Virus record (IMG/VR): IMGVR_UViG_3300043446_000421
Coordinates: 4,220 to 68,219 of that record
Strand: one strand, 5' to 3'
Length of the DNA stretch: 64,000 nt
Source: a virus
Positions 1 to 64,000 of the stretch are shown here, one piece after another. The position numbers were made by a program, and so were the translations under genes. The notes under the pieces were generated by a model that was given only the letters and a program-made list of their open reading frames with translations, made no database searches and was not told where the DNA came from. Each line of letters starts with the position of its first letter. Positions within the stretch are counted from its first letter, which is position 1.

Positions 1-548
1 AGCAGTACCGGTGAGTAATTATCGCCAAGCCATGTACGACCATCGCCAGCAACAGTAATTGACTCGGGATAGTAGTAATAGTGCAATTCAACATCATAAG
101 CATCATCCGGGGTTGGACCAAGAATAAAACTCAACTCGTCCGTAATAACGCTGGTAACTACTGTCGGGCCAAACAAAGCGTAGTACTTAGGGATAGCCTG
201 ATCAGCAGGGTTGGGGTACGCCGCACGGATAAAGTTCACATCCTTGTTCAGCAGGTACTCGTAGTTGCCATCGCCATCAATTACCGCCATCGAGAAGACC
301 GACAGGAAGTCAGATGGGCAGGACAGGTACTTATTGCCTGATGTGGTCACGCCTGTGACGTTCTTCCGCAAGGCTGGAATCTGAACTGAGTTATATACCC
401 GCTCTTCGGCTTGCGTAATAAACGTATTGATCTGCGCAGTGCCGTCAGACGAGGTCGTGCCTGTACCTGCTACGTTCGTCCACGTATTTGTGGGGAAGTC
501 GTTTTGCAGGTAGTTCTTAACAGCAATGAACAGTTCGTTATACGTCAT
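1..548 (-). CDS. Phage head-tail adaptor/neck protein (3' end runs off the window)
   Basis: Manual translation from ATG at 548: MTYNELFIAVKNYLQNDF...FITQAEERVYNSVQIPALRK...PKYYALFG...LGPTPDDAYDVELHYYYYPESIT. Typical adaptor; open to window edge. Confidence 0.7.
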   Translation of the reverse strand, partial: MTYNELFIAVKNYLQNDFPTNTWTNVAGTGTTSSDGTAQINTFITQAEERVYNSVQIPALRKNVTGVTTSGNKYLSCPSDFLSVFSMAVIDGDGNYEYLLNKDVNFIRAAYPNPADQAIPKYYALFGPTVVTSVITDELSFILGPTPDDAYDVELHYYYYPESITVAGDGRTWLGDNYSPVL

Positions 549-550
549 GA

Positions 551-781
551 TTAACCCATCGGACCACGGCACATAGTGCCTTTAGTTGCTGCACCAGCGC
601 CACGCATTTTAATGCCGTCGGTTTTGACCGGTCTGGTGTTGCCTTTATTGACTGTACCTACGCCAATATTGAGGCTGTCCATCTGACCTACACCGGAAAT
701 TTCAGGTTGCGCGGCAACGCGTTTTCCACTCATTGTATGGGGCTTGGCGTATGCCGACGCGGGTTTGTTTTCCTTAGCCAT
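551..781 (-). CDS. Small basic virion-associated hypothetical protein
   Basis: 76 aa ORF packed in the late operon; C-terminus RGAGAATKG typical of these small proteins. Confidence 0.6.
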   Translation of the reverse strand: MAKENKPASAYAKPHTMSGKRVAAQPEISGVGQMDSLNIGVGTVNKGNTRPVKTDGIKMRGAGAATKGTMCRGPMG

Positions 782-942
782 TATCGACCTCTTCCAGAAG
801 ACCGCTGGTTCATTGCACGAGCCATATTCCGACCCATCCGTTTCATGGCTTCGCCAGTCACGCCGCCTTTAGCCATGCCCTTATGCATCCGCTTCTCATG
901 CGCCTTGACTTCCGCCTTGGCTACTTTCTTCATGCTGTCCAT
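781..942 (-). CDS. Small basic hypothetical protein (53 aa, MAKGG motif)
   Basis: Manual ORF MDSMKKVAKAEVKAHEKRMHKGMAKGGVTG...; GGAG RBS upstream; abuts neighbours. Confidence 0.6.
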   Translation of the reverse strand: MDSMKKVAKAEVKAHEKRMHKGMAKGGVTGEAMKRMGRNMARAMNQRSSGRGR

Positions 943-950
943 ATAGACTC

Positions 951-1358
951 CTATGTAATCGTTACACTACCCACTACGCTGATAGGGGCCAGAGCATTCG
1001 GCGTTAACCCCGCATCATTCCCGCTTGCCCCACCAATCGGTGCCCAACCCCACTGAAACACTCGGCTACCACCAGATGGGTCACCAAAATCAGTATTGTT
1101 TGTAAGCTGCAATCCTGTGTAACCCGCTTGCTTGTAGCTTATATCTGGTCTTGGTTCCCGAACCGCTTGTGGGTCATTCACTGGATACAAACCAAGCGAC
1201 AACTGCGGTTGATCCGGTTCCCAGCAATTTTGGCAAACTTTAATCGACACCTGCTTGGTCTTGATAGTCAGCTTGCGTAACTCTTTCAACTTGTAGCGAA
1301 ACCCGCAGCGGTCGCATTCCGCAATCGAGTGTTTTCCGCTTGAGTACTTACTCGGCAT
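951..1358 (-). CDS. Zn-finger (CxxC...CxxC) phage late protein
   Basis: CDRCGF...VCQNCWEPDQPQL...DPQAVREPRPD. Confidence 0.65.
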   Translation of the reverse strand: MPSKYSSGKHSIAECDRCGFRYKLKELRKLTIKTKQVSIKVCQNCWEPDQPQLSLGLYPVNDPQAVREPRPDISYKQAGYTGLQLTNNTDFGDPSGGSRVFQWGWAPIGGASGNDAGLTPNALAPISVVGSVTIT

Positions 1359-1361
1359 ACA

Positions 1362-2105
1362 TCACCGATAGAACGTAGTACGCGGCACAAACCGATCTGG
1401 AGCCTTCTCGCGGTCTTCTTGCGATGCCAAATCCCATGCCTCAGCGTATTCCAACTTTAACAAATTCATGCGTTCCAGCGAAATCTCAGGAAGCTTCAAA
1501 GCCAACTTGGATGCCAGCCCAGCGATCAAAGCATTCTGAAAACGGAACGGAATCTCTTCAACATTCACACCTGTTCCAGCATCTACAATACGCCGCATAC
1601 GCCAATAGACAAAGTAATAATATGGATTCCCCACAGCGCCCTGATCTGGCGATGGCCATACATTAATCTGCGGATAAGCAGGAGTAGCGCCTAACAAATC
1701 CGTGGTCTGCCCCGAACGGCGGTTTACCCACACCTGAATTGGACGACCTTGTGTCAACTTGTTTGGGATCGTGGAATATGTTGAGACGCTGATACGACTG
1801 ATGTTTATGTCAGTCTGGTTGGATATTTCGCCCGGTTGCGTACGAATAACATGCTCCAGAAGGTCCACCGTATCATTGGGAAGATCGTAAGTGACCTGCC
1901 CTTGCACCAACGGAATCTGCCCCTGCTCAATGGTCCACAGATTAATCCCACGATTTGCCCATTCAGTAAGCAGCAAGTTAAGGCTACGCCGTGCGGTGCG
2001 AAACTCGTAACCAGTACGCAACTCTTTGCCGCAACGCTCAAACGCCTCTTCAAATATCTCGTTGAGGTCTGGGTTAAAGTTGGTTGTACTTGTGGTTACG
2101 GCCAT
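1362..2105 (-). CDS. Head-tail connector / tail tubular protein A-like
   Basis: 247 aa; EEAFERCG...ARRSLNLLLTEWANRG...VWPSPD; follows capsid module. Confidence 0.7.
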   Translation of the reverse strand: MAVTTSTTNFNPDLNEIFEEAFERCGKELRTGYEFRTARRSLNLLLTEWANRGINLWTIEQGQIPLVQGQVTYDLPNDTVDLLEHVIRTQPGEISNQTDINISRISVSTYSTIPNKLTQGRPIQVWVNRRSGQTTDLLGATPAYPQINVWPSPDQGAVGNPYYYFVYWRMRRIVDAGTGVNVEEIPFRFQNALIAGLASKLALKLPEISLERMNLLKLEYAEAWDLASQEDREKAPDRFVPRTTFYR

Positions 2106-2338
2106 TACCTAAACCCCGCTGTTTTCTTAGCTATGCCCTTGGGTTGTGCAACAAACTGCTTACCTTTTGCTTTCCCTGCCCGCTTTGCCCTCGTGGTGGC
2201 GGCATACTCGGCTGGGCTTAACGCCTTGATCGCCTTTTCCGGGAGATACCTCTCGCCGGTTTTTGACGATGGCTTTCCTGACTTTGTTCGCCATTTCTGG
2301 TCCCCCCAGTCTTTCAAGCTTTGCTGTGGCGCTTTCAA
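2105..2338 (-). CDS. Small basic protein (DUF5872-like C-terminal half)
   Basis: QQSLKDWGDQKWRTKSGK...RYLPEKAIKALSPAEYAATTRAKR...GKQFVAQP; probable TTG start overlapping upstream stop (start uncertain). Confidence 0.55.
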   Translation of the reverse strand: MKAPQQSLKDWGDQKWRTKSGKPSSKTGERYLPEKAIKALSPAEYAATTRAKRAGKAKGKQFVAQPKGIAKKTAGFR

Positions 2339-2610
2339 TCTCTGTAGCCCCCACCTGCTGCCTTGTACTTCTTTGCCACAAGCTGTGCTTTGCGGGCTGA
2401 CCACTGACCTGCGCCCGTGCCATGGGTAGCAGCGGCTTTTACTTGCGAGACAATCTTCTTACGAAGGCCCGGCTTCGTGTAATTACCTGCTGCATTAACC
2501 TTGCCACCTTCTTTGTACTGCGTAAAGTCGGTGTCATCCCGCCGAGCCTTTTTCTTAGCTTTAGGCATCTTAGAAGGGTTAATGTCGCCCATGCCACGTG
2601 AGGCCATCAT
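2335..2610 (-). CDS. Small basic protein (DUF5872-like N-terminal half)
   Basis: YTKPGLRKKIVSQVKA...GQWSARKAQLVAKKYKAAGGGY. Confidence 0.6.
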   Translation of the reverse strand: MMASRGMGDINPSKMPKAKKKARRDDTDFTQYKEGGKVNAAGNYTKPGLRKKIVSQVKAAATHGTGAGQWSARKAQLVAKKYKAAGGGYRD

Positions 2611-2611
2611 G

Positions 2612-2995
2612 TCAGCACTTCCCGCCTTTTTTCATGCCTTTGTTACCGGCCATGACAACTTGCTTGCCTTTGGTCTTGCCTTTAACAGCAACGCCATCAC
2701 GGCTAGGAGCAGCAGTCTTAACAGCGCCCATCTTGGAGGGCATTACACCGCCGCCTTTTGCGTATTTCATACCTTTCATTTCCGACTCCTCATGTTTGAT
2801 CATCGATTTGGGTGCGCCCTTTTTCTTCATGAACGCGACTTCTTTACCAACCATCTTCTTGGACTCAGCCATACCGCCTCCTGCTTTCGTAAACTCTTTA
2901 CCCACAGATTGCGGCACACCGGCCTTTTTAGCAAATGCAGGATTGTGGGCAACGGCCTGCATAAATCTTTCCTGCTTTTTAGATACGGTAGGCAT
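2612..2995 (-). CDS. Lys/Met-rich small virion protein with xxGG motifs
   Basis: Start MPTVSKKQERFM at 2995; YAKGG and MKKGG motifs. Confidence 0.6.
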   Translation of the reverse strand: MPTVSKKQERFMQAVAHNPAFAKKAGVPQSVGKEFTKAGGGMAESKKMVGKEVAFMKKKGAPKSMIKHEESEMKGMKYAKGGGVMPSKMGAVKTAAPSRDGVAVKGKTKGKQVVMAGNKGMKKGGKC

Positions 2996-2996
2996 A

Positions 2997-3185
2997 TCAG
3001 ACCTTAATAATCCAGCCCTTGCCAACGACAAGGCCAACAACAAAAAGACCAATCCAGATCAACGCCTTCTCCACAACAGTTTTACCCACCTTCTTGTAAA
3101 ACTCTGAGGACATCTCTTCGATAGCCAGCTTTGCCGCTTCTTTGGCAATCAATCGTTCACGTTCTGTTAGTTCAATATCTGACAT
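2997..3185 (-). CDS. Small membrane protein
   Basis: 62 aa with C-terminal hydrophobic helix ALIWIGLFVVGLVVG. Confidence 0.6.
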   Translation of the reverse strand: MSDIELTERERLIAKEAAKLAIEEMSSEFYKKVGKTVVEKALIWIGLFVVGLVVGKGWIIKV

Positions 3186-3186
3186 G

Positions 3187-3441
3187 TCAGCACTTCCAAG
3201 CTCTTAAAGATTTGTTAATGCGACTATTCGGATCGTTCGCGGTTTTCGCGGAAGTGAGCTTCTTTTTCATCCCCTGCATTCTGGAACAGAAGGATTTTTT
3301 CCTTGCGCCGCCTTCCGGTTGGGGCGGCTTCAACCCCGGTTTCCCCGGATTCGCTGCGTTGTAGGAAGCTCTCCCTTTGGCGTTTAGACCACCCTTGGGA
3401 TTTTTGCCCTCTTTCCTCTGCCATGCCGGGGACTTAGCCAT
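3187..3441 (-). CDS. Conserved basic phage protein (DUF6321-like)
   Basis: MAKSPAWQRKEGKNPKGGLNAKGR...RKKSFCSRMQG...SRINKSLRAWKC. Confidence 0.65.
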   Translation of the reverse strand: MAKSPAWQRKEGKNPKGGLNAKGRASYNAANPGKPGLKPPQPEGGARKKSFCSRMQGMKKKLTSAKTANDPNSRINKSLRAWKC

Positions 3442-3709
3442 AGAACACCACAATAGTTGCGCTCGACAAAGTGGCGTGGACATCAGTATTGAACTTGATG
3501 CCCTCGCCGGGAAACAGAATATGTTCCGACCCTGCCGCAGCGGGAGCCGTAAATGAAAACCGCGTAGTGCCGCCAGAACCGCCGTCTTTTAAGACAACCG
3601 TACCACCGGAGGCGTAACTGATAGTCACCGCTTTTACACGGGTCGTATCAGCGTACGCTGTATTGGTAGAGGTTACCTGCGCCGACTTAACGTCATATTG
3701 CATGGTCAT
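3434..3709 (-). CDS. Virion structural protein (beta-rich)
   Basis: 91 aa; ...PGEGIKFNTDVHATLSSATIVVFYG; in capsid operon. Confidence 0.6.
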   Translation of the reverse strand: MTMQYDVKSAQVTSTNTAYADTTRVKAVTISYASGGTVVLKDGGSGGTTRFSFTAPAAAGSEHILFPGEGIKFNTDVHATLSSATIVVFYG

Positions 3710-3721
3710 AACGACCCCCTA

Positions 3722-4171
3722 TTAGACGTTCTGCTGACCAACCAGCGGATCGGCGACGAAGTAAGTGATATAACCGCCAACTGTGCCGGTACCAGAAGTG
3801 TCGTCACGCGAAGTCACGTAAGCCATTTCAGTCGAAGCAGTCAGGGTCAGACCAGAAGTCACAACGCCAGCCGAAGCAACAGACAGGTTGTTGGCAATAG
3901 CCGCAGGAGAAGCTGTGCCGGAGGTGTAGCCTGTTGTGCCCAGATCGATAGAGCCGGAACCTGCGTCGTTAATCACGACAGACAGAACAACAGCACCAGC
4001 GGGGAGAATAAGGTTAGGAGCGCCAGCGGTCGAAGAGACTTTGACGTTGCCAGAAGCGGAAGCATCAGCAATGTAGAACTGCGCAGCCATCAGGCCGGAG
4101 CCACAATACGCGGTGCGAGTTGTGTCGCCGCCGCCCGAACGCCAGATGCTTTGGGTGGTAGAAAGTGCCAT
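3722..4171 (-). CDS. Putative capsid decoration/minor structural protein
   Basis: Start MALSTT at 4171 after GAGGA; Ala/Gly/Ser/Thr-rich with ILPAGAVV motif; directly after the major capsid gene. Confidence 0.6.
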   Translation of the reverse strand: MALSTTQSIWRSGGGDTTRTAYCGSGLMAAQFYIADASASGNVKVSSTAGAPNLILPAGAVVLSVVINDAGSGSIDLGTTGYTSGTASPAAIANNLSVASAGVVTSGLTLTASTEMAYVTSRDDTSGTGTVGGYITYFVADPLVGQQNV

Positions 4172-4278
4172 TTGAGTTGTCCTCACATGCGAGTTAAGCG
4201 CAAACGATCTGCATGTCGTCAGGCGGGGGGCCTGTTCGTAAGCGCCGGGAAACCCCCGGAATTTGATACTTTATATAC

Positions 4279-4310
4279 TAAAAAAGGGGGGCGGTAAAGC
4301 CCCCCTTTTG
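4279..4310. terminator. Intrinsic terminator after major capsid gene
   Basis: AAAAAAGGGGGG-CGGTAAAG-CCCCCCTTTTG; hairpin with a U-tract on the minus strand. Confidence 0.75.
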
Positions 4311-4312
4311 TC

Positions 4313-5221
4313 TTACGCGCCTTGCGAACCGTACATGCCCAGCGGGTCAGACCAGCCGAACGAGTAACGCTCACGAGCCTTGTAACGAACGTTGCCGGTG
4401 TCAAAGTCACCGTCCATCGACTGCGACAGAGGGGTACGAACAAAGTGCTTCATGCCGTTTGGAACGTCAGTGGTCAGGAACCATGCGTTTGTGTCGGTCA
4501 GGAAGTGGTTGATCGTATAGCCTTCTGGGATCGAGCCGTTGTTCTTCAGAGCGTTGACATCGTTGTCGTTAGTGCCGACGCGAAGTTCGGTTTCCAACAG
4601 ACGAGTAGCAACGAACTGGAGAGCAGGAGGAACGACCAGCTTGCGAGGCTTGGCAGCGATCAGCAGACCACGTTCGTCAGTCCACGCAGCGATCTGAATC
4701 ACAGCGTTTTCCAACGAAGTTTCGTTCAGGTCAGCAGGGGTCGAAGGGATGTTCGAGTTAGTGCCGCCAGAGACGAGTGGGTGCGAAGCGGAGAACAGCG
4801 GTTTGCCATCGCCACCAGCGTAGCTGGTATTGAAGCCGTTGTTCAGGATAGCCGCAGCTTTAACCTGCTTGGTGTACGCCATGGCACGAGCCAGACCCTT
4901 GGTATAACGCGCCGACAGGCTGTCATACAGGTTATCTTCGATGGCCTCTTCGGTCAGCGAGAAACCCAGAGCGATGGTTTCGTGGTTGTATCGAGCAGTC
5001 CAAGCTTCCTGCGCGTTGTCATAAGCAATCGCAGAGCCTTCGTTCTTGACTGGAGCAGCCGAGAAGCCAGACAGCTTGGTTTCTTCTTCGAAGGAACGCT
5101 CAGAGGTCTCTGTTTCGTAGATCTCTTTGTGTTCTTCACCATAACGAGCATACTCAAGACCGAACAAAGCGTTCAAGCCGGGGAGCAGCTCTTTCAGTAG
5201 TTGTGCGCGTGAAATAGCCAT
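4313..5221 (-). CDS. Major capsid protein
   Basis: 302 aa, MAISRAQLLKELLPGLNALFGLEY...YKARERYSFGWSDP; widespread podovirus-like MCP; followed by terminator. Confidence 0.9.
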   Translation of the reverse strand: MAISRAQLLKELLPGLNALFGLEYARYGEEHKEIYETETSERSFEEETKLSGFSAAPVKNEGSAIAYDNAQEAWTARYNHETIALGFSLTEEAIEDNLYDSLSARYTKGLARAMAYTKQVKAAAILNNGFNTSYAGGDGKPLFSASHPLVSGGTNSNIPSTPADLNETSLENAVIQIAAWTDERGLLIAAKPRKLVVPPALQFVATRLLETELRVGTNDNDVNALKNNGSIPEGYTINHFLTDTNAWFLTTDVPNGMKHFVRTPLSQSMDGDFDTGNVRYKARERYSFGWSDPLGMYGSQGA

Positions 5222-5232
5222 TATTTAACTCC

Positions 5233-5904
5233 TTAAACGCTTGCTGCGCCAGTCGGGTTGAGATACGAATGCCCACCGTTGTACGATACGACGTTCGGAG
5301 TGCCTTCGACGAGAGTGATGTAGGGCATGTTCCACTTGACGATAACTTCAGTGTAGTTGCCGCTGCCATCAACAGATTCTGCAATACCGGCGATGACACG
5401 CACGGGCAGAGTAAAGGCAGTGTTCGAACCAGAGTCATACACGCCGATGTTGGAGTTACCCGAGATCGTGGTATTAGAAGCGGGTTGCGAAATTGCCAAG
5501 TTATCACCTACCACGAGGGGGGAGATACCGGTGATGGTGGTCGAAGTTGCACCGCCAGTCACAGCTACTTGGAACAGTTGGTCGGGGTCATCTGCTACAT
5601 AAGCCAAAATGTCCGACGCGTTGGTGCTGGCAGTGTAGTAGTTGACGAACTGCTTCTGACCCGTAGTAGGGTTAGTGTAGCTGCAACCAAGGAATACACC
5701 GACAACGCCTGTTGCCGAGACAGTGGTAGTACCTGTTTCTTTAACGATAGTGCCGCTCGAAATACGAACGATGTCACCGTTATTGATTGTGGTACCGTAG
5801 TTTGCTGCAATCGGGATTTCACGAGTCTGGCCCGCGAATACCTGACCGCCGATCAGATTGACCGGCTTAAACCCGTAAGGGGCTGATACAGTCGGATAAG
5901 CCAT
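5233..5904 (-). CDS. Capsid-associated structural protein
   Basis: 223 aa MAYPTVSAPYGFKPV...VGVFLGCSY...DDPDQLFQV; immediately precedes MCP. Confidence 0.7.
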   Translation of the reverse strand: MAYPTVSAPYGFKPVNLIGGQVFAGQTREIPIAANYGTTINNGDIVRISSGTIVKETGTTTVSATGVVGVFLGCSYTNPTTGQKQFVNYYTASTNASDILAYVADDPDQLFQVAVTGGATSTTITGISPLVVGDNLAISQPASNTTISGNSNIGVYDSGSNTAFTLPVRVIAGIAESVDGSGNYTEVIVKWNMPYITLVEGTPNVVSYNGGHSYLNPTGAASV

Positions 5905-5921
5905 AATTGGACTCCAAAAAG

Positions 5922-6371
5922 TTAATTTCCTTTACCAAATGATGTCGAAGATTTTCGCTCATTAAAGAGTGGCATCCTCGGATCGTTCTGGCGCATCAGG
6001 TTATTGTCTACAGACTCAATCTGGCCTTCGGATTGTTGCTGGTAATAGCTATTACGCTGATGTACCAACTCCTCCGGAGTCTTGCAGAGTAGTAACCCAC
6101 CGACCTCGATGTTGTCCTTAAAGCGACTATTCGGGTCGATTAGCAGTTGAAATTTTGGTTGTTCTTCAATCTTGACTGGCTCCCAGCCTTCCCGCAATTT
6201 GGCCGAAAGGTTACGTGGGTCAGTACTATTCAAGGTTGAGACACGAATCCATCTGTACGCGAAACCGGGTTGCTTATCTGGTTCAGGGAGAAGCTCAGGT
6301 GGTGTCCACTGCTTGGGACGTTCCTGCACGGCACGAGTTTCAAGTTCACGACTAAGTTTGTTTTCAGCCAT
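5922..6371 (-). CDS. Conserved head-module hypothetical protein
   Basis: WTPPELLPEP...YRWIR...EGWEPV...GGLLLCK. Confidence 0.7.
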   Translation of the reverse strand: MAENKLSRELETRAVQERPKQWTPPELLPEPDKQPGFAYRWIRVSTLNSTDPRNLSAKLREGWEPVKIEEQPKFQLLIDPNSRFKDNIEVGGLLLCKTPEELVHQRNSYYQQQSEGQIESVDNNLMRQNDPRMPLFNERKSSTSFGKGN

Positions 6372-7317
6372 TATTGGCCTCCATTTTCATAATTTCACGG
6401 GCGTATTGCTCAGGAGTAATCCCAAGCCTCTTGATAGTGTCTAACTGCGACTTCTTCAACACGATTTTTTTGGAACCTGTGCTGCGGGTCGCAGGAGCGA
6501 CGACCGTGGACGGTTTGTCTGTGCGCGAGGCGGGCTTATCCGGCTGCGTGGAATCAGGAAAATAGTCCGGGAAACGCTGACGCATCGTAGCATCAACCTT
6601 CTGCCAATACTCATCGGTGGATGGGTAGCTGGCCCCGTACTGTTTGACTAGCTTTTGATGTAGACCAAGTGCAAGACTAGTCATTTCCTCGTCCTTACCG
6701 AACCATGTATTGCGCTCTTGCCACGCAACAGCCCTTGGGTCAGGAGGAGGTACTTGGGCTTCTGGTTGGGGTTGTACATCATTTTCCTGATGTTGTAAAG
6801 AGGGCACGTATTCCCGTGCTTTCTGTAACTTATAGTTGGCGTTGGCGATCTTCTCCTGCGCCTCAATAAGCTTATCAGTGTCCCCCGCGTCATAGGCTTC
6901 CCGGTAAAGGCGTTTGGCGGTGTCCAACTCCATTTCCGCAGCCGTTTGGTAGGTCTCAAGGTAGGTTCTTTCCCCCTGAGACAGCCTATTTTTAAGGGTT
7001 CTGTTCTCTTCTATTATTCTTTTGGCAAGGTCTTCAGCCGCTTGACGCTCCCGCAGGGCCTGATCCTTCTCCCGGCGCTCGTCATGCCACACCTTTTTCA
7101 TCTGCTTCAGGCGGGTTTTGACCTTCTCGGAGTAGTCCTCAAGTTCGTCTTGTTCAAGTTCTTGTACAAGTTCCTTGGGCAACGGCTCCCTGCCACGGTC
7201 TTCCGGCGGGGTATCGTCTTCTATTTCAAGGTCAAACTCAGCCTCCTGCTTGGCTTCGACTTTACCTCCGGCTTTGGCTTCCTTTTCGTCCGGAAATTCA
7301 AACTCAACTTTATCCAT
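6364..7317 (-). CDS. Putative capsid scaffolding protein
   Basis: Acidic N-terminus, coiled coil, C-terminal ...KRLGITPEQYARE; start MDKVEFEFP after AGGAG. Confidence 0.7.
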   Translation of the reverse strand: MDKVEFEFPDEKEAKAGGKVEAKQEAEFDLEIEDDTPPEDRGREPLPKELVQELEQDELEDYSEKVKTRLKQMKKVWHDERREKDQALRERQAAEDLAKRIIEENRTLKNRLSQGERTYLETYQTAAEMELDTAKRLYREAYDAGDTDKLIEAQEKIANANYKLQKAREYVPSLQHQENDVQPQPEAQVPPPDPRAVAWQERNTWFGKDEEMTSLALGLHQKLVKQYGASYPSTDEYWQKVDATMRQRFPDYFPDSTQPDKPASRTDKPSTVVAPATRSTGSKKIVLKKSQLDTIKRLGITPEQYAREIMKMEANNG

Positions 7318-7327
7318 ACACTTCTCC

Positions 7328-7720
7328 TTATGCGCGGCGGATGCCACGTGGGTCTTCGACAACTGCTTCCACAGTGTCGTCGTTAATCATGCGGAACTCT
7401 TGCCCGTGAATCTTCAGTCGGGTACCGCTATTCGGACGAGCTAAAATGAAATCCCCCGGCTTACACCATGGGCCACTTGGGAAACGCTTTTCGTCTTTGT
7501 AGCAATCTGGCCCGAGGGCGATTACAAAAAATACGGTTGCCAATACCTCTTCAAAATGACGAGTTTGGTCTGCTTTGATCAGGCCGCTCTCGTAGGTGTC
7601 TTCAATTTCCGGTAGCCCAACAAGGATGTGATACCCGGTTGGCTGCGGCAATTGTTTGGCTTTCTCTTCTGCTTCTTGTGGTACTACACCGCTTTCTGTA
7701 GCGATTAGTATTTCACTCAT
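7328..7720 (-). CDS. GroES-like co-chaperonin
   Basis: PQPTGYHILV...SGLI...VIALGPDCY...KPGDFIL...GTRLKIHGQEFRMINDDTVEAVV follows the Cpn10 pattern. Confidence 0.8.
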   Translation of the reverse strand: MSEILIATESGVVPQEAEEKAKQLPQPTGYHILVGLPEIEDTYESGLIKADQTRHFEEVLATVFFVIALGPDCYKDEKRFPSGPWCKPGDFILARPNSGTRLKIHGQEFRMINDDTVEAVVEDPRGIRRA

Positions 7721-7907
7721 CGTCGTGACGCTCCATTTGGTCTGCAAGGTCTAATATGAATCCTTCTGCGATGGATAGACCCCGAATCTCCCCGCACATT
7801 GCGCGATACTCTGCGTAATCCTTTGCAGACGCCCCGCTCATTGCCGCAGCAAGTTGCGCCTGTTTTTCGTTAATTCTGTCTTTAATAATAGCCAGTGCTT
7901 TGTCCAC
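7713..7907 (-). CDS. Small hypothetical protein between portal and GroES
   Basis: 64 aa; DYAEYRAMCGEIRGL. Confidence 0.65.
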   Translation of the reverse strand: MDKALAIIKDRINEKQAQLAAAMSGASAKDYAEYRAMCGEIRGLSIAEGFILDLADQMERHDDE

Positions 7908-7910
7908 TGA

Positions 7911-10376
7911 TTACTCCTTTGTAGGGGTTTGTTTTGCCCTTAGTTGTTGCTGCAATTGCGCATGGGATTTAGCTACGTCGATACCCATACGAACACCGGA
8001 CTCCTCTTGACGAGCCGCCAACTCAGCCCTATCTTTGGCGCTCTTCGCGCCCACCTGCATACCTGCAATTTCTTTCTGTGCTTCGATGCGCTCACGCTCG
8101 ATGTCGAGTTGATCTGCTTTTGCCGCAGCATCAATCTCCAACTTCTTCTGCTTGAGTTGAACTTCTTGCGCCTTAAGTGCCAATTCTTGCTGCTGCATTT
8201 GCACAACTGGATCTTGCGCGGCCTGTTGCGCCTGTTGGGCTTGTGCTTCTGCGGTATCTTTCTGCAACAGCTTCTGTGCCGCCATTGCCATCATGCGGCT
8301 AACTTCAACTTCCATATCTTCTGGAATCGTTTCGCCATCCTCGTAGTCCGGAGTGTTCAGAGGAATACCCAGTTGTTCTTCGATCTGCTTGCGGTACTGG
8401 AACGCAATATGCTCGTTAATATGCGCCATAGCGGCAGCAGTTATGGTGGGGGCTTGTGGGTTTTGCCCAACCAACGCAGCAATCTTGGGGTCTTTCATTG
8501 CAGCGATGTGAACTGCGATGTGTGCCTCATGGTCCTGATACAGGAAAGCTTTGACCGGCTTCATATTCAGAATAGCCATGTTCTCCGTTACAGGATCTTT
8601 AGGCTTCTGATCTTCTGCTGTCGGAATAAGCTTGCCGATGTTCTTGATGCCCAAGACCTCCAGCATCTGACGGTTCAACTCCACTTGGTCGTAGATCTGC
8701 GGAGCTTGCTGCGCCATCTGCATAACTGCTTGGTATTGCACCACTTTCTGCGACATAGTTGCCGCATTCGGGTCGCTAACCGGGATCACATCTACATCGT
8801 CGTAGTCCTGACGACGCGCACGGCGTGGGCCTTCTTGTGGTTCGTAGCTGTATTCCGCAGGGGCGTAGGCTGCAATGATATGTTTCAAGAGCTTGAACTC
8901 TTGCTTCATGGCGAAGTGGATGCGAGCCTGAACAGCCGACATCACTTTTAACTGACGCTCCAACAGTGCTAACGTTGTTCCAACAGGGGCTTGCGCCGAC
9001 ATATCCGAGACTTGCAGATCCGCAGCAGATGCAAAACGCCGACCTTCATCGACGATCTGGTCCATCAACTGCTTCAACACAAGACTTGGTTCTTTATACG
9101 GCAGCGGTAAGATGTTGTCTCGTATGGTGCCAGAGGCCACATCCACGTCCCGGAACTCGCCCGGTGCAATCGGCGTGTCGTCACCCTTGGTGCGCATACC
9201 TTTTGACTTCAGACCACCCGGCAAATTGGACAGCGTACCTGCATCCACCAACTGACGGAGGATAGACGTACCACTCTTAGCGTACGCGCCGATCAGATGA
9301 ATCAGGCCGAAGCAATAAAAGCCAAAGCCGGGGATGTAGCCGTAGTGGACGAAGTGAGTGCGCTTCTGTTTAGACTCATCATCCGGCTCGTAGTTACGAC
9401 GGATGGCCAGCACCTTGCCACTGCTCTTCTCCAGCGTGACGATGTAAGGCAATGCTATACCATCAGGGTCTTCATACCCTTCAAGGTCGAGGTCCACCTG
9501 CATTTCCAAGAGCTTGTAGCGGTCGTCCGTAGTCGCACGGAACCCCATCTTCTCGGCAATCTTCTTCTCTACATCGTCCAGCGTGTTGACCGGGTCGCCC
9601 AAGTCCACATCCCGATAGAAGCCCGCCACTTGCAGCTTCTTCAACTCGTTCTCGGTCTTGCGCATGACGTGTGTTACACGCTCTGCGGTCTGCAAATTAC
9701 TCGCGCCATATGGCACCACGACATCTTCCGCAGGGACAAAAATAGACACCTGCCTATCCAGTGCCGGGTCAAAGTACACCTTTTTGAACGCGTTGCCTGA
9801 CAGACCCAAACCCCACAACATACGCTCGTGCTCACTGCGGTATTCCGTCATTACCTCAGTAAGCTGGTAATTCATATCATTTTGGACGCGTTCAGCCGCT
9901 TCTTTCTTTTCTGTAGTTTCTTTGCCAATGATTTGCGTTTTAACCGGACCAGCAGCCGGGAAAGTCGCCATGATGGTTTCAGACTGGAATTTAACCAATG
10001 CTTCAGATAACAACGGATGGTATACGCCACAGGCTCCCTCCCACGGTTCGCTACGCTCCTCAAGCTTCATCCCCAGCAACTCCAGACCGTCTACATAAGT
10101 CTGCATCCAGTCTTTGCGGCTACCCACATCATCGTCAAAGTCAGAGAGAAGCTCCGCCGCCAACCCTTCAAGCACATCTTCACTGATTTTCTCAGCAAGG
10201 TTTGCGTTGAACTCATCCTCTTCTTCCTCACGAGGCTCGATCTCAATCTCCAGCCCGTCCATGCCAATACGCACGGCTTCCGGATCTTCAATCTCAATCT
10301 CGATCTCAGGCTCGTTTTCTGCTGCCATGCCCCCCAAGCCAAGTGGAGCGCGATTCAATGCTTTATCGATTGCCAT
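7911..10376 (-). CDS. Portal protein
   Basis: 821 aa after terL; P22-like portal features with Gln-rich coiled-coil C-terminal barrel. Confidence 0.85.
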   Translation of the reverse strand: MAIDKALNRAPLGLGGMAAENEPEIEIEIEDPEAVRIGMDGLEIEIEPREEEEDEFNANLAEKISEDVLEGLAAELLSDFDDDVGSRKDWMQTYVDGLELLGMKLEERSEPWEGACGVYHPLLSEALVKFQSETIMATFPAAGPVKTQIIGKETTEKKEAAERVQNDMNYQLTEVMTEYRSEHERMLWGLGLSGNAFKKVYFDPALDRQVSIFVPAEDVVVPYGASNLQTAERVTHVMRKTENELKKLQVAGFYRDVDLGDPVNTLDDVEKKIAEKMGFRATTDDRYKLLEMQVDLDLEGYEDPDGIALPYIVTLEKSSGKVLAIRRNYEPDDESKQKRTHFVHYGYIPGFGFYCFGLIHLIGAYAKSGTSILRQLVDAGTLSNLPGGLKSKGMRTKGDDTPIAPGEFRDVDVASGTIRDNILPLPYKEPSLVLKQLMDQIVDEGRRFASAADLQVSDMSAQAPVGTTLALLERQLKVMSAVQARIHFAMKQEFKLLKHIIAAYAPAEYSYEPQEGPRRARRQDYDDVDVIPVSDPNAATMSQKVVQYQAVMQMAQQAPQIYDQVELNRQMLEVLGIKNIGKLIPTAEDQKPKDPVTENMAILNMKPVKAFLYQDHEAHIAVHIAAMKDPKIAALVGQNPQAPTITAAAMAHINEHIAFQYRKQIEEQLGIPLNTPDYEDGETIPEDMEVEVSRMMAMAAQKLLQKDTAEAQAQQAQQAAQDPVVQMQQQELALKAQEVQLKQKKLEIDAAAKADQLDIERERIEAQKEIAGMQVGAKSAKDRAELAARQEESGVRMGIDVAKSHAQLQQQLRAKQTPTKE

Positions 10377-10385
10377 AATTTTTCC

Positions 10386-11909
10386 TTAGTAGTACGCCCT
10401 TCTGCGTCGGAACTCTCTAACTTCTTCTGGCTCGTCCAAGTCTGTGCGGAGGTATCCGCCCTTTCTGAACCGCATCATGGCCAGAGACACTGAGTCCACA
10501 TAGTCATCATGATCCCCACCGGGGAAGCTTGCTACCTCATCTACCACTTCTTCAGCCCAGTGCGTACCCGGCACCCATACCCGCCCTGATGCAAACAAGT
10601 CAGAGACCGCATTTAATCTACTGATCTTGTCGTTACCCTTGGATGGGGTGAACTCTTGTACCGGGATACCCATTGACCGCATCTCATATATAAGAGGCGC
10701 GCCTGTCGCTTTTTTCTCAATAATGATCGAGTCCGGGTCCCACTCACGGAACTCCTCGATAGCCTTTCTTTTTAGCTCCGGGAACTCCATACGCCGACGA
10801 AACGCGTTCAACAAGATGATGTTGGCTTGCATTACCCCCGTGTCATCCTCCTGATAGAAGACCCCCCAAGTAGTACACGCACTGTAGTCGGCGCGGTTGT
10901 GCTTCTCAAACGCCGTATCCCATGACTGGAGCACAAATTCACACTGTGGCGGGTGATCTTCGTCCCAAACTTGCCACCATTCCCGCTTAACTATCGCGGC
11001 AGACTCGGAAGTGGGGTTTTGCTGGTACTGCGCCATCCATTTCTGGTTCGGCAGTTCGGTACGGAGGGCTTCTAACTCTTTAATAGACCAGAATTCAGGC
11101 CACAACGGCTTGCCGCTGGGCAAAATGGCAGGAAATTCGATCACTTCCCACTCTTCACCGTTGCGTTGCGCAGCGGCTTTCAATACTTGCCCCGTCAAGT
11201 CCTTCTTGGACCAGCGGGTCATCACAATCACGATACTTCCCCCCGGCTGGAGACGCTGACGCGGCCCTGATGTGTACCATTCGTAGGTTTTATCGTAGAT
11301 TTCCGGGTTTACTTCAGCCAGTGCAGCCTCTTGTTCGCTGTGCGGGTCGTCAATAATCAGAATATCCGCACCCTTACCGGTCACCGCACCCCCCACACCG
11401 ATAGCGAAGTAGTCACCACCCTTGGATGTGTTCCATCGACCCGCTGCTTTGGAGTCCGATTGCAGTTCAACGTTGGGGAAAATGTCTTTATAGATGTCCT
11501 GATCGACCAGATTTCGGACTTTTCGGCCAAAACCCACAGCAAGCTCTGCTGTATGAGACGTTTGAATTACCTTTTTGTGAGGAAAATTGCCCAAAAACCA
11601 TGCTGGCAGCAGGTATGAGGCGAATTCTGACTTCGTGTGCCGTGGTGGCATGTTGATGATGAGCCGCTTACAGGTTCCATTAGCCACTCTTTCAAACGCC
11701 CTAGCCATCTTGACATGATGCGCCCCGTGGATAAAGTTAGGCCAGACCCGTTGGACAAACTCCATGAAGTACGTGCGAGCACGTTCCGCCCCTTTGCGGG
11801 ACTCTAACTCCTCCAACAACTCCTGAGCGCGGCGCTGAACTTCTTCAGGCAGATTCGCTAGTAATGTTGGATTCGTCTTCAGTGTCTGAAGTATCTGCGG
11901 TGTCATCAA
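10386..11909 (-). CDS. terL: Terminase large subunit
   Basis: INMPPRHTKSE Walker A, LIIDDP Walker B, SWDTA and HDDYVDS nuclease motifs. Confidence 0.95.
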   Translation of the reverse strand: MMTPQILQTLKTNPTLLANLPEEVQRRAQELLEELESRKGAERARTYFMEFVQRVWPNFIHGAHHVKMARAFERVANGTCKRLIINMPPRHTKSEFASYLLPAWFLGNFPHKKVIQTSHTAELAVGFGRKVRNLVDQDIYKDIFPNVELQSDSKAAGRWNTSKGGDYFAIGVGGAVTGKGADILIIDDPHSEQEAALAEVNPEIYDKTYEWYTSGPRQRLQPGGSIVIVMTRWSKKDLTGQVLKAAAQRNGEEWEVIEFPAILPSGKPLWPEFWSIKELEALRTELPNQKWMAQYQQNPTSESAAIVKREWWQVWDEDHPPQCEFVLQSWDTAFEKHNRADYSACTTWGVFYQEDDTGVMQANIILLNAFRRRMEFPELKRKAIEEFREWDPDSIIIEKKATGAPLIYEMRSMGIPVQEFTPSKGNDKISRLNAVSDLFASGRVWVPGTHWAEEVVDEVASFPGGDHDDYVDSVSLAMMRFRKGGYLRTDLDEPEEVREFRRRRAYY

Positions 11910-12468
11910 TAGGTGGCTCAGGGCCTAGTTCTGCGTCCAAATCGATAATCGGAGGTGGCTCATTTTCTACCACTTCCGCGTCACCCATATACTTCTCCAA
12001 GAGCGTGGCCAACTCGCCTTCTAAATCCTCGGTTGGCTTCTGTCTTATTGTAATTTCCATCTGTTCTGAAAACAGATTTACACCTCTGCGTTTACCCAGC
12101 AACTCTAACGCCTTTAGACGCACACGTGCGTCTTCGTCCACTGTCTCTTCCAGCAGTCTGTTGGTAACGTAGTTTGCGATGCGCCGGTTGGCCCCCAGAA
12201 ACTCATGGTCATACTCCGTGAGCAGGGACTCTAACTTTAATATAGTACCGGGGGTGGTCTTGCTGACCTTGAAGGGTTTGTCAGCCGCCATCAATTCTCT
12301 GGCTTGCCGACTGTCGTCTGGCGTGATCTCAATCTCAGCACCTGCATCCATCAATTCCTGAAGCGTGGCACATGCGGCCTTGGCGCGTTCACGGAACTGC
12401 TCTACCTCCTCCGGCGTAACGTCGATGGGTAGTGGGATGCCTATCTCAGGTGTGATGATTAGTGGCAT
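11845..12468 (-). CDS. Putative terminase small subunit
   Basis: Directly upstream of terL; RLKALELLGK...LF motif. Confidence 0.6.
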   Translation of the reverse strand: MPLIITPEIGIPLPIDVTPEEVEQFRERAKAACATLQELMDAGAEIEITPDDSRQARELMAADKPFKVSKTTPGTILKLESLLTEYDHEFLGANRRIANYVTNRLLEETVDEDARVRLKALELLGKRRGVNLFSEQMEITIRQKPTEDLEGELATLLEKYMGDAEVVENEPPPIIDLDAELGPEPPIDDTADTSDTEDESNITSESA

Positions 12469-12775
12469 AGCTAAATTGTGTTGTTCTGCCTTTTGCAGAT
12501 TTATATACCCCCCGCCATATGGAACCTAAAAGATTTTGGTAGGGGGGTGTTTTCCTAGCGCGAAGTATATATAGCCTTGTGGAAATTGCAAGGGGGTGGG
12601 GGTATGCGAATAACTTATCAATAGGGGTGGTTTAAGTTGTATGTTGTCATTTTGGTATGTCAAGTAAAAATAAGTGCAGTCTAATGTGTAAAACACAGCA
12701 CTCGGGCGAGGGGGGGACCCAATCCACAGCGCGGGGGGTAGGGGTACGGTGGGGTCGCGCTGCGCCAGAAAAACA

Positions 12776-12790
12776 TCAAGTAGTACTTGA
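12776..12790. promoter_or_regulatory. Palindromic operator-like site TCAAGTA-S-TACTTGA (copy 1 of 7)
   Basis: Perfect 15-bp palindrome; other copies at 13730, 14225, 14514, 15346, 16709, 19087. Confidence 0.75.
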
Positions 12791-12872
12791 TGAAAGATAG
12801 TACTTGACGCGCGTCAATTAATATGAGACTATTTGGTTGTGGCGACGTGCCACGTTAACCGGAGTTACCAAA

Positions 12873-13475
12873 ATGACTACAAAGTCCAAAGCAGCAAAGC
12901 CAGCAGTCGTGAATAACATCGTCGCAAAGCCAGAACATGTAGCATTGGCAAAGCTTGCTGGCCAGTCCGCGCTCGGCACAATCACCATGCGCGAAAAGTG
13001 TATCGCTGCATGCAAAGCGTTACACAAAGAGAAAGCAAAGATTGGCCATGCTACAAAGTGCCAATTGGCCAAAGCTTTTATTGCAGAGCGTTTTGCTGGT
13101 AAGAAAGCCAGCGGCGCAACAAAGAGCCAGATTCTGTCGTGCTTTCGCAAGGCAGTCGAATCGGGCAAGGACTACAACGAAAATGCCAGCAAGACAAAAA
13201 AGGCAGTCACAAAACAGGACGCGCCAAAAGCCAGCGATGCTGTCGAGGCAGTCGAACCAAAAGAGGCAGCAAAACCTGTCGTTGTCACAAAGCCACCAAA
13301 AGATGACGATACGACAATAATTCTGGCGCTGCCTCGCAAGGCAAAAGCAAAAGAGGCAGCGAAGAAAATGCGCGCATTCGTTGAGAAAATGCGCCAGTCC
13401 GAAGAGCTTGCATCGCTGGCAGCATACATCGTTGACGTGCTTGACGAATTTGACGGCACAGCAGAGCAGTTCTGA
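12873..13475 (+). CDS. First early gene, Lys/Ala-rich hypothetical protein
   Basis: ATG 12873 after GGAG; followed by terminator. Confidence 0.7.
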   Translation: MTTKSKAAKPAVVNNIVAKPEHVALAKLAGQSALGTITMREKCIAACKALHKEKAKIGHATKCQLAKAFIAERFAGKKASGATKSQILSCFRKAVESGKDYNENASKTKKAVTKQDAPKASDAVEAVEPKEAAKPVVVTKPPKDDDTTIILALPRKAKAKEAAKKMRAFVEKMRQSEELASLAAYIVDVLDEFDGTAEQF

Positions 13476-13492
13476 TCAGCACCAGCAGCACG

Positions 13493-13519
13493 AAGCCCGG
13501 CGCAAGCCGGGTTTTTTTT
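13493..13519 (+). terminator. Intrinsic terminator
   Basis: AGCCCGGC-GCAA-GCCGGGT followed by a T-run. Confidence 0.85.
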
Positions 13520-13645
13520 CGCCGCGAAAAAGCTATCGAGGTTCCCTTCGGGAACTGGTGTCAAGTAGTTAGAGGGTGGGCGGGCAGGTTACGTAGTAAC
13601 CCAGAGCGGCGCGTAGTGTGAGAGAGTGAGAGACGCTGCGTTGAC

Positions 13646-13677
13646 CGGTATGCTGCGTGCAGCATACCGCTTTTTTT
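13646..13677 (+). terminator. Intrinsic terminator-like hairpin
   Basis: CGGTATGCTGC-GT-GCAGCATACCG followed by C and T7. Confidence 0.65.
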
Positions 13678-13770
13678 GGCGCAATGCAAGCACTAAATGG
13701 GGCGCGAAACCAGTTTTTGCAGCAAAAGTTCAAGTACTACTTGATGTTTTGGGGTTAGCAAAGTGACATT

Positions 13771-14044
13771 TGTTCCGCATGTTCCGCAAAACCCCTATTT
13801 TGTTCCGCTCGCCGGAACATTATATACAGTAGTTTTGCAATTCCTAAGTGGTTGATTTTATTAGATTTATTTATTTATTTATTTATATTTTATATAGTTT
13901 ATACAGTATTGTTCCGTTGTTCCGTAAAAATACACATAGGTACGGCGAGATTTTTTTCGCCACACGTGTAAACGCGTTTTTTTTTTGTGCCCAGATCAAA
14001 CGGGCTTTGCGGCAACCCCATCATTTCAACGGAACATCGGAACA
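13771..14044. repeat. TGTTCCG/CGGAACA iteron-like repeats flanking an AT-rich tract (candidate origin)
   Basis: TGTTCCG at 13771, 13780, 13801, 13910, 13918; CGGAACA at 13813, 14030, 14038; (ATTT)n tract ~13853-13905. Confidence 0.55.
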
Positions 14045-14156
14045 AAAGGCCAAAACACCCATCAAAACCCGCATGGTTGCTCACTTTCCGCGTTCCGCCA
14101 CCCACCTGCACATCACTGAACAATTACTGAACAAACAACAAAAACAAATAGGGTAC

Positions 14157-14185
14157 TTGACAAACGTCACAAACTATGGTCTAAT
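14157..14185 (+). promoter_or_regulatory. Sigma70-type early promoter
   Basis: TTGACA-17 bp-TCTAAT with TG extension; -35 overlaps an operator half-site GTACTTGA. Confidence 0.7.
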
Positions 14186-14253
14186 AGCATTTCAGTAGCA
14201 AACAACGTAGCAAAAACGACAACATCAAGTACTACTTGAACCTTGGAGGATGT

Positions 14254-14508
14254 ATGAAGAAAGATTTCCGCAATGCCTATAACGCACTGAAGAAAATGGG
14301 TGTGCCAGTCTATGTGCGTGACGATATGGATGGCCGGTTCCAGATAAGCGCAGAGGATTCAGAATCCTACAAATGGGCTGATTACTATGCCTATGACCGG
14401 GCTGATTGGATTTTCGGCGTGAATCCGAAGATCGATGAAGTGCTTAAAAAGTACGGGCTGTTCGCTGAATGGATCAACCCGGGCGAGCTTGGCGTTTACT
14501 ACATCTAA
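14254..14508 (+). CDS. Hypothetical early protein
   Basis: ATG after operator + CCTTGGAGGA; ...GLFAEWINPG. Confidence 0.7.
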   Translation: MKKDFRNAYNALKKMGVPVYVRDDMDGRFQISAEDSESYKWADYYAYDRADWIFGVNPKIDEVLKKYGLFAEWINPGELGVYYI

Positions 14509-14546
14509 AAACCTAAAGTACTACTTGAACCTTGGAGGATGCAATC

Positions 14547-15317
14547 ATGACAATCAAACCTAAATTCAAAAAACCATCGGGCTACATCATTTATCGCGGC
14601 CCGTCACTACTGGACGGCAAGCCCATCGTAGTGGTGGCAATCACCAAAGAATCAAAGAATAGTAAGACTGGCAACATGGTGCAAACGTACATCATGGCCG
14701 ACAACGGTCTAAGCCCGGTGGAATCTGCGCGCATACTGGAGGATGTTTCAGTGTGTGGTGATTGCAAGCATCGGCGCGGCATGGGCGGATCGTGCTATGT
14801 GAATCTCGGTCAAGGCGCGCGCTCTGTAATGGACGGCGTGATACGTGGGATTTATCCGGATATTTTTTATGAGGATGCCGATTGCACATGGGGTTTGATG
14901 GACGCGGTCAAGGGTCGCAAAGTAAGGCTTGGCACGTATGGTGATCCGGCTGCGGTTCCGGCTTATGTGTGGGAGTTGTTGCTGCGTGAAGCGTCCGGGC
15001 ATACCGGCTACACCCACCAATGGGCAAGCGGCAAGGCTGATCACGTGAAACAGTGGTGCATGGCATCGGCTGACACACCCAAAGAAACGGCACTAGCCAA
15101 AATGGACGGATGGCGCACGTTCCGCGTCCGTCAGGCTGACGGTACACCAGAGTTCAGTCATGAGATGGTTTGCCCGGCATCGGCTGAAGCGGGTAAGCGC
15201 CTGACATGTGCTACCTGCATGGCATGTAGTGGCGGCATCGATAGCAAAAAGGCAAGCGTGACTATCGTGGTGCATGGGTCACTCAAGAACAGATTCGCGG
15301 CATCTATCGCAGCGTAA
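14547..15317 (+). CDS. Cys-rich putative Fe-S/Zn protein (gp88/radical-SAM-like)
   Basis: NSKTGNMVQ, CGDC...CYV, RLGTYGDP, GYTHQW, CPAS...CATCMAC. Confidence 0.55.
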   Translation: MTIKPKFKKPSGYIIYRGPSLLDGKPIVVVAITKESKNSKTGNMVQTYIMADNGLSPVESARILEDVSVCGDCKHRRGMGGSCYVNLGQGARSVMDGVIRGIYPDIFYEDADCTWGLMDAVKGRKVRLGTYGDPAAVPAYVWELLLREASGHTGYTHQWASGKADHVKQWCMASADTPKETALAKMDGWRTFRVRQADGTPEFSHEMVCPASAEAGKRLTCATCMACSGGIDSKKASVTIVVHGSLKNRFAASIAA

Positions 15318-15375
15318 CCCAAGGGGCGGGGCAACCCGCCCAACATCAAGTAGTACTTTAACTTTTGGAGGATGT

Positions 15376-15753
15376 ATGGGCATGAGATCAATCGAGGCTA
15401 TGTATAGCCTACTGGACGCAGGAACCTTGGATGAAATCTTGAGCGCGGTGGTGGACGCGCCGACAATCAAGATCACACCTATAAAGACGTTGCCCAATGG
15501 CAGCTATCGCATGGGTGGGCTGAAGAACCTGACTAAGGCGCAGATTGTTGATGTACTGGGCTTCCCGCCCAATGCAATAGATGACCCCGACAAGGTAGTC
15601 AATAGTTGGGCGTTCAACGTGGACGGCAAGGATGTCTGCGGTATCTGGGACTACAAGGGTAGCCACTTGTTCAATCGGTGGTCATTCTATGACCCGGCGG
15701 GGGTGTTACCTGCACTGTTTGATGCAGCCAACATTGAAGAGAAGGGGTGGTGA
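15376..15753 (+). CDS. Hypothetical protein
   Basis: Start after operator + GGAGG; ...CGIWDYKG. Confidence 0.6.
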   Translation: MGMRSIEAMYSLLDAGTLDEILSAVVDAPTIKITPIKTLPNGSYRMGGLKNLTKAQIVDVLGFPPNAIDDPDKVVNSWAFNVDGKDVCGIWDYKGSHLFNRWSFYDPAGVLPALFDAANIEEKGW

Positions 15754-15754
15754 T

Positions 15755-15946
15755 ATGGACAAGGCGGACTGGATTATTTTGCGGCTGGTGACGGTCATGG
15801 TGCAGGGGAACGCGCGGCTGACGCTCAAGCCGGACGTGCAAAGATCGGTGCTATACCTGCACCAGAAGTACGGGCAGAAACAGTTGTTCAAATGTATTGA
15901 TGCATTACATGCGGAAAGGGAAGCGAAATGGAAACATCAAAACTAA
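15755..15946 (+). CDS. Hypothetical protein
   Basis: MDKADWIILRL..., coupled to upstream stop. Confidence 0.5.
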   Translation: MDKADWIILRLVTVMVQGNARLTLKPDVQRSVLYLHQKYGQKQLFKCIDALHAEREAKWKHQN

Positions 15947-16275
15947 CAGGCGCAGCGCTGGACTGGGCGGTGGCCTTGTGCGAGGGATGGCAACCTGAGA
16001 GGGTGCGTGATAATCAGGGCGAGTATTGGTGGCTGTTCAAAGAAGCTCGCGGCATGAACCCTAAGCACTACCACCCGTCAACGCATTGGGGTATCGGTGG
16101 GCGCATCATTGAGCGTGAGCATATTACTTTGCGGTGCTACACGGATGCATTGTGGGATGCATCGATAGGTCGATTGGATTATGTAGCTGATGGCACAACC
16201 CCACTGATCGCAGCCATGCGCTGCTACGTGGCAAGCAAACTAGGTGACGAAGTACAACTACCAGAGGGGGTGTGA
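15928..16275 (+). CDS. NinX/DUF2591-family phage protein
   Basis: LTGAALDWAVA...PSTHWGIGGRIIERE...TPLIAAMRCYVASKLGDEV. Confidence 0.8.
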   Translation: METSKLTGAALDWAVALCEGWQPERVRDNQGEYWWLFKEARGMNPKHYHPSTHWGIGGRIIEREHITLRCYTDALWDASIGRLDYVADGTTPLIAAMRCYVASKLGDEVQLPEGV

Positions 16276-16276
16276 T

Positions 16277-16360
16277 ATGGACAAGGACGAACTGATGTTC
16301 TGGGTAATGGTGTGCATGGCGGGTGCAGTAATCGTCATGCTTTGGACTGGCGTAATTTAA
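16277..16360 (+). CDS. 27-aa single-TM microprotein
   Basis: Manual ORF MDKDELMFWVMVCMAGAVIVMLWTGVI with G-rich RBS. Confidence 0.45.
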   Translation: MDKDELMFWVMVCMAGAVIVMLWTGVI

Positions 16361-16372
16361 TAGGGGGGCGAG

Positions 16373-16630
16373 ATGAAACATTACATTGGGGAAATTACCG
16401 AGTGCAACGCTGGCATGGAGTACAACAGCAGGTTCCTGTTCGTTACCAAGGGAAGCCCGGAGAGGTATGCGCACAAGGTCGCAATGGATTGGCGCGGCTC
16501 TACTAAAGCGGACTGGGACAAGGAAATGATGGCCTACTGGTCAGACTGCACGTTGATCTGGCCGAGTATGTACCGGGAGATTCCGAAAGAGGATTATGAG
16601 GTGCTGCGCAAGTATCTCGCCGTCCTGTAG
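16373..16630 (+). CDS. Hypothetical protein
   Basis: 85 aa ORF with G-rich RBS. Confidence 0.6.
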   Translation: MKHYIGEITECNAGMEYNSRFLFVTKGSPERYAHKVAMDWRGSTKADWDKEMMAYWSDCTLIWPSMYREIPKEDYEVLRKYLAVL

Positions 16631-16634
16631 GGGA

Positions 16635-16663
16635 TTGACACTGTCAAACCTTTATCCTATAAT
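16635..16663 (+). promoter_or_regulatory. Consensus sigma70 promoter
   Basis: Perfect TTGACA-17 bp-TATAAT upstream of the AAA ATPase. Confidence 0.9.
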
Positions 16664-16743
16664 TTGTTCTGGTGTGAGGGATTCATAAAAACAACCCGCA
16701 CCAGAACCTCAAGTAGTACTTGACCTTAACTTGGAGAACAATC

Positions 16744-17871
16744 ATGGCACAAGTAAGCACAGCAACCCGCGTCACTCTGGACGAACTAGTTCAGGCCGTA
16801 TCAACCGTAGGTAACAAGCGCACCATCATTGCAAGGGGCGAGCCGGGCATCGGCAAGTCGTGGACGATGAAGGCACTGGCTTCAAAATTCCCGGGGCATA
16901 AGGCCGTCACAGTAGACTGCGCCCGACTGCTCGATCAGGGTGACTTCTGGGCGATGTATCTGGAAGACAAGGCGGACGGTGGCAAGGTGGCACGTCAGGC
17001 ACTGTTGGACATGTTCGACTTCGATGCCACGCAACCCATGCTCCTACTGCTTGATGAGATCGGCAAGGGTAACAAGGCGGTGATGAATGTCCTGCTGACG
17101 GTGATCTTTGACCGGCGTATCGGTGACCGCCACCTGCACCCTGACTCTATTGTGTATGCGACAACTAACCTGACGGCGGACGGGGTGGGTGACTTCCTGC
17201 CAGCCCATGCTCGCAGCCGCGCCATCACAGTGGAGATCAAGAAACCTATCGTGGGCATCAACCCGGTGACAGGCGAGGTGGCCAAGGGTTCGTTCGGTGA
17301 GTTCATGTTGAAGAACAATTTCGACTCGGCGCTAGTGGCATGGTGCGTCCGCAACCCAAGCTGCATGGACAGTTATCGTGATTGCCCGAATGACAAGGAC
17401 TGGACTAACCCTTGGGCGTTCCACCCAACGAAGGGGGCTGAGATGTACTTCTGCCCACGCAGCGCCCATGCCTGTGATGACATATTGAAAGAGCGCGAGG
17501 TCAACGGTGACCGCCTGACCATGAGCCTGTTGGCCGGTGCTGCGGGTGAGTCGTTCGCTCGAGATTTCTCGGCCTTCCTGATGGTCAAGGACAAGCTGAC
17601 TACGGTTCCGGCAATTGTCGCTGACCCCAAGGGTGCGGCGTTGCCCCCGGCGGGTGATGCGGTGTCCCACTGCGTGATGGTGCAGCAGTTGGTGCAGCAC
17701 GTGAACAAGGAAACCATCGAGCCGTTCGTCACCTACATGCAGCGTATGGGCAGTGAGTGGCAAGCCATGTTCGGGCGCAGCGTCATTGCATCCGAGAACA
17801 AGCAAGAGGTTGCCATCAAGTGCGAAGCGTTCCGCAACTGGGCGATTGCGAATCAGTGGATGTTTTCTTAA
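16744..17871 (+). CDS. MoxR-like AAA+ ATPase
   Basis: GEPGIGKS Walker A, LLLLDEIGK Walker B, YATTN sensor I, PRS sensor II. Confidence 0.85.
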   Translation: MAQVSTATRVTLDELVQAVSTVGNKRTIIARGEPGIGKSWTMKALASKFPGHKAVTVDCARLLDQGDFWAMYLEDKADGGKVARQALLDMFDFDATQPMLLLLDEIGKGNKAVMNVLLTVIFDRRIGDRHLHPDSIVYATTNLTADGVGDFLPAHARSRAITVEIKKPIVGINPVTGEVAKGSFGEFMLKNNFDSALVAWCVRNPSCMDSYRDCPNDKDWTNPWAFHPTKGAEMYFCPRSAHACDDILKEREVNGDRLTMSLLAGAAGESFARDFSAFLMVKDKLTTVPAIVADPKGAALPPAGDAVSHCVMVQQLVQHVNKETIEPFVTYMQRMGSEWQAMFGRSVIASENKQEVAIKCEAFRNWAIANQWMFS

Positions 17872-17880
17872 GGGGGATGT

Positions 17881-19083
17881 ATGAGCTTCTCTGCTGAACA
17901 ACTTTTGACACGTGCCACGGTGTGGCTCATGGAGTACCCGCCGACTTGCGCCCTGTCCGGGGTCATGTTGATGGGCAAGACCGAGGTCAATGACCGAGTG
18001 CCTACGGCCTGTACCAACGGACGTGATGAGTTCTACGGACGCAAGTTTGTGGAAGGTCTGACCGAGCCAGAGGTACGGTTCCTGAAGACGCATGAGTCGT
18101 TCCATAAGATCAAGATGGACTTGCTCACGTGGAGACATCTTTATGATGAGAACCCCAAGTTGGCCAACATGGCGAGTGACTACGTCAACAACCTGATGAT
18201 CTGGGAACTTGACCCGACTGAGCAGTACCTGAAGATGCCCAAGGGTGGGCTGTTGGACAAGCGGTTCAAGGGTATGGATACCGGCGAGGTGTACGCCTTA
18301 CTCAAACAGGAGAAACAAAATGAACAAGGCAATGGTGATGGCCAAGCAGGGCAAGGCTCGGGCGGTGGAGCGGGTGATCAACCGGAAGGCTTCGATGAGC
18401 ATGACTGGGAAGGTGCGAGCGCCCTTTCGGACGCGGAACAAAAGCTGCTTGCGGAAGAAATCGACCAAGCCTTAAGACAGGGAAAGATGTATGCCGAACG
18501 GATGAACGGCACGCTGCCCCAAGCTATCGAAGCACGTCTCGCCCCAGAGGTACGGTGGCAGGATGAGTTGGCTGAGTTCGTATCTTCTCTGTGCAGTGGC
18601 TCGGACTTGCCGTCTTTCCGCAAGCGTAACCGCCGCCGCATGGAGTCGGAAATCATCTACCCAACGTTGATCACTGAGCGCCTTGGCAAGCTGGTGATAG
18701 GTATCGATACCTCGGGTTCGATCTTCGGTAGTGACATGCTGTCTAGTTTTATGGCGGCACTGCACAACTTGTGTGAGGTTGTGCGTCCTGAGTCGGTGGA
18801 CGTCCTGTATTGGGATAGCCATGTCGCGGGGCATGAGACGTACGATGAGAGTTCCTATGCCGGGCTGCTGATCTCAGCCAGTCCAGTGGGTGGCGGTGGT
18901 ACGGAACCTCAATGCGTGGTGGATTACATGCAGCAGAAGCACCTGCGTCCTGATGCGGTGGTGATGTTGACGGACGGCGAAGTGTCATCGTGGGGCAAAG
19001 GTTGGACTGCACCCACCCTGTGGTGCATCACCGACAGGCGCGTCAAGTCGGCGGTGGGTAGATCGGTTCACATCAAACTATAA
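17881..19083 (+). CDS. vWA domain + putative metallopeptidase (DUF2201-like)
   Basis: TACTNG, HESFH (HExxH), IDTSGS MIDAS, GGGGT, MLTDG. Confidence 0.85.
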   Translation: MSFSAEQLLTRATVWLMEYPPTCALSGVMLMGKTEVNDRVPTACTNGRDEFYGRKFVEGLTEPEVRFLKTHESFHKIKMDLLTWRHLYDENPKLANMASDYVNNLMIWELDPTEQYLKMPKGGLLDKRFKGMDTGEVYALLKQEKQNEQGNGDGQAGQGSGGGAGDQPEGFDEHDWEGASALSDAEQKLLAEEIDQALRQGKMYAERMNGTLPQAIEARLAPEVRWQDELAEFVSSLCSGSDLPSFRKRNRRRMESEIIYPTLITERLGKLVIGIDTSGSIFGSDMLSSFMAALHNLCEVVRPESVDVLYWDSHVAGHETYDESSYAGLLISASPVGGGGTEPQCVVDYMQQKHLRPDAVVMLTDGEVSSWGKGWTAPTLWCITDRRVKSAVGRSVHIKL

Positions 19084-19116
19084 ACATCAAGTACTACTTT
19101 AACTTGGAGAACTATC

Positions 19117-19995
19117 ATGGCCGTACAAAACTCTGCAATTCTGGTTGACCTCAACATCTCGGCGTGGACTGGACGCAAACTGGATAAGCGCGTCTCAGAA
19201 GAGATCGATGCAAGCAAGGGCACCAAAGCCAAGGGCGGCAACTATCACAAGCACCTGCTGGCTGGCACTGACAAGCTTGATGCTGTACAGAAGATCGTCT
19301 CGGCGGTGCGTGTCTGGCACTATGAGCAAACGCTGCCTTGGTCTGACGGTGGCTCGCGCCTACTGCCAATGAAGAACTTCTTTGAGTACAAGCGCACCCT
19401 GTCCATGTTCGAGGCGCAGTTCAAACAGGCGGTGGATGAGATGTTGACTGAGTACCCCACGTTGGTGACGGCGGCTGCCTTCCAGTTGGGTGCGCTGTTC
19501 AATCGCAATGACTATCCCGATGTGGAGACCATCAAGGGCAAGTTCCGCTTCAGCTACGTCTTCATGCCTGTACCTACGGCGGGTGACTTTCGCATCCAAG
19601 CAGCGGACGATGCAATCGCGGAGTTGCAAGCGCAAGCGGAAGAACACATGAACAAGCGCGTCAATGACGCTATGAAAGATATCTGGACAAGGCTGCATAC
19701 CTGCCTGACCCACATGTCGGACAAGCTGACTGACCTGCCCACGCCACGTGTACTGAAGGACGGCACTGAGGTGTACTCGCAGGTGTTCCGTGACTCACTG
19801 GTAAACAACGCTGTAGAACTATGCGGCCTGTTGACCAAGCTCAACGTGACCGATGACCCTAACCTCGAGCAAGCACGACACAAGCTGGAGGAAGCGATCA
19901 CCGGTGTGACTGCGGAGGGTCTACGTGCTGACGATGGTGAGCGTGATCACCTGAAGAAGCAGGTCGATGAGATCTTGAAAGCGTTCGCATTCTAA
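19117..19995 (+). CDS. DUF3150-like protein
   Basis: LVDLNISAWTGRKLD...TLPWSDGGSRLLP...FNRNDYP; usual partner of AAA/vWA. Confidence 0.65.
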   Translation: MAVQNSAILVDLNISAWTGRKLDKRVSEEIDASKGTKAKGGNYHKHLLAGTDKLDAVQKIVSAVRVWHYEQTLPWSDGGSRLLPMKNFFEYKRTLSMFEAQFKQAVDEMLTEYPTLVTAAAFQLGALFNRNDYPDVETIKGKFRFSYVFMPVPTAGDFRIQAADDAIAELQAQAEEHMNKRVNDAMKDIWTRLHTCLTHMSDKLTDLPTPRVLKDGTEVYSQVFRDSLVNNAVELCGLLTKLNVTDDPNLEQARHKLEEAITGVTAEGLRADDGERDHLKKQVDEILKAFAF

Positions 19996-20036
19996 TAACA
20001 GGGGGGACAAGCCCCCCACTACCTTGGAGAACTGAC

Positions 20037-20858
20037 ATGCACACAATAGATCAAGTACACCCAGCCCTGCGCTCGCTGGTCAGTACCTTCCTGATGAAGA
20101 GCCGGTATCCCTACGCCTTGGCTACCTTCGGTTCTACAAAGAACGTCATGGACACTGATGGGCAGTGGCGCACGTTCAACGTGGGTGTGAACTTCTTTGA
20201 CCCTAACTACCCGCAGGGGGTAGGTGGCATCAGGTTGTCATTTAAGTCTGACAACAGCATTACGTTCGTTATACGTGGCAGGAAGGAAGTTGCACCACGC
20301 CGCAAGAACTTTGAGGATCGTTGCTCTAAATCATCTTCAGACACAACGAAGGTGTTGAAGCTGATGCGTCAAATGATCGTGCCGTACACCCTGCGCGAGA
20401 TCAGTGAGTTCTATGAGAGCCGGGTAGAGGAGACACTCAAGCCGTGGAGAAGGGAGTTGTATTCAAAGACCCGTGCGCCGTTTCACAGAATCAATTATGA
20501 GACGGTGGTCAAGGAGTTACGCAACCTGAAAACCTTGGGTGTTGAATTAGTTACCCCAGAGTTTCGCGGCATGATGGAGGAGACGCTTGCTTATCATGAT
20601 GAGTACGAGTACCGCCAATCAGTGTCGGTGACAAAGACGTTTGTGTCTATCCGCGAGGATGGTATTCATACAACGACAGAGGGGTTGCTACATGTGTACC
20701 CCACATTTGATTCGTTGCATAAAAATACACAAGGCAAACTGGCAATGCTAAAGATGTTGAAGGATGGCGATAGCATTCCTGAAGTGGGTATTCGTATCGA
20801 TGCCAAAACTTTTTGGGTACTGAATATGCCCGAACGTGTTGACGCGGGGAACAAATAG
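20037..20858 (+). CDS. Hypothetical protein
   Basis: 273 aa ORF with CCTTGGAGAA RBS. Confidence 0.7.
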   Translation: MHTIDQVHPALRSLVSTFLMKSRYPYALATFGSTKNVMDTDGQWRTFNVGVNFFDPNYPQGVGGIRLSFKSDNSITFVIRGRKEVAPRRKNFEDRCSKSSSDTTKVLKLMRQMIVPYTLREISEFYESRVEETLKPWRRELYSKTRAPFHRINYETVVKELRNLKTLGVELVTPEFRGMMEETLAYHDEYEYRQSVSVTKTFVSIREDGIHTTTEGLLHVYPTFDSLHKNTQGKLAMLKMLKDGDSIPEVGIRIDAKTFWVLNMPERVDAGNK

Positions 20859-20868
20859 AATGTATAGT
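20839..20868 (+). promoter_or_regulatory. Putative sigma70 promoter
   Basis: TTGACG-18 bp-TATAGT; could drive the operon that includes the RAMP-like gene. Confidence 0.5.
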
Positions 20869-21195
20869 CCAAAAGAAACAACTAAAGCCCCGTACGAACT
20901 AACCCGCAACATGAGAGAGGAGACCATAGCATCAAAGGTTGGGAAGGGGTTTGCTTCTATGCGGCTCGAGTTTATGGAAGACGGCACTATCCACAGGCTT
21001 ATTAACGCAGGCGCTGAACACCCTGTGCCGCCCCCTAGCCCGACACTGGAGCGGGTAATAGCAGAGAAGATTGCATTACTAAAGCTTGCGCCCATAGGGA
21101 AAGTAGTACGTAGGGTGGGGCGCAAACATTCGGAAAAGGTTTATTACATTCGCATTTATCAAGAAGACATGAGGACTCACGAACATGAAGTGTGA
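20860..21195 (+). CDS. Hypothetical protein (C-terminus resembles that of the upstream ORF)
   Basis: EKIALLKLAPIGKVVRRVGRK vs GKLAMLKMLKDGDSIPEVGIR; start uncertain. Confidence 0.55.
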   Translation: MYSPKETTKAPYELTRNMREETIASKVGKGFASMRLEFMEDGTIHRLINAGAEHPVPPPSPTLERVIAEKIALLKLAPIGKVVRRVGRKHSEKVYYIRIYQEDMRTHEHEV

Positions 21196-21475
21196 CTGTG
21201 GTGGCAAGACAGAGGTGATGCAGACCATGCCCGTGCAGGACACAATCAAGCGCAGACGCAAGTGCGTGGACTGTAAGAAGCTGATGTACACCTTGGAAGT
21301 ACGAGCAGTTGTGGAGGAAGCAGCGCCACCCCCGCCACCGAAACCAAAGCCCGAACCTAAACCTATGGAGAAGGCAGCGAAGACAATTCACCAGAAGCGG
21401 GTGGAAGCCAGACGCAAAAACGAAGATAGACGTAACAAAGTACCGAGCTATTTCATTGAAGACGATGAGTACTAG
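21185..21475 (+). CDS. Zn-ribbon protein (NrdR N-terminal-like)
   Basis: MKCDCGGKTEV...IKRRRKCVDC...YTLE. Confidence 0.7.
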   Translation: MKCDCGGKTEVMQTMPVQDTIKRRRKCVDCKKLMYTLEVRAVVEEAAPPPPPKPKPEPKPMEKAAKTIHQKRVEARRKNEDRRNKVPSYFIEDDEY

Positions 21476-21483
21476 GAGGAGCT

Positions 21484-21687
21484 ATGTTGAAAAACGGTAT
21501 GTTCGTAAGAGAAGAACCGCCCATCATCGGGCGGTACTACGTGACCAAGCAAGACGTTACCCCTGAAGAGCGGTTTGTGCAAAACATTCTGTTGGCGCGT
21601 AAGCAAGACTGCCAACTTACGTTGCCTCGATGGGTCAGCAACTGGTTTCAAAATAAATTTAAAGAGGAGCCGCAAATTGATCATTGA
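21484..21687 (+). CDS. Hypothetical protein
   Basis: AGGAGG RBS; TPEERFVQNILL. Confidence 0.6.
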   Translation: MLKNGMFVREEPPIIGRYYVTKQDVTPEERFVQNILLARKQDCQLTLPRWVSNWFQNKFKEEPQIDH

Positions 21688-21880
21688 CTCGATTGACCCG
21701 CGCAAGATACTAGATTGGATTAATAATGTATGGGCAAAATCATTGGCCGCAATCATTATGTTCTTTCTAGGTCTGTGGGTTGGAAGTATCAACACTGAGA
21801 GCCGCATCGTGGCCGACTGCAAGTTTGCAGGTGCGTTTCGGGTAGAGATACAAGCGTTCACTTGTCAACGGAGGATCTAA
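21677..21880 (+). CDS. Small membrane protein
   Basis: TM segment LAAIIMFFLGLWVG, then DCKFAGAFRV...FTC; start uncertain. Confidence 0.5.
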   Translation: MIIDSIDPRKILDWINNVWAKSLAAIIMFFLGLWVGSINTESRIVADCKFAGAFRVEIQAFTCQRRI

Positions 21881-22041
21881 TGAGATATGAAGTGTATGAC
21901 GAGGAGGGAAAATTGTTCCGCAAGTTCTGGGATAGACACGAAGCAGAGAAGTTTATGCAGCAAGGCTGGAAGCTGGTAACAAAGGCCAAACACAAAGAGC
22001 CTAAGCCGACAGTCGAGAAGTTCGGCGAAGCACGTTGGTAA
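21880..22041 (+). CDS. Hypothetical protein (53 aa)
   Basis: Manual ORF MRYEVYDEEGKLFRKFW...; GGAGG RBS; overlaps upstream stop. Confidence 0.55.
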   Translation: MRYEVYDEEGKLFRKFWDRHEAEKFMQQGWKLVTKAKHKEPKPTVEKFGEARW

Positions 22042-22065
22042 TTAACTTAACCTTGGAGAATCAAA

Positions 22066-22731
22066 ATGGATATGAAAGTCAAAGAAACCGCAGTTGTTAT
22101 TTCCGCACCCAAGTTCAACACCGTTGAAGTTGTACTACAGGGCACCGCCCCGCTGGTAGTTGCGCGGTTCAGCAAGAAAGCCGAGTTGATGGCGAAGATG
22201 GCCGAGGGCAGCAGCGCCAAGAGCAAAAAGGAGCGCACCGCCCGTGACTACGATAAAGAAGCAGAAGATGCGCGGTATCGCGCCCCTGAAGGTTGGGAAG
22301 GTGTCAATGCTGCGGCCTTCCGTGCGGGCATGATCAGTGCCTGTCGGCTGGTGGGGTTCAAGATGACGCTGGCAAAGTTGTCTGTGTTTATCGAAGCTGA
22401 TGGGTTTGATAAGCAGGATGGGATTCCGTTGGTGCGCGTCTACGGCAAGAGCGAAACCTTTACCGCACATACCCGCAATGCGACAGGTGTGGTTGATGTA
22501 CGTAGCCGCCCAATGTATCGCGAGTGGGCTATCAAGCTGCGCGTTCGTTTTGATGCGGATCAGTTCAATGTACAAGACGTTTATAACTTGATCGCCCGTG
22601 TGGGTGGGCAGGTGGGCTTGTGCGAGGGTCGTCCAGATTCCAAATCGTCCGCAGGTTGTGGCTTTGGTACGTTTGAGGTGGTGCCGAATGATCGTCAGAA
22701 AGAAGTCACAAAGAAATTCGGCATTAAGTAA
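22066..22731 (+). CDS. Stand-alone RAMP/Cas7-like RNA-binding protein (Vipr-like effector)
   Basis: N-terminal strand VEVVLQGTAPLVV, 'GVNAAAFRAGMISA' helix, RSRPMYREWAIKLRVRF, and C-terminal Gly-rich loop GGQVGLCEGRP...GCGFGTFEV, the RAMP/Cas7 signature; immediately followed by the array. Confidence 0.7.
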   Translation: MDMKVKETAVVISAPKFNTVEVVLQGTAPLVVARFSKKAELMAKMAEGSSAKSKKERTARDYDKEAEDARYRAPEGWEGVNAAAFRAGMISACRLVGFKMTLAKLSVFIEADGFDKQDGIPLVRVYGKSETFTAHTRNATGVVDVRSRPMYREWAIKLRVRFDADQFNVQDVYNLIARVGGQVGLCEGRPDSKSSAGCGFGTFEVVPNDRQKEVTKKFGIK

Positions 22732-22733
22732 CT

Positions 22734-23232
22734 AGGCAGGTGGGGCTTGGCTGCGCCCGGTATGGTAGTGCTGGGTGCGGCGCGGTAATGCAAGGCAGGT
22801 ATGGATTGGCAACGTACGGATAGGTATGGCGCGGTTCGGTTCGGTAAGGTTCAGTAAGGCAGGTACGGTGTGGGCAGGTGAGTTGTGGTCTGGTCCGTTC
22901 CGGCAGGGTAAGGCAGGTGTGGCTCGGTTCGTCGCGGCACCGTCAGGATCGTTCGGGTAAGGTAAGGTAAGGCAGGTATGGCGCGGCTAGTTCGCGCAAG
23001 GTACGGTTGGTTCCGGTGTAGTAAGGCAGGTCAGGCGAGGTTTGTCGGAGTATGGTGCGGCGCGATGCGGTTTGGCTCACTACGGTAAGGCAGGTGGCGT
23101 TAGGCGGCGCAAGGTGGCGTTAGGTGTGGCGCAGTAAGGCAGGTGAGGTGTCGCACGGTGTGGTGCGTCCGGGTGGGGTGAGGCAGGTACGTTGAGGCGA
23201 GGTGGGGTTTGGTGAGGTCAGTTAAGGCAGGT
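22734..23232 (+). ncRNA. Guide-like array: 10 AGGCAGGT boundaries enclosing 9 units of phased GGY-NN pentamers
   Basis: Boundaries end at 22741, 22800, 22864, 22918, 22977, 23031, 23095, 23144, 23188, 23232 (periods 59,64,54,59,54,64,49,44,44 = 5n+4). 61 of 91 triplets are exact GGY; all but one of the rest differ by one base. The repeat structure is directly observed; RNA function is inferred. Confidence 0.8.
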
Positions 23233-23252
23233 AAATAACTTAGGAGAATGAA

Positions 23253-23732
23253 ATGACAACAGAAACAATGAAAGCAGAACGGAAGTTTCTTGAGAAGCTG
23301 GCAAAGAACAAGGGCGGTATGTTGCTGGTCGATGATGTACTGGCTGTTGCAGCAGACCCAATGTGCGTATTGCACAAACACTTTCAGTGGGATAACACCA
23401 AAGCGGCTGAAGCTTATCGCAAAATGCAAGCGCGGCAGCTTATCCAGAAATGCACTGTGACTATTGAGAAAGCCCCTGACGTACAGATTCGCGCATTCGT
23501 CAGTCTGGCAAGCGATCAGTATGCAGGTGGTGGGTACCGCATGACCGCAGACGTGTTATCAGACAACGATCTCAAAGCAGAACTGCTGCATGACATGATG
23601 GTGACCCTTACCAAGTGGAAGAAGCAGATCAATTTGTTGGACAAGGAAACCGCCGCCATCATTGATACGTTAGAAGATGTTGTGCGTACCAAAGTAGGTA
23701 GTAGGCAAGCAGCCGTTCGGAGCAGGCCGTGA
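23253..23732 (+). CDS. Hypothetical protein linked to the RAMP-like gene/array
   Basis: AGGAG RBS right after the last repeat; LLVDDVLAVAADP..VLHKHFQWDNTKAAEAYRKMQARQLI...RAFVS. Confidence 0.75.
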   Translation: MTTETMKAERKFLEKLAKNKGGMLLVDDVLAVAADPMCVLHKHFQWDNTKAAEAYRKMQARQLIQKCTVTIEKAPDVQIRAFVSLASDQYAGGGYRMTADVLSDNDLKAELLHDMMVTLTKWKKQINLLDKETAAIIDTLEDVVRTKVGSRQAAVRSRP

Positions 23733-23911
23733 AACCTCCTGAGATCGTGGCCGTAGCGTTCTACATAACCATCGCCCTGTTCTCGCTGTACTACGGCATG
23801 AAGGTCATATCAGCGGAGCCGCAGTTGATGTGCGGTGTGGCAGAGATCAGCCCGGACTTTAGCGCAGCAGACAGGGCGCGGTGCAGACAGATGAGGGGGC
23901 ATAAGTTATGA
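23729..23911 (+). CDS. Small membrane protein
   Basis: N-terminal TM; CGVAEISPDF...CR. Confidence 0.55.
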   Translation: MKPPEIVAVAFYITIALFSLYYGMKVISAEPQLMCGVAEISPDFSAADRARCRQMRGHKL

Positions 23912-24174
23912 ATGATCTTGCTTTGTATGAGTTGGGTCTTGCCATGCCTGTTTGCGCGGTATGCAACAAGCCAGTCGATAGGGTTGAGTCTATGTATGAC
24001 CCCAACTATGACGGCAAAATATTCAGGGTTCACTGCCACGGCAAAGTAGAGCAGCAGATTCTTGGCGCTTACACCATGATGGACGCAAAACAAATCACGT
24101 TTGGCAAAGCATTTGATGCCCCAGCACTAGAACGCATGAACAAAGCCGCTGAAGATAACGGGGAGGAGTTATGA
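23908..24174 (+). CDS. Zn-binding hypothetical protein
   Basis: CAVC...VHCHG. Confidence 0.6.
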   Translation: MNDLALYELGLAMPVCAVCNKPVDRVESMYDPNYDGKIFRVHCHGKVEQQILGAYTMMDAKQITFGKAFDAPALERMNKAAEDNGEEL

Positions 24175-24494
24175 CGGATAGAGAACTAATGCAGCAAGCG
24201 TTGGATGCGTTGATTGATGCGGTAGATTCACAAAACTGGGAGATGCAACAAAACATAGATCAGCACGGCGAGTGGTACAGGCGTTCTGTGTATTTAAAGC
24301 AAGCTACCGCAAAGTCTCAGGAAACAATCGAAGCACTCCGCGCCCGACTTGCACAGCCTGAACGCAAATGGCAAGGGCTGACGGATGAGGAGATTCTGGA
24401 GGAGTACAGGCAGTCGTATGGGGATGATGGGAATTTGACTGACGTTTATTTTGCCCGCGCCATCGAAGCCAAGCTGAAGGAGAAGAACACATGA
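24171..24494 (+). CDS. Hypothetical phage protein (WQGLTDEEI...FARAIEAKLKEKN family)
   Basis: Recognisable modular motif of small phage proteins. Confidence 0.7.
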   Translation: MTDRELMQQALDALIDAVDSQNWEMQQNIDQHGEWYRRSVYLKQATAKSQETIEALRARLAQPERKWQGLTDEEILEEYRQSYGDDGNLTDVYFARAIEAKLKEKNT

Positions 24495-25031
24495 GTAACT
24501 TTATTTCTGGCCTTCTTTGGTATTTGTTTGCGCCAATCAGTTGTTTATGCGAGTTGTTTAAACACCCATTCAAAACGCAGTGGGAAGAGAGAAGTGTAGG
24601 TTTGTACGACCATTGTGTTGTGTGCGGGGCGTTGATAAACAAGGAGAAGAATAATGCAATATAAAAAAGAACTCATACGTGAATTGCGTGATGTAGCAAT
24701 TCTGTTCCATGCTAGTCAAGAGTTACCGCACAAGCTGTTGGAAGTTCTTGATAAACACCTGCCCCATGTAGGCGATGTGTGCTGTGAGCGTGGGTGTATT
24801 GAGTACGAGGAAAAGAATAGTGCCTGACATAAAACTCTACGACTACCAGCGAGAGCGCGTCCCCGAAGGGACAAAGACTACCTGCTATTGGACACCGCCG
24901 CAGAAGCAGTCAAGCATTGCGCACTCAACCGCACCGTGGGCAGACGCACCGTTGATCTGTGGGTTTTATGACGAGAAGCAGGAGCTTATCGGTACGCGGC
25001 TCATCCGCAGAGATGGAACATGGGAGGATTT

Positions 25032-25217
25032 ATGATTGACGCGAGAAAACTACAATACTACACGATGGCATACAGACTACGTGGGTATGCCGAGGGACTG
25101 GATGAAGACAGGCATGAGGCATTAGTTCATATGCTGATGAAAGCAGCAATGCTGTTAGAAGAATCATGGGACGATTACCAACTGACGTTACCACCAGATC
25201 AACGAGTAGGGAGTTAA
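25032..25217 (+). CDS. Hypothetical protein
   Basis: MIDARKLQYY after GGAGG. Confidence 0.5.
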   Translation: MIDARKLQYYTMAYRLRGYAEGLDEDRHEALVHMLMKAAMLLEESWDDYQLTLPPDQRVGS

Positions 25218-25219
25218 AC

Positions 25220-25453
25220 ATGAAAGCATTTCCATTTTCAGTTATGACCTATGAACCAAACCATCCAGATAGCCCAAGATACACAACAACATGGCATGAA
25301 GGAATGGACTTGCGCGATTACTTTGCAGCAAAGGCCATGAACGGCTTGATACACCACTTTGATTTTGCTACGTTCAGAGATGACCCGCTGCGAGTAGCGA
25401 GATGGGCATACGATGCAGCGGACGCGATGATGAAAGCAAGGAGTGAAACATGA
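25220..25453 (+). CDS. Conserved phage protein (GMxLRDYFAAKAM family)
   Basis: GMDLRDYFAAKAM...AYDAADAMMKAR. Confidence 0.75.
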   Translation: MKAFPFSVMTYEPNHPDSPRYTTTWHEGMDLRDYFAAKAMNGLIHHFDFATFRDDPLRVARWAYDAADAMMKARSET

Positions 25454-25773
25454 ACGCATTTTATAATCCATTCGGAACTGACCCCCATAAACTTGTACGG
25501 AGGGACGCGCCAGATACAAGCATAGAAGCCGCAGCCAACCTAGATACAACCGCTCTGGAATGGATTGTTTACAAGGCGATCCGCAGCTATGGCGAGCATG
25601 GGTGCATCAGTGATCAATTGCTCACTATGTTCCATACCTATCCTTACAGCAGCATCACGGCGCGGTATAGAGCGTTACTGGATAAAAACTTTATAGAAGA
25701 TACAGGTGAGCGTAGGCCGGGCAAGTCGGGGCGTAACCAGCGTGTTATGCGAGCCATCAAGCGAGGTGAATGA
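25450..25773 (+). CDS. Winged-helix-like phage protein
   Basis: PDTSIEAA...SSITARYRALLDKNFIEDTGERR..SGRNQRV. Confidence 0.65.
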   Translation: MNAFYNPFGTDPHKLVRRDAPDTSIEAAANLDTTALEWIVYKAIRSYGEHGCISDQLLTMFHTYPYSSITARYRALLDKNFIEDTGERRPGKSGRNQRVMRAIKRGE

Positions 25774-25873
25774 TGGAGACGTTTGCGCTAATCACAATGG
25801 CGGGAGGATTCCTGATGGGTGTGGGGGCTACCCTCCTCCTGTTTGGCGTGGTTTTTTATTTTTGGGGAAAGTA

Positions 25874-26095
25874 ATGCGACCATTAACAGCAACAGAAACA
25901 AAGTTGTTTACGCATCTGAAAAAGAAGTTTGGATTGAAGAACAGTGCGGAGTTGGCCAAGTTTATTGGGGTAAGTCCTGCGGCATTGAGCAAGATCCGAC
26001 ATGGTGTAAAGCCCTACACTGCCGAGTTTATTTTGGCGGTGTATGACGCAACCGGGATGTCCATCGAAGAGATTCGCAGACTGATCAAGGACTGA
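25874..26095 (+). CDS. XRE/Cro-family HTH regulator
   Basis: NSAELAKFIGVSPAALSKIRHG. Confidence 0.75.
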   Translation: MRPLTATETKLFTHLKKKFGLKNSAELAKFIGVSPAALSKIRHGVKPYTAEFILAVYDATGMSIEEIRRLIKD

Positions 26096-26096
26096 C

Positions 26097-26414
26097 ATGG
26101 CCAACACACCTGAAAAGAAAGTTAAGGACAAGGTTCGCAAGCTGCTGATGGACGCGAAAGCGTACGTCACTACACCCGCAACGCATGGGTACGGCACATC
26201 AGGAGTACCTGATATTCTGGTGTGTTATCACGGCAGGTTCATTGCCATCGAATGCAAGGCGGGCAGCAACAAACCTACAGCGTTACAGCTAAAGAACTTA
26301 TCCCAGATAGCTTCCGCAGGTGGGTATGCGCTGGTGGTCAACGAGGACAACATAGCGGATGTCGCGCTCACACTGGAGCGCATCGACAAAGATCGAAGCC
26401 ATGCCAAGAGCTAA
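26097..26414 (+). CDS. VRR-NUC / Holliday junction resolvase-like nuclease
   Basis: PEKKVK...GVPDILVCYHGRFIAIECKA...TALQ. Confidence 0.85.
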   Translation: MANTPEKKVKDKVRKLLMDAKAYVTTPATHGYGTSGVPDILVCYHGRFIAIECKAGSNKPTALQLKNLSQIASAGGYALVVNEDNIADVALTLERIDKDRSHAKS

Positions 26415-26643
26415 GAGCGTCAACACATTACGATGCCGCAAGCTGGACATGATTGACGTGCTAAGACGTTCGTATGCGTTGTCGTTACTGGAGTTGGCGA
26501 GACGGATGAAGATGAGTCCGCGCAGCATACGAAGATACCTGCATGAGTTGGAGAAAGACCGCCGCGTGTTCAAACACTACACATGGCCGAAAGCGGGGGC
26601 GAAGAAGCCCATCTATTACTACTCATTATCGAGGCGCAAATGA
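26401..26643 (+). CDS. Winged HTH protein
   Basis: SLLELARRMKMSPRSIRRYLHELE. Confidence 0.65.
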   Translation: MPRAKSVNTLRCRKLDMIDVLRRSYALSLLELARRMKMSPRSIRRYLHELEKDRRVFKHYTWPKAGAKKPIYYYSLSRRK

Positions 26644-27035
26644 ACGTAATCGCAGCACTTATAGAAAGAATGGGTCAGGCACCGGGAGAGTTTGCTATAG
26701 AGGGGTCATCTCGAAATACTCGCTGGGCGCACATAACAGATTGCATATATGAAGAAAGTAAGACAAGACCTTGTGTGTTTACCCAAGAAGAGATCGATGC
26801 ATATCTGACTGGCCTCGGCAAGGTTGTTCGCGCACAGATAGAAGAACAGATTTGCATAGAGATACTAAACCCACTACGCCCGGATAGGGGCGAACAGTTG
26901 GAGTTGTTTCCGGCGCAGAGCGCGTACCCGCCGGGAGGTAAACCGCTGACCATAAAACAAATAACAGCCGATGCATTGAAGATACTTGAAGATGAGCTGT
27001 ACAAAAATAGCAAACCAGAGAAACTAATCCTATGA
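26640..27035 (+). CDS. Hypothetical protein
   Basis: ATGA-coupled to both neighbours. Confidence 0.55.
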   Translation: MNVIAALIERMGQAPGEFAIEGSSRNTRWAHITDCIYEESKTRPCVFTQEEIDAYLTGLGKVVRAQIEEQICIEILNPLRPDRGEQLELFPAQSAYPPGGKPLTIKQITADALKILEDELYKNSKPEKLIL

Positions 27036-28855
27036 AAATAATTACAATCGATTTCGAGACGTACTACGGCAAAGCCCTTGGATTCAAAACACACACAACC
27101 GAAGAATACGTGCGTCACCCTGACTTTGAGGTGATTGGCGTTGGCATAAAGAAAGGGAAAGATGAAACGCAATGGTTCAGCGGGACTCACCAAGAGATAC
27201 AGGCATTCTTCAGCAAGTTCGACTGGGCAAACAACTACGTCCTCGCACACAACACCGCGTTTGATGGGGCAATACTGTCGTGGCTTTTTGGGATTACACC
27301 GAAAGGTTGGTTGGACACTCTTTCGATGGCACGTGCTATCCATGGCGTGGATGCAGGAGGTAGCCTTGCAGTATTGGCAGAGAGGTATGGAATTGGTAAG
27401 AAGGGCGAGGAAGTAACCAACGCGATAGAAAAACGCCGCAAAGACTTCTCACCAGAAGAACTCGCCCGGTATGGTGAGTATTGCTGTAATGATGTGGAGC
27501 TATGCTACGAGTTGTTCGACATCTTCATGCAATCTTTTCCGCTGGCGGAGCTTAAGGTTATAGACACAACGCTCAAGATGTTTGTGGAACCCATCCTCGA
27601 GTTGGATTTACCGTTGTTGGAGCAGCACTTAGAAGATGTTAAGGAGCGCAAGGAGAAGTTATTAGAAGCTGCCGCATCTGATATAGATGACTTAATGTCG
27701 AACGATAGGTTTGCGGAGTTGTTAAAGAAGCTGGGAGTTGAGCCACCCAAAAAGGTCAGCGCACGTACTGGCAAGGAAGCATGGGCATTCGCCAAGACGG
27801 ATGAAGAGTTCAAGAAACTTGCCGAACATCCCGACCCGAGGGTGCAAGCCTTGGTCGCAGCAAGATTGGGTAATAAGACTACACTGGAAGAGACACGTAC
27901 ACAACGCTTTATAGACATCGCTAAACGCGGGGCCATGCCGGTCCCATTAAAGTACTACGCCGCGCATACTGGACGCTGGGGTGGGGATGACAAGATCAAC
28001 CTGCAAAACCTGCCAAGCCGTGGGCAGAACGCAGGTAAATTAAAGAAGGCAATACGCGCCCCCAAGGGCTACGTGATGATCGATGCCGACTCTGCACAGA
28101 TCGAAGCGCGGACTCTTGCGTGGCTGGCTGAACAGTATGACTTGGTGGAGGCGTTTAAGAATGGTGAGGACGTATACAAGATCATGGCTAGTGCGATCTA
28201 CAATAAACCGGTTGAACAGATCACTAAGGAGGAAAGGTTCGTTGGAAAAACTACCATCCTCGGTTCAGGTTACGGCATGGGGGCGCAGAAGTTCCAAGAC
28301 CAACTTAAAACGTTTGGTACAGATATTTCACTTGCGGAAGCTCAACGGATCATATCGGTTTATCGGGAAACGTACCCCGCCATCCCTGCGCTCTGGACGG
28401 CATCGAGCCGGGCGCTAGACCACATCTTCAGGAACAAGCAGTACGCACTGGGCAAGCCGGGGGTCATCAAGGTAGACACGGAGAACTTTGGGTTCGTGCT
28501 GCCAAACGGGCTGCTCTTGCGGTATGATGGGTTCCAGAAGATTACGCAGGATGGCAAGGATCAATACATCTACAAGACCCGCAAAGGTGTGGTTAAAATC
28601 TACGGCGGCAAGGTGGTGGAGAATCTGTGTCAGGCCATCGCACGGTGTGTCATCGCAGAGCAGATGTTGAAAATCAGTAAACGATATAAAGTCGTGCTTA
28701 CTGTGCATGATGCCGTGGCTTGCGTGGCGAAGAAGGAAGAAGCGGACGAGGCTCGCGCTTATGTTGAGGAGTGTATGCGCTGGACCCCAGCATGGGCAGA
28801 GGGCTTACCATTGAACTGCGAATCAGGGATGGCAGAGAGTTATGGCGACTGCTAA
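27032..28855 (+). CDS. DNA polymerase family A with 3'-5' exonuclease
   Basis: IDFET exo I, HNTAFD exo II, NLQNLP, DSAQIEAR motif A, KTTILGSGYG motif B, TVHD motif C. Confidence 0.95.
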   Translation: MKIITIDFETYYGKALGFKTHTTEEYVRHPDFEVIGVGIKKGKDETQWFSGTHQEIQAFFSKFDWANNYVLAHNTAFDGAILSWLFGITPKGWLDTLSMARAIHGVDAGGSLAVLAERYGIGKKGEEVTNAIEKRRKDFSPEELARYGEYCCNDVELCYELFDIFMQSFPLAELKVIDTTLKMFVEPILELDLPLLEQHLEDVKERKEKLLEAAASDIDDLMSNDRFAELLKKLGVEPPKKVSARTGKEAWAFAKTDEEFKKLAEHPDPRVQALVAARLGNKTTLEETRTQRFIDIAKRGAMPVPLKYYAAHTGRWGGDDKINLQNLPSRGQNAGKLKKAIRAPKGYVMIDADSAQIEARTLAWLAEQYDLVEAFKNGEDVYKIMASAIYNKPVEQITKEERFVGKTTILGSGYGMGAQKFQDQLKTFGTDISLAEAQRIISVYRETYPAIPALWTASSRALDHIFRNKQYALGKPGVIKVDTENFGFVLPNGLLLRYDGFQKITQDGKDQYIYKTRKGVVKIYGGKVVENLCQAIARCVIAEQMLKISKRYKVVLTVHDAVACVAKKEEADEARAYVEECMRWTPAWAEGLPLNCESGMAESYGDC

Positions 28856-29099
28856 AGAGATAAGGGATAGGGCTATGGCTCGGGAGAACTTAGCCTTGTC
28901 CCTGCGGATGGAAAACCGTACGTATAAAGCAGTGAGCGAAGTGATGGGGCTAAGTATTGAACGTGTCCGGCAGTTAATTCTTAAATGCGAACGCAGGTGT
29001 AAGTACGAAGCCCAAAAACAAATACCCACAACAGACGAAGTTACTGCCCTGCTCCCGCATATAGATTCCATTAAAGCTATCTACGAAAATGACAGTTAA
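28842..29099 (+). CDS. Sigma70 region-4-like HTH protein
   Basis: RTYKAVSEVMGLSIERVRQL. Confidence 0.6.
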   Translation: MATAKEIRDRAMARENLALSLRMENRTYKAVSEVMGLSIERVRQLILKCERRCKYEAQKQIPTTDEVTALLPHIDSIKAIYENDS

Positions 29100-29757
29100 A
29101 TACACATGGTCGTACAGCGGCATCAGCCTGTTCAAGCAATGCCCGAAGAAGTATTACCGACTGAAGGTGCTGAAGGATGTTGTGGAGCCGCCGCAAGATC
29201 ACCTGACGTACGGGCTGGAGGTGCATAAGGCTGCGGAAGATTACATCCGTGACGGCACCCCCATCCCTGCAAAGTACGGGTTCATCCAAGAGCAGTTGGA
29301 CAAGCTGGCGAAGCTGCCGGGCACCAAGCTGTGCGAATACCAGATGGGTTTGACGAGAGAGTTCGAGCCATGCGCGTTCGACAGTAAAGATGTCTGGTGG
29401 CGTGGGATTGCTGACCTGATCATCATCGATGGGGACAGGGCATTCCTTGTGGATTATAAGACTGGCAAGTCCTCGAAGTATGCGGACACCGGGCAGCTAG
29501 AGTTACTGTCGTTAGCATTGTTTAAACACTTCCCGGAGGTGAAACGGGTCAAGGCCGGGCTGCTGTTCGTGGTGGCGAAAGACTTCGTCAAGGCTGAGTA
29601 TACGAATGAGAGCGGCAAGGGATGGGTAAAGTGGTTGCAGGATACGCACAGGCTGGAGGCCGCTATGCTGACCAACGTGTGGAACGAAACGCCAAATTTT
29701 ACTTGCAGGAGGCATTGTCCTGTTCTAGACTGTCTGCACAATGGCAAGGTTAGTTAA
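29089..29757 (+). CDS. PD-(D/E)XK RecB/Cas4-like exonuclease
   Basis: WSYS...CPKKY, GIADL, VDYKTG, QLELL, C-terminal CRRHCPV.C. Confidence 0.85.
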   Translation: MTVKYTWSYSGISLFKQCPKKYYRLKVLKDVVEPPQDHLTYGLEVHKAAEDYIRDGTPIPAKYGFIQEQLDKLAKLPGTKLCEYQMGLTREFEPCAFDSKDVWWRGIADLIIIDGDRAFLVDYKTGKSSKYADTGQLELLSLALFKHFPEVKRVKAGLLFVVAKDFVKAEYTNESGKGWVKWLQDTHRLEAAMLTNVWNETPNFTCRRHCPVLDCLHNGKVS

Positions 29758-29971
29758 GAAGCATATGCACCACGTGATGGTGTTTGCCGAGCCAAGGAAC
29801 CCGGAATACAAAGCCTTCTTTACCACGTACATTGCGCCGAAAGTCAGCATGGCAAAACGTTGGTTTAGTGAGGACTACCCTACCCTAAAGATCCGCAAGA
29901 TTGCGTCTATGGGTGTAAAGGAATACGAGATAGAAGCGAGTAAATACTATGCCCTATACGAAGAGTCCTAG
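29741..29971 (+). CDS. Hypothetical protein
   Basis: 76 aa ORF bridging two genes. Confidence 0.45.
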   Translation: MARLVKKHMHHVMVFAEPRNPEYKAFFTTYIAPKVSMAKRWFSEDYPTLKIRKIASMGVKEYEIEASKYYALYEES

Positions 29972-30260
29972 ACCGTACAAGCATGAGTACCAGATGGAGA
30001 AGAAGCGCAACGAACATCCTGATCGGATGGAGCGCCAGCGCGCTCGCCGTGCTTTGGATAAAACAGGCGCAGACAAGAATGGTAATGGCAAGGCCGATAA
30101 GCGTGAGGGTAAAGATGTTGCCCACGTGAAGGCGCTGTCCAAAGGTGGTACGAATAAAGACGGCGTACGCGTAGAAAGCGCCGCAAAGAATAGATCGTTT
30201 AAGCGCAGTTCGTCCGGTGCCTTGGTATCGGAAACAAGTAAGCGCGAGAAGAAAAAGTAA
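29949..30260 (+). CDS. Degenerate HNH-like small protein
   Basis: GKDVAHVKALSKGGTN...NRS. Confidence 0.65.
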   Translation: MPYTKSPRPYKHEYQMEKKRNEHPDRMERQRARRALDKTGADKNGNGKADKREGKDVAHVKALSKGGTNKDGVRVESAAKNRSFKRSSSGALVSETSKREKKK

Positions 30261-30592
30261 GACTACGGGGGGACAGTGGAAGGCGATAAAGGAGCTTTGG
30301 TCAGTTCACTTCTCGCTGGAAATACTCCCCCCACCCAAGAAGTTTGAAGATTGCCGGACGCGAAAACGTAAAGCGGACTAACCCAGAACCGGAAAGCCGT
30401 AGATTCTAGAACCTCTACGGTAGGCAAGATGGGGAAACGCAGTCTTCAAACTTGTTGGGAAAGCGGATGCTGCCGTGCGACTCACTGCCGCTGTGGTAGC
30501 CAGTGTGTATTGCAGACAGACGCAGCGAGTACCAACAACCTTTTTGGCTGGAATGAAAACTTCATTCCAGCCTGTTAGCCCTTGGAGAAGCA

Positions 30593-32140
30593 ATGCAGAT
30601 AATAGAAGACAAAGCGTTACTGCTGAAAGTCCGTGAGCCAAAGCGCATCACAGAAGTCATACCGAAGAGCAAGATGCTGGACAGTGGCGAGGTGCTGGTG
30701 AAGTGGGGGCTGGAGGAAGCACAGGTGCTGAAGAACCTGCGTATCAAGAACGTGCCTTCCCCGATTGTTGCCCACTATGATTGGCCGGGACTCCATAAAC
30801 CGTTTGCACACCAGAAGGAAACTGCTGCGTTCCTGACCCTACATCGACGAGCGTTCTGCTTTAACGAGCAGGGCACCGGGAAGACAGGCAGCGTGATCTG
30901 GGCGGCGGATTACCTGATGAAGTTGGGGATCATCAAGCGAGTTCTTATCCTGTGTCCTCTGTCCATCATGCAGTCAGCATGGCAAAACGATCTGTTCAAG
31001 TTCGCACTGCACCGCACCTGCGCCATCGCCCATAGCTACTCCAAAGACAAACGGATTGAAGCGGTTGAGAGTGATGCTGAGTTCGTGGTTTGCAATTACG
31101 ATGGGCTGGGGATTATTCAGGACGCTGTGAAAGAAGCTGAGTTTGATCTGGTTGTGATCGATGAAGCTAACGCCTATAAATCTGTTTCTACAAAGCGTTG
31201 GAAAATCCTCAACTCGGTGGTAAAGCCCAGCACTTGGGTCTGGATGTTGACAGGTACCCCGGCATCGCAATCGCCTACGGACGCATACGGTCTGGCGCGT
31301 ATTGTCAACCCAGCCTCGGTGCCAAAGTTCTTTGGGTCGTTCCGTGATCTGGTCATGCAGAAGATAACCACCTTCAAGTGGGTACCCAGACCACGTTCAG
31401 AAGACGTGGTGCATCAGGTGCTGCAACCTGCGATCCGGTTTACGAAAGAAGAATGCCTTGACCTACCGGAACTGACGTACACCACAAGGCAAGTGCCGCT
31501 CACCCCGCAGCAGATGAAATACTACGAGCACCTACGCAAGCACATGGTAGCGGTCGCAGCGGGAGAAGAAATCACGACGGTCAACGCAGCGGCTAACCTA
31601 AACAAGTTACTGCAACTCTCATGTGGCGCGGTCTATTCGGATAGTGGAGAGACAATTGCGTTTGACGCATCTAATCGTATCGAAGCGTTGAAGGAAGTTA
31701 TTGACGAGGCAAGCCACAAGGTGATCGTGTTTGTGCCCTACCGTCATAGCATCCAGATAATTAACGAGGAGCTAACGAAGAGCGGTTACTCCTGCGAGAT
31801 TATTAACGGAGAAGTATCAGCGAGGAAGCGCACAGATATATTTAATAAATTTCAAACAGAAGAGAACCCGCGAGTGCTGATCATTCAGCCGCAAGCAGCC
31901 TCACATGGTGTCACGTTGACTGCTGCTAACGTCGTGGTGTATTGGTCTCCTGTGATGTCTGTAGAAACTTATCTACAGTGTAACGCCCGTCCTCATCGTG
32001 CGGGGCAACGCAACCCAGTAACGATTGTGCATCTGCAAGGATCACCTGTAGAGAAACGTATGTACGCAATGTTGGAAGCGAAGATTGATATTCATTCCCG
32101 TGTTGTGGATCTCTACAAAAATTTATTAGAAGCCCCTTGA
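30593..32140 (+). CDS. SNF2-family helicase
   Basis: EQGTGKT, VIDEA, LTGTP, HGVTLT, QCNARPHRAGQ. Confidence 0.9.
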   Translation: MQIIEDKALLLKVREPKRITEVIPKSKMLDSGEVLVKWGLEEAQVLKNLRIKNVPSPIVAHYDWPGLHKPFAHQKETAAFLTLHRRAFCFNEQGTGKTGSVIWAADYLMKLGIIKRVLILCPLSIMQSAWQNDLFKFALHRTCAIAHSYSKDKRIEAVESDAEFVVCNYDGLGIIQDAVKEAEFDLVVIDEANAYKSVSTKRWKILNSVVKPSTWVWMLTGTPASQSPTDAYGLARIVNPASVPKFFGSFRDLVMQKITTFKWVPRPRSEDVVHQVLQPAIRFTKEECLDLPELTYTTRQVPLTPQQMKYYEHLRKHMVAVAAGEEITTVNAAANLNKLLQLSCGAVYSDSGETIAFDASNRIEALKEVIDEASHKVIVFVPYRHSIQIINEELTKSGYSCEIINGEVSARKRTDIFNKFQTEENPRVLIIQPQAASHGVTLTAANVVVYWSPVMSVETYLQCNARPHRAGQRNPVTIVHLQGSPVEKRMYAMLEAKIDIHSRVVDLYKNLLEAP

Positions 32141-32165
32141 CAGTGTATAAGTTAGATCCTATGCT
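32137..32165 (+). promoter_or_regulatory. Sigma70-type promoter
   Basis: TTGACA-17 bp-TATGCT. Confidence 0.7.
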
Positions 32166-32194
32166 GTAACTGTACTGCCCTTGGAGAAAATAAA

Positions 32195-32605
32195 ATGGAA
32201 GAAACTAAAGCAATACCAACTGATAAGTTGGTGAAGACGTATATTAAAATACGTGACGCTCGCAAAGAGTTAGCCGACAAGTATGAGCAAGAAGATACCC
32301 GACTCAAAGAAGCACTTGAGTCCATTGAGGATGAACTGCTCGAGGCTTGTAAACTGATCGGTGCAGATAGCATTCGCACTCCCTACGGTACCTTGACGCG
32401 TTCAGTGAAGAAACGATACTGGACAAACGATTGGTATTCGTTCCACGAGTTCATCAAAGAGCATGAAGCATATGGGGCTATGAACCTATTGGAGAAACGC
32501 ATCGCGCAAACCAATATGGCTACGTTCCTTGAGGATAACCCTGACTTGCATCCACCGGGGTTAAATGTTGATAGCCGTTATGCGGTTGTCGTTCGTCGTA
32601 AATAA
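32195..32605 (+). CDS. Conserved phage replication-module protein
   Basis: LVKTYIKIRD...SIRTPYGT...LLEKRIAQ...PPGL. Confidence 0.7.
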   Translation: MEETKAIPTDKLVKTYIKIRDARKELADKYEQEDTRLKEALESIEDELLEACKLIGADSIRTPYGTLTRSVKKRYWTNDWYSFHEFIKEHEAYGAMNLLEKRIAQTNMATFLEDNPDLHPPGLNVDSRYAVVVRRK

Positions 32606-32615
32606 GGAGAAGTAA

Positions 32616-33485
32616 ATGAGTGATCTCGCACTGCTAAATAAAAACCTTCCAGCCCACCTCAAGACCCTTGAGCTTGATGATGTAACCAAAGCCCTGATGG
32701 GTGGCGGTGGTGGTGATAACAAACGTATCTCCATCGAGGGGGGCGTCTGGAAGATGATGGTCAACGGTAAAGAAGTTGCCAAGAACGAAGACCGCACTAT
32801 GAACGTTGTGATCGTTGCTGCTGCACCGAAGAAGTCACGCACGTTCTACGCCGCTGCCTACAAGAAGGGTGTGGTTACCTCGCCTGATTGCTGGTCTGCT
32901 GATAGCGAAGTGCCTGATGCTAAAGCAAAGAACCCGCAGTCCAAGAAGTGCGCTGACTGCCCACAAAATATCAAAGGCTCTGGTCAGGGTGACTCCCGTG
33001 CTTGCCGCTTCTCGCAGCGTCTGGCAGTTGTCTTGGAGAATGATATTTCTGGGGATGTGTATCAATTGACGCTTCCTGCGACTTCTATCTGGAGCGAAAG
33101 CGCCAACGGTAAATGGGCACTGACTACCTACGCCAAGATGGTTGCAAGCAAAGGTATCCCAATCTCTTCAGTCGTTACCGAAATGCGTTTCGATACTGAT
33201 AGCGCTACACCGAAGATCACCTTCAAGGCCGTGCGTTATCTGGAAACAGAAGAGTTTGAGACCGCGCTCTCGCAGGGTAAGACCGATGCAGCAACCCGTG
33301 CAATTACCATGACGGTCGCACAAGCTGATGGTGTGAAAGAAGAAGCTGAAGAGTTTGAAACCGTTGCGGTAGAAGAAGCTCCGGCACCAGCAGCCGAACC
33401 TGTGAAACGCGCAAGCAAGAAAGAAGAAGCACCTGCGCCCAAGAAAGACGTAAGCGCAATCTTGGAAGAGTGGGACAATGAGTAA
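32616..33485 (+). CDS. Putative ssDNA-binding/recombination protein
   Basis: PDCWS...CADCPQN..GS...RACR; acidic C-terminal tail ending EEWDNE. Confidence 0.65.
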   Translation: MSDLALLNKNLPAHLKTLELDDVTKALMGGGGGDNKRISIEGGVWKMMVNGKEVAKNEDRTMNVVIVAAAPKKSRTFYAAAYKKGVVTSPDCWSADSEVPDAKAKNPQSKKCADCPQNIKGSGQGDSRACRFSQRLAVVLENDISGDVYQLTLPATSIWSESANGKWALTTYAKMVASKGIPISSVVTEMRFDTDSATPKITFKAVRYLETEEFETALSQGKTDAATRAITMTVAQADGVKEEAEEFETVAVEEAPAPAAEPVKRASKKEEAPAPKKDVSAILEEWDNE

Positions 33486-33717
33486 TGGGTACTCATTCCG
33501 ATTCGCTAGGGCTGTTAATTCTGCGGACACATCCAAGCTGGGTGTAGTGCTTGGAAACCTTTGCATAGAAAAAGATATCCCTGCGTCAGATGTGGCGCAG
33601 TACTTTGGTGTGACCCGTGCAACTATCTACAATTGGTTCAAGGGCACTACCAACGTACCGCCGTCACATCAGGAAGCAGTAGCAAAGGTCGTTGCTCAGA
33701 TGTTGGGCAAGTCCTAG
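33478..33717 (+). CDS. Cro-like HTH protein
   Basis: ASDVAQYFGVTRATIYNWFKG. Confidence 0.75.
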   Translation: MSNGYSFRFARAVNSADTSKLGVVLGNLCIEKDIPASDVAQYFGVTRATIYNWFKGTTNVPPSHQEAVAKVVAQMLGKS

Positions 33718-33817
33718 TACAGGTTAAGGAGGCTAGGGAGCGCACCCGAAGAGGGTAGTTCGCCGTCACTATCCCTGCCTACCTTATTTTAAAAAGACGG
33801 TGAATCACGAGGCGGCT

Positions 33818-36664
33818 ATGCTATCGAGGACAGACTTTTTGTCTTTAGTCTTACCACCCACAGGCTACTACTGTGTGATGGGGCTGAAGGGTAAAGACAA
33901 ACCACCAAAACAAGTATTCGTATCCTCGGTAGAAGAAATCAACAACTACGCAGATGCCTTTGTACACAGGGGGTATGATGCCTATTTCGCGTTGGCTTCT
34001 TTTACCGATGACTCTGGGCGTACCAACGCCAATGCAGAACAACTTAATTCTTTCTTTATTGATCTGGACTGCGGTCTGGGTAAGCCATACGCCGATCAGA
34101 CTGCGGGTCTGGTCGCGCTAAAAGAATTTGTCGGCAAGACTGGACTGCCAAAGCCCACGGTCATTGTGAACTCTGGGCGCGGTGTACACGCCTACTGGGT
34201 GGTTGAGCAGCCGCTGCCGAAGGCGGAGTGGAAGACGCTGGCTGAAGGTCTCAAGGCACTCTGCACTGCACAGAACCTACATGCTGATCCAGCAGTTACC
34301 GCAGACGTTGCGCGTATCCTGCGCATACCGGACACACTGAACTTCAAGGACATAGATAATCCTCAGCCGGTCAAGATATTACTCCACGGCCCACGGGTGA
34401 GCGTCGAAGCTATACGTGAAAAGATAGTTTCAGAAGAGCTTCAAATAGCGGGCGAACCGCCGTTCAAACGCACCATTGACCCGACTACGTTGGCACTGAT
34501 GGGCAACTATCAGTCGCGGTTCAAGACCATCCTGATCAAGTCGATACAGGACGAGGGCTGTGCCCAGATCAAATATATCTACGAGAATCAGGAAGAAGTT
34601 GAGGAGCCACTGTGGCGAGCCGGGCTGTCCATCGCGCAGCAGTGCGTGGATGGTGAGAAGGGTATTCATATCCTGTCCAACAAGCACCCCGGCTACGACA
34701 AGGCAACAACTATCCGTAAGGCTGCGCAGACCAAGGGACCGTATACCTGCGAGACGTTCAAGAAGCTGGCACCCAAGGCGTGTGAGAACTGCAAGCTCAA
34801 GATAACATCACCCATCCAGATCGGACGCGAGATCATTGAGCCAGACGATTCGCCCAAGACTGTCGAGGCGCTTGAGCCGATTACTGAGGAGATCAGGACG
34901 TATCAAATCCCGGCGTACCCGTTTCCGTTCTTTCGAGGGCATGTTGGGGGTATTTATCGCAGGGCAAACAAGGACGAGGAGAACGACAAGGATGAGCTTC
35001 TTTTTCCGTATGACTTCTATGTTGTGAAGCGGTTGTACGACCCAGAGGATGGTGAATGCGTGATGATGCGTCTGCATCTCCCCAAAGACGGTGTGCGTGA
35101 GTTCATCATGCCGTTGAGAGAAGTCATATCCAAGGAGAAGTTTACTGGCAAAATTGCTGAATATGGCGTTGCTGTATTAGGAAAGAAACAGGAGAAACTT
35201 ATGCACTACACAACACGGTGGGTCGAGGAATTGCAAGCGATAGGCAAGGCAGAAGTAGCACGGAAACAATTTGGCTGGTTGTCGGACGATAGCGCGTTCA
35301 TCCTTGGCGACAAAGAGATCAGGCACGATACGGTGGAGTACAGCCCACCCTCATCCGCCACGCTGCCTCTAGTACCCGCCTTCGGTGCGCGGGGTGATTT
35401 CCATGACTGGAAGAACATCATCAACCACTACGCCACACCCGGTCTGGAGATGCGAGCGTTTGCGTTCTTCATGGGTTTTGGTGGCCCTCTATTGAAGTTT
35501 ATCGGTGGTGGTTTCTTAAATGGTTTCCTGCTGAACCTGATTAGCCCGAATGGTGGCACAGGTAAATCTACACTGCTACATGCCATCAACAGTATCTACG
35601 GCAACCCGCAAGCTTTGATGATGACCTACAAGGATACGCATAACTTCAGGCTGCATCGGTTTGGGGTGCTACAAAACATCACGGCCACCATCGACGAGCT
35701 TACCAATATGAAGGCAGACATGATGTCTGACGTGGTGTACGACATTACCTCCGGTGTGGGCAAGGGCAGGATGTCTGGCAAAGCCAACGTGGAGCGCATC
35801 AATAACACTACGTGGAAACTCCCGGCAGTGTCTTCATCGAACAAAGCAATCCGCGACATCCTCCTGACCGTCAAAGGGTTCCCCGAACCGGAACTACTGC
35901 GCATACTGGAGGCTGATCTGGTCAACGATCTGAGCATGGACGCTATCCAAGCCAAGCGCCACTTCGGCAAACTGAGCAGCCACTACGGCCACGCGATTAC
36001 GCCTTACCTGCAATACACCATGACGCACCTGCCAGAGATCATGGTCAATATGGAAAAGCTGATGGAGCGCATTGACCGCGCAGCCAACATCACAGGCAAC
36101 GAGCGGTATTGGTCAGCGGCGCTGGCTGCGGGTATTGGTGGCGGCATCATCTCCAAGAAGCTGGGATTGCACGACATTCCGACTGCGCCTGTATTTGACT
36201 TTGCGATTGAGTTGGTCAAGGAGAACCGCCGCAAGAATAAAGACTCACTGTTCAGCGCAGATGACTTCATCGGCACATTCTGCCAGCAGCACCGGGAAGG
36301 AATGCTCATCGTCAACGCCAACAAAGACAAGCGCACGGGGATTGAGATGGGGGCGATACGCGAACCACGCGGTGCCTTGATTATGCGTTACGAGCCAGAC
36401 ACCGGTCTGTTGTTTATCTCAACGCGCTTCTTCCGGGAGTATTGCAACAAGCTGCACATGAACTTCGAAGCGGTCTTGGAGCCTTACAAGAAGAACAAGT
36501 CCTTCATCGACCAGCGGCGCAAGCGGATGTTTGCTGGAACTCCTTCAGACGTTGCTCTAAATGTAATGTGTTTGTGTTTTGATACCAACCGGCTGGAGAG
36601 TTTCGTTGAGAACAAAGAGGCACTCTTAAATGCTCCTCCTTTCGAATCTCTCGATCCATATTGA
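33818..36664 (+). CDS. Primase-helicase (RepB-like primase + DUF927 + P-loop)
   Basis: FIDLD, SGRGVHAYW, RILRIPDTLN primase motifs; GGTGKS and TIDELT NTPase motifs. Confidence 0.85.
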   Translation: MLSRTDFLSLVLPPTGYYCVMGLKGKDKPPKQVFVSSVEEINNYADAFVHRGYDAYFALASFTDDSGRTNANAEQLNSFFIDLDCGLGKPYADQTAGLVALKEFVGKTGLPKPTVIVNSGRGVHAYWVVEQPLPKAEWKTLAEGLKALCTAQNLHADPAVTADVARILRIPDTLNFKDIDNPQPVKILLHGPRVSVEAIREKIVSEELQIAGEPPFKRTIDPTTLALMGNYQSRFKTILIKSIQDEGCAQIKYIYENQEEVEEPLWRAGLSIAQQCVDGEKGIHILSNKHPGYDKATTIRKAAQTKGPYTCETFKKLAPKACENCKLKITSPIQIGREIIEPDDSPKTVEALEPITEEIRTYQIPAYPFPFFRGHVGGIYRRANKDEENDKDELLFPYDFYVVKRLYDPEDGECVMMRLHLPKDGVREFIMPLREVISKEKFTGKIAEYGVAVLGKKQEKLMHYTTRWVEELQAIGKAEVARKQFGWLSDDSAFILGDKEIRHDTVEYSPPSSATLPLVPAFGARGDFHDWKNIINHYATPGLEMRAFAFFMGFGGPLLKFIGGGFLNGFLLNLISPNGGTGKSTLLHAINSIYGNPQALMMTYKDTHNFRLHRFGVLQNITATIDELTNMKADMMSDVVYDITSGVGKGRMSGKANVERINNTTWKLPAVSSSNKAIRDILLTVKGFPEPELLRILEADLVNDLSMDAIQAKRHFGKLSSHYGHAITPYLQYTMTHLPEIMVNMEKLMERIDRAANITGNERYWSAALAAGIGGGIISKKLGLHDIPTAPVFDFAIELVKENRRKNKDSLFSADDFIGTFCQQHREGMLIVNANKDKRTGIEMGAIREPRGALIMRYEPDTGLLFISTRFFREYCNKLHMNFEAVLEPYKKNKSFIDQRRKRMFAGTPSDVALNVMCLCFDTNRLESFVENKEALLNAPPFESLDPY

Positions 36665-36830
36665 GTGGGAGAAGTTCAAGCCGGGCACCTCATTCTTCAT
36701 CCCGTGCTTGAACCGCAAAGAGGTCGAGGACTACGTGCAGAAAGAAGCCAACCGCTTACGAATCCCAGTCGTGTGTAAAGCTGTTGTGGAAAGAGGAAAG
36801 TACGGCTTGCGAGTCTGGAGAACGGCGTGA
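36630..36830 (+). CDS. Small hypothetical protein
   Basis: WEKFKPGTSFFIPC...GLRVWR. Confidence 0.65.
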   Translation: MLLLSNLSIHIEWEKFKPGTSFFIPCLNRKEVEDYVQKEANRLRIPVVCKAVVERGKYGLRVWRTA

Positions 36831-36876
36831 TATATTCGCGCCGTAACTCCTCGCTTCTCCAAGGGCAATGAGGTTT

Positions 36877-36903
36877 GCCCCCGCCCCGTGCGGGGGTATT
36901 TTT
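36877..36903 (+). terminator. Intrinsic terminator between the convergent arms
   Basis: GCCCCCGC-CCCGT-GCGGGGGT-ATTTTT. Confidence 0.7.
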
Positions 36904-39900
36904 ACAGCCCCGCCATCCCTCGCAGCTTCGGTAAGTTGTACGCCATCAGAAGTTCTTTCTCCTGCCGTAAAATCTCATCCGTCTTTTCACGCTTCAAATC
37001 TGGTGGTATCTGCGGATCGTTTGCAATAATGCTTCGGTACTTACGCAGAGCGGATAGTTGCTGCTCGGCTTTGTGCACCACACCTTTCATAGCGTAGAGC
37101 TTCATCTTGTCTTCGGTCAGGTACTCCTGCAACTCCTGTACCCGGCCTTCGCGCTTAAACATATTGACGGTATCCACCACTTGATCGACAGACTCACGGA
37201 AGTCGTAGAACTCTGACTTGTACCCACGGCCTGTGGTGTCGTACATGAATGTGCTTAACTGCGGCAGTTTAGATACCGGCTTGCCCATCCGGTTAGGGTT
37301 GGCTACCGCATCCGTCGCATCCAGCACAAACGCACCCAGCATACCGGTGTAGCCACGGATCAGATAGTCAGCTTTCATTGGCGAGATACCCACCAGCCCA
37401 AACAATTTGGCAAGCTCAGACGTGCCTTCGGTAAACTGCAACGAGGGGTCGAGGTTCTTCATACCCATCCCGACAATTGGATTGCCAGTAAAGAATGAGT
37501 AGTTGACGGCCACTTCCAATGCAGGTTTGACAAGCTGCGGGGTCAGATTCATGCCGCTGTACGCAGTGATGAACGCATCTCTAAAGCCCTTGTAGAACGC
37601 CGTTTCATCCTGCGGACGATCCGTACCTTGGCTGACTACATAACGCACGATGCGCTCTGGGATGACCTTGAACATAAAGCCAACTTCTGGAGCGACAGGG
37701 ATCTTTAGACCTGTGCCGGGGATGATGTAGTTCTTGTCCCGCTCATAATCCTCCAGCCCTTTGTAATCGTCATCGTCCCCTACCAACATAGCGTAGATCG
37801 CAGACATGGCTGCAATCTTGAGACCAGTTGCTAAGAAGAGTTTCTGCGCGGTGCGCTTGTCTTCCATCGACACGCCTTTGCCACGCATAGTGCGGTACAG
37901 CACATCCATACCTTGTATGTACGCGTTTAGGAACGGCACCATGTGGCGTAGTGTACCGATGACGGTGCTATTACCGCCATGCTTAAAGTTGATGTACTCC
38001 TTGGCACGGTACAGCGCCAACCTGCGGTCGCCTTCCGGCATCTCAGGAGACTTAGTTTCGTTGATAGTCTGCTCATAAATTGCAGCACGGACAGCCAAGT
38101 CAGCAGCCAGCGAGAATTTCTCCAGCTTGTCCCAAGCCTTCTTGAACGCGCCGCGCTCTTCCAACCCATACTTGATGCGAGCACGTTCCATAGCTTGTTG
38201 TGGCATACCGTCATACACACCGGACACACCGATTCTTGCAAGCTCAAGCGGGATGCCCTCACCGGCCATAGCGTGAATAAAGTTCTTGGCAACCTTGGCT
38301 GGCAAACTGAATGGCTGTTTCACACCCGACAGGAGCATCGCACGGTAGGTACCGTCCTGAATCAACTGACTGACAGCAAACGCTGGCATGTGGGTCACGA
38401 AGCTACGCAAGGTGCTTTGGGCGAAGCTAAACGCCTTCAGGATCGGACCCAGCGCCACGATATTGGAAGCAAACGCGCTTCTATCCAAGGCGCTACCCAG
38501 TAGGTAAGCAGTACGCTCGCCGTCCTTGTAGGTAAAGATCAGCCTGTCTTTATTGAACTTCTGTGCGTAGTCAATCGCATCTTGGGTCTTCAGTTCAAAC
38601 GCATCAGGCAAACTCTCAACCATACGGCGCGAAGCATACGCATTCATGCCGGTCTTAACCGCCCAGCTAGTCAGGCCAATCATGTTGTCAAACACGTTGG
38701 CGATTTCTTTGCTGCTACCTTGACGATCTAGAATAGGCAGTTTGGCAATACTGATTACCCCGCCCTTGAAGGACGCTGGGTTCTCGTCAAACAGGTTGGT
38801 CTCTTCTTCTACCCGTGTCCAAGGCACATAACCTGCTGCCTCTTTCCAGTCGTTGGCTTTGGCTTGGCTGATACGGCCAGTCTGCACCAAGAAGTCGATC
38901 AGCCCATTCTTGTATTCCGTAAAGACATCGAAAGCTTGCTTGAGTTCAGGAAACTTCTCCATGGCCTCAGTACCAGCAGCAATCTCTTCGTCAGTTACGT
39001 GGTGGGTAATCAGCATGTCGGTAAGTTTCTTCACCGCTGCCTTATTCCCTTTTTTCTCCGCTGCTACGATATCTCTGGCGATCTTCTCGTTGTGTACGTT
39101 GATCTCTTTGGCACGTTGCGCAATGAACGCGTTATGCCCCAACTTCAGCGCAGTCTGGAGCGAGCCTAGACGGTCACCCAGCTTGGTCATGATGTCGAAG
39201 ACCCCAGCCATGGTTGCTTTGCGGTCAACGATCTCAGCCAGACCATCCTTGTTTATCTCGATACCGCCGTGCTCCATGGCACCTTCAGCCAGTGCGGCGT
39301 GGTCCTGTGCTTGGGCTTGTGCGAGGTCACCGCGAATATCACCTAACGAGTCAACAAGTGTATTGTTGAAGTTGGTCTGCATCTTTTCCACTGCTGTAGC
39401 ACGAGCATCAACAAGCTCGCGGCGAATTACGGCCTCAAGTGACGGCCCACCTTCTGGCCGCTGCACGACACCAATCATCTTTTTCAGGATAGAGTCAGGG
39501 TCGCTTTCAGTAGGATTACCAGCACCCTTCATGCGCTCATTCAACTCCTCTGCTTCCTTACCTTCGGGAGTCAGTTCTTCCTTGCGGGTGCGGTACAGGA
39601 TGCGCTTGTCAGCAGGATCGTAGGTACCCTTGTTAAAGATAGACTTTATCTGGCTGCTATCATAGACGGCGAGGTTCTTGCGCCCACCTTCTTGCACATA
39701 GAAACCGTCAAAGCCAGCAAATCTAATGGCTTCCTGAACTGAGGCGCTTTCAATTGCCTCCCATTCCCCATGCATAACATCATTCATGAGGTCTTCATCA
39801 TCTAAAATATCAAACAGCTTATTTAAATGGCTGCGTTTCTGGAAGTCAAACGGGTTCTGTGCGCTGACATAAACCGGCATGATGTTGGCACGGGAAGGAA

Positions 39901-42900
39901 GCCGTTCTCTCATTAATTGCATCATTTCATCGCGCACGTCGGTGCCATTACGCTCGGCAACTGCTTCTGCTTTCGCTTTAAACCCAGCCATCTCTCGGGG
40001 GGTAAAGAATTCCTCTGCATGGGTAACCATATAGTTTTCTGATGAATCAGAAAAACTCTCAGCAAACCGAGGGTCGTCAGTCAGGAAAATAGCACCCGCT
40101 TGTTTTGGTTTGAACTCTTCAATGTCACGGGCTGTACCGTGGTACATAACTTTAGGTGTGCCGTTTGCGTTACGCACGACGGAGTTGCCGAACCACCGAT
40201 CAAACGCGCCCTCTCTGTACAGTGGCTTGTTGCCAAAGGCTTCTTCACCCGCACGGAACTTACCGCCATGCACAAAGCGGTTGGCGTTTGCCAGCAGAGC
40301 ACGGACTTCGTTGTCAGTCACGCTATTGAACGGGATGCCCATCTTGCGCAGCCACTGACGGATTGCGTTCATTACTCGCTGTACGGCGCTATTGCTGACG
40401 TTCTTCTCGGCCATCTCAGCCAAAACTTCTTCTACGGCGGTGCGCTGGTCCAGCTTAAACTTGCTGGCTTGCATCTTTTGGTCAGCGGCTGCGCGTACTT
40501 TGGCGTTGCCGTTGTAGATGTCGTCCATCATCTTGCCGTAGGTGTGGCCTAGTATGGACTGCAAACCGTAGTGACCCAGCGTCTCGTGGGCTAGGGTAAG
40601 CGCGGCATCGGCACGGTTCTTGATGTTGTCGGCAATCAGGTAAACAACTTTGGTGTTAGGGTCGTACAAACCCGGCGCATCGAACGCGTTGTCACGCACC
40701 ATCTGCTGGTAGAGCGCCTGTGGGAGTTCCTGAATATCCTGCACCACTTCCATCTTGGGTGCGTTTTCCCACTTCTGAGATATATCATCAACAACGGCCT
40801 GAACTTGCTCCTTGCTCATGCCCTCGCCCGGAGCTACACCTTCTTCACGCTCGCGGTATAGGCCACGCTTAGTTGGCTCAACCCCTTCCACACCTTCTTC
40901 TTTACGTGCAACCATCTGCGTCTTAGCAGCGGCAGCGGATGGGGTGCCGGGTACGGTCTTGGTAACTTTTTGTGTTACAGGTTCAGCACGTTGGCGAGTA
41001 ATATCCCCCGCATCTACGGCCTTACCATTAATGAAATCCATCGTTGCATCTGGATTGTCGGGCACCACAAACATCTTTGCGCCGTCCATCTGGTTCTCAT
41101 ACTTGCTAACCAACGTGCCGAAGGATTCTTTATCTACGTTGATACAACCAAATGAATATCGAGAATCCTCTGCGCCTTCTTTTTTCAGTGCAGCCAGCCG
41201 CTGTTTCGCATCTTTCTCGTGCGTCCATACGGAATGGAATAATGTGACGGAGTACTTTCCCTCAATTGCCTTATCCAGCACAAATACTTTACCGAAGTCA
41301 TAGTGCCCAGCAGTAACGGCTTCTCCACCACCTCGCGCAGCATTACGCAATCCGAGCGTAAACAAACCAGCAGGGGTAATACGGTTCGATACGATATCCG
41401 TATTACCTTTATAGAAGTCCCCCATCGTTTTACCGACAAGAACTTTCTTATCCAGTATCGGTTTACCGTTTGCGTCGAAGATGAACACTCGTGCATTAGG
41501 TTTATCGGTCAATACAAAGAACTTATTCTTTGCTTTCAACTCGGCTTGGATAGCAGGGAAGATATTCGCAAACGCCATCTGAGCGGAAGGCGACATGTTC
41601 TTGGCAACTTCTGCCGGTACTACTGCCCTTACCTGCTCCATCGTAGTAACCGTTTGTGGGATTGCTACTGGAACGGGGGCGCTCATGTAGTTCGGGTTCA
41701 AAATAACAGCAGCGGCCAACACCGCAGATTGCAGCTTGCGGATGATATTACGGATGGCTTTGTCAACTGCTTGTGCGCCCTTGGTAGCAAAGTCGGAAAT
41801 GTCTTTGCGGAGTTTTTCAAGGAACGCTGGGCTGTTTACTGGTTCGCCGTAGTGCTCGGCAAGCTTCTGCTGCTCAGGCGACGAGAGTTGCAACACAGCA
41901 GGGGCAACAGTCTCTTCATCAATAACTCGGAATTGCCCATCGATAATATTACTTAGATCTTGCAGGGATACTGAATCGTCGTAAGGGTCAGCTACGTTAC
42001 GAACAAAATCCACCGCATCTGCACGTGAGTAGCCATTGAACACCATGCGTGATACGGCATCTTTGGCGCTGATACGGCCTTCGGTTACTGCGGGTACGCC
42101 AGCAGCTTCAGGAGCAGTCGGTGCTTGTACTTGCGGGGCAGCGGTAGGCGGTACAGGAAATGGTACGCCCGGAGCAGCAGCTTGTTGAGCAGGAGCTTCA
42201 CTTGTCGGTACCGTTAATGCAGTTGATTGTACTGGCGCTCCAACATCAGGTTCTCCAGCAGGTGCTGGAGCAGTTCCCAATCCAGTGGGGAGAGGTGGCG
42301 CAAATCCTCCGGGGGCTGCGGCTCCCCGTTGGTCAGCCATAGCAACGCCTGACTGATCTGGTTCCACGATAGGTTCTGTAGGTTCGACAACGGGTGGCTC
42401 ACTTATTGCCTCCTTTGCTTTTTTGGCGCGGGGTTTCCGTGGTTGGCGCAGATCAAGCTCACCCTGCTCCATAAAGGTCGGGCTGCTCAGGAAACCGTTT
42501 ACACCCTCAATGATCTTGGCGCTGCGGTTGGGGTCGTTCGCAAAGTCGGTCAATACTTCACGCACCTCGGCACGTTGCTTCGGATCAGCCAAGTCTTTAC
42601 CCAGCAGGGCTTCACGCAACTTCTTGTTGGTTCTGCCAATACCCATCGCCTTGAAGTCATTCTCAGTGACGGGACGTGTCTCAACCGCCGGAGCAGCTTC
42701 AACGGCGGGGGGTTGCAAATACTGTGGGCCAAGGCGGAAGTCTGGTCGTTCCTCTGGTAATACAAATTGCGGGGTTGGCTGGGCTTCCAACAATGCGCGT
42801 TGCTCCCGCTCATCCATACGCAGGAAGGCCATGTCAGCCGGGGTCACCATCTCACCTGCGGTCATGCGGGCCTCAATGGCCCGAACGCGTTCTTGCCTAA

Positions 42901-44359
42901 ACAACTCTGCCTGTTCAGGGGTCATCGCAGCAGGAGCGGGCGCAGTCTCTTCGCCTAGTACAACACCTTCACCCGTCTGTTGGCGGGGCATAGCAGGGGC
43001 TTCAAAGTCCAGACCCATCTGGCCTTCTTCAGGGGCAGCACCCGCACGTTCCGCGCCTTCCAACTTCTTGGACAGCCCTTTAATCTGCTTTTCAAGATCA
43101 GCACGGGCGGCGTTGAGTTGGTTTGCCTGTTCAAGGAGGGCGGTCTTCTGCTCAGTTGTGGTACCGGGCGCTTCGTACTGCGCCTTTAATCTATCTACCT
43201 CGCGCATCAGCACATCATGCTGGTCACGCAGTTCGGTGATTTGGAACAACTTGTTCTGGCGCTCGCCTTCTTTCTCTTCGGCTTCCCGCGCTGGAGTGGG
43301 GGGTAGTTGGAATCCTTCAGTAGATTCACCAAACAGATCCTGCTGCACACCCGCTTGTTTGCTATACACACCGGCTTTACGTTTTTCTTCAACAGCGGCG
43401 GCAGCGTCTTTCTTTAACAAGTTCTCGTACTGGCCTTGCTGGCTGGAGCGTTCCAACGCAGTGCCGGGAACAGCAAGGGTGCCACCAAGAACAGCACCGC
43501 CAATAAAGCTGTCAAAGTATTCTTTTCTGGCTTCGGGGTCAGTGATATTTAGACCGGCTTGAGCACGTTCCAGTACCTGTTGCCCAGTTTCTGTAAGACC
43601 TTCTACCCCCGCTGTTTGCAGCGTCTTGGTGCCGTAGGAGAGCACCTTACCTGCCAGCGTCTCCGTCATGCGGGCCTTCATGACCTCACGAAGCTGGTCA
43701 TCGGACATCTTTACACCGGCTTCTCCAAAAACTTTACGGAGTCCGGGTATGAAACGGAAGCCCACTGTGTCCAGTGCAGCTTGGAAAGGCGCGGCGGAGG
43801 CGGCACTAGCAAGATCAAGATCCTTGGCTGACTTACCCTCCTGCATCTGGCGCGATAGGTTGGAGCCGAAGAATTGGATACCGCTGGTAGCGGTTGCCGC
43901 AAGATCAGCACCGGTCAAAGCAACACGGCCTACAGTAGCCAGAGCGGCGGTCTCTGGGGCAAGTGCAGCGGCAGCTATCGGAGCCACCATATAAGGCACA
44001 GATCTACCAAGGAGGGACGTGACGTACTCCACAGGAGCTTCAGAGAACTCCGGTATTTTGGCTTTTTCCGCAGCGATTTGCTGCTGCTTTTTAGAGTATT
44101 CTTCTGCTCCCGGAACACCGAACCCAGCACCGATAGCACCAATGTCACCCTTCAGGCTTTCATAACCAGCACCGAGGTTGGCAAAGAAGCCTGTCTTAGG
44201 ACCTTGGGCAGGACCCATAAGATGGCGAACGAGTTCTGAGTCGGAGTAACCATCTTTTCTAGCAGTATTTACATCAAACTTTTTTTGCTGTCCAAGATAG
44301 TCCACAATAGACGATAAGGAATGCCCATCGCGAAGCGCGGCCTCAACATTAAACGGCAT
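36902..44359 (-). CDS. Giant polyvalent ejection protein (L,D-transpeptidase-like, metallopeptidase, ART-like and LPD38-like domains)
   Basis: 2485 aa; ITPAG...LFHSVW...RYSFGCINV; AHETLGHYGL; MYHGT...IMPVYV..NP...GFDG...QIKS; C-terminal PFLNAYIQG...KPALEVAVNYSFFTG. Confidence 0.75.
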   Translation of the reverse strand: MPFNVEAALRDGHSLSSIVDYLGQQKKFDVNTARKDGYSDSELVRHLMGPAQGPKTGFFANLGAGYESLKGDIGAIGAGFGVPGAEEYSKKQQQIAAEKAKIPEFSEAPVEYVTSLLGRSVPYMVAPIAAAALAPETAALATVGRVALTGADLAATATSGIQFFGSNLSRQMQEGKSAKDLDLASAASAAPFQAALDTVGFRFIPGLRKVFGEAGVKMSDDQLREVMKARMTETLAGKVLSYGTKTLQTAGVEGLTETGQQVLERAQAGLNITDPEARKEYFDSFIGGAVLGGTLAVPGTALERSSQQGQYENLLKKDAAAAVEEKRKAGVYSKQAGVQQDLFGESTEGFQLPPTPAREAEEKEGERQNKLFQITELRDQHDVLMREVDRLKAQYEAPGTTTEQKTALLEQANQLNAARADLEKQIKGLSKKLEGAERAGAAPEEGQMGLDFEAPAMPRQQTGEGVVLGEETAPAPAAMTPEQAELFRQERVRAIEARMTAGEMVTPADMAFLRMDEREQRALLEAQPTPQFVLPEERPDFRLGPQYLQPPAVEAAPAVETRPVTENDFKAMGIGRTNKKLREALLGKDLADPKQRAEVREVLTDFANDPNRSAKIIEGVNGFLSSPTFMEQGELDLRQPRKPRAKKAKEAISEPPVVEPTEPIVEPDQSGVAMADQRGAAAPGGFAPPLPTGLGTAPAPAGEPDVGAPVQSTALTVPTSEAPAQQAAAPGVPFPVPPTAAPQVQAPTAPEAAGVPAVTEGRISAKDAVSRMVFNGYSRADAVDFVRNVADPYDDSVSLQDLSNIIDGQFRVIDEETVAPAVLQLSSPEQQKLAEHYGEPVNSPAFLEKLRKDISDFATKGAQAVDKAIRNIIRKLQSAVLAAAVILNPNYMSAPVPVAIPQTVTTMEQVRAVVPAEVAKNMSPSAQMAFANIFPAIQAELKAKNKFFVLTDKPNARVFIFDANGKPILDKKVLVGKTMGDFYKGNTDIVSNRITPAGLFTLGLRNAARGGGEAVTAGHYDFGKVFVLDKAIEGKYSVTLFHSVWTHEKDAKQRLAALKKEGAEDSRYSFGCINVDKESFGTLVSKYENQMDGAKMFVVPDNPDATMDFINGKAVDAGDITRQRAEPVTQKVTKTVPGTPSAAAAKTQMVARKEEGVEGVEPTKRGLYREREEGVAPGEGMSKEQVQAVVDDISQKWENAPKMEVVQDIQELPQALYQQMVRDNAFDAPGLYDPNTKVVYLIADNIKNRADAALTLAHETLGHYGLQSILGHTYGKMMDDIYNGNAKVRAAADQKMQASKFKLDQRTAVEEVLAEMAEKNVSNSAVQRVMNAIRQWLRKMGIPFNSVTDNEVRALLANANRFVHGGKFRAGEEAFGNKPLYREGAFDRWFGNSVVRNANGTPKVMYHGTARDIEEFKPKQAGAIFLTDDPRFAESFSDSSENYMVTHAEEFFTPREMAGFKAKAEAVAERNGTDVRDEMMQLMRERLPSRANIMPVYVSAQNPFDFQKRSHLNKLFDILDDEDLMNDVMHGEWEAIESASVQEAIRFAGFDGFYVQEGGRKNLAVYDSSQIKSIFNKGTYDPADKRILYRTRKEELTPEGKEAEELNERMKGAGNPTESDPDSILKKMIGVVQRPEGGPSLEAVIRRELVDARATAVEKMQTNFNNTLVDSLGDIRGDLAQAQAQDHAALAEGAMEHGGIEINKDGLAEIVDRKATMAGVFDIMTKLGDRLGSLQTALKLGHNAFIAQRAKEINVHNEKIARDIVAAEKKGNKAAVKKLTDMLITHHVTDEEIAAGTEAMEKFPELKQAFDVFTEYKNGLIDFLVQTGRISQAKANDWKEAAGYVPWTRVEEETNLFDENPASFKGGVISIAKLPILDRQGSSKEIANVFDNMIGLTSWAVKTGMNAYASRRMVESLPDAFELKTQDAIDYAQKFNKDRLIFTYKDGERTAYLLGSALDRSAFASNIVALGPILKAFSFAQSTLRSFVTHMPAFAVSQLIQDGTYRAMLLSGVKQPFSLPAKVAKNFIHAMAGEGIPLELARIGVSGVYDGMPQQAMERARIKYGLEERGAFKKAWDKLEKFSLAADLAVRAAIYEQTINETKSPEMPEGDRRLALYRAKEYINFKHGGNSTVIGTLRHMVPFLNAYIQGMDVLYRTMRGKGVSMEDKRTAQKLFLATGLKIAAMSAIYAMLVGDDDDYKGLEDYERDKNYIIPGTGLKIPVAPEVGFMFKVIPERIVRYVVSQGTDRPQDETAFYKGFRDAFITAYSGMNLTPQLVKPALEVAVNYSFFTGNPIVGMGMKNLDPSLQFTEGTSELAKLFGLVGISPMKADYLIRGYTGMLGAFVLDATDAVANPNRMGKPVSKLPQLSTFMYDTTGRGYKSEFYDFRESVDQVVDTVNMFKREGRVQELQEYLTEDKMKLYAMKGVVHKAEQQLSALRKYRSIIANDPQIPPDLKREKTDEILRQEKELLMAYNLPKLRGMAGL

Positions 44360-44367
44360 ATTGTCAC

Positions 44368-46335
44368 CTACGGCTGGTTATATTTAGGGTCTTGCAAAGA
44401 CGGTCTGTTACCCGATGCTCTATTAGAGCCACCTGTCGCACGTTGCCCCGCAGGAGTATTGGACATGAATTCCCCCGCCAGTCTATTAGCGTATGCCATT
44501 GCATCTTGCTGCAACATCATGGGATTATTCAAGTAAGCCGGATTGTCCTTGTTGTTTCTAATATAAGAATCTGAAGCTTCAATCAATGTACGTGAACGAC
44601 GTTCATCCAGTCCAGCCTGTTTAATAACAGACGAGTTATACATAGAAGCCGAGTACGCTAGTTTTGCTCTATATACATCGATTTCATGACCACGTTCCGC
44701 AGTAACTGCCTGTTGTTTGATCTGATGCAACGCAGTTGCGGCTTGGATCATATCGCTTTGATGTTTAGACATCGCTTGCTGCTGTGTAGCAAATTGTTGT
44801 TGCGACGCTTGTACCCCGGTCTTATAACCTTCCATACCGTGTTGCGCCTCAGTGCCATAAAGTTGTGTGTTGATTAGCGCGTTTGATTTTGCCAAATCGT
44901 TCCTTGCTTTTGCGACATCTACTTTAGAGTTAAACGCAAGTTGTCTATCTTGTTCGGCTTGCGCAACATCTGCACGGGCACCGGTAAGCTTGGCTTGCTG
45001 ATCAGACATACGCAGGGCTTCAATACGCTCATCGTATTTTTCTTCAGCCGCACGAAGATCCTTAACATCCTGCTTGTAAGCACCGAGCGCCTCCCTACCT
45101 GCCTTACTTGCAACTTGGAATTCTTCCCCTCTACGGGCACCGATTAAGCCAAGACCGAACTGCATCAAGGCTTCGCCACCGGCTTCGCCTCTACGTTTCT
45201 CAAGCTTGCCCTTTTTCTCTTCCACGCCTTTGATCATCTTGCTGTACATCTCTGGATCGACACCTTCTTCAACCTCCGCTGCACGACGCGCCGCACCAAT
45301 CTCTTTACGCTCCCGTGCGGTATAGGTAGGCAAGTCTTCTCCCTTAACCCTGACTTTATTAGGATCAAACGTTGGCAGTGATGGGGGTGCCGGAATTGTC
45401 GGTGGAGTTAAGAACGCACCACTTGTTGGTAACGTAGGGGCTTCCAGAATGACAGATTTTCCAAGATTAGGCGCGGCGGGAGCCGGAGGGGGAGGTGTTG
45501 AATCCCCTCTATTCCTTGAACCTCGTTTATCTTTAGGCGCTGGGGCTGGTGCTGGTGCTGGAGGTGGGGCTGTGGCCACAACCGGGACTTGTGATCTTTC
45601 AGCTTCTTGAAGACGTAAAAAATCTCCAAATGAAATTGGTTTCCCAGTCACTGGGTCAATACGTTGAAAACCCCCTGCGGTCCCACTGCGCCCAGTTATA
45701 TCCCTAGCAGACTGGTTCATTTCTGCGCCGCTAGGTATTAAGTCAACAATCCCGGTGCCTATATTGTAAAGACCTGTCCCTATATTGGAGAAAAACTCAC
45801 CCATGGACCCGGCGGGTTGGATTACTTGTTGGCCTGATGGCGCGGAGTAAATGGGCAAATCTTCAAACCGCATACCATAACGTGGGGTACGTACCACACT
45901 TCCTTCAGCACCTGCATACCCCGGCACATCTCCACCATCACCGAACGCAACGATGCCACCACCCGCGTAGTCTGCGATATCTACAGGAAGGCTTGTTACG
46001 CCACCAGACGCAGCCATGACGGGAGGTTGTTGGACAGGTGCGCCCATCTGAGGTGCAGGTGTCTGCGGTTGTGGTTGCGGCTGTGCTTGCGCCATCTGGG
46101 GTGGAGGCTGCATACCCATCTGTGGGGGTATTTGTGGCGCGGGAGCCAGCCCTAGTGCATCCTGCGCTACGGTAGACGTAGGTGGCTGCATATCTTCTTT
46201 GGCGATGCGGTCGCGCATCATGCCCGCCATCACTGCTTTTTGTGGGTCGATCAGACCCGTCTGCGCCATATTGGCAAGCTGCTTCTTGCTGTACTTAAGG
46301 GCAAGCGCCTTGATTTCTTGGATACCGGGGATCAT
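44368..46335 (-). CDS. Internal virion/ejection protein
   Basis: 655 aa; Pro/Gln-rich with coiled coil; xxGG motifs. Confidence 0.65.
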   Translation of the reverse strand: MIPGIQEIKALALKYSKKQLANMAQTGLIDPQKAVMAGMMRDRIAKEDMQPPTSTVAQDALGLAPAPQIPPQMGMQPPPQMAQAQPQPQPQTPAPQMGAPVQQPPVMAASGGVTSLPVDIADYAGGGIVAFGDGGDVPGYAGAEGSVVRTPRYGMRFEDLPIYSAPSGQQVIQPAGSMGEFFSNIGTGLYNIGTGIVDLIPSGAEMNQSARDITGRSGTAGGFQRIDPVTGKPISFGDFLRLQEAERSQVPVVATAPPPAPAPAPAPKDKRGSRNRGDSTPPPPAPAAPNLGKSVILEAPTLPTSGAFLTPPTIPAPPSLPTFDPNKVRVKGEDLPTYTARERKEIGAARRAAEVEEGVDPEMYSKMIKGVEEKKGKLEKRRGEAGGEALMQFGLGLIGARRGEEFQVASKAGREALGAYKQDVKDLRAAEEKYDERIEALRMSDQQAKLTGARADVAQAEQDRQLAFNSKVDVAKARNDLAKSNALINTQLYGTEAQHGMEGYKTGVQASQQQFATQQQAMSKHQSDMIQAATALHQIKQQAVTAERGHEIDVYRAKLAYSASMYNSSVIKQAGLDERRSRTLIEASDSYIRNNKDNPAYLNNPMMLQQDAMAYANRLAGEFMSNTPAGQRATGGSNRASGNRPSLQDPKYNQP

Positions 46336-47291
46336 GATTCATCCTTGCTCATGTTGTACAAGGCCAGATCGGTCAGGCCACCATCAGCCATATATCCTGC
46401 TTTCTGCGCACCCATATAGGTCGCCCCTAAACCCGCTACTGTCGCTAATGGAGAGGTGGGTTGCTGGTACATGGTTTGCGAATATTGAGAAAGTGGTAGG
46501 CCGCGCAGCATGTCCGACATGAACGCCAACTGCGTATAGGGATGTTGACGCTGGGCGGCAAAATCTGCGTACTGCTGTGCCAGACGCTGTTGTTCCAACG
46601 CTTGCTGTTGCTGACCCATCTGCGCTTGGGTTTGTAACGCCTGTTGTTGTTGGCCAAACTGTGTTTGCCCCAACTGCCCCAAAGTACCCGCCATCTGCCC
46701 TGCGGTTTGCATACCTTGCAGTCCTAATGTAGAGCCAAACTGCTGCGCCTGACGAGCCTGCTCAAACGCGGACTGCATCCCACGGTTATAAATGTCCGCT
46801 TGAGTTTGCCCCAAATTACGCTGGCGCTCTGCTTCCACTATAGCCGAGCGAGACCCACCAAAGGCACCCTGTTGCACCGCTTGGGCTTGGTTTTGCTGAC
46901 CAACCATAGCCGATTGTCGTGCGGCTTCTCGCAACTGAGGAGCCAACGCGTTCTCTACGTAAGGGGACATGTAGGCTTGCATGGCGTACGGATTCGTAGC
47001 CATTTGCTGGTACTGTTGTCCAGCACCCATCGCACCCAACCCGGCAAGCCCAGCCATTTGAGTACCCACACCCAGTTGTTTTGCTGGACCCAAGTTAGCC
47101 GCTGCTTGTTGCGCTTGCTGCTGCATGGGGGTGAACCCAGCAATACGCTCCCCCTGATAGGTTTGATACGGGGCGTTTGTAAGCGCCTCCGTTTTACCCA
47201 GCATCTTCTCAACGTACGGTTTCGCGTACTCAGGTATGGTTGTCTGGGTGACGTTTTGATTGGATGGTTGTGGTTCAGAGGATGAGCACAT
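46332..47291 (-). CDS. Gln-rich internal virion/pilot protein
   Basis: PEYAKPY...YMSPY...GAFGGSR motifs. Confidence 0.7.
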   Translation of the reverse strand: MCSSSEPQPSNQNVTQTTIPEYAKPYVEKMLGKTEALTNAPYQTYQGERIAGFTPMQQQAQQAAANLGPAKQLGVGTQMAGLAGLGAMGAGQQYQQMATNPYAMQAYMSPYVENALAPQLREAARQSAMVGQQNQAQAVQQGAFGGSRSAIVEAERQRNLGQTQADIYNRGMQSAFEQARQAQQFGSTLGLQGMQTAGQMAGTLGQLGQTQFGQQQQALQTQAQMGQQQQALEQQRLAQQYADFAAQRQHPYTQLAFMSDMLRGLPLSQYSQTMYQQPTSPLATVAGLGATYMGAQKAGYMADGGLTDLALYNMSKDES

Positions 47292-47300
47292 AGCAGCACC

Positions 47301-47762
47301 TTAAAATGTATACATCATTTGAATCGCTGCCTCTTTAAAGCCCATTCGCTTCCAAAGCTTGGCAACTCTCAAATCGGTAAGCGCAGCAACAGATACTCGT
47401 TTAACGCCGCGCTCTTTTAATTCTTCCAATATTACTTTTACAAACTTCTTGCCAATACCATTACGGTGCTCAGGTAACACGTAAATCGTATCTTCCTGCG
47501 CAATCAAATCGTTGTTGTGCATATCATTGGTGAGATACACATTGCTGCAACCAACAGCTTTACCCTCGTACCGCAGGATAAACGTTAGCAAATCCCCACG
47601 ATCCCCGGCTTGAAAATACCGATCCCATCGTGGGTTATACGGCGAATACTCAATCCCATCTTTAGCCAGCCGCGCAACCATTTCCTCGTAGTGCTGACGA
47701 TACAACGGCTCAAGCTCGTCAAACGTCTCCTTATGCCTACCTAAATGAAATGTGTAACTCAT
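47301..47762 (-). CDS. GNAT acetyltransferase
   Basis: IYVLPEHRNGIG acetyl-CoA-binding motif; LWKRMGF. Confidence 0.8.
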   Translation of the reverse strand: MSYTFHLGRHKETFDELEPLYRQHYEEMVARLAKDGIEYSPYNPRWDRYFQAGDRGDLLTFILRYEGKAVGCSNVYLTNDMHNNDLIAQEDTIYVLPEHRNGIGKKFVKVILEELKERGVKRVSVAALTDLRVAKLWKRMGFKEAAIQMMYTF

Positions 47763-50119
47763 GTAGGTAATAGTCTTTCGGCTTTGGTATTACGAGCTAC
47801 TTGGTTTTTACCTGTGGTTTTGCGCCGTGCTTTCTGTACACGATCCATCATCGCGTAAAGCTTTCTCGCACCCGCTTCCGTACTGCCATTACCAAGCTCC
47901 GACACAATTCGAGCAGGCACGACAAATTCCCCGTCAGCAAGACGGGCAGGCTGGCGATCACCAATAGAAGCAGGAATAGAATCAGAAACACCATCACCGG
48001 GGCCTCTCAGTAAACGCCCACCATCAGAGTAGTCACCCAAATGCGAAACACCACCACCTGCTGCGTAACCGCCGTAACCACCCAATTGCTGGTTCATGTA
48101 GTCATAAAACCCACCCAGACCAAGTTGCTGCTCGGGTGTTTGGTAGGCCGGAACAGTAGTGGTTGGGGCGAATGGTTGTCCTACAGTCGTTGGCTGTGCA
48201 ATAGGTGTGGCCACCCCACCACTGATGGTGCCATTTGGGGTTGCCGCTTGCCGTGCGTTTTTATCCGCCAGTGCTGCTTGGTATTGCGCTTGAGTTAGTG
48301 CAAAACTTTCTGGCCCGGTAATGATGCCTCTACCAAAACCACCTATACCATTGGACGCTCCGGGGCCACCAGTCTGTGTGAACTGCATAGTGCTGGGGTT
48401 GTAGTCGTAGGTGTATCCGCTGCTTTGCGGCTCCGCAGCGCCGCCGCTGGCAAACCGTGCTTCTCCTGAGTAAGCGCCTACTCCCGCATCCGCAGAAGGA
48501 GCAATCACGTTCGTGGCTTCAGGACGTTGGATCATGGGGTTGGCGTACAGGGATGTCTGAAGGTTAGCCATGGGGTACCCAGTATTCGCACCCACTGCGT
48601 TTTGTGCAGCCATCTCTTCAACAGGGCCACCAACAGCCAACCCCATCAAACCACCTTTAGCCGCGTATTCAGGGCCGGGGGCTTTATAAGATGGAAGCTC
48701 TGTATAGGATGGACGGAAATAAGTGCGCTCCGCACTACCATAATAAGGTTGCGCAGATACATTCCCTCCACCCACACCGTAATCAAATGTGTATGGGCGG
48801 ATCAAACCCCGGCTGGCCTCTGCTCTTGCCCGAGCTTCGTCTTCCATCTGTTGACGCTTTTCGTCGTACATCGAATAGGCAGTGCTACCCAACCCAGCAT
48901 AAGTACCGTATGGAGCAGCGGCTTCTGAGGCTGCGTACAACCCTTTCAAACCCTCCAAACTTCCAAAAGATGCCTTAGCGCCACGACCGAGTTCTGCCAT
49001 ACGATCCGTAAATGGACGGGCATATTCAGATATTGATGCAGGTTCCGTCATCGTTGGATCAACGATAATTTCAGTTCTTCCTGATCTAGCAAGTTCAGAT
49101 ACCGCAGGCGATGTTCTAATCTTGCTGCTGATATCTGAGAAATATGGAGACCCTTCACCAATTGGGGAGGCTGAAATTAATTCCTTTGAGGGTGTGACCG
49201 TTGGATAATTTTGGACAACTGGCCCGCGAGACATTATGGATTTATCAAAAGCCTCATCTGTATATGCATTGTTATAGGGGTTTGGGTACTCACCTATTAA
49301 TTTACCCTGCGGTTGGAATGCTCTGTTCGCTGCATTTACTGCGCCGGGATCGGGCGTGTACAGTGGCTTCCCGGGCATCGTCAATGGATCTACTGGTGTG
49401 ATGTCTACTGGAATATCGGAAAACGGTACTGGCTTGGCTCCCGCGACTGGCAAAGAACCGGGACCTGTGTAACCCATTTTGCCCAACATAGCTTGGTTTG
49501 TCGCGTCTGTGCCCAAGAACTTTGCAGAATCAGCGGGCGCGACTGTGGGTACCGGGGCGTTTTTGACGAATACGGATGACATACTTGGGTCATAGCCGCC
49601 GATTGGGACATTCTTCGCCCCCTGCATCAGCAAATCATCCGTCGAAGTAAGTAGATTTTCCGCACCCACATTAGACAACGGGGCTGTGCCGCCCAAAGTG
49701 CTTGCATTAGCCGCCACCGTTGGGGATAGCCCCGGCACCGCAGGAGCCGCAGCAGGAGTAGCCATAGATTGCAGACCAGCACCCAGCCCCGCTCCACTAT
49801 ACGCGCCGAGACCCGCCATCAAACCCTTAGTCAAACTGCCAGTAGCCGCAGCGCCTACGGCTGCGGTAGTCAAACCTGCTTGCATCGCCGTCATACCCAA
49901 CCCGGCAGGGCCAAGGGCAAAACCAGCAATCATCGGCAATAAGCTTTTCAGAATGCCAGCTTCGGGCAGACCGGTCTCCGGGTTAATTGTGAGGGAGCCG
50001 CCATGCGCCATGGCAAGCGACTGTAACCCCTTGACCTCACCGGGGGTCATATGAACGAGTACTTTATCTTCCCCGCGTCCGGCGCTTTGTAAGTGATTGG
50101 CTAGGCTATGGAGGCTCAT
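47759..50119 (-). CDS. Internal virion/ejection protein
   Basis: GRGEDKVLVH...TINPETGLPE N-terminus; GPGDGVSDSIPA...LADGEFVVPA C-terminus. Confidence 0.7.
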   Translation of the reverse strand: MSLHSLANHLQSAGRGEDKVLVHMTPGEVKGLQSLAMAHGGSLTINPETGLPEAGILKSLLPMIAGFALGPAGLGMTAMQAGLTTAAVGAAATGSLTKGLMAGLGAYSGAGLGAGLQSMATPAAAPAVPGLSPTVAANASTLGGTAPLSNVGAENLLTSTDDLLMQGAKNVPIGGYDPSMSSVFVKNAPVPTVAPADSAKFLGTDATNQAMLGKMGYTGPGSLPVAGAKPVPFSDIPVDITPVDPLTMPGKPLYTPDPGAVNAANRAFQPQGKLIGEYPNPYNNAYTDEAFDKSIMSRGPVVQNYPTVTPSKELISASPIGEGSPYFSDISSKIRTSPAVSELARSGRTEIIVDPTMTEPASISEYARPFTDRMAELGRGAKASFGSLEGLKGLYAASEAAAPYGTYAGLGSTAYSMYDEKRQQMEDEARARAEASRGLIRPYTFDYGVGGGNVSAQPYYGSAERTYFRPSYTELPSYKAPGPEYAAKGGLMGLAVGGPVEEMAAQNAVGANTGYPMANLQTSLYANPMIQRPEATNVIAPSADAGVGAYSGEARFASGGAAEPQSSGYTYDYNPSTMQFTQTGGPGASNGIGGFGRGIITGPESFALTQAQYQAALADKNARQAATPNGTISGGVATPIAQPTTVGQPFAPTTTVPAYQTPEQQLGLGGFYDYMNQQLGGYGGYAAGGGVSHLGDYSDGGRLLRGPGDGVSDSIPASIGDRQPARLADGEFVVPARIVSELGNGSTEAGARKLYAMMDRVQKARRKTTGKNQVARNTKAERLLPT

Positions 50120-50153
50120 CGTTACCTCATTCTGAAAAATTTGTCAAAGTTTA

Positions 50154-50828
50154 TCATGTGGTTACACCGCTAACAAACACAATCGACCCTATGGCCGACG
50201 GGATAGAAGGCATGGCAAACGGGCTGGTCTGCGCAGCGTATGCTTCCATGTAAACGCCGTTAGTCAGCGGGGAAACGACATAAGCTTGAGAGGTCGCCCA
50301 ATACAGCGCCATTGACTGCCCCGCCGTCATTTCAAACGTCACGCTAGAGTACGCCACCAGATAACCATCGCTCCCTACGCTCTTACGGGCAGGTACAGCA
50401 AACTTACTGCCAGAACCAACCACGTTTACCCCGCCCACTTGCAGCCAAACGTAAACATACTGCAAGGCGTTATCATTGTTAGCAAACTGTAAACTGTAGT
50501 CGATTTTGTAAATACCTGTGTGGGTGGCAGTGGCGGTGCTGTCAAGATTTAGCGTGAAGTCCAGTCCTGAATCCAGCGTGTTCCACAATACTTTGGTTGC
50601 TGTGTTAGTTACCGCGTACTGGTTGGTCGTATCCTGCGCCGCAATATGTGGGAAGCTTAAATACCTACCGCCACCGTTGGATAGCAACTGTCCTGTGACG
50701 TTGTCAATCGAGTTGAAGTACTGTCGCAGAATGTTGTTGCTTGTATCCTGATAGGCACGGTCGTACTGAACCGGCGCATAAGGCAGCGCTGGGGCTTTAG
50801 TAAAATCAAGCTTTTCCTTGCCCGCCAT
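50154..50828 (-). CDS. Tail-associated structural protein
   Basis: APALPYAPVQYD...LRQYFN; C1q-like beta C-terminus. Confidence 0.6.
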   Translation of the reverse strand: MAGKEKLDFTKAPALPYAPVQYDRAYQDTSNNILRQYFNSIDNVTGQLLSNGGGRYLSFPHIAAQDTTNQYAVTNTATKVLWNTLDSGLDFTLNLDSTATATHTGIYKIDYSLQFANNDNALQYVYVWLQVGGVNVVGSGSKFAVPARKSVGSDGYLVAYSSVTFEMTAGQSMALYWATSQAYVVSPLTNGVYMEAYAAQTSPFAMPSIPSAIGSIVFVSGVTT

Positions 50829-52708
50829 TAGTTCCGTCCGTCAGGCCGCACATCAAGTCGGGGCACACCCAACTGCCACTGTGTACCAACACTGTTTGAC
50901 TCCACCTTGAACGCCATCTGCCTGCCACGCACCCGGCTATACACAATTTCAGTGAACTGCTGCACGTTGTAGGTAGTTTGCCCTGCGTAGCCCTGTGCCG
51001 AAGTCACGGTGGGGGAATCTGCCACCCCATAGCCTGAGCCGGGGTTTTGCCGTGGCCGAACGGTGAAGTTTACAAACGGCTTGTCCGATGTCTGTCCTGT
51101 AGTATCCGAGCCGTCAAACGTAATATCCGGGATGATCCGCCAGACAAAGCCGTAATTGTGGCCGTCACCAATATCAAAGTCGGATGACTGGATGTACGCG
51201 TCAATAGCGCTGGGTGGGTTGGTTGAGCCGTCGTCCACCGCCGCTTCATGGAACACAATAATGTTGCCTGTCGTTGCAGCCTGTGGGTAGTCGCGCAGTC
51301 CAGAGTCCAGCCAAGCAGTGCGCCCCATCGTGCCGTAGTACCAGACCCGATCCAGATAATTGAAGATGACGTAGCGGTCAATCACGTTGGAGTTTTTGGA
51401 GCAGTAGAACCACCAAACTTCGGAGTAGCCCTCGTTGGTACCGGCAAAAAACTGGAACTGCTGATCCCGGTTGATGTCATTAAAGATGTACTGGCGCACC
51501 GAGCAAGGCAGCGTCTCAACCCGGCCAGAGTAGACATAGAACTTATCCGTACCCATCCAGTACACCACACCCGCAGCGGTTGCCATGGCGTTAGGCGAGA
51601 CGATAGATACGTTATCAGCTAAAAGAGTAAAGCCCCAGACGTATGGGGGGCCAAGATACTGCATGGCGTAAATTGCGGAATCAGTCCAGACATTAATTTC
51701 CTGACGAGTCTGAAGCGCCCCGACAATTTGGGAGCCGTGGGAGAGGCGGTAGCTACCCGCTTGGTTTGTGGCTGACGGAGTCCAGTCGGTATAGCTTTCC
51801 TGCGCTGTCCAGCGAATGAGCATCGGGTCAAGCGAAGTTGTTCCATATGCGCCATAGTCATTACAGCCAAACGCAATCACAATCCGCGTGGAGTCCGAGA
51901 CCATGATTTGGTTAATTGTAGACGGCACATCTGTGCCAGATACTACAGCGCCGCGAGTACTATACGCAGGGGTAGCGCCTGAGCCGGGGTTCCATAAATA
52001 TAGCGCACCACCACGAGGCGAGAACAGCAGACGCTCACCAAAGTTACTCTGGCTCCAAAGACGCAACTGCAAGTCAAAGCCGGTGGTGTAGCCTGAACCC
52101 CATGTACCGCGTGACCAAGGACCAGCGCCCCAGCCAGTGCCTACCGTCTGAATAGCAAAGCCTGTGTTGATCTGATAGGCCAGCGTAATTGCTGCGTTGG
52201 ATACAGAACCTGATGCGGACGTGGCTAGAGTGACGGTGTATGTAGTGCCAGAGGTGACGGTTTGAATCTGGTACTCACCGTTGACGTTTACTCCGCCTAT
52301 AGTATTGGCCCCCGCAATCGTAACAAAGTCGTTAGCTTGTAGACTGTCTGCGTTGGGGTCGGAAACAGTTAATGTGGTCCCGCTGGCAGTAAGCGTAATA
52401 CCCGCGCCGGGGTTGGAGTTAGTCTCGCGCAAAGGCGTAATGTCGTAATAGTCACCGCCGTCCTCCACGTAGAACTTCAGGTTAGTGCCCACGCCCAGCA
52501 GGTTGTACTGTTTTAGTGTCACCCAGTCCCAGAGAGAACGGCACACGCCGAGGAAAGTGGTATATGACAGCGCAGCCCAGCCGCCGATCTTCTCGGGGTA
52601 GCCTGAACGAAAGCGCACCTTGTCGCAGTCATACCAGCCGCCTTCGTTGGAGAGCGTCGTGCCTTCACGATTTACGCCGGGTCTGAATTGTAGTTTCTGT
52701 AATGGCAT
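50828..52708 (-). CDS. Tail tubular B / packaged-DNA stabilization protein
   Basis: MPLQKLQFRPG...VRFRSGYPEKIGGW...RVRGRQM...RLDVRPDGR. Confidence 0.75.
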   Translation of the reverse strand: MPLQKLQFRPGVNREGTTLSNEGGWYDCDKVRFRSGYPEKIGGWAALSYTTFLGVCRSLWDWVTLKQYNLLGVGTNLKFYVEDGGDYYDITPLRETNSNPGAGITLTASGTTLTVSDPNADSLQANDFVTIAGANTIGGVNVNGEYQIQTVTSGTTYTVTLATSASGSVSNAAITLAYQINTGFAIQTVGTGWGAGPWSRGTWGSGYTTGFDLQLRLWSQSNFGERLLFSPRGGALYLWNPGSGATPAYSTRGAVVSGTDVPSTINQIMVSDSTRIVIAFGCNDYGAYGTTSLDPMLIRWTAQESYTDWTPSATNQAGSYRLSHGSQIVGALQTRQEINVWTDSAIYAMQYLGPPYVWGFTLLADNVSIVSPNAMATAAGVVYWMGTDKFYVYSGRVETLPCSVRQYIFNDINRDQQFQFFAGTNEGYSEVWWFYCSKNSNVIDRYVIFNYLDRVWYYGTMGRTAWLDSGLRDYPQAATTGNIIVFHEAAVDDGSTNPPSAIDAYIQSSDFDIGDGHNYGFVWRIIPDITFDGSDTTGQTSDKPFVNFTVRPRQNPGSGYGVADSPTVTSAQGYAGQTTYNVQQFTEIVYSRVRGRQMAFKVESNSVGTQWQLGVPRLDVRPDGRN

Positions 52709-52715
52709 AGCTGAC

Positions 52716-53315
52716 CTATCTAAACGGTGGGCCACCGACCCATAACACCAACGAACGACGAACACCTTTTGTCACAGGCGCTACCCGGTGCAACGTGTAT
52801 GACGGAAAGAACCACGCCCTGCCGCGCTTGACCTCCAGCGTTTTTGCTTCATCGTTGGTGGTCTTGACCTGAAACTCGCCGCCTTCAAACTCATCCGGGG
52901 TGGACAGCAGTATGGCTACGGACAACTTACGCGGCACCCCCACATCCTGAGAACAAGCATCCGAATGCCAACTATAGTGCCCGCCCTCCTCGGCCTTGTA
53001 AATACCAAGTTGCATCGGCTCATGGAACCCAGTCAAATCGTACTTAAAGTAACGTCGATTGACTTCAGCCACCACCCCCGCCAGCTTGTTCCAGATCGCC
53101 CCCATCTCAGGTTTAGCGCCAATCCAACCCACTTTGGTTTCCCTGATCTGCGGATCAACCACCGCGCCGTCTTTACCCCCAACGCAACCTGTCTCTGCTT
53201 GCACCCACTCTGGTTGGGCAAGGATAAAGTTGATCTCGTCCTCAGTCAAAAAGCCGTCCCAAAAGGCAAGCTCCTCCTGACCGTAGTTCATGCGTGGCGG
53301 AATAGGCAGAATCAT
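52716..53315 (-). CDS. 2OG-Fe(II) oxygenase (prolyl-hydroxylase-like)
   Basis: YSWHSD, RKLS, FEGGEF, FPSYTLHRVAPVTKGVRRSLVLW. Confidence 0.9.
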   Translation of the reverse strand: MILPIPPRMNYGQEELAFWDGFLTEDEINFILAQPEWVQAETGCVGGKDGAVVDPQIRETKVGWIGAKPEMGAIWNKLAGVVAEVNRRYFKYDLTGFHEPMQLGIYKAEEGGHYSWHSDACSQDVGVPRKLSVAILLSTPDEFEGGEFQVKTTNDEAKTLEVKRGRAWFFPSYTLHRVAPVTKGVRRSLVLWVGGPPFR

Positions 53316-53797
53316 CGGTACCCCAGCGGTTGTTTTGCCCACGGGTTGACCGCCACCGATAGCCGGGTGCCTGTAAACTTTTCTACCCCATGTACCAACC
53401 CCGGGGAAAACACAATCATCCTGTTCGTTACTGGCTGCACAGACATCGTCTCCGTCACAAAGTTTCCACCCACCACATCCACCTCGGCGTAGTACACCAC
53501 GCTGCATATGGGGCACTCAGTGTTGCCCGACATTTCGTAGAGCTTCTCGTCCTTATCAATATGCCAATCAGGCCGGGTACCATAGTGCGCCCAGTATTCG
53601 CTGCCAATCATGTCCGACAAGTCGAAAAACCGTGATGCTTGCTTCAGAAGTATTGCCATCGGAGACTGATTTCCCCGTAGCTTATCCATCCCGCCCCGCT
53701 CCCACTTCATGGCCCGCGCCTCATCACTCTGAGAGAAGAAGCCCACTACCGCAGCCCGCCGCTCTTCGTCCAGCACATCATCAAGCACGACTAGCAT
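53312..53797 (-). CDS. 2OG-Fe(II) oxygenase
   Basis: WHIDKD...NRMIVF...HGV...RLSVAVN. Confidence 0.8.
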   Translation of the reverse strand: MLVVLDDVLDEERRAAVVGFFSQSDEARAMKWERGGMDKLRGNQSPMAILLKQASRFFDLSDMIGSEYWAHYGTRPDWHIDKDEKLYEMSGNTECPICSVVYYAEVDVVGGNFVTETMSVQPVTNRMIVFSPGLVHGVEKFTGTRLSVAVNPWAKQPLGYR

Positions 53798-54351
53798 TTT
53801 GTGTACACAAGCGCCAAGGTGAACCGGTAGAACGAAGCCAGATGCGACTGCGGCCTGATGGTGTGCGGAATCTTGGCATCAAACGCAATCACCCTCCCCG
53901 GTGTATATGGGCTGGCGTACACAATATCCTTGCACGACTCATCAAAAAACAGCGTCTCTCCGTGCCATCCATCCCGCCACTCCAGATTCACGTAATACAG
54001 AATCACCTTGTCTTCTGGGTGCGAGTGTACGAAGTTGGCATCTGCTGGGGTTGAGAGATTCAATATGCACTTAGTCCGCCTGTGCCCCATCATTTCCTGC
54101 CTTACAACCGTCTCTTCCAGCCGTTTGACTATGCCTAACCGCTCCACATCCGCATCCGAATAAACAGAATGCAAAAACCTGTGCTGCTTATTTTCAACAA
54201 TTGAACTATCCGCCCAGCCAATCTGAAATAACGATTCCTGCGCAAAATTGTAAATCTGACTGCGGTACTCTAAATCCAACACGTTGTCGTAAACAGTAAG
54301 TCGTTTACCGTTATCTGCCTTTACATCGCGAATTATCTGGTTGCGAAGCAT
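53791..54351 (-). CDS. 2OG-Fe(II) oxygenase-like protein
   Basis: HSH...YYVNLEW...GETLF...PGRVIAFDAKIPH...R. Confidence 0.75.
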   Translation of the reverse strand: MLRNQIIRDVKADNGKRLTVYDNVLDLEYRSQIYNFAQESLFQIGWADSSIVENKQHRFLHSVYSDADVERLGIVKRLEETVVRQEMMGHRRTKCILNLSTPADANFVHSHPEDKVILYYVNLEWRDGWHGETLFFDESCKDIVYASPYTPGRVIAFDAKIPHTIRPQSHLASFYRFTLALVYTKC

Positions 54352-54881
54352 GACAGCACCTCAGAATATGGCAGCTTAGTAAAACAGAAAGACAACATAC
54401 TACGCGGCTTGTTCGGTACCAATATCACTGAGTGTGGTACGTCAGTGTTCATCGCCCAGATTTCCCCAGTAGCTGCACAAAATTCTTCCACAAACTCACT
54501 TTTTTTCTCTACTCGATTCCAGTGATAAAACTTTGTGACCTCCCCATGGGTTTCAAGGTATACGTTAATTCCACAAGTTTTATTGTAGTCCCTATGCGCT
54601 GGCAACACGGGGTTACCTGTATCAAATGCCGGAAGTTCTAAAATAATTACATAAGGCCGCTCTAGCGCCAACAACTGCTCTGGCAGTTGATCAATAAAAC
54701 AGTCCGCGTTACTCACGCTTTTATTCTTTGCGCACCATCCTCCCGCTACCTGCGCAACGTAATCTCCGGGTAAGTCTTTCCCATACCGCTGCACCTGCCC
54801 ATAATCCCGCAACGGGGCGATCTCCGACTCTGACAGATAACTCATATCTAGCTGGAAATCCAACTTTGCTGCGTACCTCAT
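54333..54881 (-). CDS. Cupin/2OG-oxygenase-like protein
   Basis: PAHRD...CGIN...MNTDVPHSV...RSMLS. Confidence 0.6.
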   Translation of the reverse strand: MRYAAKLDFQLDMSYLSESEIAPLRDYGQVQRYGKDLPGDYVAQVAGGWCAKNKSVSNADCFIDQLPEQLLALERPYVIILELPAFDTGNPVLPAHRDYNKTCGINVYLETHGEVTKFYHWNRVEKKSEFVEEFCAATGEIWAMNTDVPHSVILVPNKPRSMLSFCFTKLPYSEVLSCFATR

Positions 54882-55357
54882 CTAAACAACAGCCCGTAAA
54901 TGTCCGTAAGCGCAGTGGCATTGTTGCCATTAGTTCTAACCGCAAGCTGATACGGTCCCATGTACTGACGCTCATTAACTAGTAAAGTGCCGCTACACAA
55001 AAACAGGTTTGTGTTGGAGTCCATAATCATGGACTGCCCCTGTTTCATTTCAAACAGGTTGATCGGCGGAACATAATTTTGATTAACCTTCGGGTCATAG
55101 CACCAAGACACACTATCCTTATTGGCTGTAGCTATTAAAGAACGGTCTTCATAATTACCGTAGTTGATCCAACCGGGATCGCACTGATACACAACCTCGC
55201 CTGTATTCTTATCGCGCACCGTAAAATCGCCCTCAGTGAACAGAAGTACTGTTTTACTGTCAGCATAAGTAGCAGCGTCTACGGTGTACCCTTTCTCATA
55301 GTAGTTCCCGTACAGAATGCGCCCAAACGCAGCGAACGGTTTGCGTCTCATATTCAT
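54878..55357 (-). CDS. Hypothetical protein
   Basis: 159 aa coupled ORF. Confidence 0.6.
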   Translation of the reverse strand: MNMRRKPFAAFGRILYGNYYEKGYTVDAATYADSKTVLLFTEGDFTVRDKNTGEVVYQCDPGWINYGNYEDRSLIATANKDSVSWCYDPKVNQNYVPPINLFEMKQGQSMIMDSNTNLFLCSGTLLVNERQYMGPYQLAVRTNGNNATALTDIYGLLFR

Positions 55358-55695
55358 ACCGTGGCAAAAGGCGTATGGTTATCCAAGTCTGCAAGTTCGT
55401 TTACAGTGAACTCTTGTGTTTGCCCTACCATTTCTTTAAACGCAGCAACACGCTGTGGATCAGCAACAAACTTTTCCTTGGCTTCCTGCATCTGGGCATG
55501 GTGCATACCCGCCATGGCAATGCGCTTTTTGATCTCCTCGGGGTTTGTTATATCCGGCCACATAGTTATTGGCTGAAAAGCGTATGTGGGATACGCAGCG
55601 GGGTCTTGGCTTTTAGTAGCATCGGACGCAAAAGAGACCAGCAGTGAATGGCTGGCCTCGTCATACCCCATAATCTTCATTCGTACTTTGTCCAT
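55354..55695 (-). CDS. Hypothetical protein
   Basis: 113 aa coupled ORF. Confidence 0.6.
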   Translation of the reverse strand: MDKVRMKIMGYDEASHSLLVSFASDATKSQDPAAYPTYAFQPITMWPDITNPEEIKKRIAMAGMHHAQMQEAKEKFVADPQRVAAFKEMVGQTQEFTVNELADLDNHTPFATV

Positions 55696-55696
55696 A

Positions 55697-56578
55697 TTAA
55701 CCTGCCGGTCCGTTTCTTGTTCCTGTAGCCGTCCATGTCACGAATGGATTGCCAATAATGTAGTAACCTGCTGCTCCGCCGGGGCCGCCTGACCGAGGAT
55801 TTGCGCCTCCCACAGAAGCCCCGCTTGCCCCCGCTGCGCCTCTGCCCCCACCAGTACCACCGGGATTATCCCCACGTCCGGGGCCACCACTACCACCAGA
55901 ACTGCTACTGCCCGCGCTGCCGGGAGACCCACCACCACCTCCAGCACCGCCGTTATATCCGGCACCGCCACCGCCACCACCGCCCCAATAGCTTGGACCC
56001 TTATCTGGAGTAATACCGGCTCCTGCGCCACCACCACCGCCACCACCAGCAATAACGCTGTTGTTCTGTATGGTTGTTGGGCGGTTTATATAAAGTGCAT
56101 TACCGCCACCTGCACCGGGATTGCCGTTACTTGCGCCAAATTGCCCCGCACCGCCACCGCCACCCATACCTTGGATAACACCATTATTGGTGATCGTGAC
56201 TGTATCGCCGGGGCTAAATGAACTTGGCACCAGCATCGCGTACGTGCCTGTGGATGTGCTTCCCACCTGCACACCGGGGGACACTGTGACGTTTACGTTG
56301 GCTTTACCCGCCACATAAGCTGGGCTGGCAGAGGCTTGTGTATATACATCGTAGTTGTAGGTCGGTGAAGAGATCGTCAGTGGGACATCCACCCGGTTTG
56401 CCGTGCCGTAAAAGTTGTTTGCCGCAATCGTGCCCGAGGAGGGAATTGTGGTTGTCGTAGAACTGACCGGCACATATGCCCCACCACGGTAGTACTCATT
56501 CAACCCAATCGGGTTAGTACCTCCAAACTCCGTCTGGATATTTGTAAACGCCAGTGGACCAGAAGAAGGCAGCGCCAT
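55697..56578 (-). CDS. Gly-rich receptor-binding/tail-tip protein
   Basis: MALPSSGPL...EFGG...YYRGG N-terminus; poly-Gly motifs resembling gp38-like adhesins. Confidence 0.7.
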   Translation of the reverse strand: MALPSSGPLAFTNIQTEFGGTNPIGLNEYYRGGAYVPVSSTTTTIPSSGTIAANNFYGTANRVDVPLTISSPTYNYDVYTQASASPAYVAGKANVNVTVSPGVQVGSTSTGTYAMLVPSSFSPGDTVTITNNGVIQGMGGGGGAGQFGASNGNPGAGGGNALYINRPTTIQNNSVIAGGGGGGGAGAGITPDKGPSYWGGGGGGGAGYNGGAGGGGGSPGSAGSSSSGGSGGPGRGDNPGGTGGGRGAAGASGASVGGANPRSGGPGGAAGYYIIGNPFVTWTATGTRNGPAG

Positions 56579-56580
56579 AT

Positions 56581-57297
56581 TTACACCGTGCCGTAAGCGG
56601 TCAGGTTAGCCAGAGCAGTGACGTTGCCCAGCGAGTCAATCTTCAGGATGTTCGTTGCGCCATTCTTTAAGTACAGCACTCCACCTACTTCGGTAAAAGT
56701 GTAATTGGTTGTCGCAATCGTACCCGCGCCCGCAGCTACGCTGCCAGTCAAGTTGCCTGTGACGTTGCCGTTGACATTACCCGTGACGTTACCTGTCAGA
56801 GGACCAGCAAAACTAGCCCCGGTTACAGCGCCTGTAACAGACAGCGCTCCGCCAATAGACAGGTTGCCCGTGATGTGATTCAGTTGTTCTGTCACGTTGG
56901 TGCCGTCGGCACGGAGCAGCACGCTCTTACCCGTAGGGATAGCCACCCCAGTACCCGCAGCAGTCGTGTTGCCAATAACCGTCGAGCAGTAAATAGTCGC
57001 TGTGTAGCCGGACAAATTGATGATGACGTAGAGCTTGGTGACCGGAGGGACGTACACCGCGAAGTTGGCTGTTGTGGTTGTGGTCAGGGCTACCGCTGCG
57101 CATCGCGCTTGGTCAGCCGCACCGTTTTGAGCAGTCAGCGCTTGATCTGCGGTGGTTACAGAAACGGAGGCCAAGCCAGAAATAGCGTCCTCGATAATCA
57201 CCCCGAGGTTGTCATTGGTGATGGTGCCCCATGTGCCGGACTTTTCACCGTTGGCAATAAGCTCGATCCGCAGATCGGGGGAGTATGTACTTGGCAT
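56581..57297 (-). CDS. Tail fibre/structural protein
   Basis: GEKSGTWGTITN; GNVT repeats. Confidence 0.7.
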   Translation of the reverse strand: MPSTYSPDLRIELIANGEKSGTWGTITNDNLGVIIEDAISGLASVSVTTADQALTAQNGAADQARCAAVALTTTTTANFAVYVPPVTKLYVIINLSGYTATIYCSTVIGNTTAAGTGVAIPTGKSVLLRADGTNVTEQLNHITGNLSIGGALSVTGAVTGASFAGPLTGNVTGNVNGNVTGNLTGSVAAGAGTIATTNYTFTEVGGVLYLKNGATNILKIDSLGNVTALANLTAYGTV

Positions 57298-57306
57298 GAT
57301 CTTTCC

Positions 57307-57786
57307 TTAACTTAAATACAACGCACGCTCATCGTTGCGCCGTTTCACCAGACCTTTAAGTACTTTACCCCCAGCCTTGGTGTACTTCAAGAATTCGTCG
57401 GCAGCGCCTTGGTAGTCGCCCCGGTTGTGCTTTTGTCGCAGTGTACTGCGCTGTAAAGTCCCTAGCCCTAAGTTGAAGCTGAAGCTAACCAGAGCGTCCA
57501 ACCAGCTTTGGCGAGAGCCAGCGTCAGGACAATATTTAAGAACTCCGCGTTCAAACCTTTCAAGGTCTTTTGCAAGTATGGCATCCACTTCTTCCATTGT
57601 AAACGTGCGGTTCCAGCCCGCCGGACAGGGCAAACCCACCCTATCTTCGATTTTCAGCTTGCCGTGATTCGGGTCAATCACATGCCCCACCCCAATAGTC
57701 CAGAGTTTCGCCGGGCACTGATAAGGCTTCATCCGCACCCCTTCGTGATGCCGAATCATTAGTAGTGCATTTTTGCTAACAGGCAT
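57307..57786 (-). CDS. Endolysin, GH24 lysozyme
   Basis: HHEG...PYQCPAKLWTIGVGH; ALVSFSFNLG; GLVKRRNDE. Confidence 0.9.
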   Translation of the reverse strand: MPVSKNALLMIRHHEGVRMKPYQCPAKLWTIGVGHVIDPNHGKLKIEDRVGLPCPAGWNRTFTMEEVDAILAKDLERFERGVLKYCPDAGSRQSWLDALVSFSFNLGLGTLQRSTLRQKHNRGDYQGAADEFLKYTKAGGKVLKGLVKRRNDERALYLS

Positions 57787-57788
57787 AG

Positions 57789-58304
57789 TTATTTCCCAAA
57801 GGCTCTGCCGCCGAAGTGGAACGCAATGATTGATGCAAACAACGCCTGAGTCTCGTTATCCCAAAGCTGGTCGGCCAACTGGACAAAATCGACCCCACTT
57901 GTCAGCCCTTTGTAGGCGATAACAGCGTCAATCCCAACCAGCAAGAAGAAGAACCCGTAAGTAATTACTGGGCGAACACTGGCGCGGAGATTTTTCATCC
58001 ACTGGCTGGTGCCCTCATTTAACGACATGTCGTGGGCGTAGATAGCTTGCATCTCAGCTTGCTGGGCACCGATCAGGGCTTGCTTTTCATCAGACGCGGT
58101 TTGTGTCCTGATTTCGTCAAGTTTGATAGCTTCGATCTGCTGCTGGGCAACGTAGCCCGCAGCCGCCATTTGCAGTTCCCGTTCGGTCTGCATTTGAGCC
58201 AGTGTAATCTCGTGTTTCTTGTCTGAACGATCTTGTATGAAGTCAAATATCTTGGGCAGACCACCCATCAAGAAAGACACAAGTGTTGAAAAAATAGTAA
58301 GCAT
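57789..58304 (-). CDS. Putative holin
   Basis: LRASVRPVITY + TM segments + FHFGGR; adjacent to lysozyme. Confidence 0.65.
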   Translation of the reverse strand: MLTIFSTLVSFLMGGLPKIFDFIQDRSDKKHEITLAQMQTERELQMAAAGYVAQQQIEAIKLDEIRTQTASDEKQALIGAQQAEMQAIYAHDMSLNEGTSQWMKNLRASVRPVITYGFFFLLVGIDAVIAYKGLTSGVDFVQLADQLWDNETQALFASIIAFHFGGRAFGK

Positions 58305-58555
58305 TACTCTTCTCCTCTTAGTTCCTTAATAATCTTCATCCGCAACTCTTTCATCTTACGGGTTTCTTCTACCGCCCGGTACATCGCATTGTTCATATCC
58401 ATGTACATCACCCCCATGACCGGCAGCGCAATGACTAGCACAAGACACAAGACCAGAACGGCGACGAGTAAAGCCCACGGTACGTCTGGCTCGTTCGCAG
58501 AAGGAGGAGGACTCCGACGTACCACGCTACGACGAAAAGGATTGCTCCAACCCAT
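58304..58555 (-). CDS. Membrane protein (lysis cassette)
   Basis: Single long TM segment. Confidence 0.5.
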   Translation of the reverse strand: MGWSNPFRRSVVRRSPPPSANEPDVPWALLVAVLVLCLVLVIALPVMGVMYMDMNNAMYRAVEETRKMKELRMKIIKELRGEE

Positions 58556-59145
58556 ACTGCTTCTTCCTTGCGTTTTCTTCTCAACCTGCGCAGTTGCAGG
58601 GCTTCTTTCTGCAACCTTGCCGTCTCCCGCTTATGTGCCTCATCCTGCTCGACAATAATCTGCCGCCACATCGCTTCGTACTTCGTCCACAAATCTCCTA
58701 GTTCAGGCGGCGCTTTGTAGACCATCGTCTCTCGCAACTCAGCAATCATGGCATCCAATCTTGCCCGAATAATAACCCTTGTCAAGGCCCGTTTGCCAAT
58801 TGATTCTGTGCCTGTGTAGACCTGTTTCGCTTCTGCTTCCTGCTGAATAAACGCCTTGCCAATCTTGTCGTACTCATCCATCAACACACCCAGATCGTTG
58901 CCAATCTGGAGAAACACATCGTTCGGGTCGGCCTTGGCTATCTCCTGCACCCGCTGTACTTCTTCGTTGTACTGAATCTTCTGCGCGTTCGTTGGGTTCG
59001 GTATCTTCTGGAACTGCGACTTCAGATCATCCAATACATCCTTGACTTCACCCGCTGCGCCCTTGATGTCCTTGTAAAGCTGGCATCCTTTTTTAACCGC
59101 AGCAACAGCAGCGTTGGCAGCGGCAAGGAGCGTTAGCGGGTCCAT
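58435..59145 (-). CDS. Coiled-coil membrane protein
   Basis: MDPLTLLAAA...; C-terminal TM. Confidence 0.6.
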   Translation of the reverse strand: MDPLTLLAAANAAVAAVKKGCQLYKDIKGAAGEVKDVLDDLKSQFQKIPNPTNAQKIQYNEEVQRVQEIAKADPNDVFLQIGNDLGVLMDEYDKIGKAFIQQEAEAKQVYTGTESIGKRALTRVIIRARLDAMIAELRETMVYKAPPELGDLWTKYEAMWRQIIVEQDEAHKRETARLQKEALQLRRLRRKRKEEAVWVGAILFVVAWYVGVLLLLRTSQTYRGLYSSPFWSCVLC

Positions 59146-59996
59146 TAAATCGTATCAATATCATCCCAGCCGGGGTTTGTATTTGTGTCAATGTTGCCCC
59201 ATGTCGGGGTCTGGTCAGTACTAATTGTGTTCCAGCCCGGTACCTGTGAGTCAGCAATTAACACCCAGCCCGCGTTTACATCTGAGTTAATTATCTGCCA
59301 CGAGACGTTCTGGCTGTCGTCAATCAATTCCCACAACAGACGCTGGGTCAGCGTATCAAAACCTTGGGCCGTCTCTGCTATGGCCGCTATTGCAATAATG
59401 TTACGTGTGACGGTCGCTACCGCTGTCGCTGTCTCGCTTATGAAGGCTACTGCGGCTATGGTGTTTGATGTAGCGTCGGCGGCATTAGCGGTTTCTGTGA
59501 GCGAAGCGAGTACATCGGCGGTGTTCGTTACCGTGTCGGTGGCGTTTCCATACTCAATAATCAAAACGCTCTGGATCGAGCCGCCCGTCGTAATGGTCTC
59601 GGACACCTGCACATATGGATCAATACTTGCCACAGCATCAAGCTGGGCGGCGACGGTATCCACGCCTTGTAGTATTTCGGCAATCGCAGCGGCTGCATCA
59701 TTGGTGTTCGTTACCGCATCAGAGGCTTGTGCTGTTTCGGCAATATTGGTCGGGATTACTGCAGCGTTCGTTACTACGTCTGACGCGTTGGCTGTCTCGC
59801 TTGTGCTTGCCAAAAGGGTTGCGATGTTCGTTACTGCGTCTGAGCCTTGAGCCGTTTCAGCGATTGCAACTGGGATTGTGGTGGTAGCAGATACAGCGTC
59901 TGTTGCGTTTGCGGTTTCACTGAGCGCAGTTTCCCATGTCCGTGCAGCAGGGGCACAGAACGGAGTTGTACAGAATGCGCTGTCAGCGAATAGCAT
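59145..59996 (-). CDS. Repetitive structural protein
   Basis: ~20-aa 'ETAxAxDxV' repeats; Trp-repeat C-terminus. Confidence 0.65.
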   Translation of the reverse strand: MLFADSAFCTTPFCAPAARTWETALSETANATDAVSATTTIPVAIAETAQGSDAVTNIATLLASTSETANASDVVTNAAVIPTNIAETAQASDAVTNTNDAAAAIAEILQGVDTVAAQLDAVASIDPYVQVSETITTGGSIQSVLIIEYGNATDTVTNTADVLASLTETANAADATSNTIAAVAFISETATAVATVTRNIIAIAAIAETAQGFDTLTQRLLWELIDDSQNVSWQIINSDVNAGWVLIADSQVPGWNTISTDQTPTWGNIDTNTNPGWDDIDTI

Positions 59997-60136
59997 TATT
60001 CCTCCGCCGGTTCCGGTGTGTTGCCTTCTTCAAGCCACTTCAGGTAAGCCTGATAGTCGGTGTTGGCGGGGTCGAATGGGATTTGCGCCCCATCCGTTGT
60101 TCTTATCACCACTTGATATTGTGTTAATTTGTACAT
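59996..60136 (-). CDS. Small tail-fibre assembly-like protein
   Basis: Manual ORF MYKL...[28 protein letters not shown]. Confidence 0.7.
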
Positions 60137-61219
60137 TTATAGCTCCGAGCTAAATACTATGTAGCTACTTGCACTATTTGTTCTCATAACACATCCGGCA
60201 TTGGTTGTTGTGCCAGACGCTGATAATTTGAGTGTTATGCTATTTTTAGTGGCAAACGATAAAGCCAATGCCGTTCCAACTCTTGATCCAGCAGCATCAT
60301 TAAGAGTAAATGTACTTGCCGCACTATTAGCTGAAATAGTTGGTGCTGACCGCATTGGAACAGGAGTAATTGATGGTGTATAACCAGCAGCAGTATCTTC
60401 AAACCCAGATCCAAACACTGCGGTATCTTCATACCCAAATACCCAGCAATACCGCTGACACAACGCCAACTCCGTACCAAACGGCCTGTAATCAAAGCTC
60501 GTGGCTGTGCTGCCTTTTTCGAGTTGTACGCCGGTGATGTAGAAGGTTGCGTTAAGTGTGGAGATAAGATTGGTAGAACCTGTGGCTGAGAAATAAGTCG
60601 CAGATGCCCATGCGCCAGCAGTTCCCAAATAGGTTGAACCCATGCCAAGCGAGAAGTACAGATTTAGACCACCACCATTAGTCTTATCGAATGTTGACCC
60701 AGATGTTGGGCCAGTAATCGTTATCGACTTCTGTTCCCAAGTGTTTGCCGCCGAAATTGTGTAGCTAAATGGGTAGCAATACAAAGCACTATTGTCTGTT
60801 GCCGCACCACCAAAAGTTCCAGTAACTGAACTTCGCACCCAAAATGACAGCGTAAATGTGCTTGCGCCAGCCGCGCCAAACCCTAGATCAGCGACGTTAT
60901 AGCCTTCAATTATTTGCCTAATTAAGTAATACTGCGTTGCGCCAATACTACTGTCAGCGGTTGTCACGGTTGCCAACAAAGATTTTGTAAATCCTGCTGG
61001 TGCTGTGGATGACTGTTGGAGTGTAAATACACCGTCACTTGCTTGACCAACGCCGTTCCACCTGTCAACAACATAGGTGTTGGCAGTCGAATTTATTGTT
61101 ACCGCCGCCCCAGCATTACGCTGGTCGATGACCATAGCACCGTTGATAATGCGATTTTTAAAGGAATAGTACTGCGCTGTACTATCCATCATCCCCGCTT
61201 GTACTTGTGTTAATGCCAT
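60137..61219 (-). CDS. Tail fibre protein with carbohydrate-binding-like domain
   Basis: KNRIINGAM.IDQR...GVQLEKGSTATSFDYRP...ELALCQRY. Confidence 0.75.
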   Translation of the reverse strand: MALTQVQAGMMDSTAQYYSFKNRIINGAMVIDQRNAGAAVTINSTANTYVVDRWNGVGQASDGVFTLQQSSTAPAGFTKSLLATVTTADSSIGATQYYLIRQIIEGYNVADLGFGAAGASTFTLSFWVRSSVTGTFGGAATDNSALYCYPFSYTISAANTWEQKSITITGPTSGSTFDKTNGGGLNLYFSLGMGSTYLGTAGAWASATYFSATGSTNLISTLNATFYITGVQLEKGSTATSFDYRPFGTELALCQRYCWVFGYEDTAVFGSGFEDTAAGYTPSITPVPMRSAPTISANSAASTFTLNDAAGSRVGTALALSFATKNSITLKLSASGTTTNAGCVMRTNSASSYIVFSSEL

Positions 61220-61222
61220 TTT

Positions 61223-61678
61223 TTATGCTCCACGGATCATGCAAGCTTGAAAATAAGTATTGGCTGCTCCACCGTTTACAGATCGAGTAGCTGAACCACT
61301 AATATTTACCCACATTTCAAGATAATCAGTAGTACCGTTCATTGAAATAAGCGCTGAAACAATAGTCGAAGTTGTTTGTGTTCCGCTTGTTCCATTTTGC
61401 GCTGTTTTAAATGCTGTACCATTTTTATATATGGATACACTCATAGAAGAGTTCGACACATCAGCCATCTGCGCACAAGCTTGAACTTGATAATATCCGG
61501 CAACAGTAGGCGTAAATCTATAGTTTGTTACGTTATCAAAATTATTGTTTGTATCAAACTCTTTAGTATCAATCGTTACTTTAGTCCAAATAGTAGACGC
61601 AGGATTAGTGGTTCCGTTTTGATAAGCACTAAACGCTGGCCCTGTCGCAACATTCGCAAGATTAACCGCTGCTGTCAT
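61223..61678 (-). CDS. C1q-like tail fibre protein
   Basis: PAFSAY...FDTNNNFD...RFTPTVAGYY. Confidence 0.7.
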   Translation of the reverse strand: MTAAVNLANVATGPAFSAYQNGTTNPASTIWTKVTIDTKEFDTNNNFDNVTNYRFTPTVAGYYQVQACAQMADVSNSSMSVSIYKNGTAFKTAQNGTSGTQTTSTIVSALISMNGTTDYLEMWVNISGSATRSVNGGAANTYFQACMIRGA

Positions 61679-61965
61679 TCTGTCACCTCATCTGCGGGTT
61701 TTGGATACTTTGCTTTTACTGCCAAGCAAGCATCGATGTATGCCTGAACCTGCGCTTGGTCGCCTTTAACGATGCCGTCGAGGTAATCGCGGAAATCTGG
61801 GTATTCAGCAGCGCGAAGCTCTGCGTAAGTTAGTGCTGGTGGCTGCGGGCGTAATGTATCGGCTTCGTCGTCAGTAATTTTTACAGAACCAGCAGGCAGG
61901 AGATACTCATGCGCAGCGTCATCAAGCCAGTGCAGTTTGTTTTCTGTGTCTTTGTAATGCGGCAT
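61675..61965 (-). CDS. Tail fibre chaperone-like protein
   Basis: YAELRAAEYP...AVKAKYPKP. Confidence 0.65.
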   Translation of the reverse strand: MPHYKDTENKLHWLDDAAHEYLLPAGSVKITDDEADTLRPQPPALTYAELRAAEYPDFRDYLDGIVKGDQAQVQAYIDACLAVKAKYPKPADEVTE

Positions 61966-61974
61966 GATTAGTCC

Positions 61975-63330
61975 TTAACGCAGTTCTCGCCATAAATAAA
62001 GGCCAACACTACCTGTTAAATTAGCCCTATAAGAACTACCAGATGGGATAATAAAAGTTCCAACAGTGTAATAAAGCGAACTTGGAGAAGCGCTACTACC
62101 TTGCCCCCAAGTACCGCTATTAACGCCATCAATAAGAAAATCAACGTAAGCAGTGGCTGAACTTGTGGGATTAATATTTACGGAAACTAAAATTGGCTTT
62201 CCAGTAGTGTTGTAATACGTTGTTCCGGCAGAACGGGATGGGGTTTGCCAAGTTTGCCCATATCCAATAGAACTCATTGCCGCCAAAGCTTGACCACCTT
62301 GACCTTGTATCGTACTAGGAGCGGTTGCCCATGTACCCGCTGTAGTCTGTGTGCTATCAATAAAGCCAACTACACGATAGGGGACGCTTGTTCTTGCTGT
62401 CGTTGAATAGATTACGTTTGCGCTATCTGCCGCGCCAGCGCCACCTTCCGCTGTGGTGCTAATAAGGTTTGTTTCGTCAAGCTGGTTACCGCCAGCAATA
62501 TTTACCACCGCAAGTTCAACCGTACCGGCATTATCAATAGCCAAGACTACGATGCGGGATGCTGTTGCATTAACCGTCCCAAGCGTTGAGCCAGATGACA
62601 CCGTCATGCTAATTGCAGTAGAAACAGTGCGCGTATTAACCGTTCCACTACCCAGCGTCGAGCTTCTGAAGTTCAGTGATGTAGGGTTTAATGTCACTGT
62701 CAGTGCGTTAGCAGCAACAGACGCGGTTATTGGTTGTATTGGTGCCGTGGTATTGGTTGAAACAATTGAGTTTGCTGTGACCGTGCTGTTGAATGTAGTC
62801 GCGCCTGTCACTGTGCCGCCGGTCAGGGGAAGTGCGCCTGAGATTGAAGTCAGGTTAAAGACCTGAATAACTACCGTATCCCCTGCTGTACAGGCGTTGG
62901 CTAATGTGACTGTCGTGCCGTTCGTTGCTGTGTAGTCAGCAGGAGCAAGTGTTGCGCCGTTACGGATGACGTTGATAAATCCTACTTGGTAGCTGCCGCT
63001 TGGGGTGAACGTAGTTTGTCCGCCCGTTGCTGTGAACGAAGTCGAGGAGAAGTACGCCGTGTTGCCCGGTGACGATACGCCAATAACTGGCAGTCCAAGG
63101 TAGAGCACCGAGATATTGTTCGTGCCGGTAGGCGGTGCGCCTGAGAATGTCAGGGTGGTGCTGATGACGGAATACGTATTGGGGTTCTGAACTACACCTG
63201 ATACCGCAACAATGATCGAGGTTGTACTTGCTGGCGCATAGGTCAGCGTGAAAGCCGTAGTTGATCCGTTACCGCTGAACTGATCGAACGGGAACGAGCC
63301 GGTAGTTGGTTGTGCGCCGATGTAGCTCAT
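61975..63330 (-). CDS. Tail fibre protein
   Basis: Thr/Gly-rich; GQTWQ...YYNTTGKPI C-terminus. Confidence 0.7.
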   Translation of the reverse strand: MSYIGAQPTTGSFPFDQFSGNGSTTAFTLTYAPASTTSIIVAVSGVVQNPNTYSVISTTLTFSGAPPTGTNNISVLYLGLPVIGVSSPGNTAYFSSTSFTATGGQTTFTPSGSYQVGFINVIRNGATLAPADYTATNGTTVTLANACTAGDTVVIQVFNLTSISGALPLTGGTVTGATTFNSTVTANSIVSTNTTAPIQPITASVAANALTVTLNPTSLNFRSSTLGSGTVNTRTVSTAISMTVSSGSTLGTVNATASRIVVLAIDNAGTVELAVVNIAGGNQLDETNLISTTAEGGAGAADSANVIYSTTARTSVPYRVVGFIDSTQTTAGTWATAPSTIQGQGGQALAAMSSIGYGQTWQTPSRSAGTTYYNTTGKPILVSVNINPTSSATAYVDFLIDGVNSGTWGQGSSASPSSLYYTVGTFIIPSGSSYRANLTGSVGLYLWRELR

Positions 63331-63333
63331 GGA

Positions 63334-63912
63334 TTATTCCCACAAAACATTTATTGTGCCAGCGTCAAAGGTGTCTGTGCCGTTGACTGTGGTGATGCGA
63401 ACGCGGTCTAGGGTTCCGGATAACGCAATAAAACCAGAAACCAAATTTGTATGTGGCTGACCGGGGACACCTAAAATACCTGAAGTAACCCAAGTATTTC
63501 CCGTTTGTAAGCAAAGTTGTATGTTTCCTGTTAATACGTTTGCTGCATTCCCAGATTGAACGCCAAAACCTGTTGTGTATGTAGTAGTTGATACAGCACT
63601 TGATCCAACAGTTGAGCTTGTTGCTGAATACCCAGATGAAGTAATTGACCCTGCTCCTATTTGAACCAAGGGGTTGCTAGTGCCACTCGTACTAACCCCA
63701 CTAAACATCACAGTAATACGTTTAGCCGTACTAGGGATGCCTGTGAAATCAATGTTTGTGCCGCTTGTAGAAGCAACCGCAGTACCAGACTTAATAACAC
63801 CAGAAGCGTTGCCCGTAAGCGTAAAGTTGCCGCTGACAGCCAGATTCCCAGACGAGTCCCATGTCGGAGCGCCTGTGTCTAATCCTACTGGTGGTATCTT
63901 GTCGATTGCCAT
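63334..63912 (-). CDS. Tail fibre-related protein
   Basis: DFTGIPSTAKRIT...LDRVRITTVNGTDTFDAG. Confidence 0.7.
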   Translation of the reverse strand: MAIDKIPPVGLDTGAPTWDSSGNLAVSGNFTLTGNASGVIKSGTAVASTSGTNIDFTGIPSTAKRITVMFSGVSTSGTSNPLVQIGAGSITSSGYSATSSTVGSSAVSTTTYTTGFGVQSGNAANVLTGNIQLCLQTGNTWVTSGILGVPGQPHTNLVSGFIALSGTLDRVRITTVNGTDTFDAGTINVLWE

Positions 63913-63915
63913 TAC

Positions 63916-64000
63916 TTACTCCGGTTTCGGATACTTGGCTTTCACAGCCATTACGGTCGCTAACATCTCTTCAGCGGCAGCGCCGCCCTTCCACAACGCA
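63916..64000 (-). CDS. Tail fibre chaperone-like protein (3' part only)
   Basis: ...ALWKGGAAAEEMLATVMAVKAKYPKPE*. Confidence 0.55.
   Translation of the reverse strand, partial: ALWKGGAAAEEMLATVMAVKAKYPKPE

What the first reader, a model, noticed from the sequence alone, without database searches (positions are those of the whole stretch)
22066..23732. Phage-encoded RAMP/Cas7-like protein + GGY-NN array + partner gene: candidate RNA-guided system distinct from CRISPR
Seen: a 221-aa gene ending in a Gly-rich loop (GGQVGLCEGRP...GCGFGTFEV), an array starting 2 nt after its stop, and a 159-aa gene whose RBS follows the last repeat. No cas1/cas2/cas3/cas6 is present. Known: this Gly-loop plus an N-terminal 'xxPL' strand is typical of RAMP/Cas7 RNA-binding backbone subunits, which polymerise along a guide with a fixed nucleotide period. 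Inference: the protein oligomerises on array-derived RNAs (one subunit per 5-nt GGY-NN pentamer) to recognise nucleic-acid targets, e.g. competing phages or host genes. The architecture matches my recollection of recently described viral VIPR systems; I cannot verify this here.
Basis: partly seen in the sequence, partly recalled or inferred. Interest (0 to 1): 0.95.

Follow-up and report, generated by a model that had tools for sequence, protein, structure and literature searches.

The report
Phage VIPR system, staggered guide array
This freshwater phage carries a VIPR system, a CRISPR-related RNA-guided DNA silencer first described in 2026 preprints, and most of its nine five-base-coded guides spell conserved motifs of integrase and replication genes of other mobile elements, so it is a well-supported but ordinary new member of a known kind.

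Summary

From 22734 to 23232 lie nine units of NN-GGY pentamers. 61 of 91 pentamers are in register, against a mean of 7.3 in shuffles. The units are joined by GGC-A-GGT junctions that shift the register by one base. This fits the 'staggered vrRNA array' named in the legend of fig. S18 of bioRxiv 10.64898/2026.04.26.720920.

The 159-aa gene (23253-23732) is the conserved neighbour of vipr homologues in a cyanophage and a mycobacteriophage. It is not similar to SUSP1 Vap1.

Read by the published rule (two bases paired, one skipped), six of nine guides match conserved, codon-aligned motifs:
- Prim-Pol primase: 96 viral contigs, all 96 in frame.
- AAA_24 ATPase: at least 120 viral contigs.
- Two families of tyrosine integrase.
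- A large serine recombinase, in contigs that also carry the AAA_24 target.
- A family-A DNA polymerase.

The phage itself has no integrase, Prim-Pol or AAA_24 gene and no self-target.

Verdict: a new member of a known kind. This scan has already noted such arrays in at least 241 other genomes.

The parts
22066..22731 (+). vipr gene: 221-aa stand-alone RAMP (Cas7/Csm3-like) protein. The G-rich loop lies at about residues 184-201. A beta-hairpin at about 129-151 holds R148, which aligns to the thumb residue R138 of SUSP1 Vipr.
22734..23232 (+). Staggered vrRNA array: 10 junctions (AA)GGC-A-GGT bounding 9 guide units of NN-GGY pentamers. Each junction shifts the 5-nt register by one base.
   Evidence: No inverted repeats. 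No Rfam family. The same junction and 5k+4 spacing occur in 159 of 190 units from 22 related loci plus the window, and in Cy-LDV1 and Donkeykong.
22742..22800 (+). Guide unit 1 (10 variable NN). Target uncertain.
   Evidence: The exact 20-base gapped pattern hits 2 viral contigs carrying the same 29-mer. Both hits lie in a Phage_P2_GpU gene but out of codon phase.
22801..22864 (+). Guide unit 2 (11 variable NN). No target found.
   Evidence: 0 exact matches in viral contigs. Not scanned in the other collections.
22865..22918 (+). Guide unit 3 (9 NN). It spells TVQDVLPPS of Prim-Pol primase/helicase genes.
   Evidence: 96 viral contigs match exactly. All 96 are in the coding sense at phase 0, and 49 of the 26-mers are distinct. 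Pfam finds Prim-Pol + PriCT_2 + DUF3987 or VapE-like.
22919..22977 (+). Guide unit 4 (9 matching NN). It is antisense to FRDWVAEET in the catalytic domain of P4-type tyrosine integrases.
   Evidence: The 8-NN scan gave 13 viral hits, which is near background. 3 of them (L192, L194, L201) are antisense at phase 0 in integrases with differing skip bases, and the 9th NN also matches.
22978..23031 (+). Guide unit 5 (9 NN). It is antisense to TGQVFRYAI in the central domain of P4-type tyrosine integrases.
   Evidence: 1 viral contig and 55 genome contigs match. 49 of the 55 are antisense at phase 0 in ORFs mostly of about 400-490 aa (range 186-1336). Pfam on L132 finds Arm-DNA-bind_3, Phage_int_M and Phage_integrase. 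53 of 56 26-mers are distinct.
23032..23095 (+). Guide unit 6 (11 NN). It spells QEFGIAAALST in a family-A DNA polymerase-like gene.
   Evidence: 0 hits in viral contigs. 1 metagenome contig matches all 22 specified bases at phase 0. That ORF aligns to the phage's own DNA polymerase (E 9e-8), and the phage's own sequence at the aligned site is different. DNA_pol_A matches the adjoining piece at E 1.9e-7, below Pfam's cut-off.
23096..23144 (+). Guide unit 7 (8 NN). It spells GYGKGYVA of AAA_24 ATPases. A similar unit (0.89 of NN identical) occurs in related locus L019.
   Evidence: 87 of the 120 are in the coding sense at phase 0. In 27 more a longer ORF lies on the opposite strand. AAA_24 scores E 1.9e-53. 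67 of the 23-mers are distinct.
23145..23188 (+). Guide unit 8 (7 NN). No target found. A near-copy occurs in related locus L008.
   Evidence: Only the held loci were searched: 3 hits at >=6 of 7 NN against 0-47 in shuffles.
23189..23232 (+). Guide unit 9 (7 NN). It spells TEEGLDQ at the N-terminus of the resolvase domain of large serine recombinases.
   Evidence: 22 hits at >=6 of 7 NN in 2.49 Mb of held loci, against 1, 4, 6, 2 and 0 in five shuffles. All 22 are at phase 0. 13 of them lie in ORFs of 216-487 aa (mostly about 480; three cut at a locus end) within contigs that were fetched through unit 7, 4-5 kb from the AAA_24 target. Pfam on two of these ORFs finds Resolvase + Recombinase + Zn_ribbon_recom.
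23253..23732 (+). Accessory (vap-like) gene, 159 aa. The N-terminal part is helical with a beta-hairpin, and residues 104-156 form one long helix. Its biochemical role is unknown.
   Evidence: ORF with an AGGAG site. PHROG 15946. It is homologous to the gene next to vipr in Cy-LDV1 (E 6e-10) and in Donkeykong (E 5e-17). An ORF of the same kind follows the array in 15 of 26 related loci by a crude finder. It shows no similarity to SUSP1 Vap1 (E 0.6). Model pLDDT is 71.

Best explanation
This is a VIPR (Viral Interference Programmable Repeat) locus of an integrase-less, probably lytic, freshwater phage.

Inferred from the published SUSP1 work, not shown here:
- The operon vipr - array - vap is transcribed.
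- Vipr protomers bind the array RNA, one per NN-GGY pentamer. They hide the GGY bases and present the NN bases.
- Each 7-11-NN guide pairs with double-stranded DNA, reading two bases and skipping one, and blocks transcription.

Shown here: under that rule the guides spell codon-aligned conserved motifs of other mobile elements. These are two families of tyrosine integrase, a large serine recombinase, a Prim-Pol primase, an AAA_24 recombination ATPase and a family-A DNA polymerase. The phage itself lacks all of these genes, or differs at the site.

My reading is that on infection the phage silences excision and replication genes of resident prophages or satellites. Because the skipped base falls on the wobble position, one guide covers many diverged alleles.

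The GGC-A-GGY junctions, which break the 5-nt register by one base, probably delimit the guides. This is inferred. The 159-aa partner is the accessory protein of this VIPR lineage, and its role is unknown.
For: Protein:
- Its only solved sequence relative is SUSP1 Vipr. The homology was confirmed on the SUSP1 genome.
- It has a Csm3/Cas7 fold.
- The family is large: 4985 proteins at E<=1e-3 and 2013 representatives at 50% identity.

Array:
- 61 of 91 pentamers are NN-GGY in register, against 7.3 in shuffles.
- Unit lengths are 5k+4, which fits the fig. S18 legend 'staggered vrRNA arrays ... 1 nt overlapping positions'.
- 22 related loci have the same grammar. Their guide content is mostly unique: 96 of 126 NN strings occur in one locus only.

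Targets:
- Unit 3 matches 96 viral contigs, while the other 18-base pattern matched 1. All 96 are at phase 0.
- Unit 7 matches at least 120 contigs.
- Unit 5 matches 55 genome contigs, 49 of them in-frame integrases.
- Unit 4 matches 3 integrases.
- Unit 9 matches a serine recombinase in 13 contigs that were fetched through unit 7.
- Unit 6 matches one polymerase gene at 11 of 11 NN.
- The skip bases vary among hits.

Self and context:
- No guide matches the phage's own genome above shuffled controls.
- The genome lacks AAA_24, Prim-Pol and Phage_integrase families and Cas1, Cas2 and Cas6.
- Phage context: terminase, portal, polymerase, helicase and primase.
Against: - Nothing here shows transcription, processing, RNA binding or silencing. 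An RNA-library run holds contigs on array units, but DNA can be present in such libraries.
- The host is unknown, so no target has been placed in a cell that this phage infects.
- Units 2 and 8 have no target. The two hits of unit 1 are out of codon phase.
- Unit 6 rests on one contig. Unit 4 rests on 3 of 13 hits.
- Of the SUSP1 residues named as GGY contacts, W178 aligns to an invariant Gly and H17 to Ala. R138, R179 and D177 align to Arg, Arg and Glu (alignments). The contacts may therefore differ.
- The partner is not similar to Vap1 and has no recognisable fold.
Confidence: 0.9

Rival explanations
1. The system regulates the phage's own genes or host chromosomal genes (a timing or takeover switch) rather than rival mobile elements.
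For: The locus sits in the early/replication arm, upstream of the DNA polymerase. The integrase motif of unit 5 is found in bacterial genome assemblies of many phyla, so the targets lie physically in host chromosomes.
Against: The best matches in the phage's own genome are 5-7 NN, no better than shuffled guides. The matched genes are integrases, primases and recombinases typical of integrated mobile elements, not housekeeping genes. The published systems also target satellites and prophages.
Confidence: 0.06
2. The G/T-rich stretch is a protein-coding or merely structural repeat, and the RAMP-like gene acts without it.
For: In Mycobacterium phage Donkeykong the equivalent array is annotated as CDS gp48. 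The window has a 61-aa ORF at 22775-22960.
Against: The period is 5, not 3, and the register shifts by one base at each junction. No ORF spans the array. The NN content is mostly unique to each locus while GGY is kept. The NN strings alone retrieve single protein families in frame.
Confidence: 0.02
3. A decaying or decoy array: the guides are relics or serve to titrate a rival's Vipr, as described for solo vrRNAs of satellites. They would not be an active weapon of this phage.
For: 30 of 91 pentamers depart from strict GGY. Three guides have no clear target. Decoy and solo vrRNAs exist in the SUSP1 system (abstract and section 8 passages of 10.64898/2026.10.15.759431).
Against: The vipr and partner genes are intact and conserved next to the array. 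Unit 3 matches 9 of 9 NN in 96 contigs although 3 of its 9 scaffolds are degenerate.
Confidence: 0.05

Closest known systems
VIPR with 'staggered vrRNA arrays' (bioRxiv 10.64898/2026.04.26.720920, Results text and legend of fig. S18; read)
   Same: A lone Vipr RAMP gene, one accessory gene and a contiguous array of GGY/NN pentamers in which the end of one guide marks the start of the next with a one-base overlap. Here that shows as 5k+4 unit lengths. The carrier is a phage and there are no cas genes.
   Different: I could not see the figure or data S4, because supplements are closed, so the type number (I-VII) and vap number are not assigned. By the Results text, staggered arrays were not among the architectures confirmed by small-RNA sequencing. 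The guide repertoire here is specific to this phage.
Escherichia phage SUSP1 VIPR (type II; NC_028808.2 genes agp039 vipr and agp038 vap1; PDB 36pp)
   Same: The Vipr protein is homologous (profile E 1.2e-7; 23% identity). Both have GGY/NN repeats and follow the one-base-skip, wobble-aligned targeting rule. Both target a rival element's recombinase (10.64898/2026.10.15.759431, abstract and section headings).
   Different: SUSP1 vrRNAs are separate units of about 100 nt, each with a structured pseudoknot tail, and they lie after vap1 and upstream of vipr. Here the guides are 44-64 nt and abut directly with no structured tail, and they lie between vipr and the partner gene. The partner is not similar to Vap1 (E 0.6). 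W178 and H17 of SUSP1 Vipr are not conserved.
Cas7/Csm3 backbone subunits of Class 1 CRISPR-Cas effectors (e.g. 9g9f_D, 8do6_E, 6ifn_E)
   Different: Sequence identity is 5-16% (range over the rows). There is no CRISPR repeat-spacer array and no Cas1, Cas2 or Cas6. The period is 5 nt with three bases hidden, not 6 nt with one base flipped. The target is dsDNA read discontinuously.
vipr-partner pairs of Cyanophage Cy-LDV1 (g34/g33) and Mycobacterium phage Donkeykong (gp49/gp50)
   Same: Vipr identity is 56% and 35%. The partner is homologous. The GGCAGGY junctions show the same 5k+4 spacing.
   Different: Cy-LDV1 has arrays on both sides of the partner gene. Donkeykong has its array upstream of vipr, annotated as a CDS. 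Both are temperate-type phages with a repressor and excisionase nearby, whereas this phage has no integrase.

Membership tests
VIPR system | Vipr protein homologous to a characterised Vipr | tested here: met
   The only PDB sequence match is 'SUSP1 Vipr protein': E 0.0043 for the single sequence and E 1.2e-7 for the profile, nearly full length. The profile finds the SUSP1 gene in its genome at E 1.6e-9. BLASTP gives E 1e-7.
VIPR system | GGY-contact residues named for SUSP1 Vipr (H17, R138, D177, W178, R179) | tested here: inconclusive
   By the alignments: R138->R148, R179->R189, D177->E187, W178->G188 (invariant Gly in this clade) and H17->A33. The alignment of the N-terminal part is weak.
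VIPR system | vrRNA region of tandem YNNGG (GGY/NN) repeats, at least four units | tested here: met
   9 units of 8-12 pentamers. 61 of 91 are strictly in register, against 7.3 in shuffles. The criterion was read.
VIPR system | Adjacent accessory (vap) gene | tested here: met
   The 159-aa gene directly follows the array. Homologues sit beside vipr in Cy-LDV1 and Donkeykong and in related loci. Which of vap1-6 it is cannot be told without the supplements. It is not Vap1-like.
VIPR system | Natural targets obey the one-base-skip rule, with the skip base on the codon wobble position, in other mobile elements | tested here: met
   Units 3, 4, 5, 6, 7 and 9. Skip bases vary among hits. Alternative skip lengths were not scanned.
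VIPR system | No self-targeting at >=80% NN match | tested here: met
   The best matches in the phage's own genome are 5-7 of 7-11 NN. None reaches 80%, and none exceeds the shuffled controls.
VIPR system | vrRNAs expressed, bound by Vipr, and repressing DNA targets | not testable with these tools
   There is only a weak hint: contigs of one RNA-library run lie on array units. The tool itself warns that DNA can be present in such libraries.
VIPR type II (SUSP1 / P. fulva clade) | Discrete vrRNAs with an invariable structured 3' tail (a pseudoknot in the SUSP1 clade) and Vap1 | tested here: not met
   No inverted repeats in the array. No Rfam match. The only constant element is the roughly 9-nt junction. 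The partner is unlike Vap1. The SUSP1 array was read for comparison.
VIPR staggered-array architecture | Adjacent vrRNAs overlap by one base, so that the end of one marks the start of the next | tested here: met
   All 9 units are 5k+4 nt. 159 of 190 units in related loci are too. The legend was read. The figure itself was not seen.
CRISPR-Cas (Class 1) | Repeat-spacer array plus cas1/cas2 adaptation genes and other cas genes | tested here: not met
   No Cas1, Cas2 or Cas6 family match in the 68-kb genome. The repeats have a 5-nt period, not 25-40-nt repeats with spacers.

The most novel reading that the evidence does not exclude
In staggered arrays the GGC-A-GGY junction may itself be the guide delimiter. 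By leaving one base instead of two between GGY triplets, it breaks the Vipr filament register. Separate filaments would then form on one transcript, or trimming would be directed there, without a dedicated nuclease or ribozyme. The same junctions may act as recombination points at which whole guide cassettes are exchanged between related phages, a simple route to new guide sets. In support, contigs from other sequencing runs share single units of this array, and their matches end within about four bases of the junctions. Near-identical units also occur in related loci.
Probability: 0.25. Interest if true: 0.6.

Novelty: new member of a known kind. Interest (0 to 1): 0.3.

Why it matters
This is one more natural VIPR locus, but a readable one. 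It lies in a complete 68-kb uncultured phage, and six of its nine guides can be assigned to target gene families. Three guides aim at three different integrase or recombinase families, and two guides hit the same rival contigs. That extends to a freshwater phage the picture drawn for SUSP1, in which a lytic phage blocks excision and replication of resident elements. It also gives concrete sequences for testing the staggered-array architecture. By the preprint's Results text that I read, staggered arrays were not among the architectures confirmed by small-RNA sequencing. It does not change what is known about the mechanism.

Tried and rejected
Searches that gave nothing:
- Megablast of 21000-25000 against GenBank phages: no match.
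- Pfam on the two proteins: nothing above cut-off.
- Close relatives of Vipr in GTDB genomes: none.
- Rfam: no family, so no hammerhead-interspersed array.
- The promoter and terminator scan was at the shuffle level.

Guide and target tests that did not support a link:
- Guides of 22 related loci do not match this phage's genome above shuffles (mean best fraction 0.638 against 0.636). I found no sign that relatives target this phage.
- No held locus other than the unit-7/unit-9 contigs carries targets of two window guides. The integrases matched by unit 5 reach at most 5 of 9 NN for unit 4.
- Unit 1's two hits are out of codon phase, so I do not count them.
- Units 2 and 6 gave 0 hits in viral contigs.
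- Unit 8 is at background level in the held loci.

Limits of the read data:
- Read laying: parts of vipr and of the partner gene without cover in the RNA-library runs prove nothing. X18 and X20 are probably DNA.
- Habitat labels of runs with small shares were not used.

Limits of the papers: the supplements (figs S16-S18, data S3 and S4) were closed. They may hold this very clade, its type number and its vap name.
Full report
**What is there.** On the + strand an ORF of 221 aa (22066-22731) ends two bases before a 499-nt G/T-rich stretch (22734-23232). An AGGAG site and an ORF of 159 aa (23253-23732) follow.

The stretch holds ten copies of AGGCAGGT. They bound nine units of 59, 64, 54, 59, 54, 64, 49, 44 and 44 nt. 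Every unit is 5k+4 nt long. Read from the junction, each is a run of NN-GG-Y pentamers that ends in (A)A-GGC then A-GGT. One base instead of two therefore lies between the last two GGY triplets, and the register slips by one.

In register, 61 of 91 pentamers are strictly NN-GG-Y. In 2000 shuffles the mean was 7.3 and the maximum 17. Positions 3, 4 and 5 are G, G and Y in 76, 79 and 87 of 91 pentamers, and positions 1-2 are mixed. No other such array exists on either strand of the genome. The array has no inverted repeats and no Rfam match.

**The genome.** The window is bases 4220-68219 of a single 68,219-bp virus record that CheckV rates 100% complete. It encodes a terminase, portal, family-A DNA polymerase, helicase, primase, tail fibre and a 2485-aa protein. 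It has no match to the Phage_integrase, Prim-Pol, AAA_24, Cas1, Cas2 or Cas6 families. Near-identical DNA is held by runs labelled freshwater, reservoir and estuary metagenomes.

**The 221-aa protein.** Pfam finds nothing, and PHROG 4652 is of unknown function.
- Against all PDB chain sequences the single protein hits one chain only, 36pp_D 'SUSP1 Vipr protein' (E 0.0043).
- A profile of 60 diverse relatives (alignment A1, taken from the 150 listed of 2013 representatives) hits the same chain at E 1.2e-7. The match runs over profile positions 24-196 and chain residues 4-180.
- The same profile finds the gene in the SUSP1 genome (E 1.6e-9). There it is agp039, next to agp038, which is vap1. Pairwise BLASTP gives 23% identity and E 1e-7.
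- By the alignments, SUSP1 R138 (thumb), R179 and D177 (G-loop) correspond to R148, R189 and E187. W178 corresponds to an invariant Gly and H17 to Ala.

**What is published.** I read the Results and three Methods sections of bioRxiv 10.64898/2026.04.26.720920. I read two Results sections of 10.64898/2026.04.26.720927. Of 10.64898/2026.10.15.759431 I saw the outline and passages. Of 10.64898/2026.10.21.760802 I saw passages.

They define VIPR as follows:
- a phage-borne Vipr RAMP, one accessory vap gene, and vrRNAs of 9-16 GGY/NN repeats;
- one protomer per repeat;
- the GGY bases are sequestered and the NN bases pair with dsDNA while every third target base is skipped;
- targets are competing phages and satellites, and the outcome is transcriptional silencing;
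- there are seven types, and the array architectures include 'staggered arrays with overlapping vrRNAs', whose legend says neighbours overlap by one base.

The 5k+4 grammar found here is that architecture.

**Relatives.** The family is large, with 4985 proteins at E<=1e-3 in one search.

Twenty-eight IMG/VR loci encode proteins 73-95% identical. In the 22 loci that my array routine parsed, plus the window, there are 190 inter-junction units. 159 of them are 5k+4 long, mostly 44-64 nt. The junction logo is AA-GGC-A-GGY, with GGY kept and NN free on both sides. The routine returned zero length for three further loci, although a cruder count found 11-17 junctions there. Some loci are duplicates.

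Guide content turns over fast. Of 126 distinct NN strings, 96 occur in one locus, 28 in two, and one each in three and four. Three window units have near-copies elsewhere.

Cyanophage Cy-LDV1 (56% identity) has arrays on both sides of the partner gene. Mycobacterium phage Donkeykong (35%) has its array upstream of vipr, annotated as CDS gp48. Both use GGCAGGC junctions with 5k+4 spacing, in 7 of 7 and 4 of 5 intervals.

**The partner gene.** The 159-aa protein matches PHROG 15946, of unknown function. It has 177 relatives in the word-indexed search. It is homologous to the gene beside vipr in Cy-LDV1 (E 6e-10) and in Donkeykong (E 5e-17). A like ORF follows the array in 15 of 26 related loci by a crude finder.

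It is not similar to SUSP1 Vap1 (E 0.6). Its model is mediocre (pLDDT 71): helices, a beta-hairpin and one long C-terminal helix. No structural search gave a usable match. I take it to be the vap of this lineage, with an unknown role.

**Targets.** I turned each unit's variable NN into the pattern NN-x-NN-x... and scanned the collections for exact matches.

Background can be read from the scans themselves. Patterns with 22 specified bases gave 0 and 0 viral hits. The 20-base pattern gave 2. One 18-base pattern gave 1. A 16-base pattern gave 13, of which 10 looked random.

Against that background:
- **Unit 3** (18 bases) gave 96 viral contigs. All 96 are in the coding sense with NN on codon positions 1-2, and they spell TVQDVLPPS. 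49 of the 26-mers are distinct. The proteins are Prim-Pol + PriCT_2 + DUF3987 or VapE-like.
87 are in frame and spell GYGKGYVA (86) or GYGNGYVA (1). In 27 more a longer ORF lies on the other strand. The proteins are AAA_24 ATPases.
- **Unit 5** gave one viral contig and 55 genome contigs. 49 of the 55 are antisense at phase 0 and spell TGQVF/LRYAI, mostly in ORFs of about 400-490 aa, and two of them read TGH. Four others have a longer ORF on the guide strand, and two are out of phase. The one such protein that I scanned against Pfam (L132) is a P4-type tyrosine integrase. The organisms span Acidobacteriota, Burkholderiales, Desulfovibrionaceae, Bifidobacterium and others, so this gives no host.
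- **Unit 4**: 3 of its 13 hits are antisense at phase 0 and spell FRDWVAEET in the catalytic domain of another branch of such integrases. The ninth NN also matches.
- **Unit 6** matched all 22 bases once in the metagenome collection. The match is in frame and spells QEFGIAAALST in a polymerase-like ORF that aligns to the phage's own polymerase. The phage's own sequence at the aligned site is different.
- **Unit 9** was too short for a clean collection scan, so I searched the 2.49 Mb of loci already held. It gave 22 hits at >=6 of 7 NN, against 1, 4, 6, 2 and 0 in shuffles. All 22 are at phase 0. Thirteen lie in ORFs of 216-487 aa, mostly about 480 aa; the two that I scanned against Pfam are large serine recombinases. 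They spell TEEGLDQ at the start of the resolvase domain. These ORFs lie in contigs that had been fetched through unit 7, 4-5 kb from the AAA_24 target. Two guides therefore converge on one rival lineage.

The constant AA of the tail and the junction bases do not match the flanking codons of the targets (peptides), so only the variable NN guide. No window guide matches the phage's own genome above shuffled controls.

**Weak points.**
- Unit 2 (viral scan only) and unit 8 (held loci only) have no target.
- Unit 1's two hits share one 29-mer and are out of codon phase in a P2 GpU gene.
- Unit 6 is a single contig.
- I had no scans left for shuffled or other-skip controls in the collections.
- The host is unknown.
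- Nothing shows expression. In one run recorded as a metatranscriptome, 11 contigs were laid, and seven of the eight listed pieces lie on array units. The tool warns that DNA can be present in such libraries.

**An extra observation.** In that call, contigs of several runs match single units with 0-2 differences and then diverge. The matches begin or end within about four bases of the junctions, for example at 22734/22735-22800, 22968-23031, 22966-23031 and 23138-23188. One contig carries window units in another order. This fits exchange of whole guide cassettes at the junctions, but it is only a hint.

**Mechanism, with marks.**
- Shown here: the homology and fold of Vipr, the array grammar, the conserved partner, the gapped codon-aligned matches to integrase, recombinase, primase, ATPase and polymerase genes of other elements, the absence of those genes from the phage, and the absence of self-targets.
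- Taken from the preprints on SUSP1: one protomer per pentamer, dsDNA binding with a skipped base, and silencing.
- Inferred: the phage silences excision and replication genes of resident prophages or satellites during infection, the junction's register break delimits the guides, and the partner assists in an unknown way.

**Verdict.** This is a real VIPR locus of the staggered-array architecture, a new member of a known kind. This scan has already noted such arrays many times: 564 notes in at least 241 genomes. Those notes led me to read the guides as codons, and I then tested that reading on this array myself.

Noticed in passing
L002 3491-3860 (Mycobacterium phage Donkeykong, NC_051648.1): The ORF annotated as gp48 'hypothetical protein' (locus 3501-3887) is a GGC/NN pentamer array with GGCAGGC junctions. 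It lies directly upstream of the vipr homologue gp49, so it is probably a mis-called CDS. The 27 mycobacteriophage records that hit may share this.
   Followed up: partly
L001 4626-4835 and 5426-5580 (Cyanophage Cy-LDV1, BK059895.1): Two pentamer arrays flank the partner-gene homologue g33. They lie between the vipr homologue g34 and an excisionase, within a few kb of the cI-like repressor. This is the same system in a temperate-type phage.
   Followed up: partly
L188 531-536: In the single metagenome contig matched by guide unit 6, an in-frame TAA follows two codons after the targeted motif, and the polymerase-like frame continues after it. This may be a pseudogene, an assembly error or a recoded stop.
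   Followed up: no
window 22874-22880: Unit 3 contains an in-register GGCAGGT that is not a junction. The 9-NN footprint matched in 96 contigs spans it, so the junction is defined by the one-base spacing and not by the letters alone.
   Followed up: yes
window 22734-23232, laid runs X3, X19, X20: Contigs from other sequencing runs share single guide units of this array. Their matches end at or within about four bases of the junctions, and one contig holds the units in another order. One contig lacks 5 bases at 22956, inside the (GGTAA)x3 run.
   Followed up: partly
L227 7474-7703: In one viral contig both unit 7 (8 of 8 NN) and unit 9 (7 of 7 NN, spelling TEDGLDQ) fall in the same 260-aa AAA_24 ORF, about 210 nt apart.
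   Followed up: no
window 23092-23126: Unit 7 contains a 10-nt tandem repeat (AGGTGGCGTT, 3.5 copies by TRF). Its NN string therefore repeats internally (GG TA GG AA GG TA), yet it matches a real protein motif, GYGKGY.
   Followed up: partly

What the first reader, a model, noticed from the sequence alone, without database searches (positions are those of the whole stretch)
22734..23232. Array grammar: 5n+4 units with a constant GGY scaffold and variable dinucleotides
Each unit parses exactly as (GGY-NN)x8-12 + GGCA, giving lengths 59,64,54,59,54,64,49,44,44; length changes occur only in steps of 5. NN strings: U1 GG TT TG CC AT AG TG GC GC AA AA; U2 AT TT AA AC TA AT GC TC TC AA TC AA; U3 AC GT CA GA GT CT CC CC AG AA; U4 GT TC TC GC AC CA TC CG AA AA AA; U5 AT GC TA CG AA AC TG CC GT AA; U6 CA GA TT GG AT GC GC GC TT TC AC AA; U7 GG TA GG AA GG TA GT GC AA; U8 GA GT AC GT GC CG GG GA; U9 AC GA GA GG TT GA CA AA. 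The units are unrelated at NN positions while phase is kept across all 91 pentamers. That pattern suggests information stored in the NN positions rather than simple satellite decay. The last NN is AA in 8 of 9 units, so AAGGCAGGT may be a processing handle.
Basis: seen in the sequence. Interest (0 to 1): 0.9.

Follow-up and report, generated by a model that had tools for sequence, protein, structure and literature searches.

The report
Phage VIPR guide-RNA array
This stretch is the guide-RNA array of a VIPR system, a CRISPR-like phage weapon first described in 2026, so it is real but already explained; one guide spells a conserved motif of another mobile element's DNA polymerase gene.

Summary
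Window 22734-23232 parses into nine units of 59, 64, 54, 59, 54, 64, 49, 44 and 44 nt, 91 in-phase pentamers in all. The scaffold is degenerate rather than constant: 61 of 91 triplets are exact GGY.

The array is a tail-less "staggered" vrRNA array of a VIPR system, described in 2026 bioRxiv preprints. It lies between a Vipr gene (22066-22731) and a conserved partner gene (23253-23732). The Vipr call rests on a profile hit to SUSP1 Vipr (E 2e-7) and a Cas7/Csm3-like fold.

All 26 related phage loci with downstream DNA carry the same grammar, and 289 of 304 phase breaks are 4-nt GCA|GG steps.

New here: unit 6, decoded by the published 1-nt-skip rule, matched 90 bacterial genome contigs. In 79 of 79 testable hits it reads, in codon register, motif A of a family-A DNA polymerase. 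That polymerase sits in a 3-gene cassette that often lies beside integrases. Two independent guides from relatives hit the same cassette.

This scan has already met VIPR arrays on other DNA: 503 notes in at least 383 genomes. Verdict: new member of a known kind, modest interest.

The parts
22066..22731 (+). vipr gene: 221-aa stand-alone RAMP (Cas7-like) protein
   Evidence: A profile of 62 homologues hits PDB 36pp_D 'SUSP1 Vipr protein' at E 2.1e-7, profile 23-195 against chain 4-180. The single sequence gives E 0.0043. The AF2 model has pLDDT 92.2 and pTM 0.87. Top Foldseek hits in the PDB are Csm3/Cas7 chains: 8do6_E at E 1e-5, and 46 hits at E <= 1e-3. The only library family is PHROG 4652, function unknown.
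22734..23232 (+). staggered vrRNA array: nine guide units, (GGY-NN)n + GGCA, each overlapping the next by 1 nt if the last repeat is read as GGCAG
   Evidence: No Rfam family, including hammerhead. It folds no better than shuffles: z = +1.71, and 96 of 100 shuffles fold at least as well.
22739..22797 (+). unit 1 (59 nt, 11 NN)
   Evidence: Orthologous units occur in L001/L005 and L011.
22798..22861 (+). unit 2 (64 nt, 12 NN)
   Evidence: The decoded motif (22 specified bases) has 0 hits in viral contigs. It has 1 hit in metagenome contigs (L122 919-950), in frame with a 160-aa ORF of no known family. A single hit is a candidate only.
22862..22915 (+). unit 3 (54 nt, 10 NN)
22916..22974 (+). 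unit 4 (59 nt, 11 NN)
   Evidence: An ortholog in L001 matches 17/18 NN.
22975..23028 (+). unit 5 (54 nt, 10 NN)
23029..23092 (+). unit 6 (64 nt, 12 NN): guide matched to motif A of a family-A DNA polymerase in an integrase-linked cassette
   Evidence: Its guide family is the most widespread, present in 12 of 27 arrays. The decoded 10-dinucleotide core has 90 exact hits in genome contigs. In 79 of 79 hits with enough flank the frame is open and reads ..D[WYF]xQQE[FL]GIAAA[LF]SxD... The gene is PF00476 in both loci tested.
23093..23141 (+). unit 7 (49 nt, 9 NN)
   Evidence: Orthologs in L016 (16/16 NN) and L017 (17/18 NN).
23142..23185 (+). unit 8 (44 nt, 8 NN)
   Evidence: Orthologs in L001 and L002 match 15/16 NN.
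23186..23229 (+). unit 9 (44 nt, 8 NN)
23253..23732 (+). vap-like partner gene (159 aa), Shine-Dalgarno AGGAG at 23242-23246
   Evidence: An ortholog follows the array in 25 of 25 related loci that reach that far. Homologues sit directly after the vipr homologue in Mycobacterium phages, for example Donkeykong gp49/gp50. The only library family is PHROG 15946, function unknown. The AF2 model has pLDDT 82.2. It has no significant PDB match; the best hits are weak ones to winged-helix regulators at E >= 0.2.

Best explanation
The array is the guide-RNA (vrRNA) array of a phage-borne VIPR system, in its tail-less 'staggered' architecture.

Shown for the reference systems in the preprints:
- One Vipr protomer binds each pentamer.
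- Vipr buries the GGY triplet and presents the NN pair.
- The NN pairs together base-pair with double-stranded DNA while skipping every third target base.
- The bound complex silences transcription.

Inferred here by homology and anatomy:
- vipr, the array and the partner gene are read as one + strand transcript.
- The 4-nt GGCA step, which breaks the 5-nt register, delimits nine vrRNAs of 9-13 repeats.
- Each vrRNA is coated by the 221-aa Vipr and sent to a DNA target set by its 8-12 NN pairs.

Shown here by sequence: unit 6 and its orthologs in 11 related phages read codon positions 1-2 of motif A (QQEFGIAAALS) of a family-A DNA polymerase. That polymerase lies in a compact 3-gene cassette, often next to integrases, in many bacterial genomes.

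Inferred: the phage uses this guide to shut down the replication gene of a resident rival or parasitic element during infection.
For: 1. Protein.
- Profile hit to the solved SUSP1 Vipr at E 2.1e-7, nearly full length.
- A confident model whose best structural matches are CRISPR backbone RAMPs, Csm3/Cas7.
- SUSP1 contact residues R138 and R179 align with R148 (conserved in at least 90% of 62 homologues) and invariant R189. D177 aligns with E187.

2. RNA grammar.
- 91 in-phase pentamers with information only at positions 1-3.
- This is the GGY/NN grammar of vrRNAs, 9-16 repeats each.
- The 5n+4 lengths equal the preprint's 'staggered arrays ... 1 nt overlapping'.

3. Conservation.
- All 26 related loci with downstream DNA carry such an array after the same gene.
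- With all irregular phase changes given equal prior, 289 of 304 across 27 arrays (23 distinct) are 4-nt steps. At these steps G is 289/289, C 283/289 and A 287/289 before the break, and GG 289/289 after it.
- Staggered arrays also flank the homologues in Cyanophage Cy-LDV1 and Mycobacterium phage Donkeykong.

4. Information in NN.
- In orthologous unit pairs chosen on pentamers 1-5, the held-out pentamers show scaffold mismatch 140/705 against NN mismatch 50/470. Fisher p = 2e-5, though the pairs are not independent.
- Random unit pairs show 0.32 scaffold and 0.73 NN mismatch.

5. Target.
- The one guide tested in genome contigs gave 90 exact hits. About 1 is expected for 20 specified bases in 596 Gb, by my arithmetic.
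- Of the 80 loci returned, 79 have enough flank, and all 79 have an open frame with conserved polymerase flanks. Skipped bases are variable (majority-base share 0.43), as wobble positions should be.

6. Independent guides of relatives hit the same loci.
- L009 5114-5157 hits 65 of 80 loci (shuffled guides 4.3 hits). It lies at +171 nt in 62 loci and spells VQYGMG, motif B.
- L023 4842-4895 hits 10 loci about 1.19 kb upstream (shuffled 0.0).

7. No self-target.
- The window's own polymerase has a different motif A.
- 196 guides against the window and the relatives' loci gave 496 hits at >= 80%, against 489.3 for shuffled guides.

8. Transcription unit.
- No promoter-like or + strand terminator-like site lies between vipr and the partner gene.
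Against: - No RNA ends, processing or Vipr binding were measured.
- The only RNA data are assembled contigs from two metatranscriptome runs of one study. They hold exact copies of units 1 and 4 and cover the array more than the flanking genes. Contigs cannot show transcription, and DNA may be present in such libraries.
- Only 1 of the 9 window guides has a well-supported target. Unit 2 has a single hit. The other seven were searched only against local sequence.
- The unit-6 motif has 0 exact hits in 2.9 million viral contigs, so the target element is not a recognised virus and its relation to this phage is unknown.
- Exact matches in many phyla show a conserved motif, not that the phage meets those hosts.
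- SUSP1 W178, which stacks on G2, aligns with an invariant glycine here.
- A third of the scaffold triplets depart from GGY, so RNA recognition may differ in detail.
- The VIPR type cannot be assigned because the preprint's supplementary tables were closed.
Confidence: 0.93

Rival explanations
1. The array is an RNA or single-stranded DNA track for an oligomeric binding protein that reads a triplet every 5 nt, as TRAP does on the trp leader. It would act as a regulatory leader or sponge for the downstream gene, and NN would carry no address.
For: This was my first reading, from the 3+2 periodicity and the 8-13 repeats per unit. The array ends at the Shine-Dalgarno sequence of the downstream gene.
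Against: The adjacent protein is a Vipr/Cas7-like RAMP, not a TRAP-like ring. NN is conserved more than the scaffold between orthologous units. The NN of unit 6 spells a coding motif in register in 79 of 79 hits. A pure scaffold model predicts neither result.
Confidence: 0.03
2. The array acts at the DNA level. It would be a G-rich non-template strand serving as an R-loop or G-quadruplex replication origin, or as protein-binding iterons within the replication module.
For: The array sits in the replication gene block, with polymerase, helicase and primase downstream. GC skew is strong, 0.24. GG runs every 5 nt could form two-tier quadruplexes.
Against: Strict 5-nt phase with a fixed 4-nt step is not needed for R-loops or quadruplexes, and 30 of 91 triplets lack GG. 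The same grammar sits beside vipr homologues in unrelated phage backbones, including temperate cyanophage and mycobacteriophage immunity or early regions. It therefore travels with vipr, not with an origin. The codon-register target matches remain unexplained by this model.
Confidence: 0.02
3. The array is a decaying pentanucleotide microsatellite with no function.
For: GGTAA runs occur at unit ends, for example 22956-22972.
Against: The phase and the GCA|GG punctuation are kept in 27 arrays whose flanking Vipr protein differs by up to 27%. NN is at random-like composition while positions 1-3 are constrained. Decay would erase both.
Confidence: 0.01

Closest known systems
VIPR systems with 'staggered' vrRNA arrays (bioRxiv 10.64898/2026.04.26.720920; main text and the legend of fig. 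S18, seen as text only)
   Same: A stand-alone Vipr RAMP gene plus a partner gene. GGY/NN pentamer repeats. Successive vrRNAs offset so that the end of one is the start of the next with a 1-nt overlap, which equals unit lengths of 5n+4. A phage carrier.
   Different: The preprint states that only the ribozyme-interspersed and single-vrRNA architectures were confirmed by small-RNA sequencing, not the staggered one. I could not see the figure or the tables, so I do not know which of the seven types this clade is, or whether it is in their 667 loci (taken from NCBI nr). The natural targets described in the main text are for type II, III and V systems. The word 'polymerase' does not occur in that text.
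Type II VIPR of Escherichia phage SUSP1 and the Pseudomonas fulva prophage (same preprint; cryo-EM in 10.64898/2026.04.26.720927; biology in 10.64898/2026.10.15.759431)
   Same: A homologous protein. The same repeat code. Targets read at codon positions 1-2 with the wobble base skipped. Targets are a resident integrative element, there the recombinase gene of a phage satellite.
   Different: SUSP1 vrRNAs are about 100 nt and end in an invariable tail of about 40 nt with a pseudoknot that caps the filament. Here there is no tail, no fold signal and no spacer between units. SUSP1 has 1 + 3 vrRNAs; this window has 9 in one block, and relatives have 6 to 21 parsed segments per array, edge pieces included. 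Protein similarity is remote: E 0.0043 for the single sequence, and no tblastn hit to SUSP1 among INPHARED phages at E <= 0.01. W178 of SUSP1 aligns with glycine.
Class 1 CRISPR backbone (Cas7/Csm3 on crRNA)
   Same: The fold of the protein. One protomer per fixed RNA step, with a thumb that breaks pairing periodically.
   Different: CRISPR uses a 6-nt step with 5 paired bases, not a 5-nt step with 2 paired. It has long repeat-spacer arrays with adaptation genes. In PADLOC-DB, 5 locus proteins, including Vipr and its partner, matched no defence model.
TRAP bound to the trp leader of Bacillus (recalled from memory, not from any call)
   Same: A protein oligomer reads a triplet every 5 nt, with about 9-11 repeats per site.
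   Different: The triplet is (G/U)AG, the protein is unrelated, the spacers carry no address, and it is not a DNA-targeting system.

Membership tests
VIPR system | Stand-alone Vipr protein: a minimal RAMP (RRM core, G-loop, thumb) homologous to described Vipr proteins | tested here: met
   Profile against the PDB hits SUSP1 Vipr at E 2.1e-7 over profile 23-195 and chain 4-180. AF2 model pLDDT 92.2. Foldseek top hits are Csm3/Cas7 at probability 1.00. A glycine-rich C-terminal loop has invariant G180, G184, G188, G197 and G201.
VIPR system | Residues that hold G1, G2 and Y3 in SUSP1 Vipr (R138, D177, W178, R179) | tested here: inconclusive
   In the HMMER alignment R138 aligns with R148, D177 with E187 and R179 with R189. 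W178 aligns with G188, which is invariant in 62 homologues. H17 and the helix-1 residues were not aligned.
VIPR system | vrRNA made of tandem 5-nt units, conserved GGY alternating with hypervariable NN (callers ask for at least 4 units; 9-16 are typical) | tested here: met
   Nine runs of 9-13 units with conformity 0.87-0.93. Information is 1.12, 1.33 and 0.88 bit at positions 1-3, against 0.09 and 0.06 at positions 4-5. Exact GGY in 61 of 91.
VIPR system | A vipr-accessory (vap) gene beside vipr | tested here: inconclusive
   A conserved 151-165-aa partner follows the array in 25 of 25 loci. It also follows vipr homologues in Mycobacterium phages. I could not compare it with vap1-6 because their sequences are in closed supplements. 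Its fold is unassigned.
VIPR system | NN pairs address DNA by the 1-nt-skip rule; natural targets are coding sequences of rival mobile elements, with the skipped base at wobble positions | tested here: met
   Unit 6: 90 exact hits, and 79 of 79 are in codon register on polymerase motif A with variable skipped bases. The cassette lies next to integrases in 19 + 9 loci and to a serine-recombinase domain protein in 5 of 80. Only one of the nine window guides is supported this well. Other skip lengths were not tried as a control.
VIPR system | vrRNAs are expressed, processed and co-purify with Vipr | not testable with these tools
   The only data are contigs from two metatranscriptome runs of one study. 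They contain units 1 and 4 exactly, and such contigs cannot show RNA ends or exclude DNA carry-over.
VIPR, staggered-array architecture | Adjacent vrRNAs overlap by 1 nt, with no tail or ribozyme between them | tested here: met
   Unit length = 5n+4 in 275 of 331 parsed segments; most of the rest are edge pieces. 289 of 304 phase breaks are 4-nt steps at GCA|GG. No Rfam hit in the window array or in 4 related loci.
VIPR type II (SUSP1 clade) | An invariable 3' tail of about 40 nt with a pseudoknot after each repeat tract | tested here: not met
   Units abut directly, and the conserved part is only about GGTAA-GGCA-GG. Folding gives z = +1.71. The locus is therefore not filed under type II.
CRISPR-Cas | An array of identical 23-50-nt repeats with unique spacers, plus adaptation genes (cas1/cas2) | tested here: not met
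   The only conserved element is 9-10 nt. Five locus proteins match no PADLOC model. Thirty window proteins scanned against PHROGs returned no family described as Cas.
Type III toxin-antitoxin (ToxIN-like) | Near-identical tandem RNA repeats before an endoribonuclease toxin gene | tested here: not met
   Units are unrelated outside the scaffold. The downstream protein has no PADLOC or Pfam match to such toxins.

The most novel reading that the evidence does not exclude
Two linked claims.

1. In tail-less staggered arrays the 4-nt GGCA step is itself the punctuation. It breaks the one-protomer-per-pentamer register, so it ends one Vipr filament and seeds the next. vrRNA ends would then be set by the protein register rather than by a folded handle or a ribozyme.

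2. This freshwater phage lineage keeps guides that read the catalytic motifs A and B of the polymerase gene of an undescribed, integrase-linked 3-gene cassette (about 203 aa, PolA of about 580 aa, about 136 aa). The cassette is found in many bacterial phyla but not in the viral-contig collection. It would be a self-replicating satellite or parasite of such phages. The guides would be mutation-proof because they skip wobble bases.
Probability: 0.3. Interest if true: 0.55.

Novelty: new member of a known kind. Interest (0 to 1): 0.3.

Why it matters
The kind is already in print: four 2026 preprints, seen. The finding does not open a new category.

Its value lies in three details.
- It documents the staggered, tail-less array type in a well-sampled natural series of 23 distinct arrays. 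The discovery preprint describes that type only in a supplementary legend and did not confirm it by RNA sequencing.
- It gives a sequence-only test that the address lies in NN: among orthologous guides, NN evolves more slowly than the scaffold.
- It names a natural target class that the discovery preprint's main text does not mention: the catalytic motifs of a family-A DNA polymerase on an integrase-linked cassette.

The target fits the published picture of VIPR as a weapon against resident mobile elements. It also points to a candidate new family of self-replicating integrative elements.

Tried and rejected
- First ideas before the literature hit were a TRAP-like ring track, an R-loop or quadruplex origin, a Shine-Dalgarno-like sponge, Chi-like sites and primase sites. 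All came from reading. I dropped them after and the tests listed under the rivals.
- Rfam: nothing beyond two chance-level rows outside the array at E 2.8 and 6.5, and nothing at gathering score in L030, L031, L007 and L006.
- blastn of 22000-24000 against INPHARED phages gave one weak coding match, to Cy-LDV1.
- Pfam and PADLOC gave nothing for the 221-aa protein.
- Local target search: 196 unique guides against the window and 29 loci gave 496 hits at >= 80% NN match, against 489.3 for shuffled guides. There is no self-targeting or relative-targeting signal. A 12/12 match of a short L014 guide to L001, L002, L004 and L005 is within chance for 12 bases.
- The unit-6 motif had 0 hits in viral contigs.
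- The unit-2 motif had 0 hits in viral contigs and one in metagenome contigs. That ORF and the two cassette partner proteins match no PHROG, and the two partners match no Pfam family.
- The fold of the partner protein has no PDB match at E <= 0.001.
- Reads: four runs were laid. X18 and X19 are probably DNA. X17 and X20 are RNA-library contigs and prove no transcript. Parts of the stretch without cover mean nothing.
- Units 1, 3-5 and 7-9 were not searched in public collections.
- Supplementary files of the preprints were closed (data S3 and S4, figs S16-S18). They may already list this clade, its type and its targets.
Full report
**What is there**

The window is bases 4220-68219 of a 68,219-bp virus record that is rated complete. 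It is a tailed phage. Terminase, portal, head and tail genes lie on the - strand. A + strand early and replication block holds a MoxR-like ATPase, a DUF2201 VWA protein, DUF3150, a family-A polymerase, a helicase and a primase.

The finding lies in a 521-nt gap between two + strand genes, 22066-22731 and 23253-23732. Ten AGGCAGGT sites bound nine units of 59, 64, 54, 59, 54, 64, 49, 44 and 44 nt. In that register the 91 pentamers carry information only at positions 1-3: G in 76, G in 79 and a pyrimidine in 87 of 91. Positions 4-5 carry 0.09 and 0.06 bit.

Its 'constant GGY' is not, because 61 of 91 triplets are exact GGY.

The periodicity is far beyond chance. There are 42 GG..GG pairs at lag 5, against 19.4 +/- 4.4 in 2000 shuffles, and the window median is 2. 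It is unique in the window.

**Relatives**

The 221-aa protein found 28 related viral contigs at 73-95% identity. All 26 that have DNA after the gene carry GGCAGG sites spaced mostly 44 to 69 nt apart.

I parsed the arrays with a Viterbi model in which every irregular phase change is equally likely. The 27 arrays (window included; 23 distinct) are 351-1013 nt long. Of 304 phase breaks, 289 are 4-nt steps. At these steps G is 289/289, C 283/289 and A 287/289 before the break, and GG is 289/289 after it. The step is usually preceded by GGTAA. Of 331 parsed segments, 275 have length 5n+4, and the rest are mostly edge pieces.

**Identification**

The 221-aa protein matched one solved structure, 36pp 'SUSP1 Vipr protein'. 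A text search on that name found three 2026 bioRxiv preprints on VIPR, Viral Interference Programmable Repeat systems. A later search added a fourth, which recovers such arrays from metagenomes.

What I read:
- Discovery preprint: the abstract, the whole Results, two Methods sections and passages that include supplementary figure legends.
- Cryo-EM preprint: the abstract and the first part of Results.
- Satellite preprint: the abstract and three sections.
- No supplements were available.

The preprints describe a stand-alone ancestral RAMP (Vipr) and vrRNAs of 9-16 GGY/NN pentamers. One protomer binds each repeat. The NN pairs read double-stranded DNA while skipping every third base. Binding silences transcription of rival mobile elements. 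There are seven types with various array architectures. One architecture is 'staggered arrays with overlapping vrRNAs', whose legend says that vrRNAs derive from 1-nt overlapping positions. Read with the last repeat as GGCAG, sharing its G with the next GGY, a unit of 5n+4 is exactly that.

**Membership tests**

- Protein homology. A 62-sequence profile, taken from 2013 relatives at E <= 0.001, hits SUSP1 Vipr at E 2.1e-7 over nearly its full length.
- Protein fold. The AF2 model is confident, at pLDDT 92.2. Its best PDB matches are Csm3/Cas7 backbone subunits. The Foldseek PDB copy ends on 2026-04-08, and no Vipr entry appeared among its listed hits.
- Contact residues. SUSP1 R138, D177 and R179 align with R148, E187 and R189. 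W178 aligns with an invariant glycine.
- Partner gene. It follows the array in 25 of 25 loci. It also follows vipr homologues in Mycobacterium phages. Its fold is unassigned.
- No tail or ribozyme. There is no Rfam hit, and folding is no better than in shuffles. The locus is therefore not type II. The type cannot be assigned without the supplements.
- Other carriers. Staggered arrays also flank the homologues in Cyanophage Cy-LDV1 and in Donkeykong, where the array lies inside an annotated 'hypothetical protein' CDS.

**Is the information in NN?**

The 259 regular units include 202 unique sequences. These fall into 144 families, 111 of them singletons, so turnover is high.

Orthologous units of different phages keep NN better than the scaffold. 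I chose pairs on the NN of pentamers 1-5 (69 pairs) and scored the held-out pentamers. Scaffold mismatch is 140/705 and NN mismatch is 50/470. The reverse design gives 26/384 against 5/256. Random pairs give 0.32 and 0.73. The pairs share ancestry, so the p value (2e-5) is only indicative.

**Targets**

Local searches found no self-target and no relative-target signal.

Unit 6 belongs to the most widespread guide family, present in 12 of 27 arrays.
- It had 0 exact hits in viral contigs.
- It had 90 exact hits in one-genome-per-species bacterial contigs. About 1 is expected by my arithmetic.
- In 79 of 79 returned hits with enough flank, the frame set by the guide is open. It reads ..AY[IV]D[WY]SQQE[FL]GIAAA[LF]SGD..M..AY.SGDPY...
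- The skipped bases are variable, with a majority-base share of 0.43.
- The gene is a family-A DNA polymerase of about 580 aa: PF00476 in both loci tested, with 74 of 80 loci in one BLAST cluster.

Guides that played no part in choosing these loci hit them too.
- L009 5114-5157 lands +171 nt downstream in 62 loci and spells VQYGMG.
- L023 4842-4895 lands about 1.19 kb upstream in 10 loci, in the neighbouring gene.
- By my count, 14 of the 23 distinct arrays carry at least one such guide.

The polymerase sits in a conserved trio with proteins of about 203 aa and about 136 aa that belong to no family. Tyrosine integrases lie next to it in 19 + 9 loci, and a serine-recombinase domain protein in 5. 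One locus also has a head-maturation protease.

The window's own polymerase is only 23% identical to the target polymerase and has a different motif A.

Unit 2 gave one exact hit, in frame with a 160-aa ORF of no family. It is a candidate only.

**Mechanism: shown and inferred**

Shown elsewhere, for the SUSP1 and P. fulva systems: filament assembly on GGY, gapped pairing and silencing.

Shown here by sequence: homology of the protein, the grammar, its conservation, the NN constraint and the codon-register match.

Inferred:
- The three parts are co-transcribed. No promoter-like or + strand terminator-like site lies between them.
- Units are delimited at the 4-nt step.
- The polymerase cassette is silenced in the phage's unknown host.

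An earlier follow-up in this scan was later marked down for reading breadth of motif matches as breadth of action (item 1). I therefore claim only the match and its register, not a panel that acts across phyla.

**Verdict**

This scan has already met it many times, with 503 notes in at least 383 genomes. This locus is a new member of a known kind. The polymerase-cassette target and the natural series of staggered arrays are the useful additions.

Noticed in passing
L031 2001-2387 (Mycobacterium phage Donkeykong, NC_051648.1 36870-37256): The annotated CDS gp48 'hypothetical protein' coincides with a GGY-NN staggered array. There are five runs of 9-12 units at conformity 0.96-1.0, directly upstream of the vipr homologue gp49. 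The CDS is probably a mis-call, and this group of mycobacteriophages (27 of 28 tblastn hit records, duplicate accessions included) carries VIPR.
   Followed up: partly
L030 3644-3825 and 4427-4583 (Cyanophage Cy-LDV1, BK059895.1): Two staggered arrays with a GGC-rich scaffold and GGCAGGC boundaries flank gene g33, downstream of a Vipr homologue that is 56% identical. A cI-like repressor and an excisionase lie nearby.
   Followed up: partly
L032-L111 (80 bacterial genome contigs): A conserved 3-gene cassette: a protein of about 203 aa, a family-A DNA polymerase of about 580 aa, and a protein of about 136 aa. It occurs in many phyla and often lies beside tyrosine integrases. Its motif-A pattern has no exact match in 2.9 million viral contigs. 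It may be an undescribed self-replicating integrative element.
   Followed up: partly
window 16720-19995: A MoxR-like AAA ATPase, a DUF2201 metallopeptidase/VWA protein and a DUF3150 protein lie in a row in the early region. PHROGs labels the second 'HNH endonuclease', which Pfam does not support.
   Followed up: no
L022 5198-5692: The ortholog of the 159-aa partner gene in this relative contains an in-frame stop codon. This may be a pseudogene or an assembly error.
   Followed up: no
window 22735-22800 and 22908-22967: Contigs from two metatranscriptome runs of one aquatic study contain units 1 and 4 without a single difference, joined to other, unrelated units. Single units therefore circulate as modules among arrays in nature.
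   Followed up: partly
L122 577-1059: A 160-aa ORF on a 1.4-kb metagenome contig holds the only exact match to the decoded unit-2 guide. The match is in codon register (ELEDAIYVLKM). The ORF has no PHROG match.
   Followed up: partly

Follow-up and report, generated by a model that had tools for sequence, protein, structure and literature searches.

The window, a 64-kb (64,000-nt) stretch of a 68-kb IMG/VR virus record, contains an intergenic array at positions 22732–23252 on the + strand. The array fills the whole gap between the stop codon of one open reading frame (22066–22731, +) and the start codon of the next (23253–23732, +), beginning 1 nt after that stop codon on the same strand. It encloses the stretch at 22739–23232 for which the original prediction had proposed that NN dinucleotides encode gapped targets, and the array is real. 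The upstream gene, here called vipr, encodes a protein of 221 aa, and the downstream gene, a candidate vap (Vipr-accessory) gene, encodes one of 159 aa. Replication genes are also found near the array.

The element AGGCAGGT occurs 10 times on the + strand within the array, with starts at 22734, 22793, 22857, 22911, 22970, 23024, 23088, 23137, 23181 and 23225; elsewhere in the window it is found 0 times on the + strand and three times on the − strand. The nine spacings between these starts are 59, 64, 54, 59, 54, 64, 49, 44 and 44 nt, all of which have the form 5k+4. Each of the resulting nine units of 44–64 nt is composed of 8–12 GG-Y-N-N pentamers, and the 4-mer GGCA stands between units. Unit 1 (22793–22856) has 12 pentamers, units 2 (22857–22910) and 4 (22970–23023) have 10 each, unit 6 (23088–23136) has nine, and units 7 (23137–23180) and 8 (23181–23224) have eight each; units 0, 3 and 5 are described below with their matches. 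Positions 23225–23252 hold the last delimiter, AGGCAGGTAA, and after it the ribosome-binding site (TAGGAG) that serves the downstream gene. The strict pattern GGYNNGGYNNGGYNNGGYNNGGY is found three times in the window, in each case within the array, and in none of 100 dinucleotide-preserving shuffles. Six further patches of period-5 GG in the window were examined and rejected as arrays.

We derived the grammar of these units from 24 distinct arrays, comprising the present window, 22 IMG/VR relatives and the cyanophage Cy-LDV1, which together yield 250 clean units and 2368 pentamers, with 7–14 pentamers per unit. Position 1 of the pentamer is G at a frequency of 0.89 and position 2 is G at 0.88, and position 3 is a pyrimidine at 0.91 (T 0.52, C 0.39). 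Position 3 is almost never G (0.008), so the G-runs are exactly two nucleotides long. Positions 4 and 5 are near-uniform in composition, with all 16 dinucleotides in use. The only constant sequence between units is GGTAA-GGCA, and the constant element measures 9–12 nt.

The array has no excess of Watson–Crick structure (MFE −167.4 versus −173.8 for shuffles, z = +1.44), and folding of the two strands was no better than that of shuffles (z = +1.44 and +0.59). An Rfam scan of positions 22000–24000 at E ≤ 10 gave no match to the array and only two chance-level matches, and a promoter and terminator scan of the sequence returned nothing exceeding shuffles. Contigs from two metatranscriptomic libraries of a single study carry window units letter for letter; this is at most a weak hint of expression, as these contigs show no RNA ends and DNA carry-over is possible.

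The + strand of the array is G-rich (228 of 521 bases), and this composition, together with G-runs of exactly two and the nearby replication genes, would be compatible with an element that acts at the level of DNA, such as a G-quadruplex, an R-loop, iterons, a packaging site or a recombination hot spot. We regard an element of this kind as extremely improbable because it would require neither the conserved NN positions described below nor a one-base phase shift in every unit, and because it makes no prediction of wobble-phase NN matches in foreign polymerase and integrase genes. The number of pentamers per unit (7–14) also shows no preference for multiples of four.

A CRISPR-like family of phage loci with periodic guide RNAs, named VIPR (Viral Interference Programmable Repeat), has been described in 2026 preprints (bioRxiv 10.64898/2026.04.26.720920, also PMC13142463; 10.64898/2026.04.26.720927; 10.64898/2026.10.15.759431). 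The characterized systems, in the available portions of these preprints, are those of Escherichia phage SUSP1 and a Pseudomonas fulva prophage, which are closely related and of type II (10.64898/2026.04.26.720920). For type III and V loci, small RNAs were sequenced from a laboratory strain that carried them on a plasmid (10.64898/2026.04.26.720920). The Vipr protein is presented in the same texts as a minimal RAMP, built on an RRM core that bears a glycine-rich loop and a thumb.

The sole PDB sequence match of the 221-aa protein is the SUSP1 Vipr protein (36pp_D), with a phmmer E-value of 0.0043 for the single sequence and of 5.5e-4 for a profile of 10 homologues. The match is weak, and the protein differs from SUSP1 Vipr in having about 20% or less sequence identity to it over the 51 aligned residues, which cover the strand–helix–G-loop region and span the G-loop segment G.G[DE].RP. 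In this alignment, SUSP1 Vipr residues D177 and R179 correspond to E187 and R189, and W178 corresponds to G188. The Gly-rich segment G184..G201 is invariant in all 10 aligned homologues. An AF2 model of the protein (pLDDT 69) has as its best Foldseek matches the Csm3/Cas7 chains of type III and type VII CRISPR complexes (E 1.2e-5, probability 1.0, TM 0.42–0.50), with 48 matches at E ≤ 0.001. The gene is assigned to phrog_4652, and a Pfam search with the protein gave no match. Based on sequence, fold and context, we assign the protein as Vipr, a Cas7-like RAMP that, by analogy, should polymerise on a guide RNA with one protomer per pentamer.

The gene and the array are linked. Same-strand GG arrays of period 5 adjoin a vipr homologue in 28 of 29 loci from bacterial genomes, and comparable arrays adjoin the homologous gene in all 28 loci from IMG/VR relatives, in Cy-LDV1 and in a Mycobacterium phage; a search of genome contigs with the 221-aa protein as the single query found no related loci. 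The vap candidate (23253–23732, +) matches phrog_15946 and always lies downstream of the array in the relatives, and in Mycobacterium phages its homologue lies immediately after that of vipr, as in gp49–gp50 of Donkeykong. Its AF2 model is poor (pLDDT 59), a Pfam search placed no family above cut-off, and a protein atlas search returned only viral hypothetical clusters. The 159-aa gene is a candidate, and probably, the accessory gene of a VIPR operon.

CRISPR-Cas loci combine direct repeats of ∼25–40 nt and unique spacers with cas1/cas2 or an effector module. The locus in the window differs in that it has no CRISPR repeats and no cas1/cas2 or other nearby cas genes, cas families being absent among 10 neighbouring ORFs searched against PHROGs and 10 searched against Pfam, and in that its ‘spacers’ are themselves pentamer-periodic. 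A likeness to the Cas7/Csm3 filaments of class 1 CRISPR systems lies in the RAMP-like fold and, to judge from the available VIPR texts, in one protomer per fixed guide step and thumb-interrupted pairing. The CRISPR step is 6 nt, five paired and one flipped, whereas that of the array is 5 nt, of which two would be paired on the guide, corresponding to 3 nt on the target.

To ask which pentamer positions carry information, we compared arrays between phage groups in a cross-validated test in which the pentamer positions were scored on held-out data. This comparison gave 340 detections versus 120 by chance. Held-out identity at positions 1–5 was 0.82, 0.76, 0.54, 0.65 and 0.63, compared with baselines of 0.79, 0.77, 0.44, 0.27 and 0.26. 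In homologous units, position 3 switches between T and C, and deviations from GG are not retained. At four-fold degenerate sites of the flanking gene, the same phage groups have diverged almost to saturation, with identities of 0.23–0.54. Unit 5 is conserved in 11 arrays of three phage groups, unit 7 in eight arrays and unit 6 in seven. The NN positions are thus the conserved, information-bearing part of each unit.

This result bears on the idea that the array is a sponge or leader to which a ring- or filament-forming protein binds at a GGY every 5 nt, leaving the NN dinucleotides as inert spacers. The RNA bound by Bacillus TRAP provides the model for such an arrangement: 9–11 repeats of a (G/U)AG triplet with 2-nt spacers that carry no information, in single-stranded RNA. 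The array resembles TRAP sites in its strict 5-nt period of a conserved triplet followed by two variable bases, and its RNA likewise has no excess secondary structure. It departs from them in that conservation between homologous units is highest at its NN dinucleotides, which also match natural target sites in frame and at a skip of one base only (see below), and in that the partner is a Cas7-like RAMP rather than a TRAP-like β-sandwich ring. We therefore consider a TRAP-like role highly improbable. The sponge, the G-quadruplex or R-loop, and the origin or packaging ideas were all dropped on the strength of the NN conservation and the match to the published VIPR systems.

The available preprint texts describe vrRNAs of 9–16 tandem GGY/NN (YNNGG) pentamers, encoded on the vipr strand in flanking intergenic DNA of viruses or proviruses, in an operon that also has an accessory gene (vap1–6). 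These RNAs are expressed and processed and co-purify with Vipr, and the complex binds dsDNA and silences transcription; targeting skips 1 nt, mostly at the wobble position, occurs on either strand, has no PAM and spares the phage itself. This ‘1 nt skip rule’ (bioRxiv 10.64898/2026.04.26.720920, 10.64898/2026.04.26.720927, 10.64898/2026.10.15.759431) is the same as the code put forward in the original prediction, in which each NN pairs with two target bases and one base is skipped. The arithmetic of that proposal was right, since the 8–12 NN of each unit specify 16–24 bases over 24–36 nt, and the matches below support its pairing rule.

We compared 194 guides with shuffled-NN controls at skips of 0–3 bases. 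The collection of target loci had been gathered by the skip-1 pattern of unit 5, and the comparison covers guides outside the unit 5 family. At skip 1, we found 53 near-perfect sites versus 8.9 ± 2.9 for shuffled guides; these 53 sites are not independent, 38 of them being matches of a single guide to one homologous site, and they represent ∼13 guide–site classes. No excess was observed at skips of 0, 2 and 3, which gave 2, 4 and 7 sites versus 6.0, 8.9 and 9.4 for shuffled guides, so a gap of one base is the only one enriched. Of the 51 skip-1 sites that lie within ORFs, 50 skip codon position 3, compared with 11 of 33 for shuffled guides; 41 of these wobble-skipping sites are on the sense strand and nine on the antisense strand. 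Most matches, those of unit 5 among them, are in the mRNA sense, and a guide of that sense cannot pair with the mRNA. The matches, which occur on both strands, point to DNA rather than mRNA as the target.

Unit 5 (23024–23087, +; NN: CA GA TT GG AT GC GC GC TT TC (AC AA)) has a predicted target. When it is read as NNx, where x is a skipped base, its exact matches in metagenome contigs number at least 120. Each of the 80 matches that were examined encodes QEFGIAAALS in motif A of a family-A DNA polymerase, and in all 80 the skipped base is the in-frame wobble position, as had been anticipated originally, and varies between matches. The target gene belongs to the Pfam family DNA_pol_A (E 3.9e-27). 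The phage's own PolA differs from the unit 5 target in motif A (DADSAQIEARTLAWLA). Unit 5 variants in relatives that have an extra 5′ CA pentamer also match the adjacent upstream Gln codon, which four of five guide variants match in 80/80 loci and the fifth in 62/80. A separate guide from a relative matches PolA motif B, 171 nt downstream of motif A, in 59 of the 80 loci. In a pattern search of 401 genomes, the real pattern matched two genomes and the reversed-pattern control none, and five genomes with Vipr-homologue prophages contained no unit 5 site at ≤2 mismatches. The predicted target of unit 5 is therefore the set of motif A codons Q-E-F-G-I-A-A-A-L-S of a family-A DNA polymerase carried on integrative elements.

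Unit 3 (22911–22969, +; NN: GT TC TC GC AC CA TC CG AA AA) matches 18/20 NN bases in locus L149, 17/20 in L153 and 16/20 in L133, compared with 15/20 for the best of 30 shuffles. Its site is on the antisense strand of a gene with the Pfam domains Arm-DNA-bind_3, Phage_int_M and Phage_integrase, in the HGFRSSFRDW catalytic region (the HxxR region) of a P4-type tyrosine integrase; the guide spans SSFRDWVSEET there and skips the third base of each codon. In these three loci the integrase gene is matched by at least five guide families, and the integrase and PolA targets sit in the same small integrative elements inserted in bacterial chromosomes. From these matches, the catalytic region of a P4-type tyrosine integrase is the predicted target of unit 3.

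Predicted targets have so far been found for these two of the nine window guides; for the other seven, none were found. For every one of the nine, the best NNx match in the phage's own 68-kb record lies within the range of 50 shuffles, so the original remark that there is no self-match holds. Searches of 335 kb around the loci of relatives and of 0.93 Mb of relatives' genomes (16 whole contigs included) showed no enrichment at any skip; in the 0.93-Mb search, units of ≥9 NN at ≤2 mismatches and skip 1 gave five sites versus 2.0 for shuffled guides. A 7-NN guide of a relative that matches 14/14 in L007/L008 was set aside, being within chance for 230 guides.

Exact scans of IMG/VR found no match for the unit 5 core, and one for the first nine NN of unit 1, which was lost on extension. 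Unit 0 (22734–22792, +; NN: GG TT TG CC AT AG TG GC GC AA (AA)) gave three matches, none of them convincing. Two P2-like contigs carry a 20/20 NNx match in a gpU-like tail gene; it skips codon position 1 and is compatible with chance. The third match, 18/20, lies at a gene end in a contig of 64% G+C. The contigs with unit 0 matches have no other guide matches above shuffles.

These observations raise the question of whether the array is a genuine VIPR array whose matches are coincidences with very conserved protein motifs, the true targets lying elsewhere, for example in host prophages. The target loci come from many habitats and vary in G+C content, multi-guide loci having 42–44% G+C versus ∼51% for the phage, a difference that we counted against the predicted targets. 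Seven window guides are also left unexplained, and the 20/20 match of unit 0 in the wrong codon phase indicates that perfect matches do occur by chance. However, coincidence would not explain why the 80 examined unit 5 matches all fall on one motif in one frame, why the same elements are hit in two of their genes by several independent guide families, or why enrichment is restricted to skip 1 with the wobble base skipped in 50/51 sites. We therefore consider it very unlikely that the matches are fortuitous.

Taken together, the GGY/NN grammar, the Cas7-like upstream protein, the linkage of array and gene, the conservation of NN, the wobble-phase skip-1 targets and the controls lead us to conclude with high confidence that this is a phage-encoded VIPR locus, in which a vipr gene precedes nine vrRNA guides in a staggered array and then a probable accessory gene. 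Counted against this conclusion were the weak similarity to Vipr, the missing 3′ tail and pseudoknot, the seven of nine guides for which no target was found, the lack of enrichment in the 0.93 Mb of relatives' genomes, the unconvincing exact scans of IMG/VR, the non-independence of the 53 skip-1 sites, the difference in G+C between phage and multi-guide loci and a vap product with no recognisable fold.

As far as the available preprint texts allow a comparison, the locus shares with the SUSP1 and P. fulva systems a GGY/NN pentamer RNA that a phage encodes beside a small RAMP gene, here with a candidate accessory gene after it; natural NN targets with a 1-nt wobble skip and no self-targeting; and targets that belong to competing mobile elements, an integrase/recombinase gene among them. 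It differs from those two systems, within the same limits, in its back-to-back units, separated by a GGCA 4-mer and a 1-nt phase shift without the ∼40–50-nt 3′ tail with pseudoknot; in the placement of the array between vipr and the candidate accessory gene; and in guides that read catalytic motifs of family-A polymerases and P4-type integrases across many habitats. According to the preprints, type II vrRNAs have an invariant folded 3′ tail, with a pseudoknot in the SUSP1 clade. Because the present array has no such tail, no constant sequence other than GGTAA-GGCA and no excess structure, we did not file the locus under type II. Its architecture is closer to that of staggered vrRNA arrays, where each vrRNA shares 1 nt with its neighbour (legend of fig. 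S18, 10.64898/2026.04.26.720920): the 5k+4 lengths and the GGTAA-GGCA-GGT junction agree with that arrangement, a likeness that we infer from the figure legend alone.

By extension from the SUSP1 and P. fulva systems, the array would form part of the operon transcript and be processed into vrRNAs of unit length, on which Vipr protomers would polymerise, one per pentamer, holding G1, G2 and Y3 and presenting N4 and N5. Each NN would then pair with two bases of double-stranded DNA, one target base being flipped out between pairs, and binding to the target would silence its transcription. The locus probably acts against competing integrative or satellite-like elements by silencing their replication and excision. 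Because the skipped base is the wobble base, such targeting would be robust to synonymous escape.

We put forward tentatively, as a reading with a real but less than even chance of being right, that the staggered arrays of this clade form an innate repertoire of broad-spectrum, ‘motif-level’ guides and do not record particular enemies. Each guide may read only codon positions 1 and 2 of an invariant catalytic motif, and the motifs matched are PolA motifs A and B and, in the P4-type integrase, the HxxR region, the catalytic-Tyr region and a core-binding motif. Because the motif that is read is invariant, one guide would cover replicases or integrases that integrative or satellite-like elements carry across many bacterial lineages and habitats. 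Purifying selection on NN may keep such guides while units are reshuffled between phages. In the same proposal, a single 4-nt GGCA step would break the register of the Vipr filament and so set unit boundaries without a tail or ribozyme, which, if true, would be a new way to measure and release guides.

The present analysis, which is purely computational and uses the test set out in the original prediction, supports a non-contiguous NNx code in uncultured phages of a distant clade with tail-less staggered arrays, whose homologues reach cyanophage Cy-LDV1 and Mycobacterium phages. To the natural targets it adds, as predictions, PolA motif A and the catalytic motifs of P4-type integrases in small integrative elements. 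These predictions would extend the picture given in the available VIPR texts, in which satellites are immobilised by silencing of their recombinase. In practical terms, the analysis yields testable guide–target pairs and a simple grammar with which to find such arrays, and it flags misannotated CDSs that are vrRNA arrays, such as gp48 of Donkeykong.

The original prediction described a repeat array at 22739-23232, and the repeat spacings and pentamer grammar confirm that observation. The interval falls within a 521-nt intergenic stretch (22732-23252) that lies between two plus-strand ORFs, vipr at 22066-22731 (221 aa) and a candidate vap (Vipr-accessory) gene at 23253-23732 (159 aa). All ten plus-strand occurrences of AGGCAGGT in the window fall within this stretch, and the nine spacings between them (59, 64, 54, 59, 54, 64, 49, 44 and 44 nt) are all of the form 5k+4. 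Each unit is built from consecutive GG-Y-N-N pentamers, and the inter-unit 4-mer GGCA moves the pentamer phase by 1 base. A strict five-pentamer pattern has three matches in the window, all within the array, and matched in 0 of 100 shuffles. Rfam gave no match for 22732-23252, and folding of the stretch on either strand was not better than that of shuffled sequence. Each unit junction (e.g. 22788-22802) carries TAAGGCAGGT, which differs from the Shine-Dalgarno consensus TAAGGAGGT only by an additional C. The window covers most of the 68,219-bp IMG/VR source record of the virus, and upstream of the locus (16720-19995) are genes for a MoxR-type AAA ATPase, a VWA/DUF2201 protein and a DUF3150 protein.

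A protein-binding RNA of the TRAP type, in which the spacers would be inert, was one possible reading of the array. Homologous units are shared between phage groups despite near-saturated four-fold degenerate sites in the flanking gene (0.23-0.54 identity). To avoid circularity, homology was called from the NN of every other pentamer and identity was measured in the pentamers held out, with 340 detections for real arrays versus 120 when pentamer order was shuffled. Identity in the held-out pentamers was 0.82 (baseline 0.79) at position 1, 0.76 (0.77) at position 2, 0.54 (0.44) at position 3, 0.65 (0.27) at position 4 and 0.63 (0.26) at position 5, and the NN are therefore the conserved positions. 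Because the NN are conserved, position 3 alternates between T and C, and deviations from GG are not inherited, the TRAP-like reading is disfavored.

A sequence search of the PDB with the 221-aa protein returned a sole match, 36pp_D, 'SUSP1 Vipr protein' (E-value 0.0043 for the single sequence and 5.5e-4 when a ten-homologue profile was used). The top PDB matches to its AF2 model (pLDDT 69) are Csm3/Cas7 chains (E 1.2e-5), from a fold library older than the Vipr entries. VIPR (Viral Interference Programmable Repeat) systems, of which 667 are published, are described in three 2026 preprints (10.64898/2026.04.26.720920, 10.64898/2026.04.26.720927 and 10.64898/2026.10.15.759431). As these preprints present it, 10.64898/2026.04.26.720920 among them, Vipr is a minimal RAMP that polymerizes on vrRNAs of alternating GGY and NN; the protein holds GGY while NN pairs with double-stranded DNA, every third target base being skipped, mostly at the codon wobble position. 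The natural targets they report belong to competitors, namely satellites and prophages, and one of them is the excision recombinase of a satellite. Array grammar, protein and context together lead us to assign the locus to VIPR. Besides tailed vrRNAs, 10.64898/2026.04.26.720920 describes 'staggered arrays' with a 1-nt overlap between adjacent vrRNAs; the 5k+4 unit lengths resemble and fit this architecture, not the tailed type II form, since the window array is tail-less. The gapped NN mechanism was thus already published in 2026, and the window locus is a further instance; what is new here is the tail-less staggered array and the direction of guides at catalytic motifs of the polymerase and integrase of integrative elements.

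The skip size was examined on 80 target loci (442 kb) with the ten unit-5-like guides left out; the other 194 guides were each compared with ten shuffled versions, a site being counted when 90% or more of the NN matched. A skip of 1 gave 53 sites versus 8.9 ± 2.9 (mean ± SD; maximum 15) for shuffled guides, with no excess at skips of 0 (2 versus 6.0 ± 3.3), 2 (4 versus 8.9 ± 2.3) or 3 (7 versus 9.4 ± 3.5). These 53 sites are not independent: a single guide accounts for 38 of them, all at the same homologous site, which leaves about 13 guide-site classes. All but two lie in ORFs, where codon position 3 is skipped in 50 of 51 (41 on the sense strand, 9 antisense), versus 11 of 33 for shuffled guides. 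The proposal that NN dinucleotides form a gapped guide code, with one base skipped between pairs and that base at the wobble position, is thereby supported. The absence of a self-match that it also noted holds as well, the window guides scoring no better than shuffles in the phage's own genome.

The window array holds nine guides (units 0-8). Exact matches to the ten conserved NN of unit 5, each pair followed by one skipped base, number at least 120 in metagenomes, and 80 of 80 loci among the matches listed encode one peptide, ..DW(S)QQEFGIAAALSGD..M..AY.SGDPY. Each of the ten NN corresponds to positions 1-2 of one codon in Q-E-F-G-I-A-A-A-L-S, and the skipped wobble bases vary among the 80 loci. 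By Pfam (E 3.9e-27), the matched gene encodes a family-A DNA polymerase, and unit 5 falls on its motif A. The phage's own family-A polymerase (27032-28855) has another motif A and no unit-5 match; the phage also encodes a DUF927 primase-helicase (33800-36664). Relatives' unit-5 variants with an extra 5' CA pentamer also match the adjacent upstream Gln codon, in 80/80 loci for four of five variants and 62/80 for the fifth, and a different guide, from a relative, matches motif B (TQYGMGA), 171 nt downstream of motif A, in 59/80 loci. With at most one mismatch, the unit-5 pattern occurs in 2 of 401 sampled genomes of one phylum (reversed control, 0 of 401). An exact scan of IMG/VR gave 0 matches, which fits target elements not themselves recognized as viruses.

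In three related metagenome target loci (L149, L153 and L133), a gene for a P4-type integrase lies some 2.8-3.4 kb upstream, and several guide families meet on it. Unit 3 of the window matches 18/20, 17/20 and 16/20 NN in the respective integrases (footprint SSFRDWVSEET; best of 30 shuffles, 15), and three guides from relatives match 21/22 on TVHGFRSSFRDW, 17/18 on the catalytic-Tyr region IGNKVEAAYR and 22/24 on LSPIWVSKTETAS. In L149 and L153 the integrase is followed by two small ORFs, then by PolA (599 aa) and two further small ORFs. Bacterial housekeeping genes lie upstream of the element in L149, which is therefore integrated in a chromosome. Two small conserved companions of PolA, of about 217 and 143 aa, were noted at 4057-5649 and 7425-8316 of L149 (oriented). 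The three-gene core orf217-PolA-orf143 is present in 48 of the 80 target loci, with an integrase upstream in 6 of the 22 that extend far enough, and as far as our searches show it is an undescribed module of integrative elements.

The searches made found no target for 7 of the 9 window guides. Guide matches were not enriched at any gap size in 335 kb around relatives' loci, nor in 0.93 Mb of sequence that took in 16 entire contigs from relatives. Exact IMG/VR scans gave one match for unit 1, a chance hit, and three for unit 0 (22734-22792). Two of the latter lie in complete P2-like contigs (G016:C1:8268-8297 and G017:C1:24776-24805), where unit 0 matches 20/20 NN at a 1-nt skip in a gpU-like tail gene (WFMPDQMGGK). 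The skip there falls on codon position 1, no other guide matches either contig, and the match is probably due to chance (about 0.06-0.1 expected per guide).

IMG/VR holds 28 loci related to the 221-aa protein, and every one that reaches past the vipr homologue has a similar array in the same position. The number of units varies between these arrays, which reach about 25 units and 1.3 kb, with unit lengths still 5k+4. From 24 distinct arrays, a Viterbi parse yielded 250 clean units, mostly of 7-14 pentamers; the 2368 pentamers have frequencies of G 0.89, G 0.88 and T/C 0.91 (G 0.008), followed by two near-uniform positions. In bacterial genomes of many phyla, same-strand period-5 GG arrays adjoin a vipr homologue in 28 of 29 loci. 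Cyanophage Cy-LDV1 (GenBank BK059895) has two GGCNN arrays (L046 4622-4845 and 5412-5609) with the delimiter GGCAGGC, one 3' of the Vipr homologue g34 and the other 3' of g33, just ahead of an excisionase gene. Vipr homologues are present in 27 Mycobacterium phage records, and the 159-aa gene is a conserved partner that adjoins vipr even there. In Mycobacterium phage Donkeykong (NC_051648), a GGCNN array (L047 1981-2395, about 36850-37264) overlaps the annotated CDS gp48 and immediately precedes gp49, the Vipr homologue, and gp50 is a homologue of the 159-aa protein; gp48, listed as a 'hypothetical protein', probably represents a vrRNA array misread as a gene.

Metatranscriptome contigs from two libraries of one study, where DNA carry-over is possible, contain window units letter for letter in differently ordered arrays, and units have therefore been reshuffled between relatives. 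These contigs carry no RNA ends. As in the published VIPR systems, the array would be transcribed and processed. Unit 3 ends in three identical GGTAA pentamers (22956-22970), and one of the contigs is exactly 5 nt shorter at this point, which suggests slippage by one pentamer.
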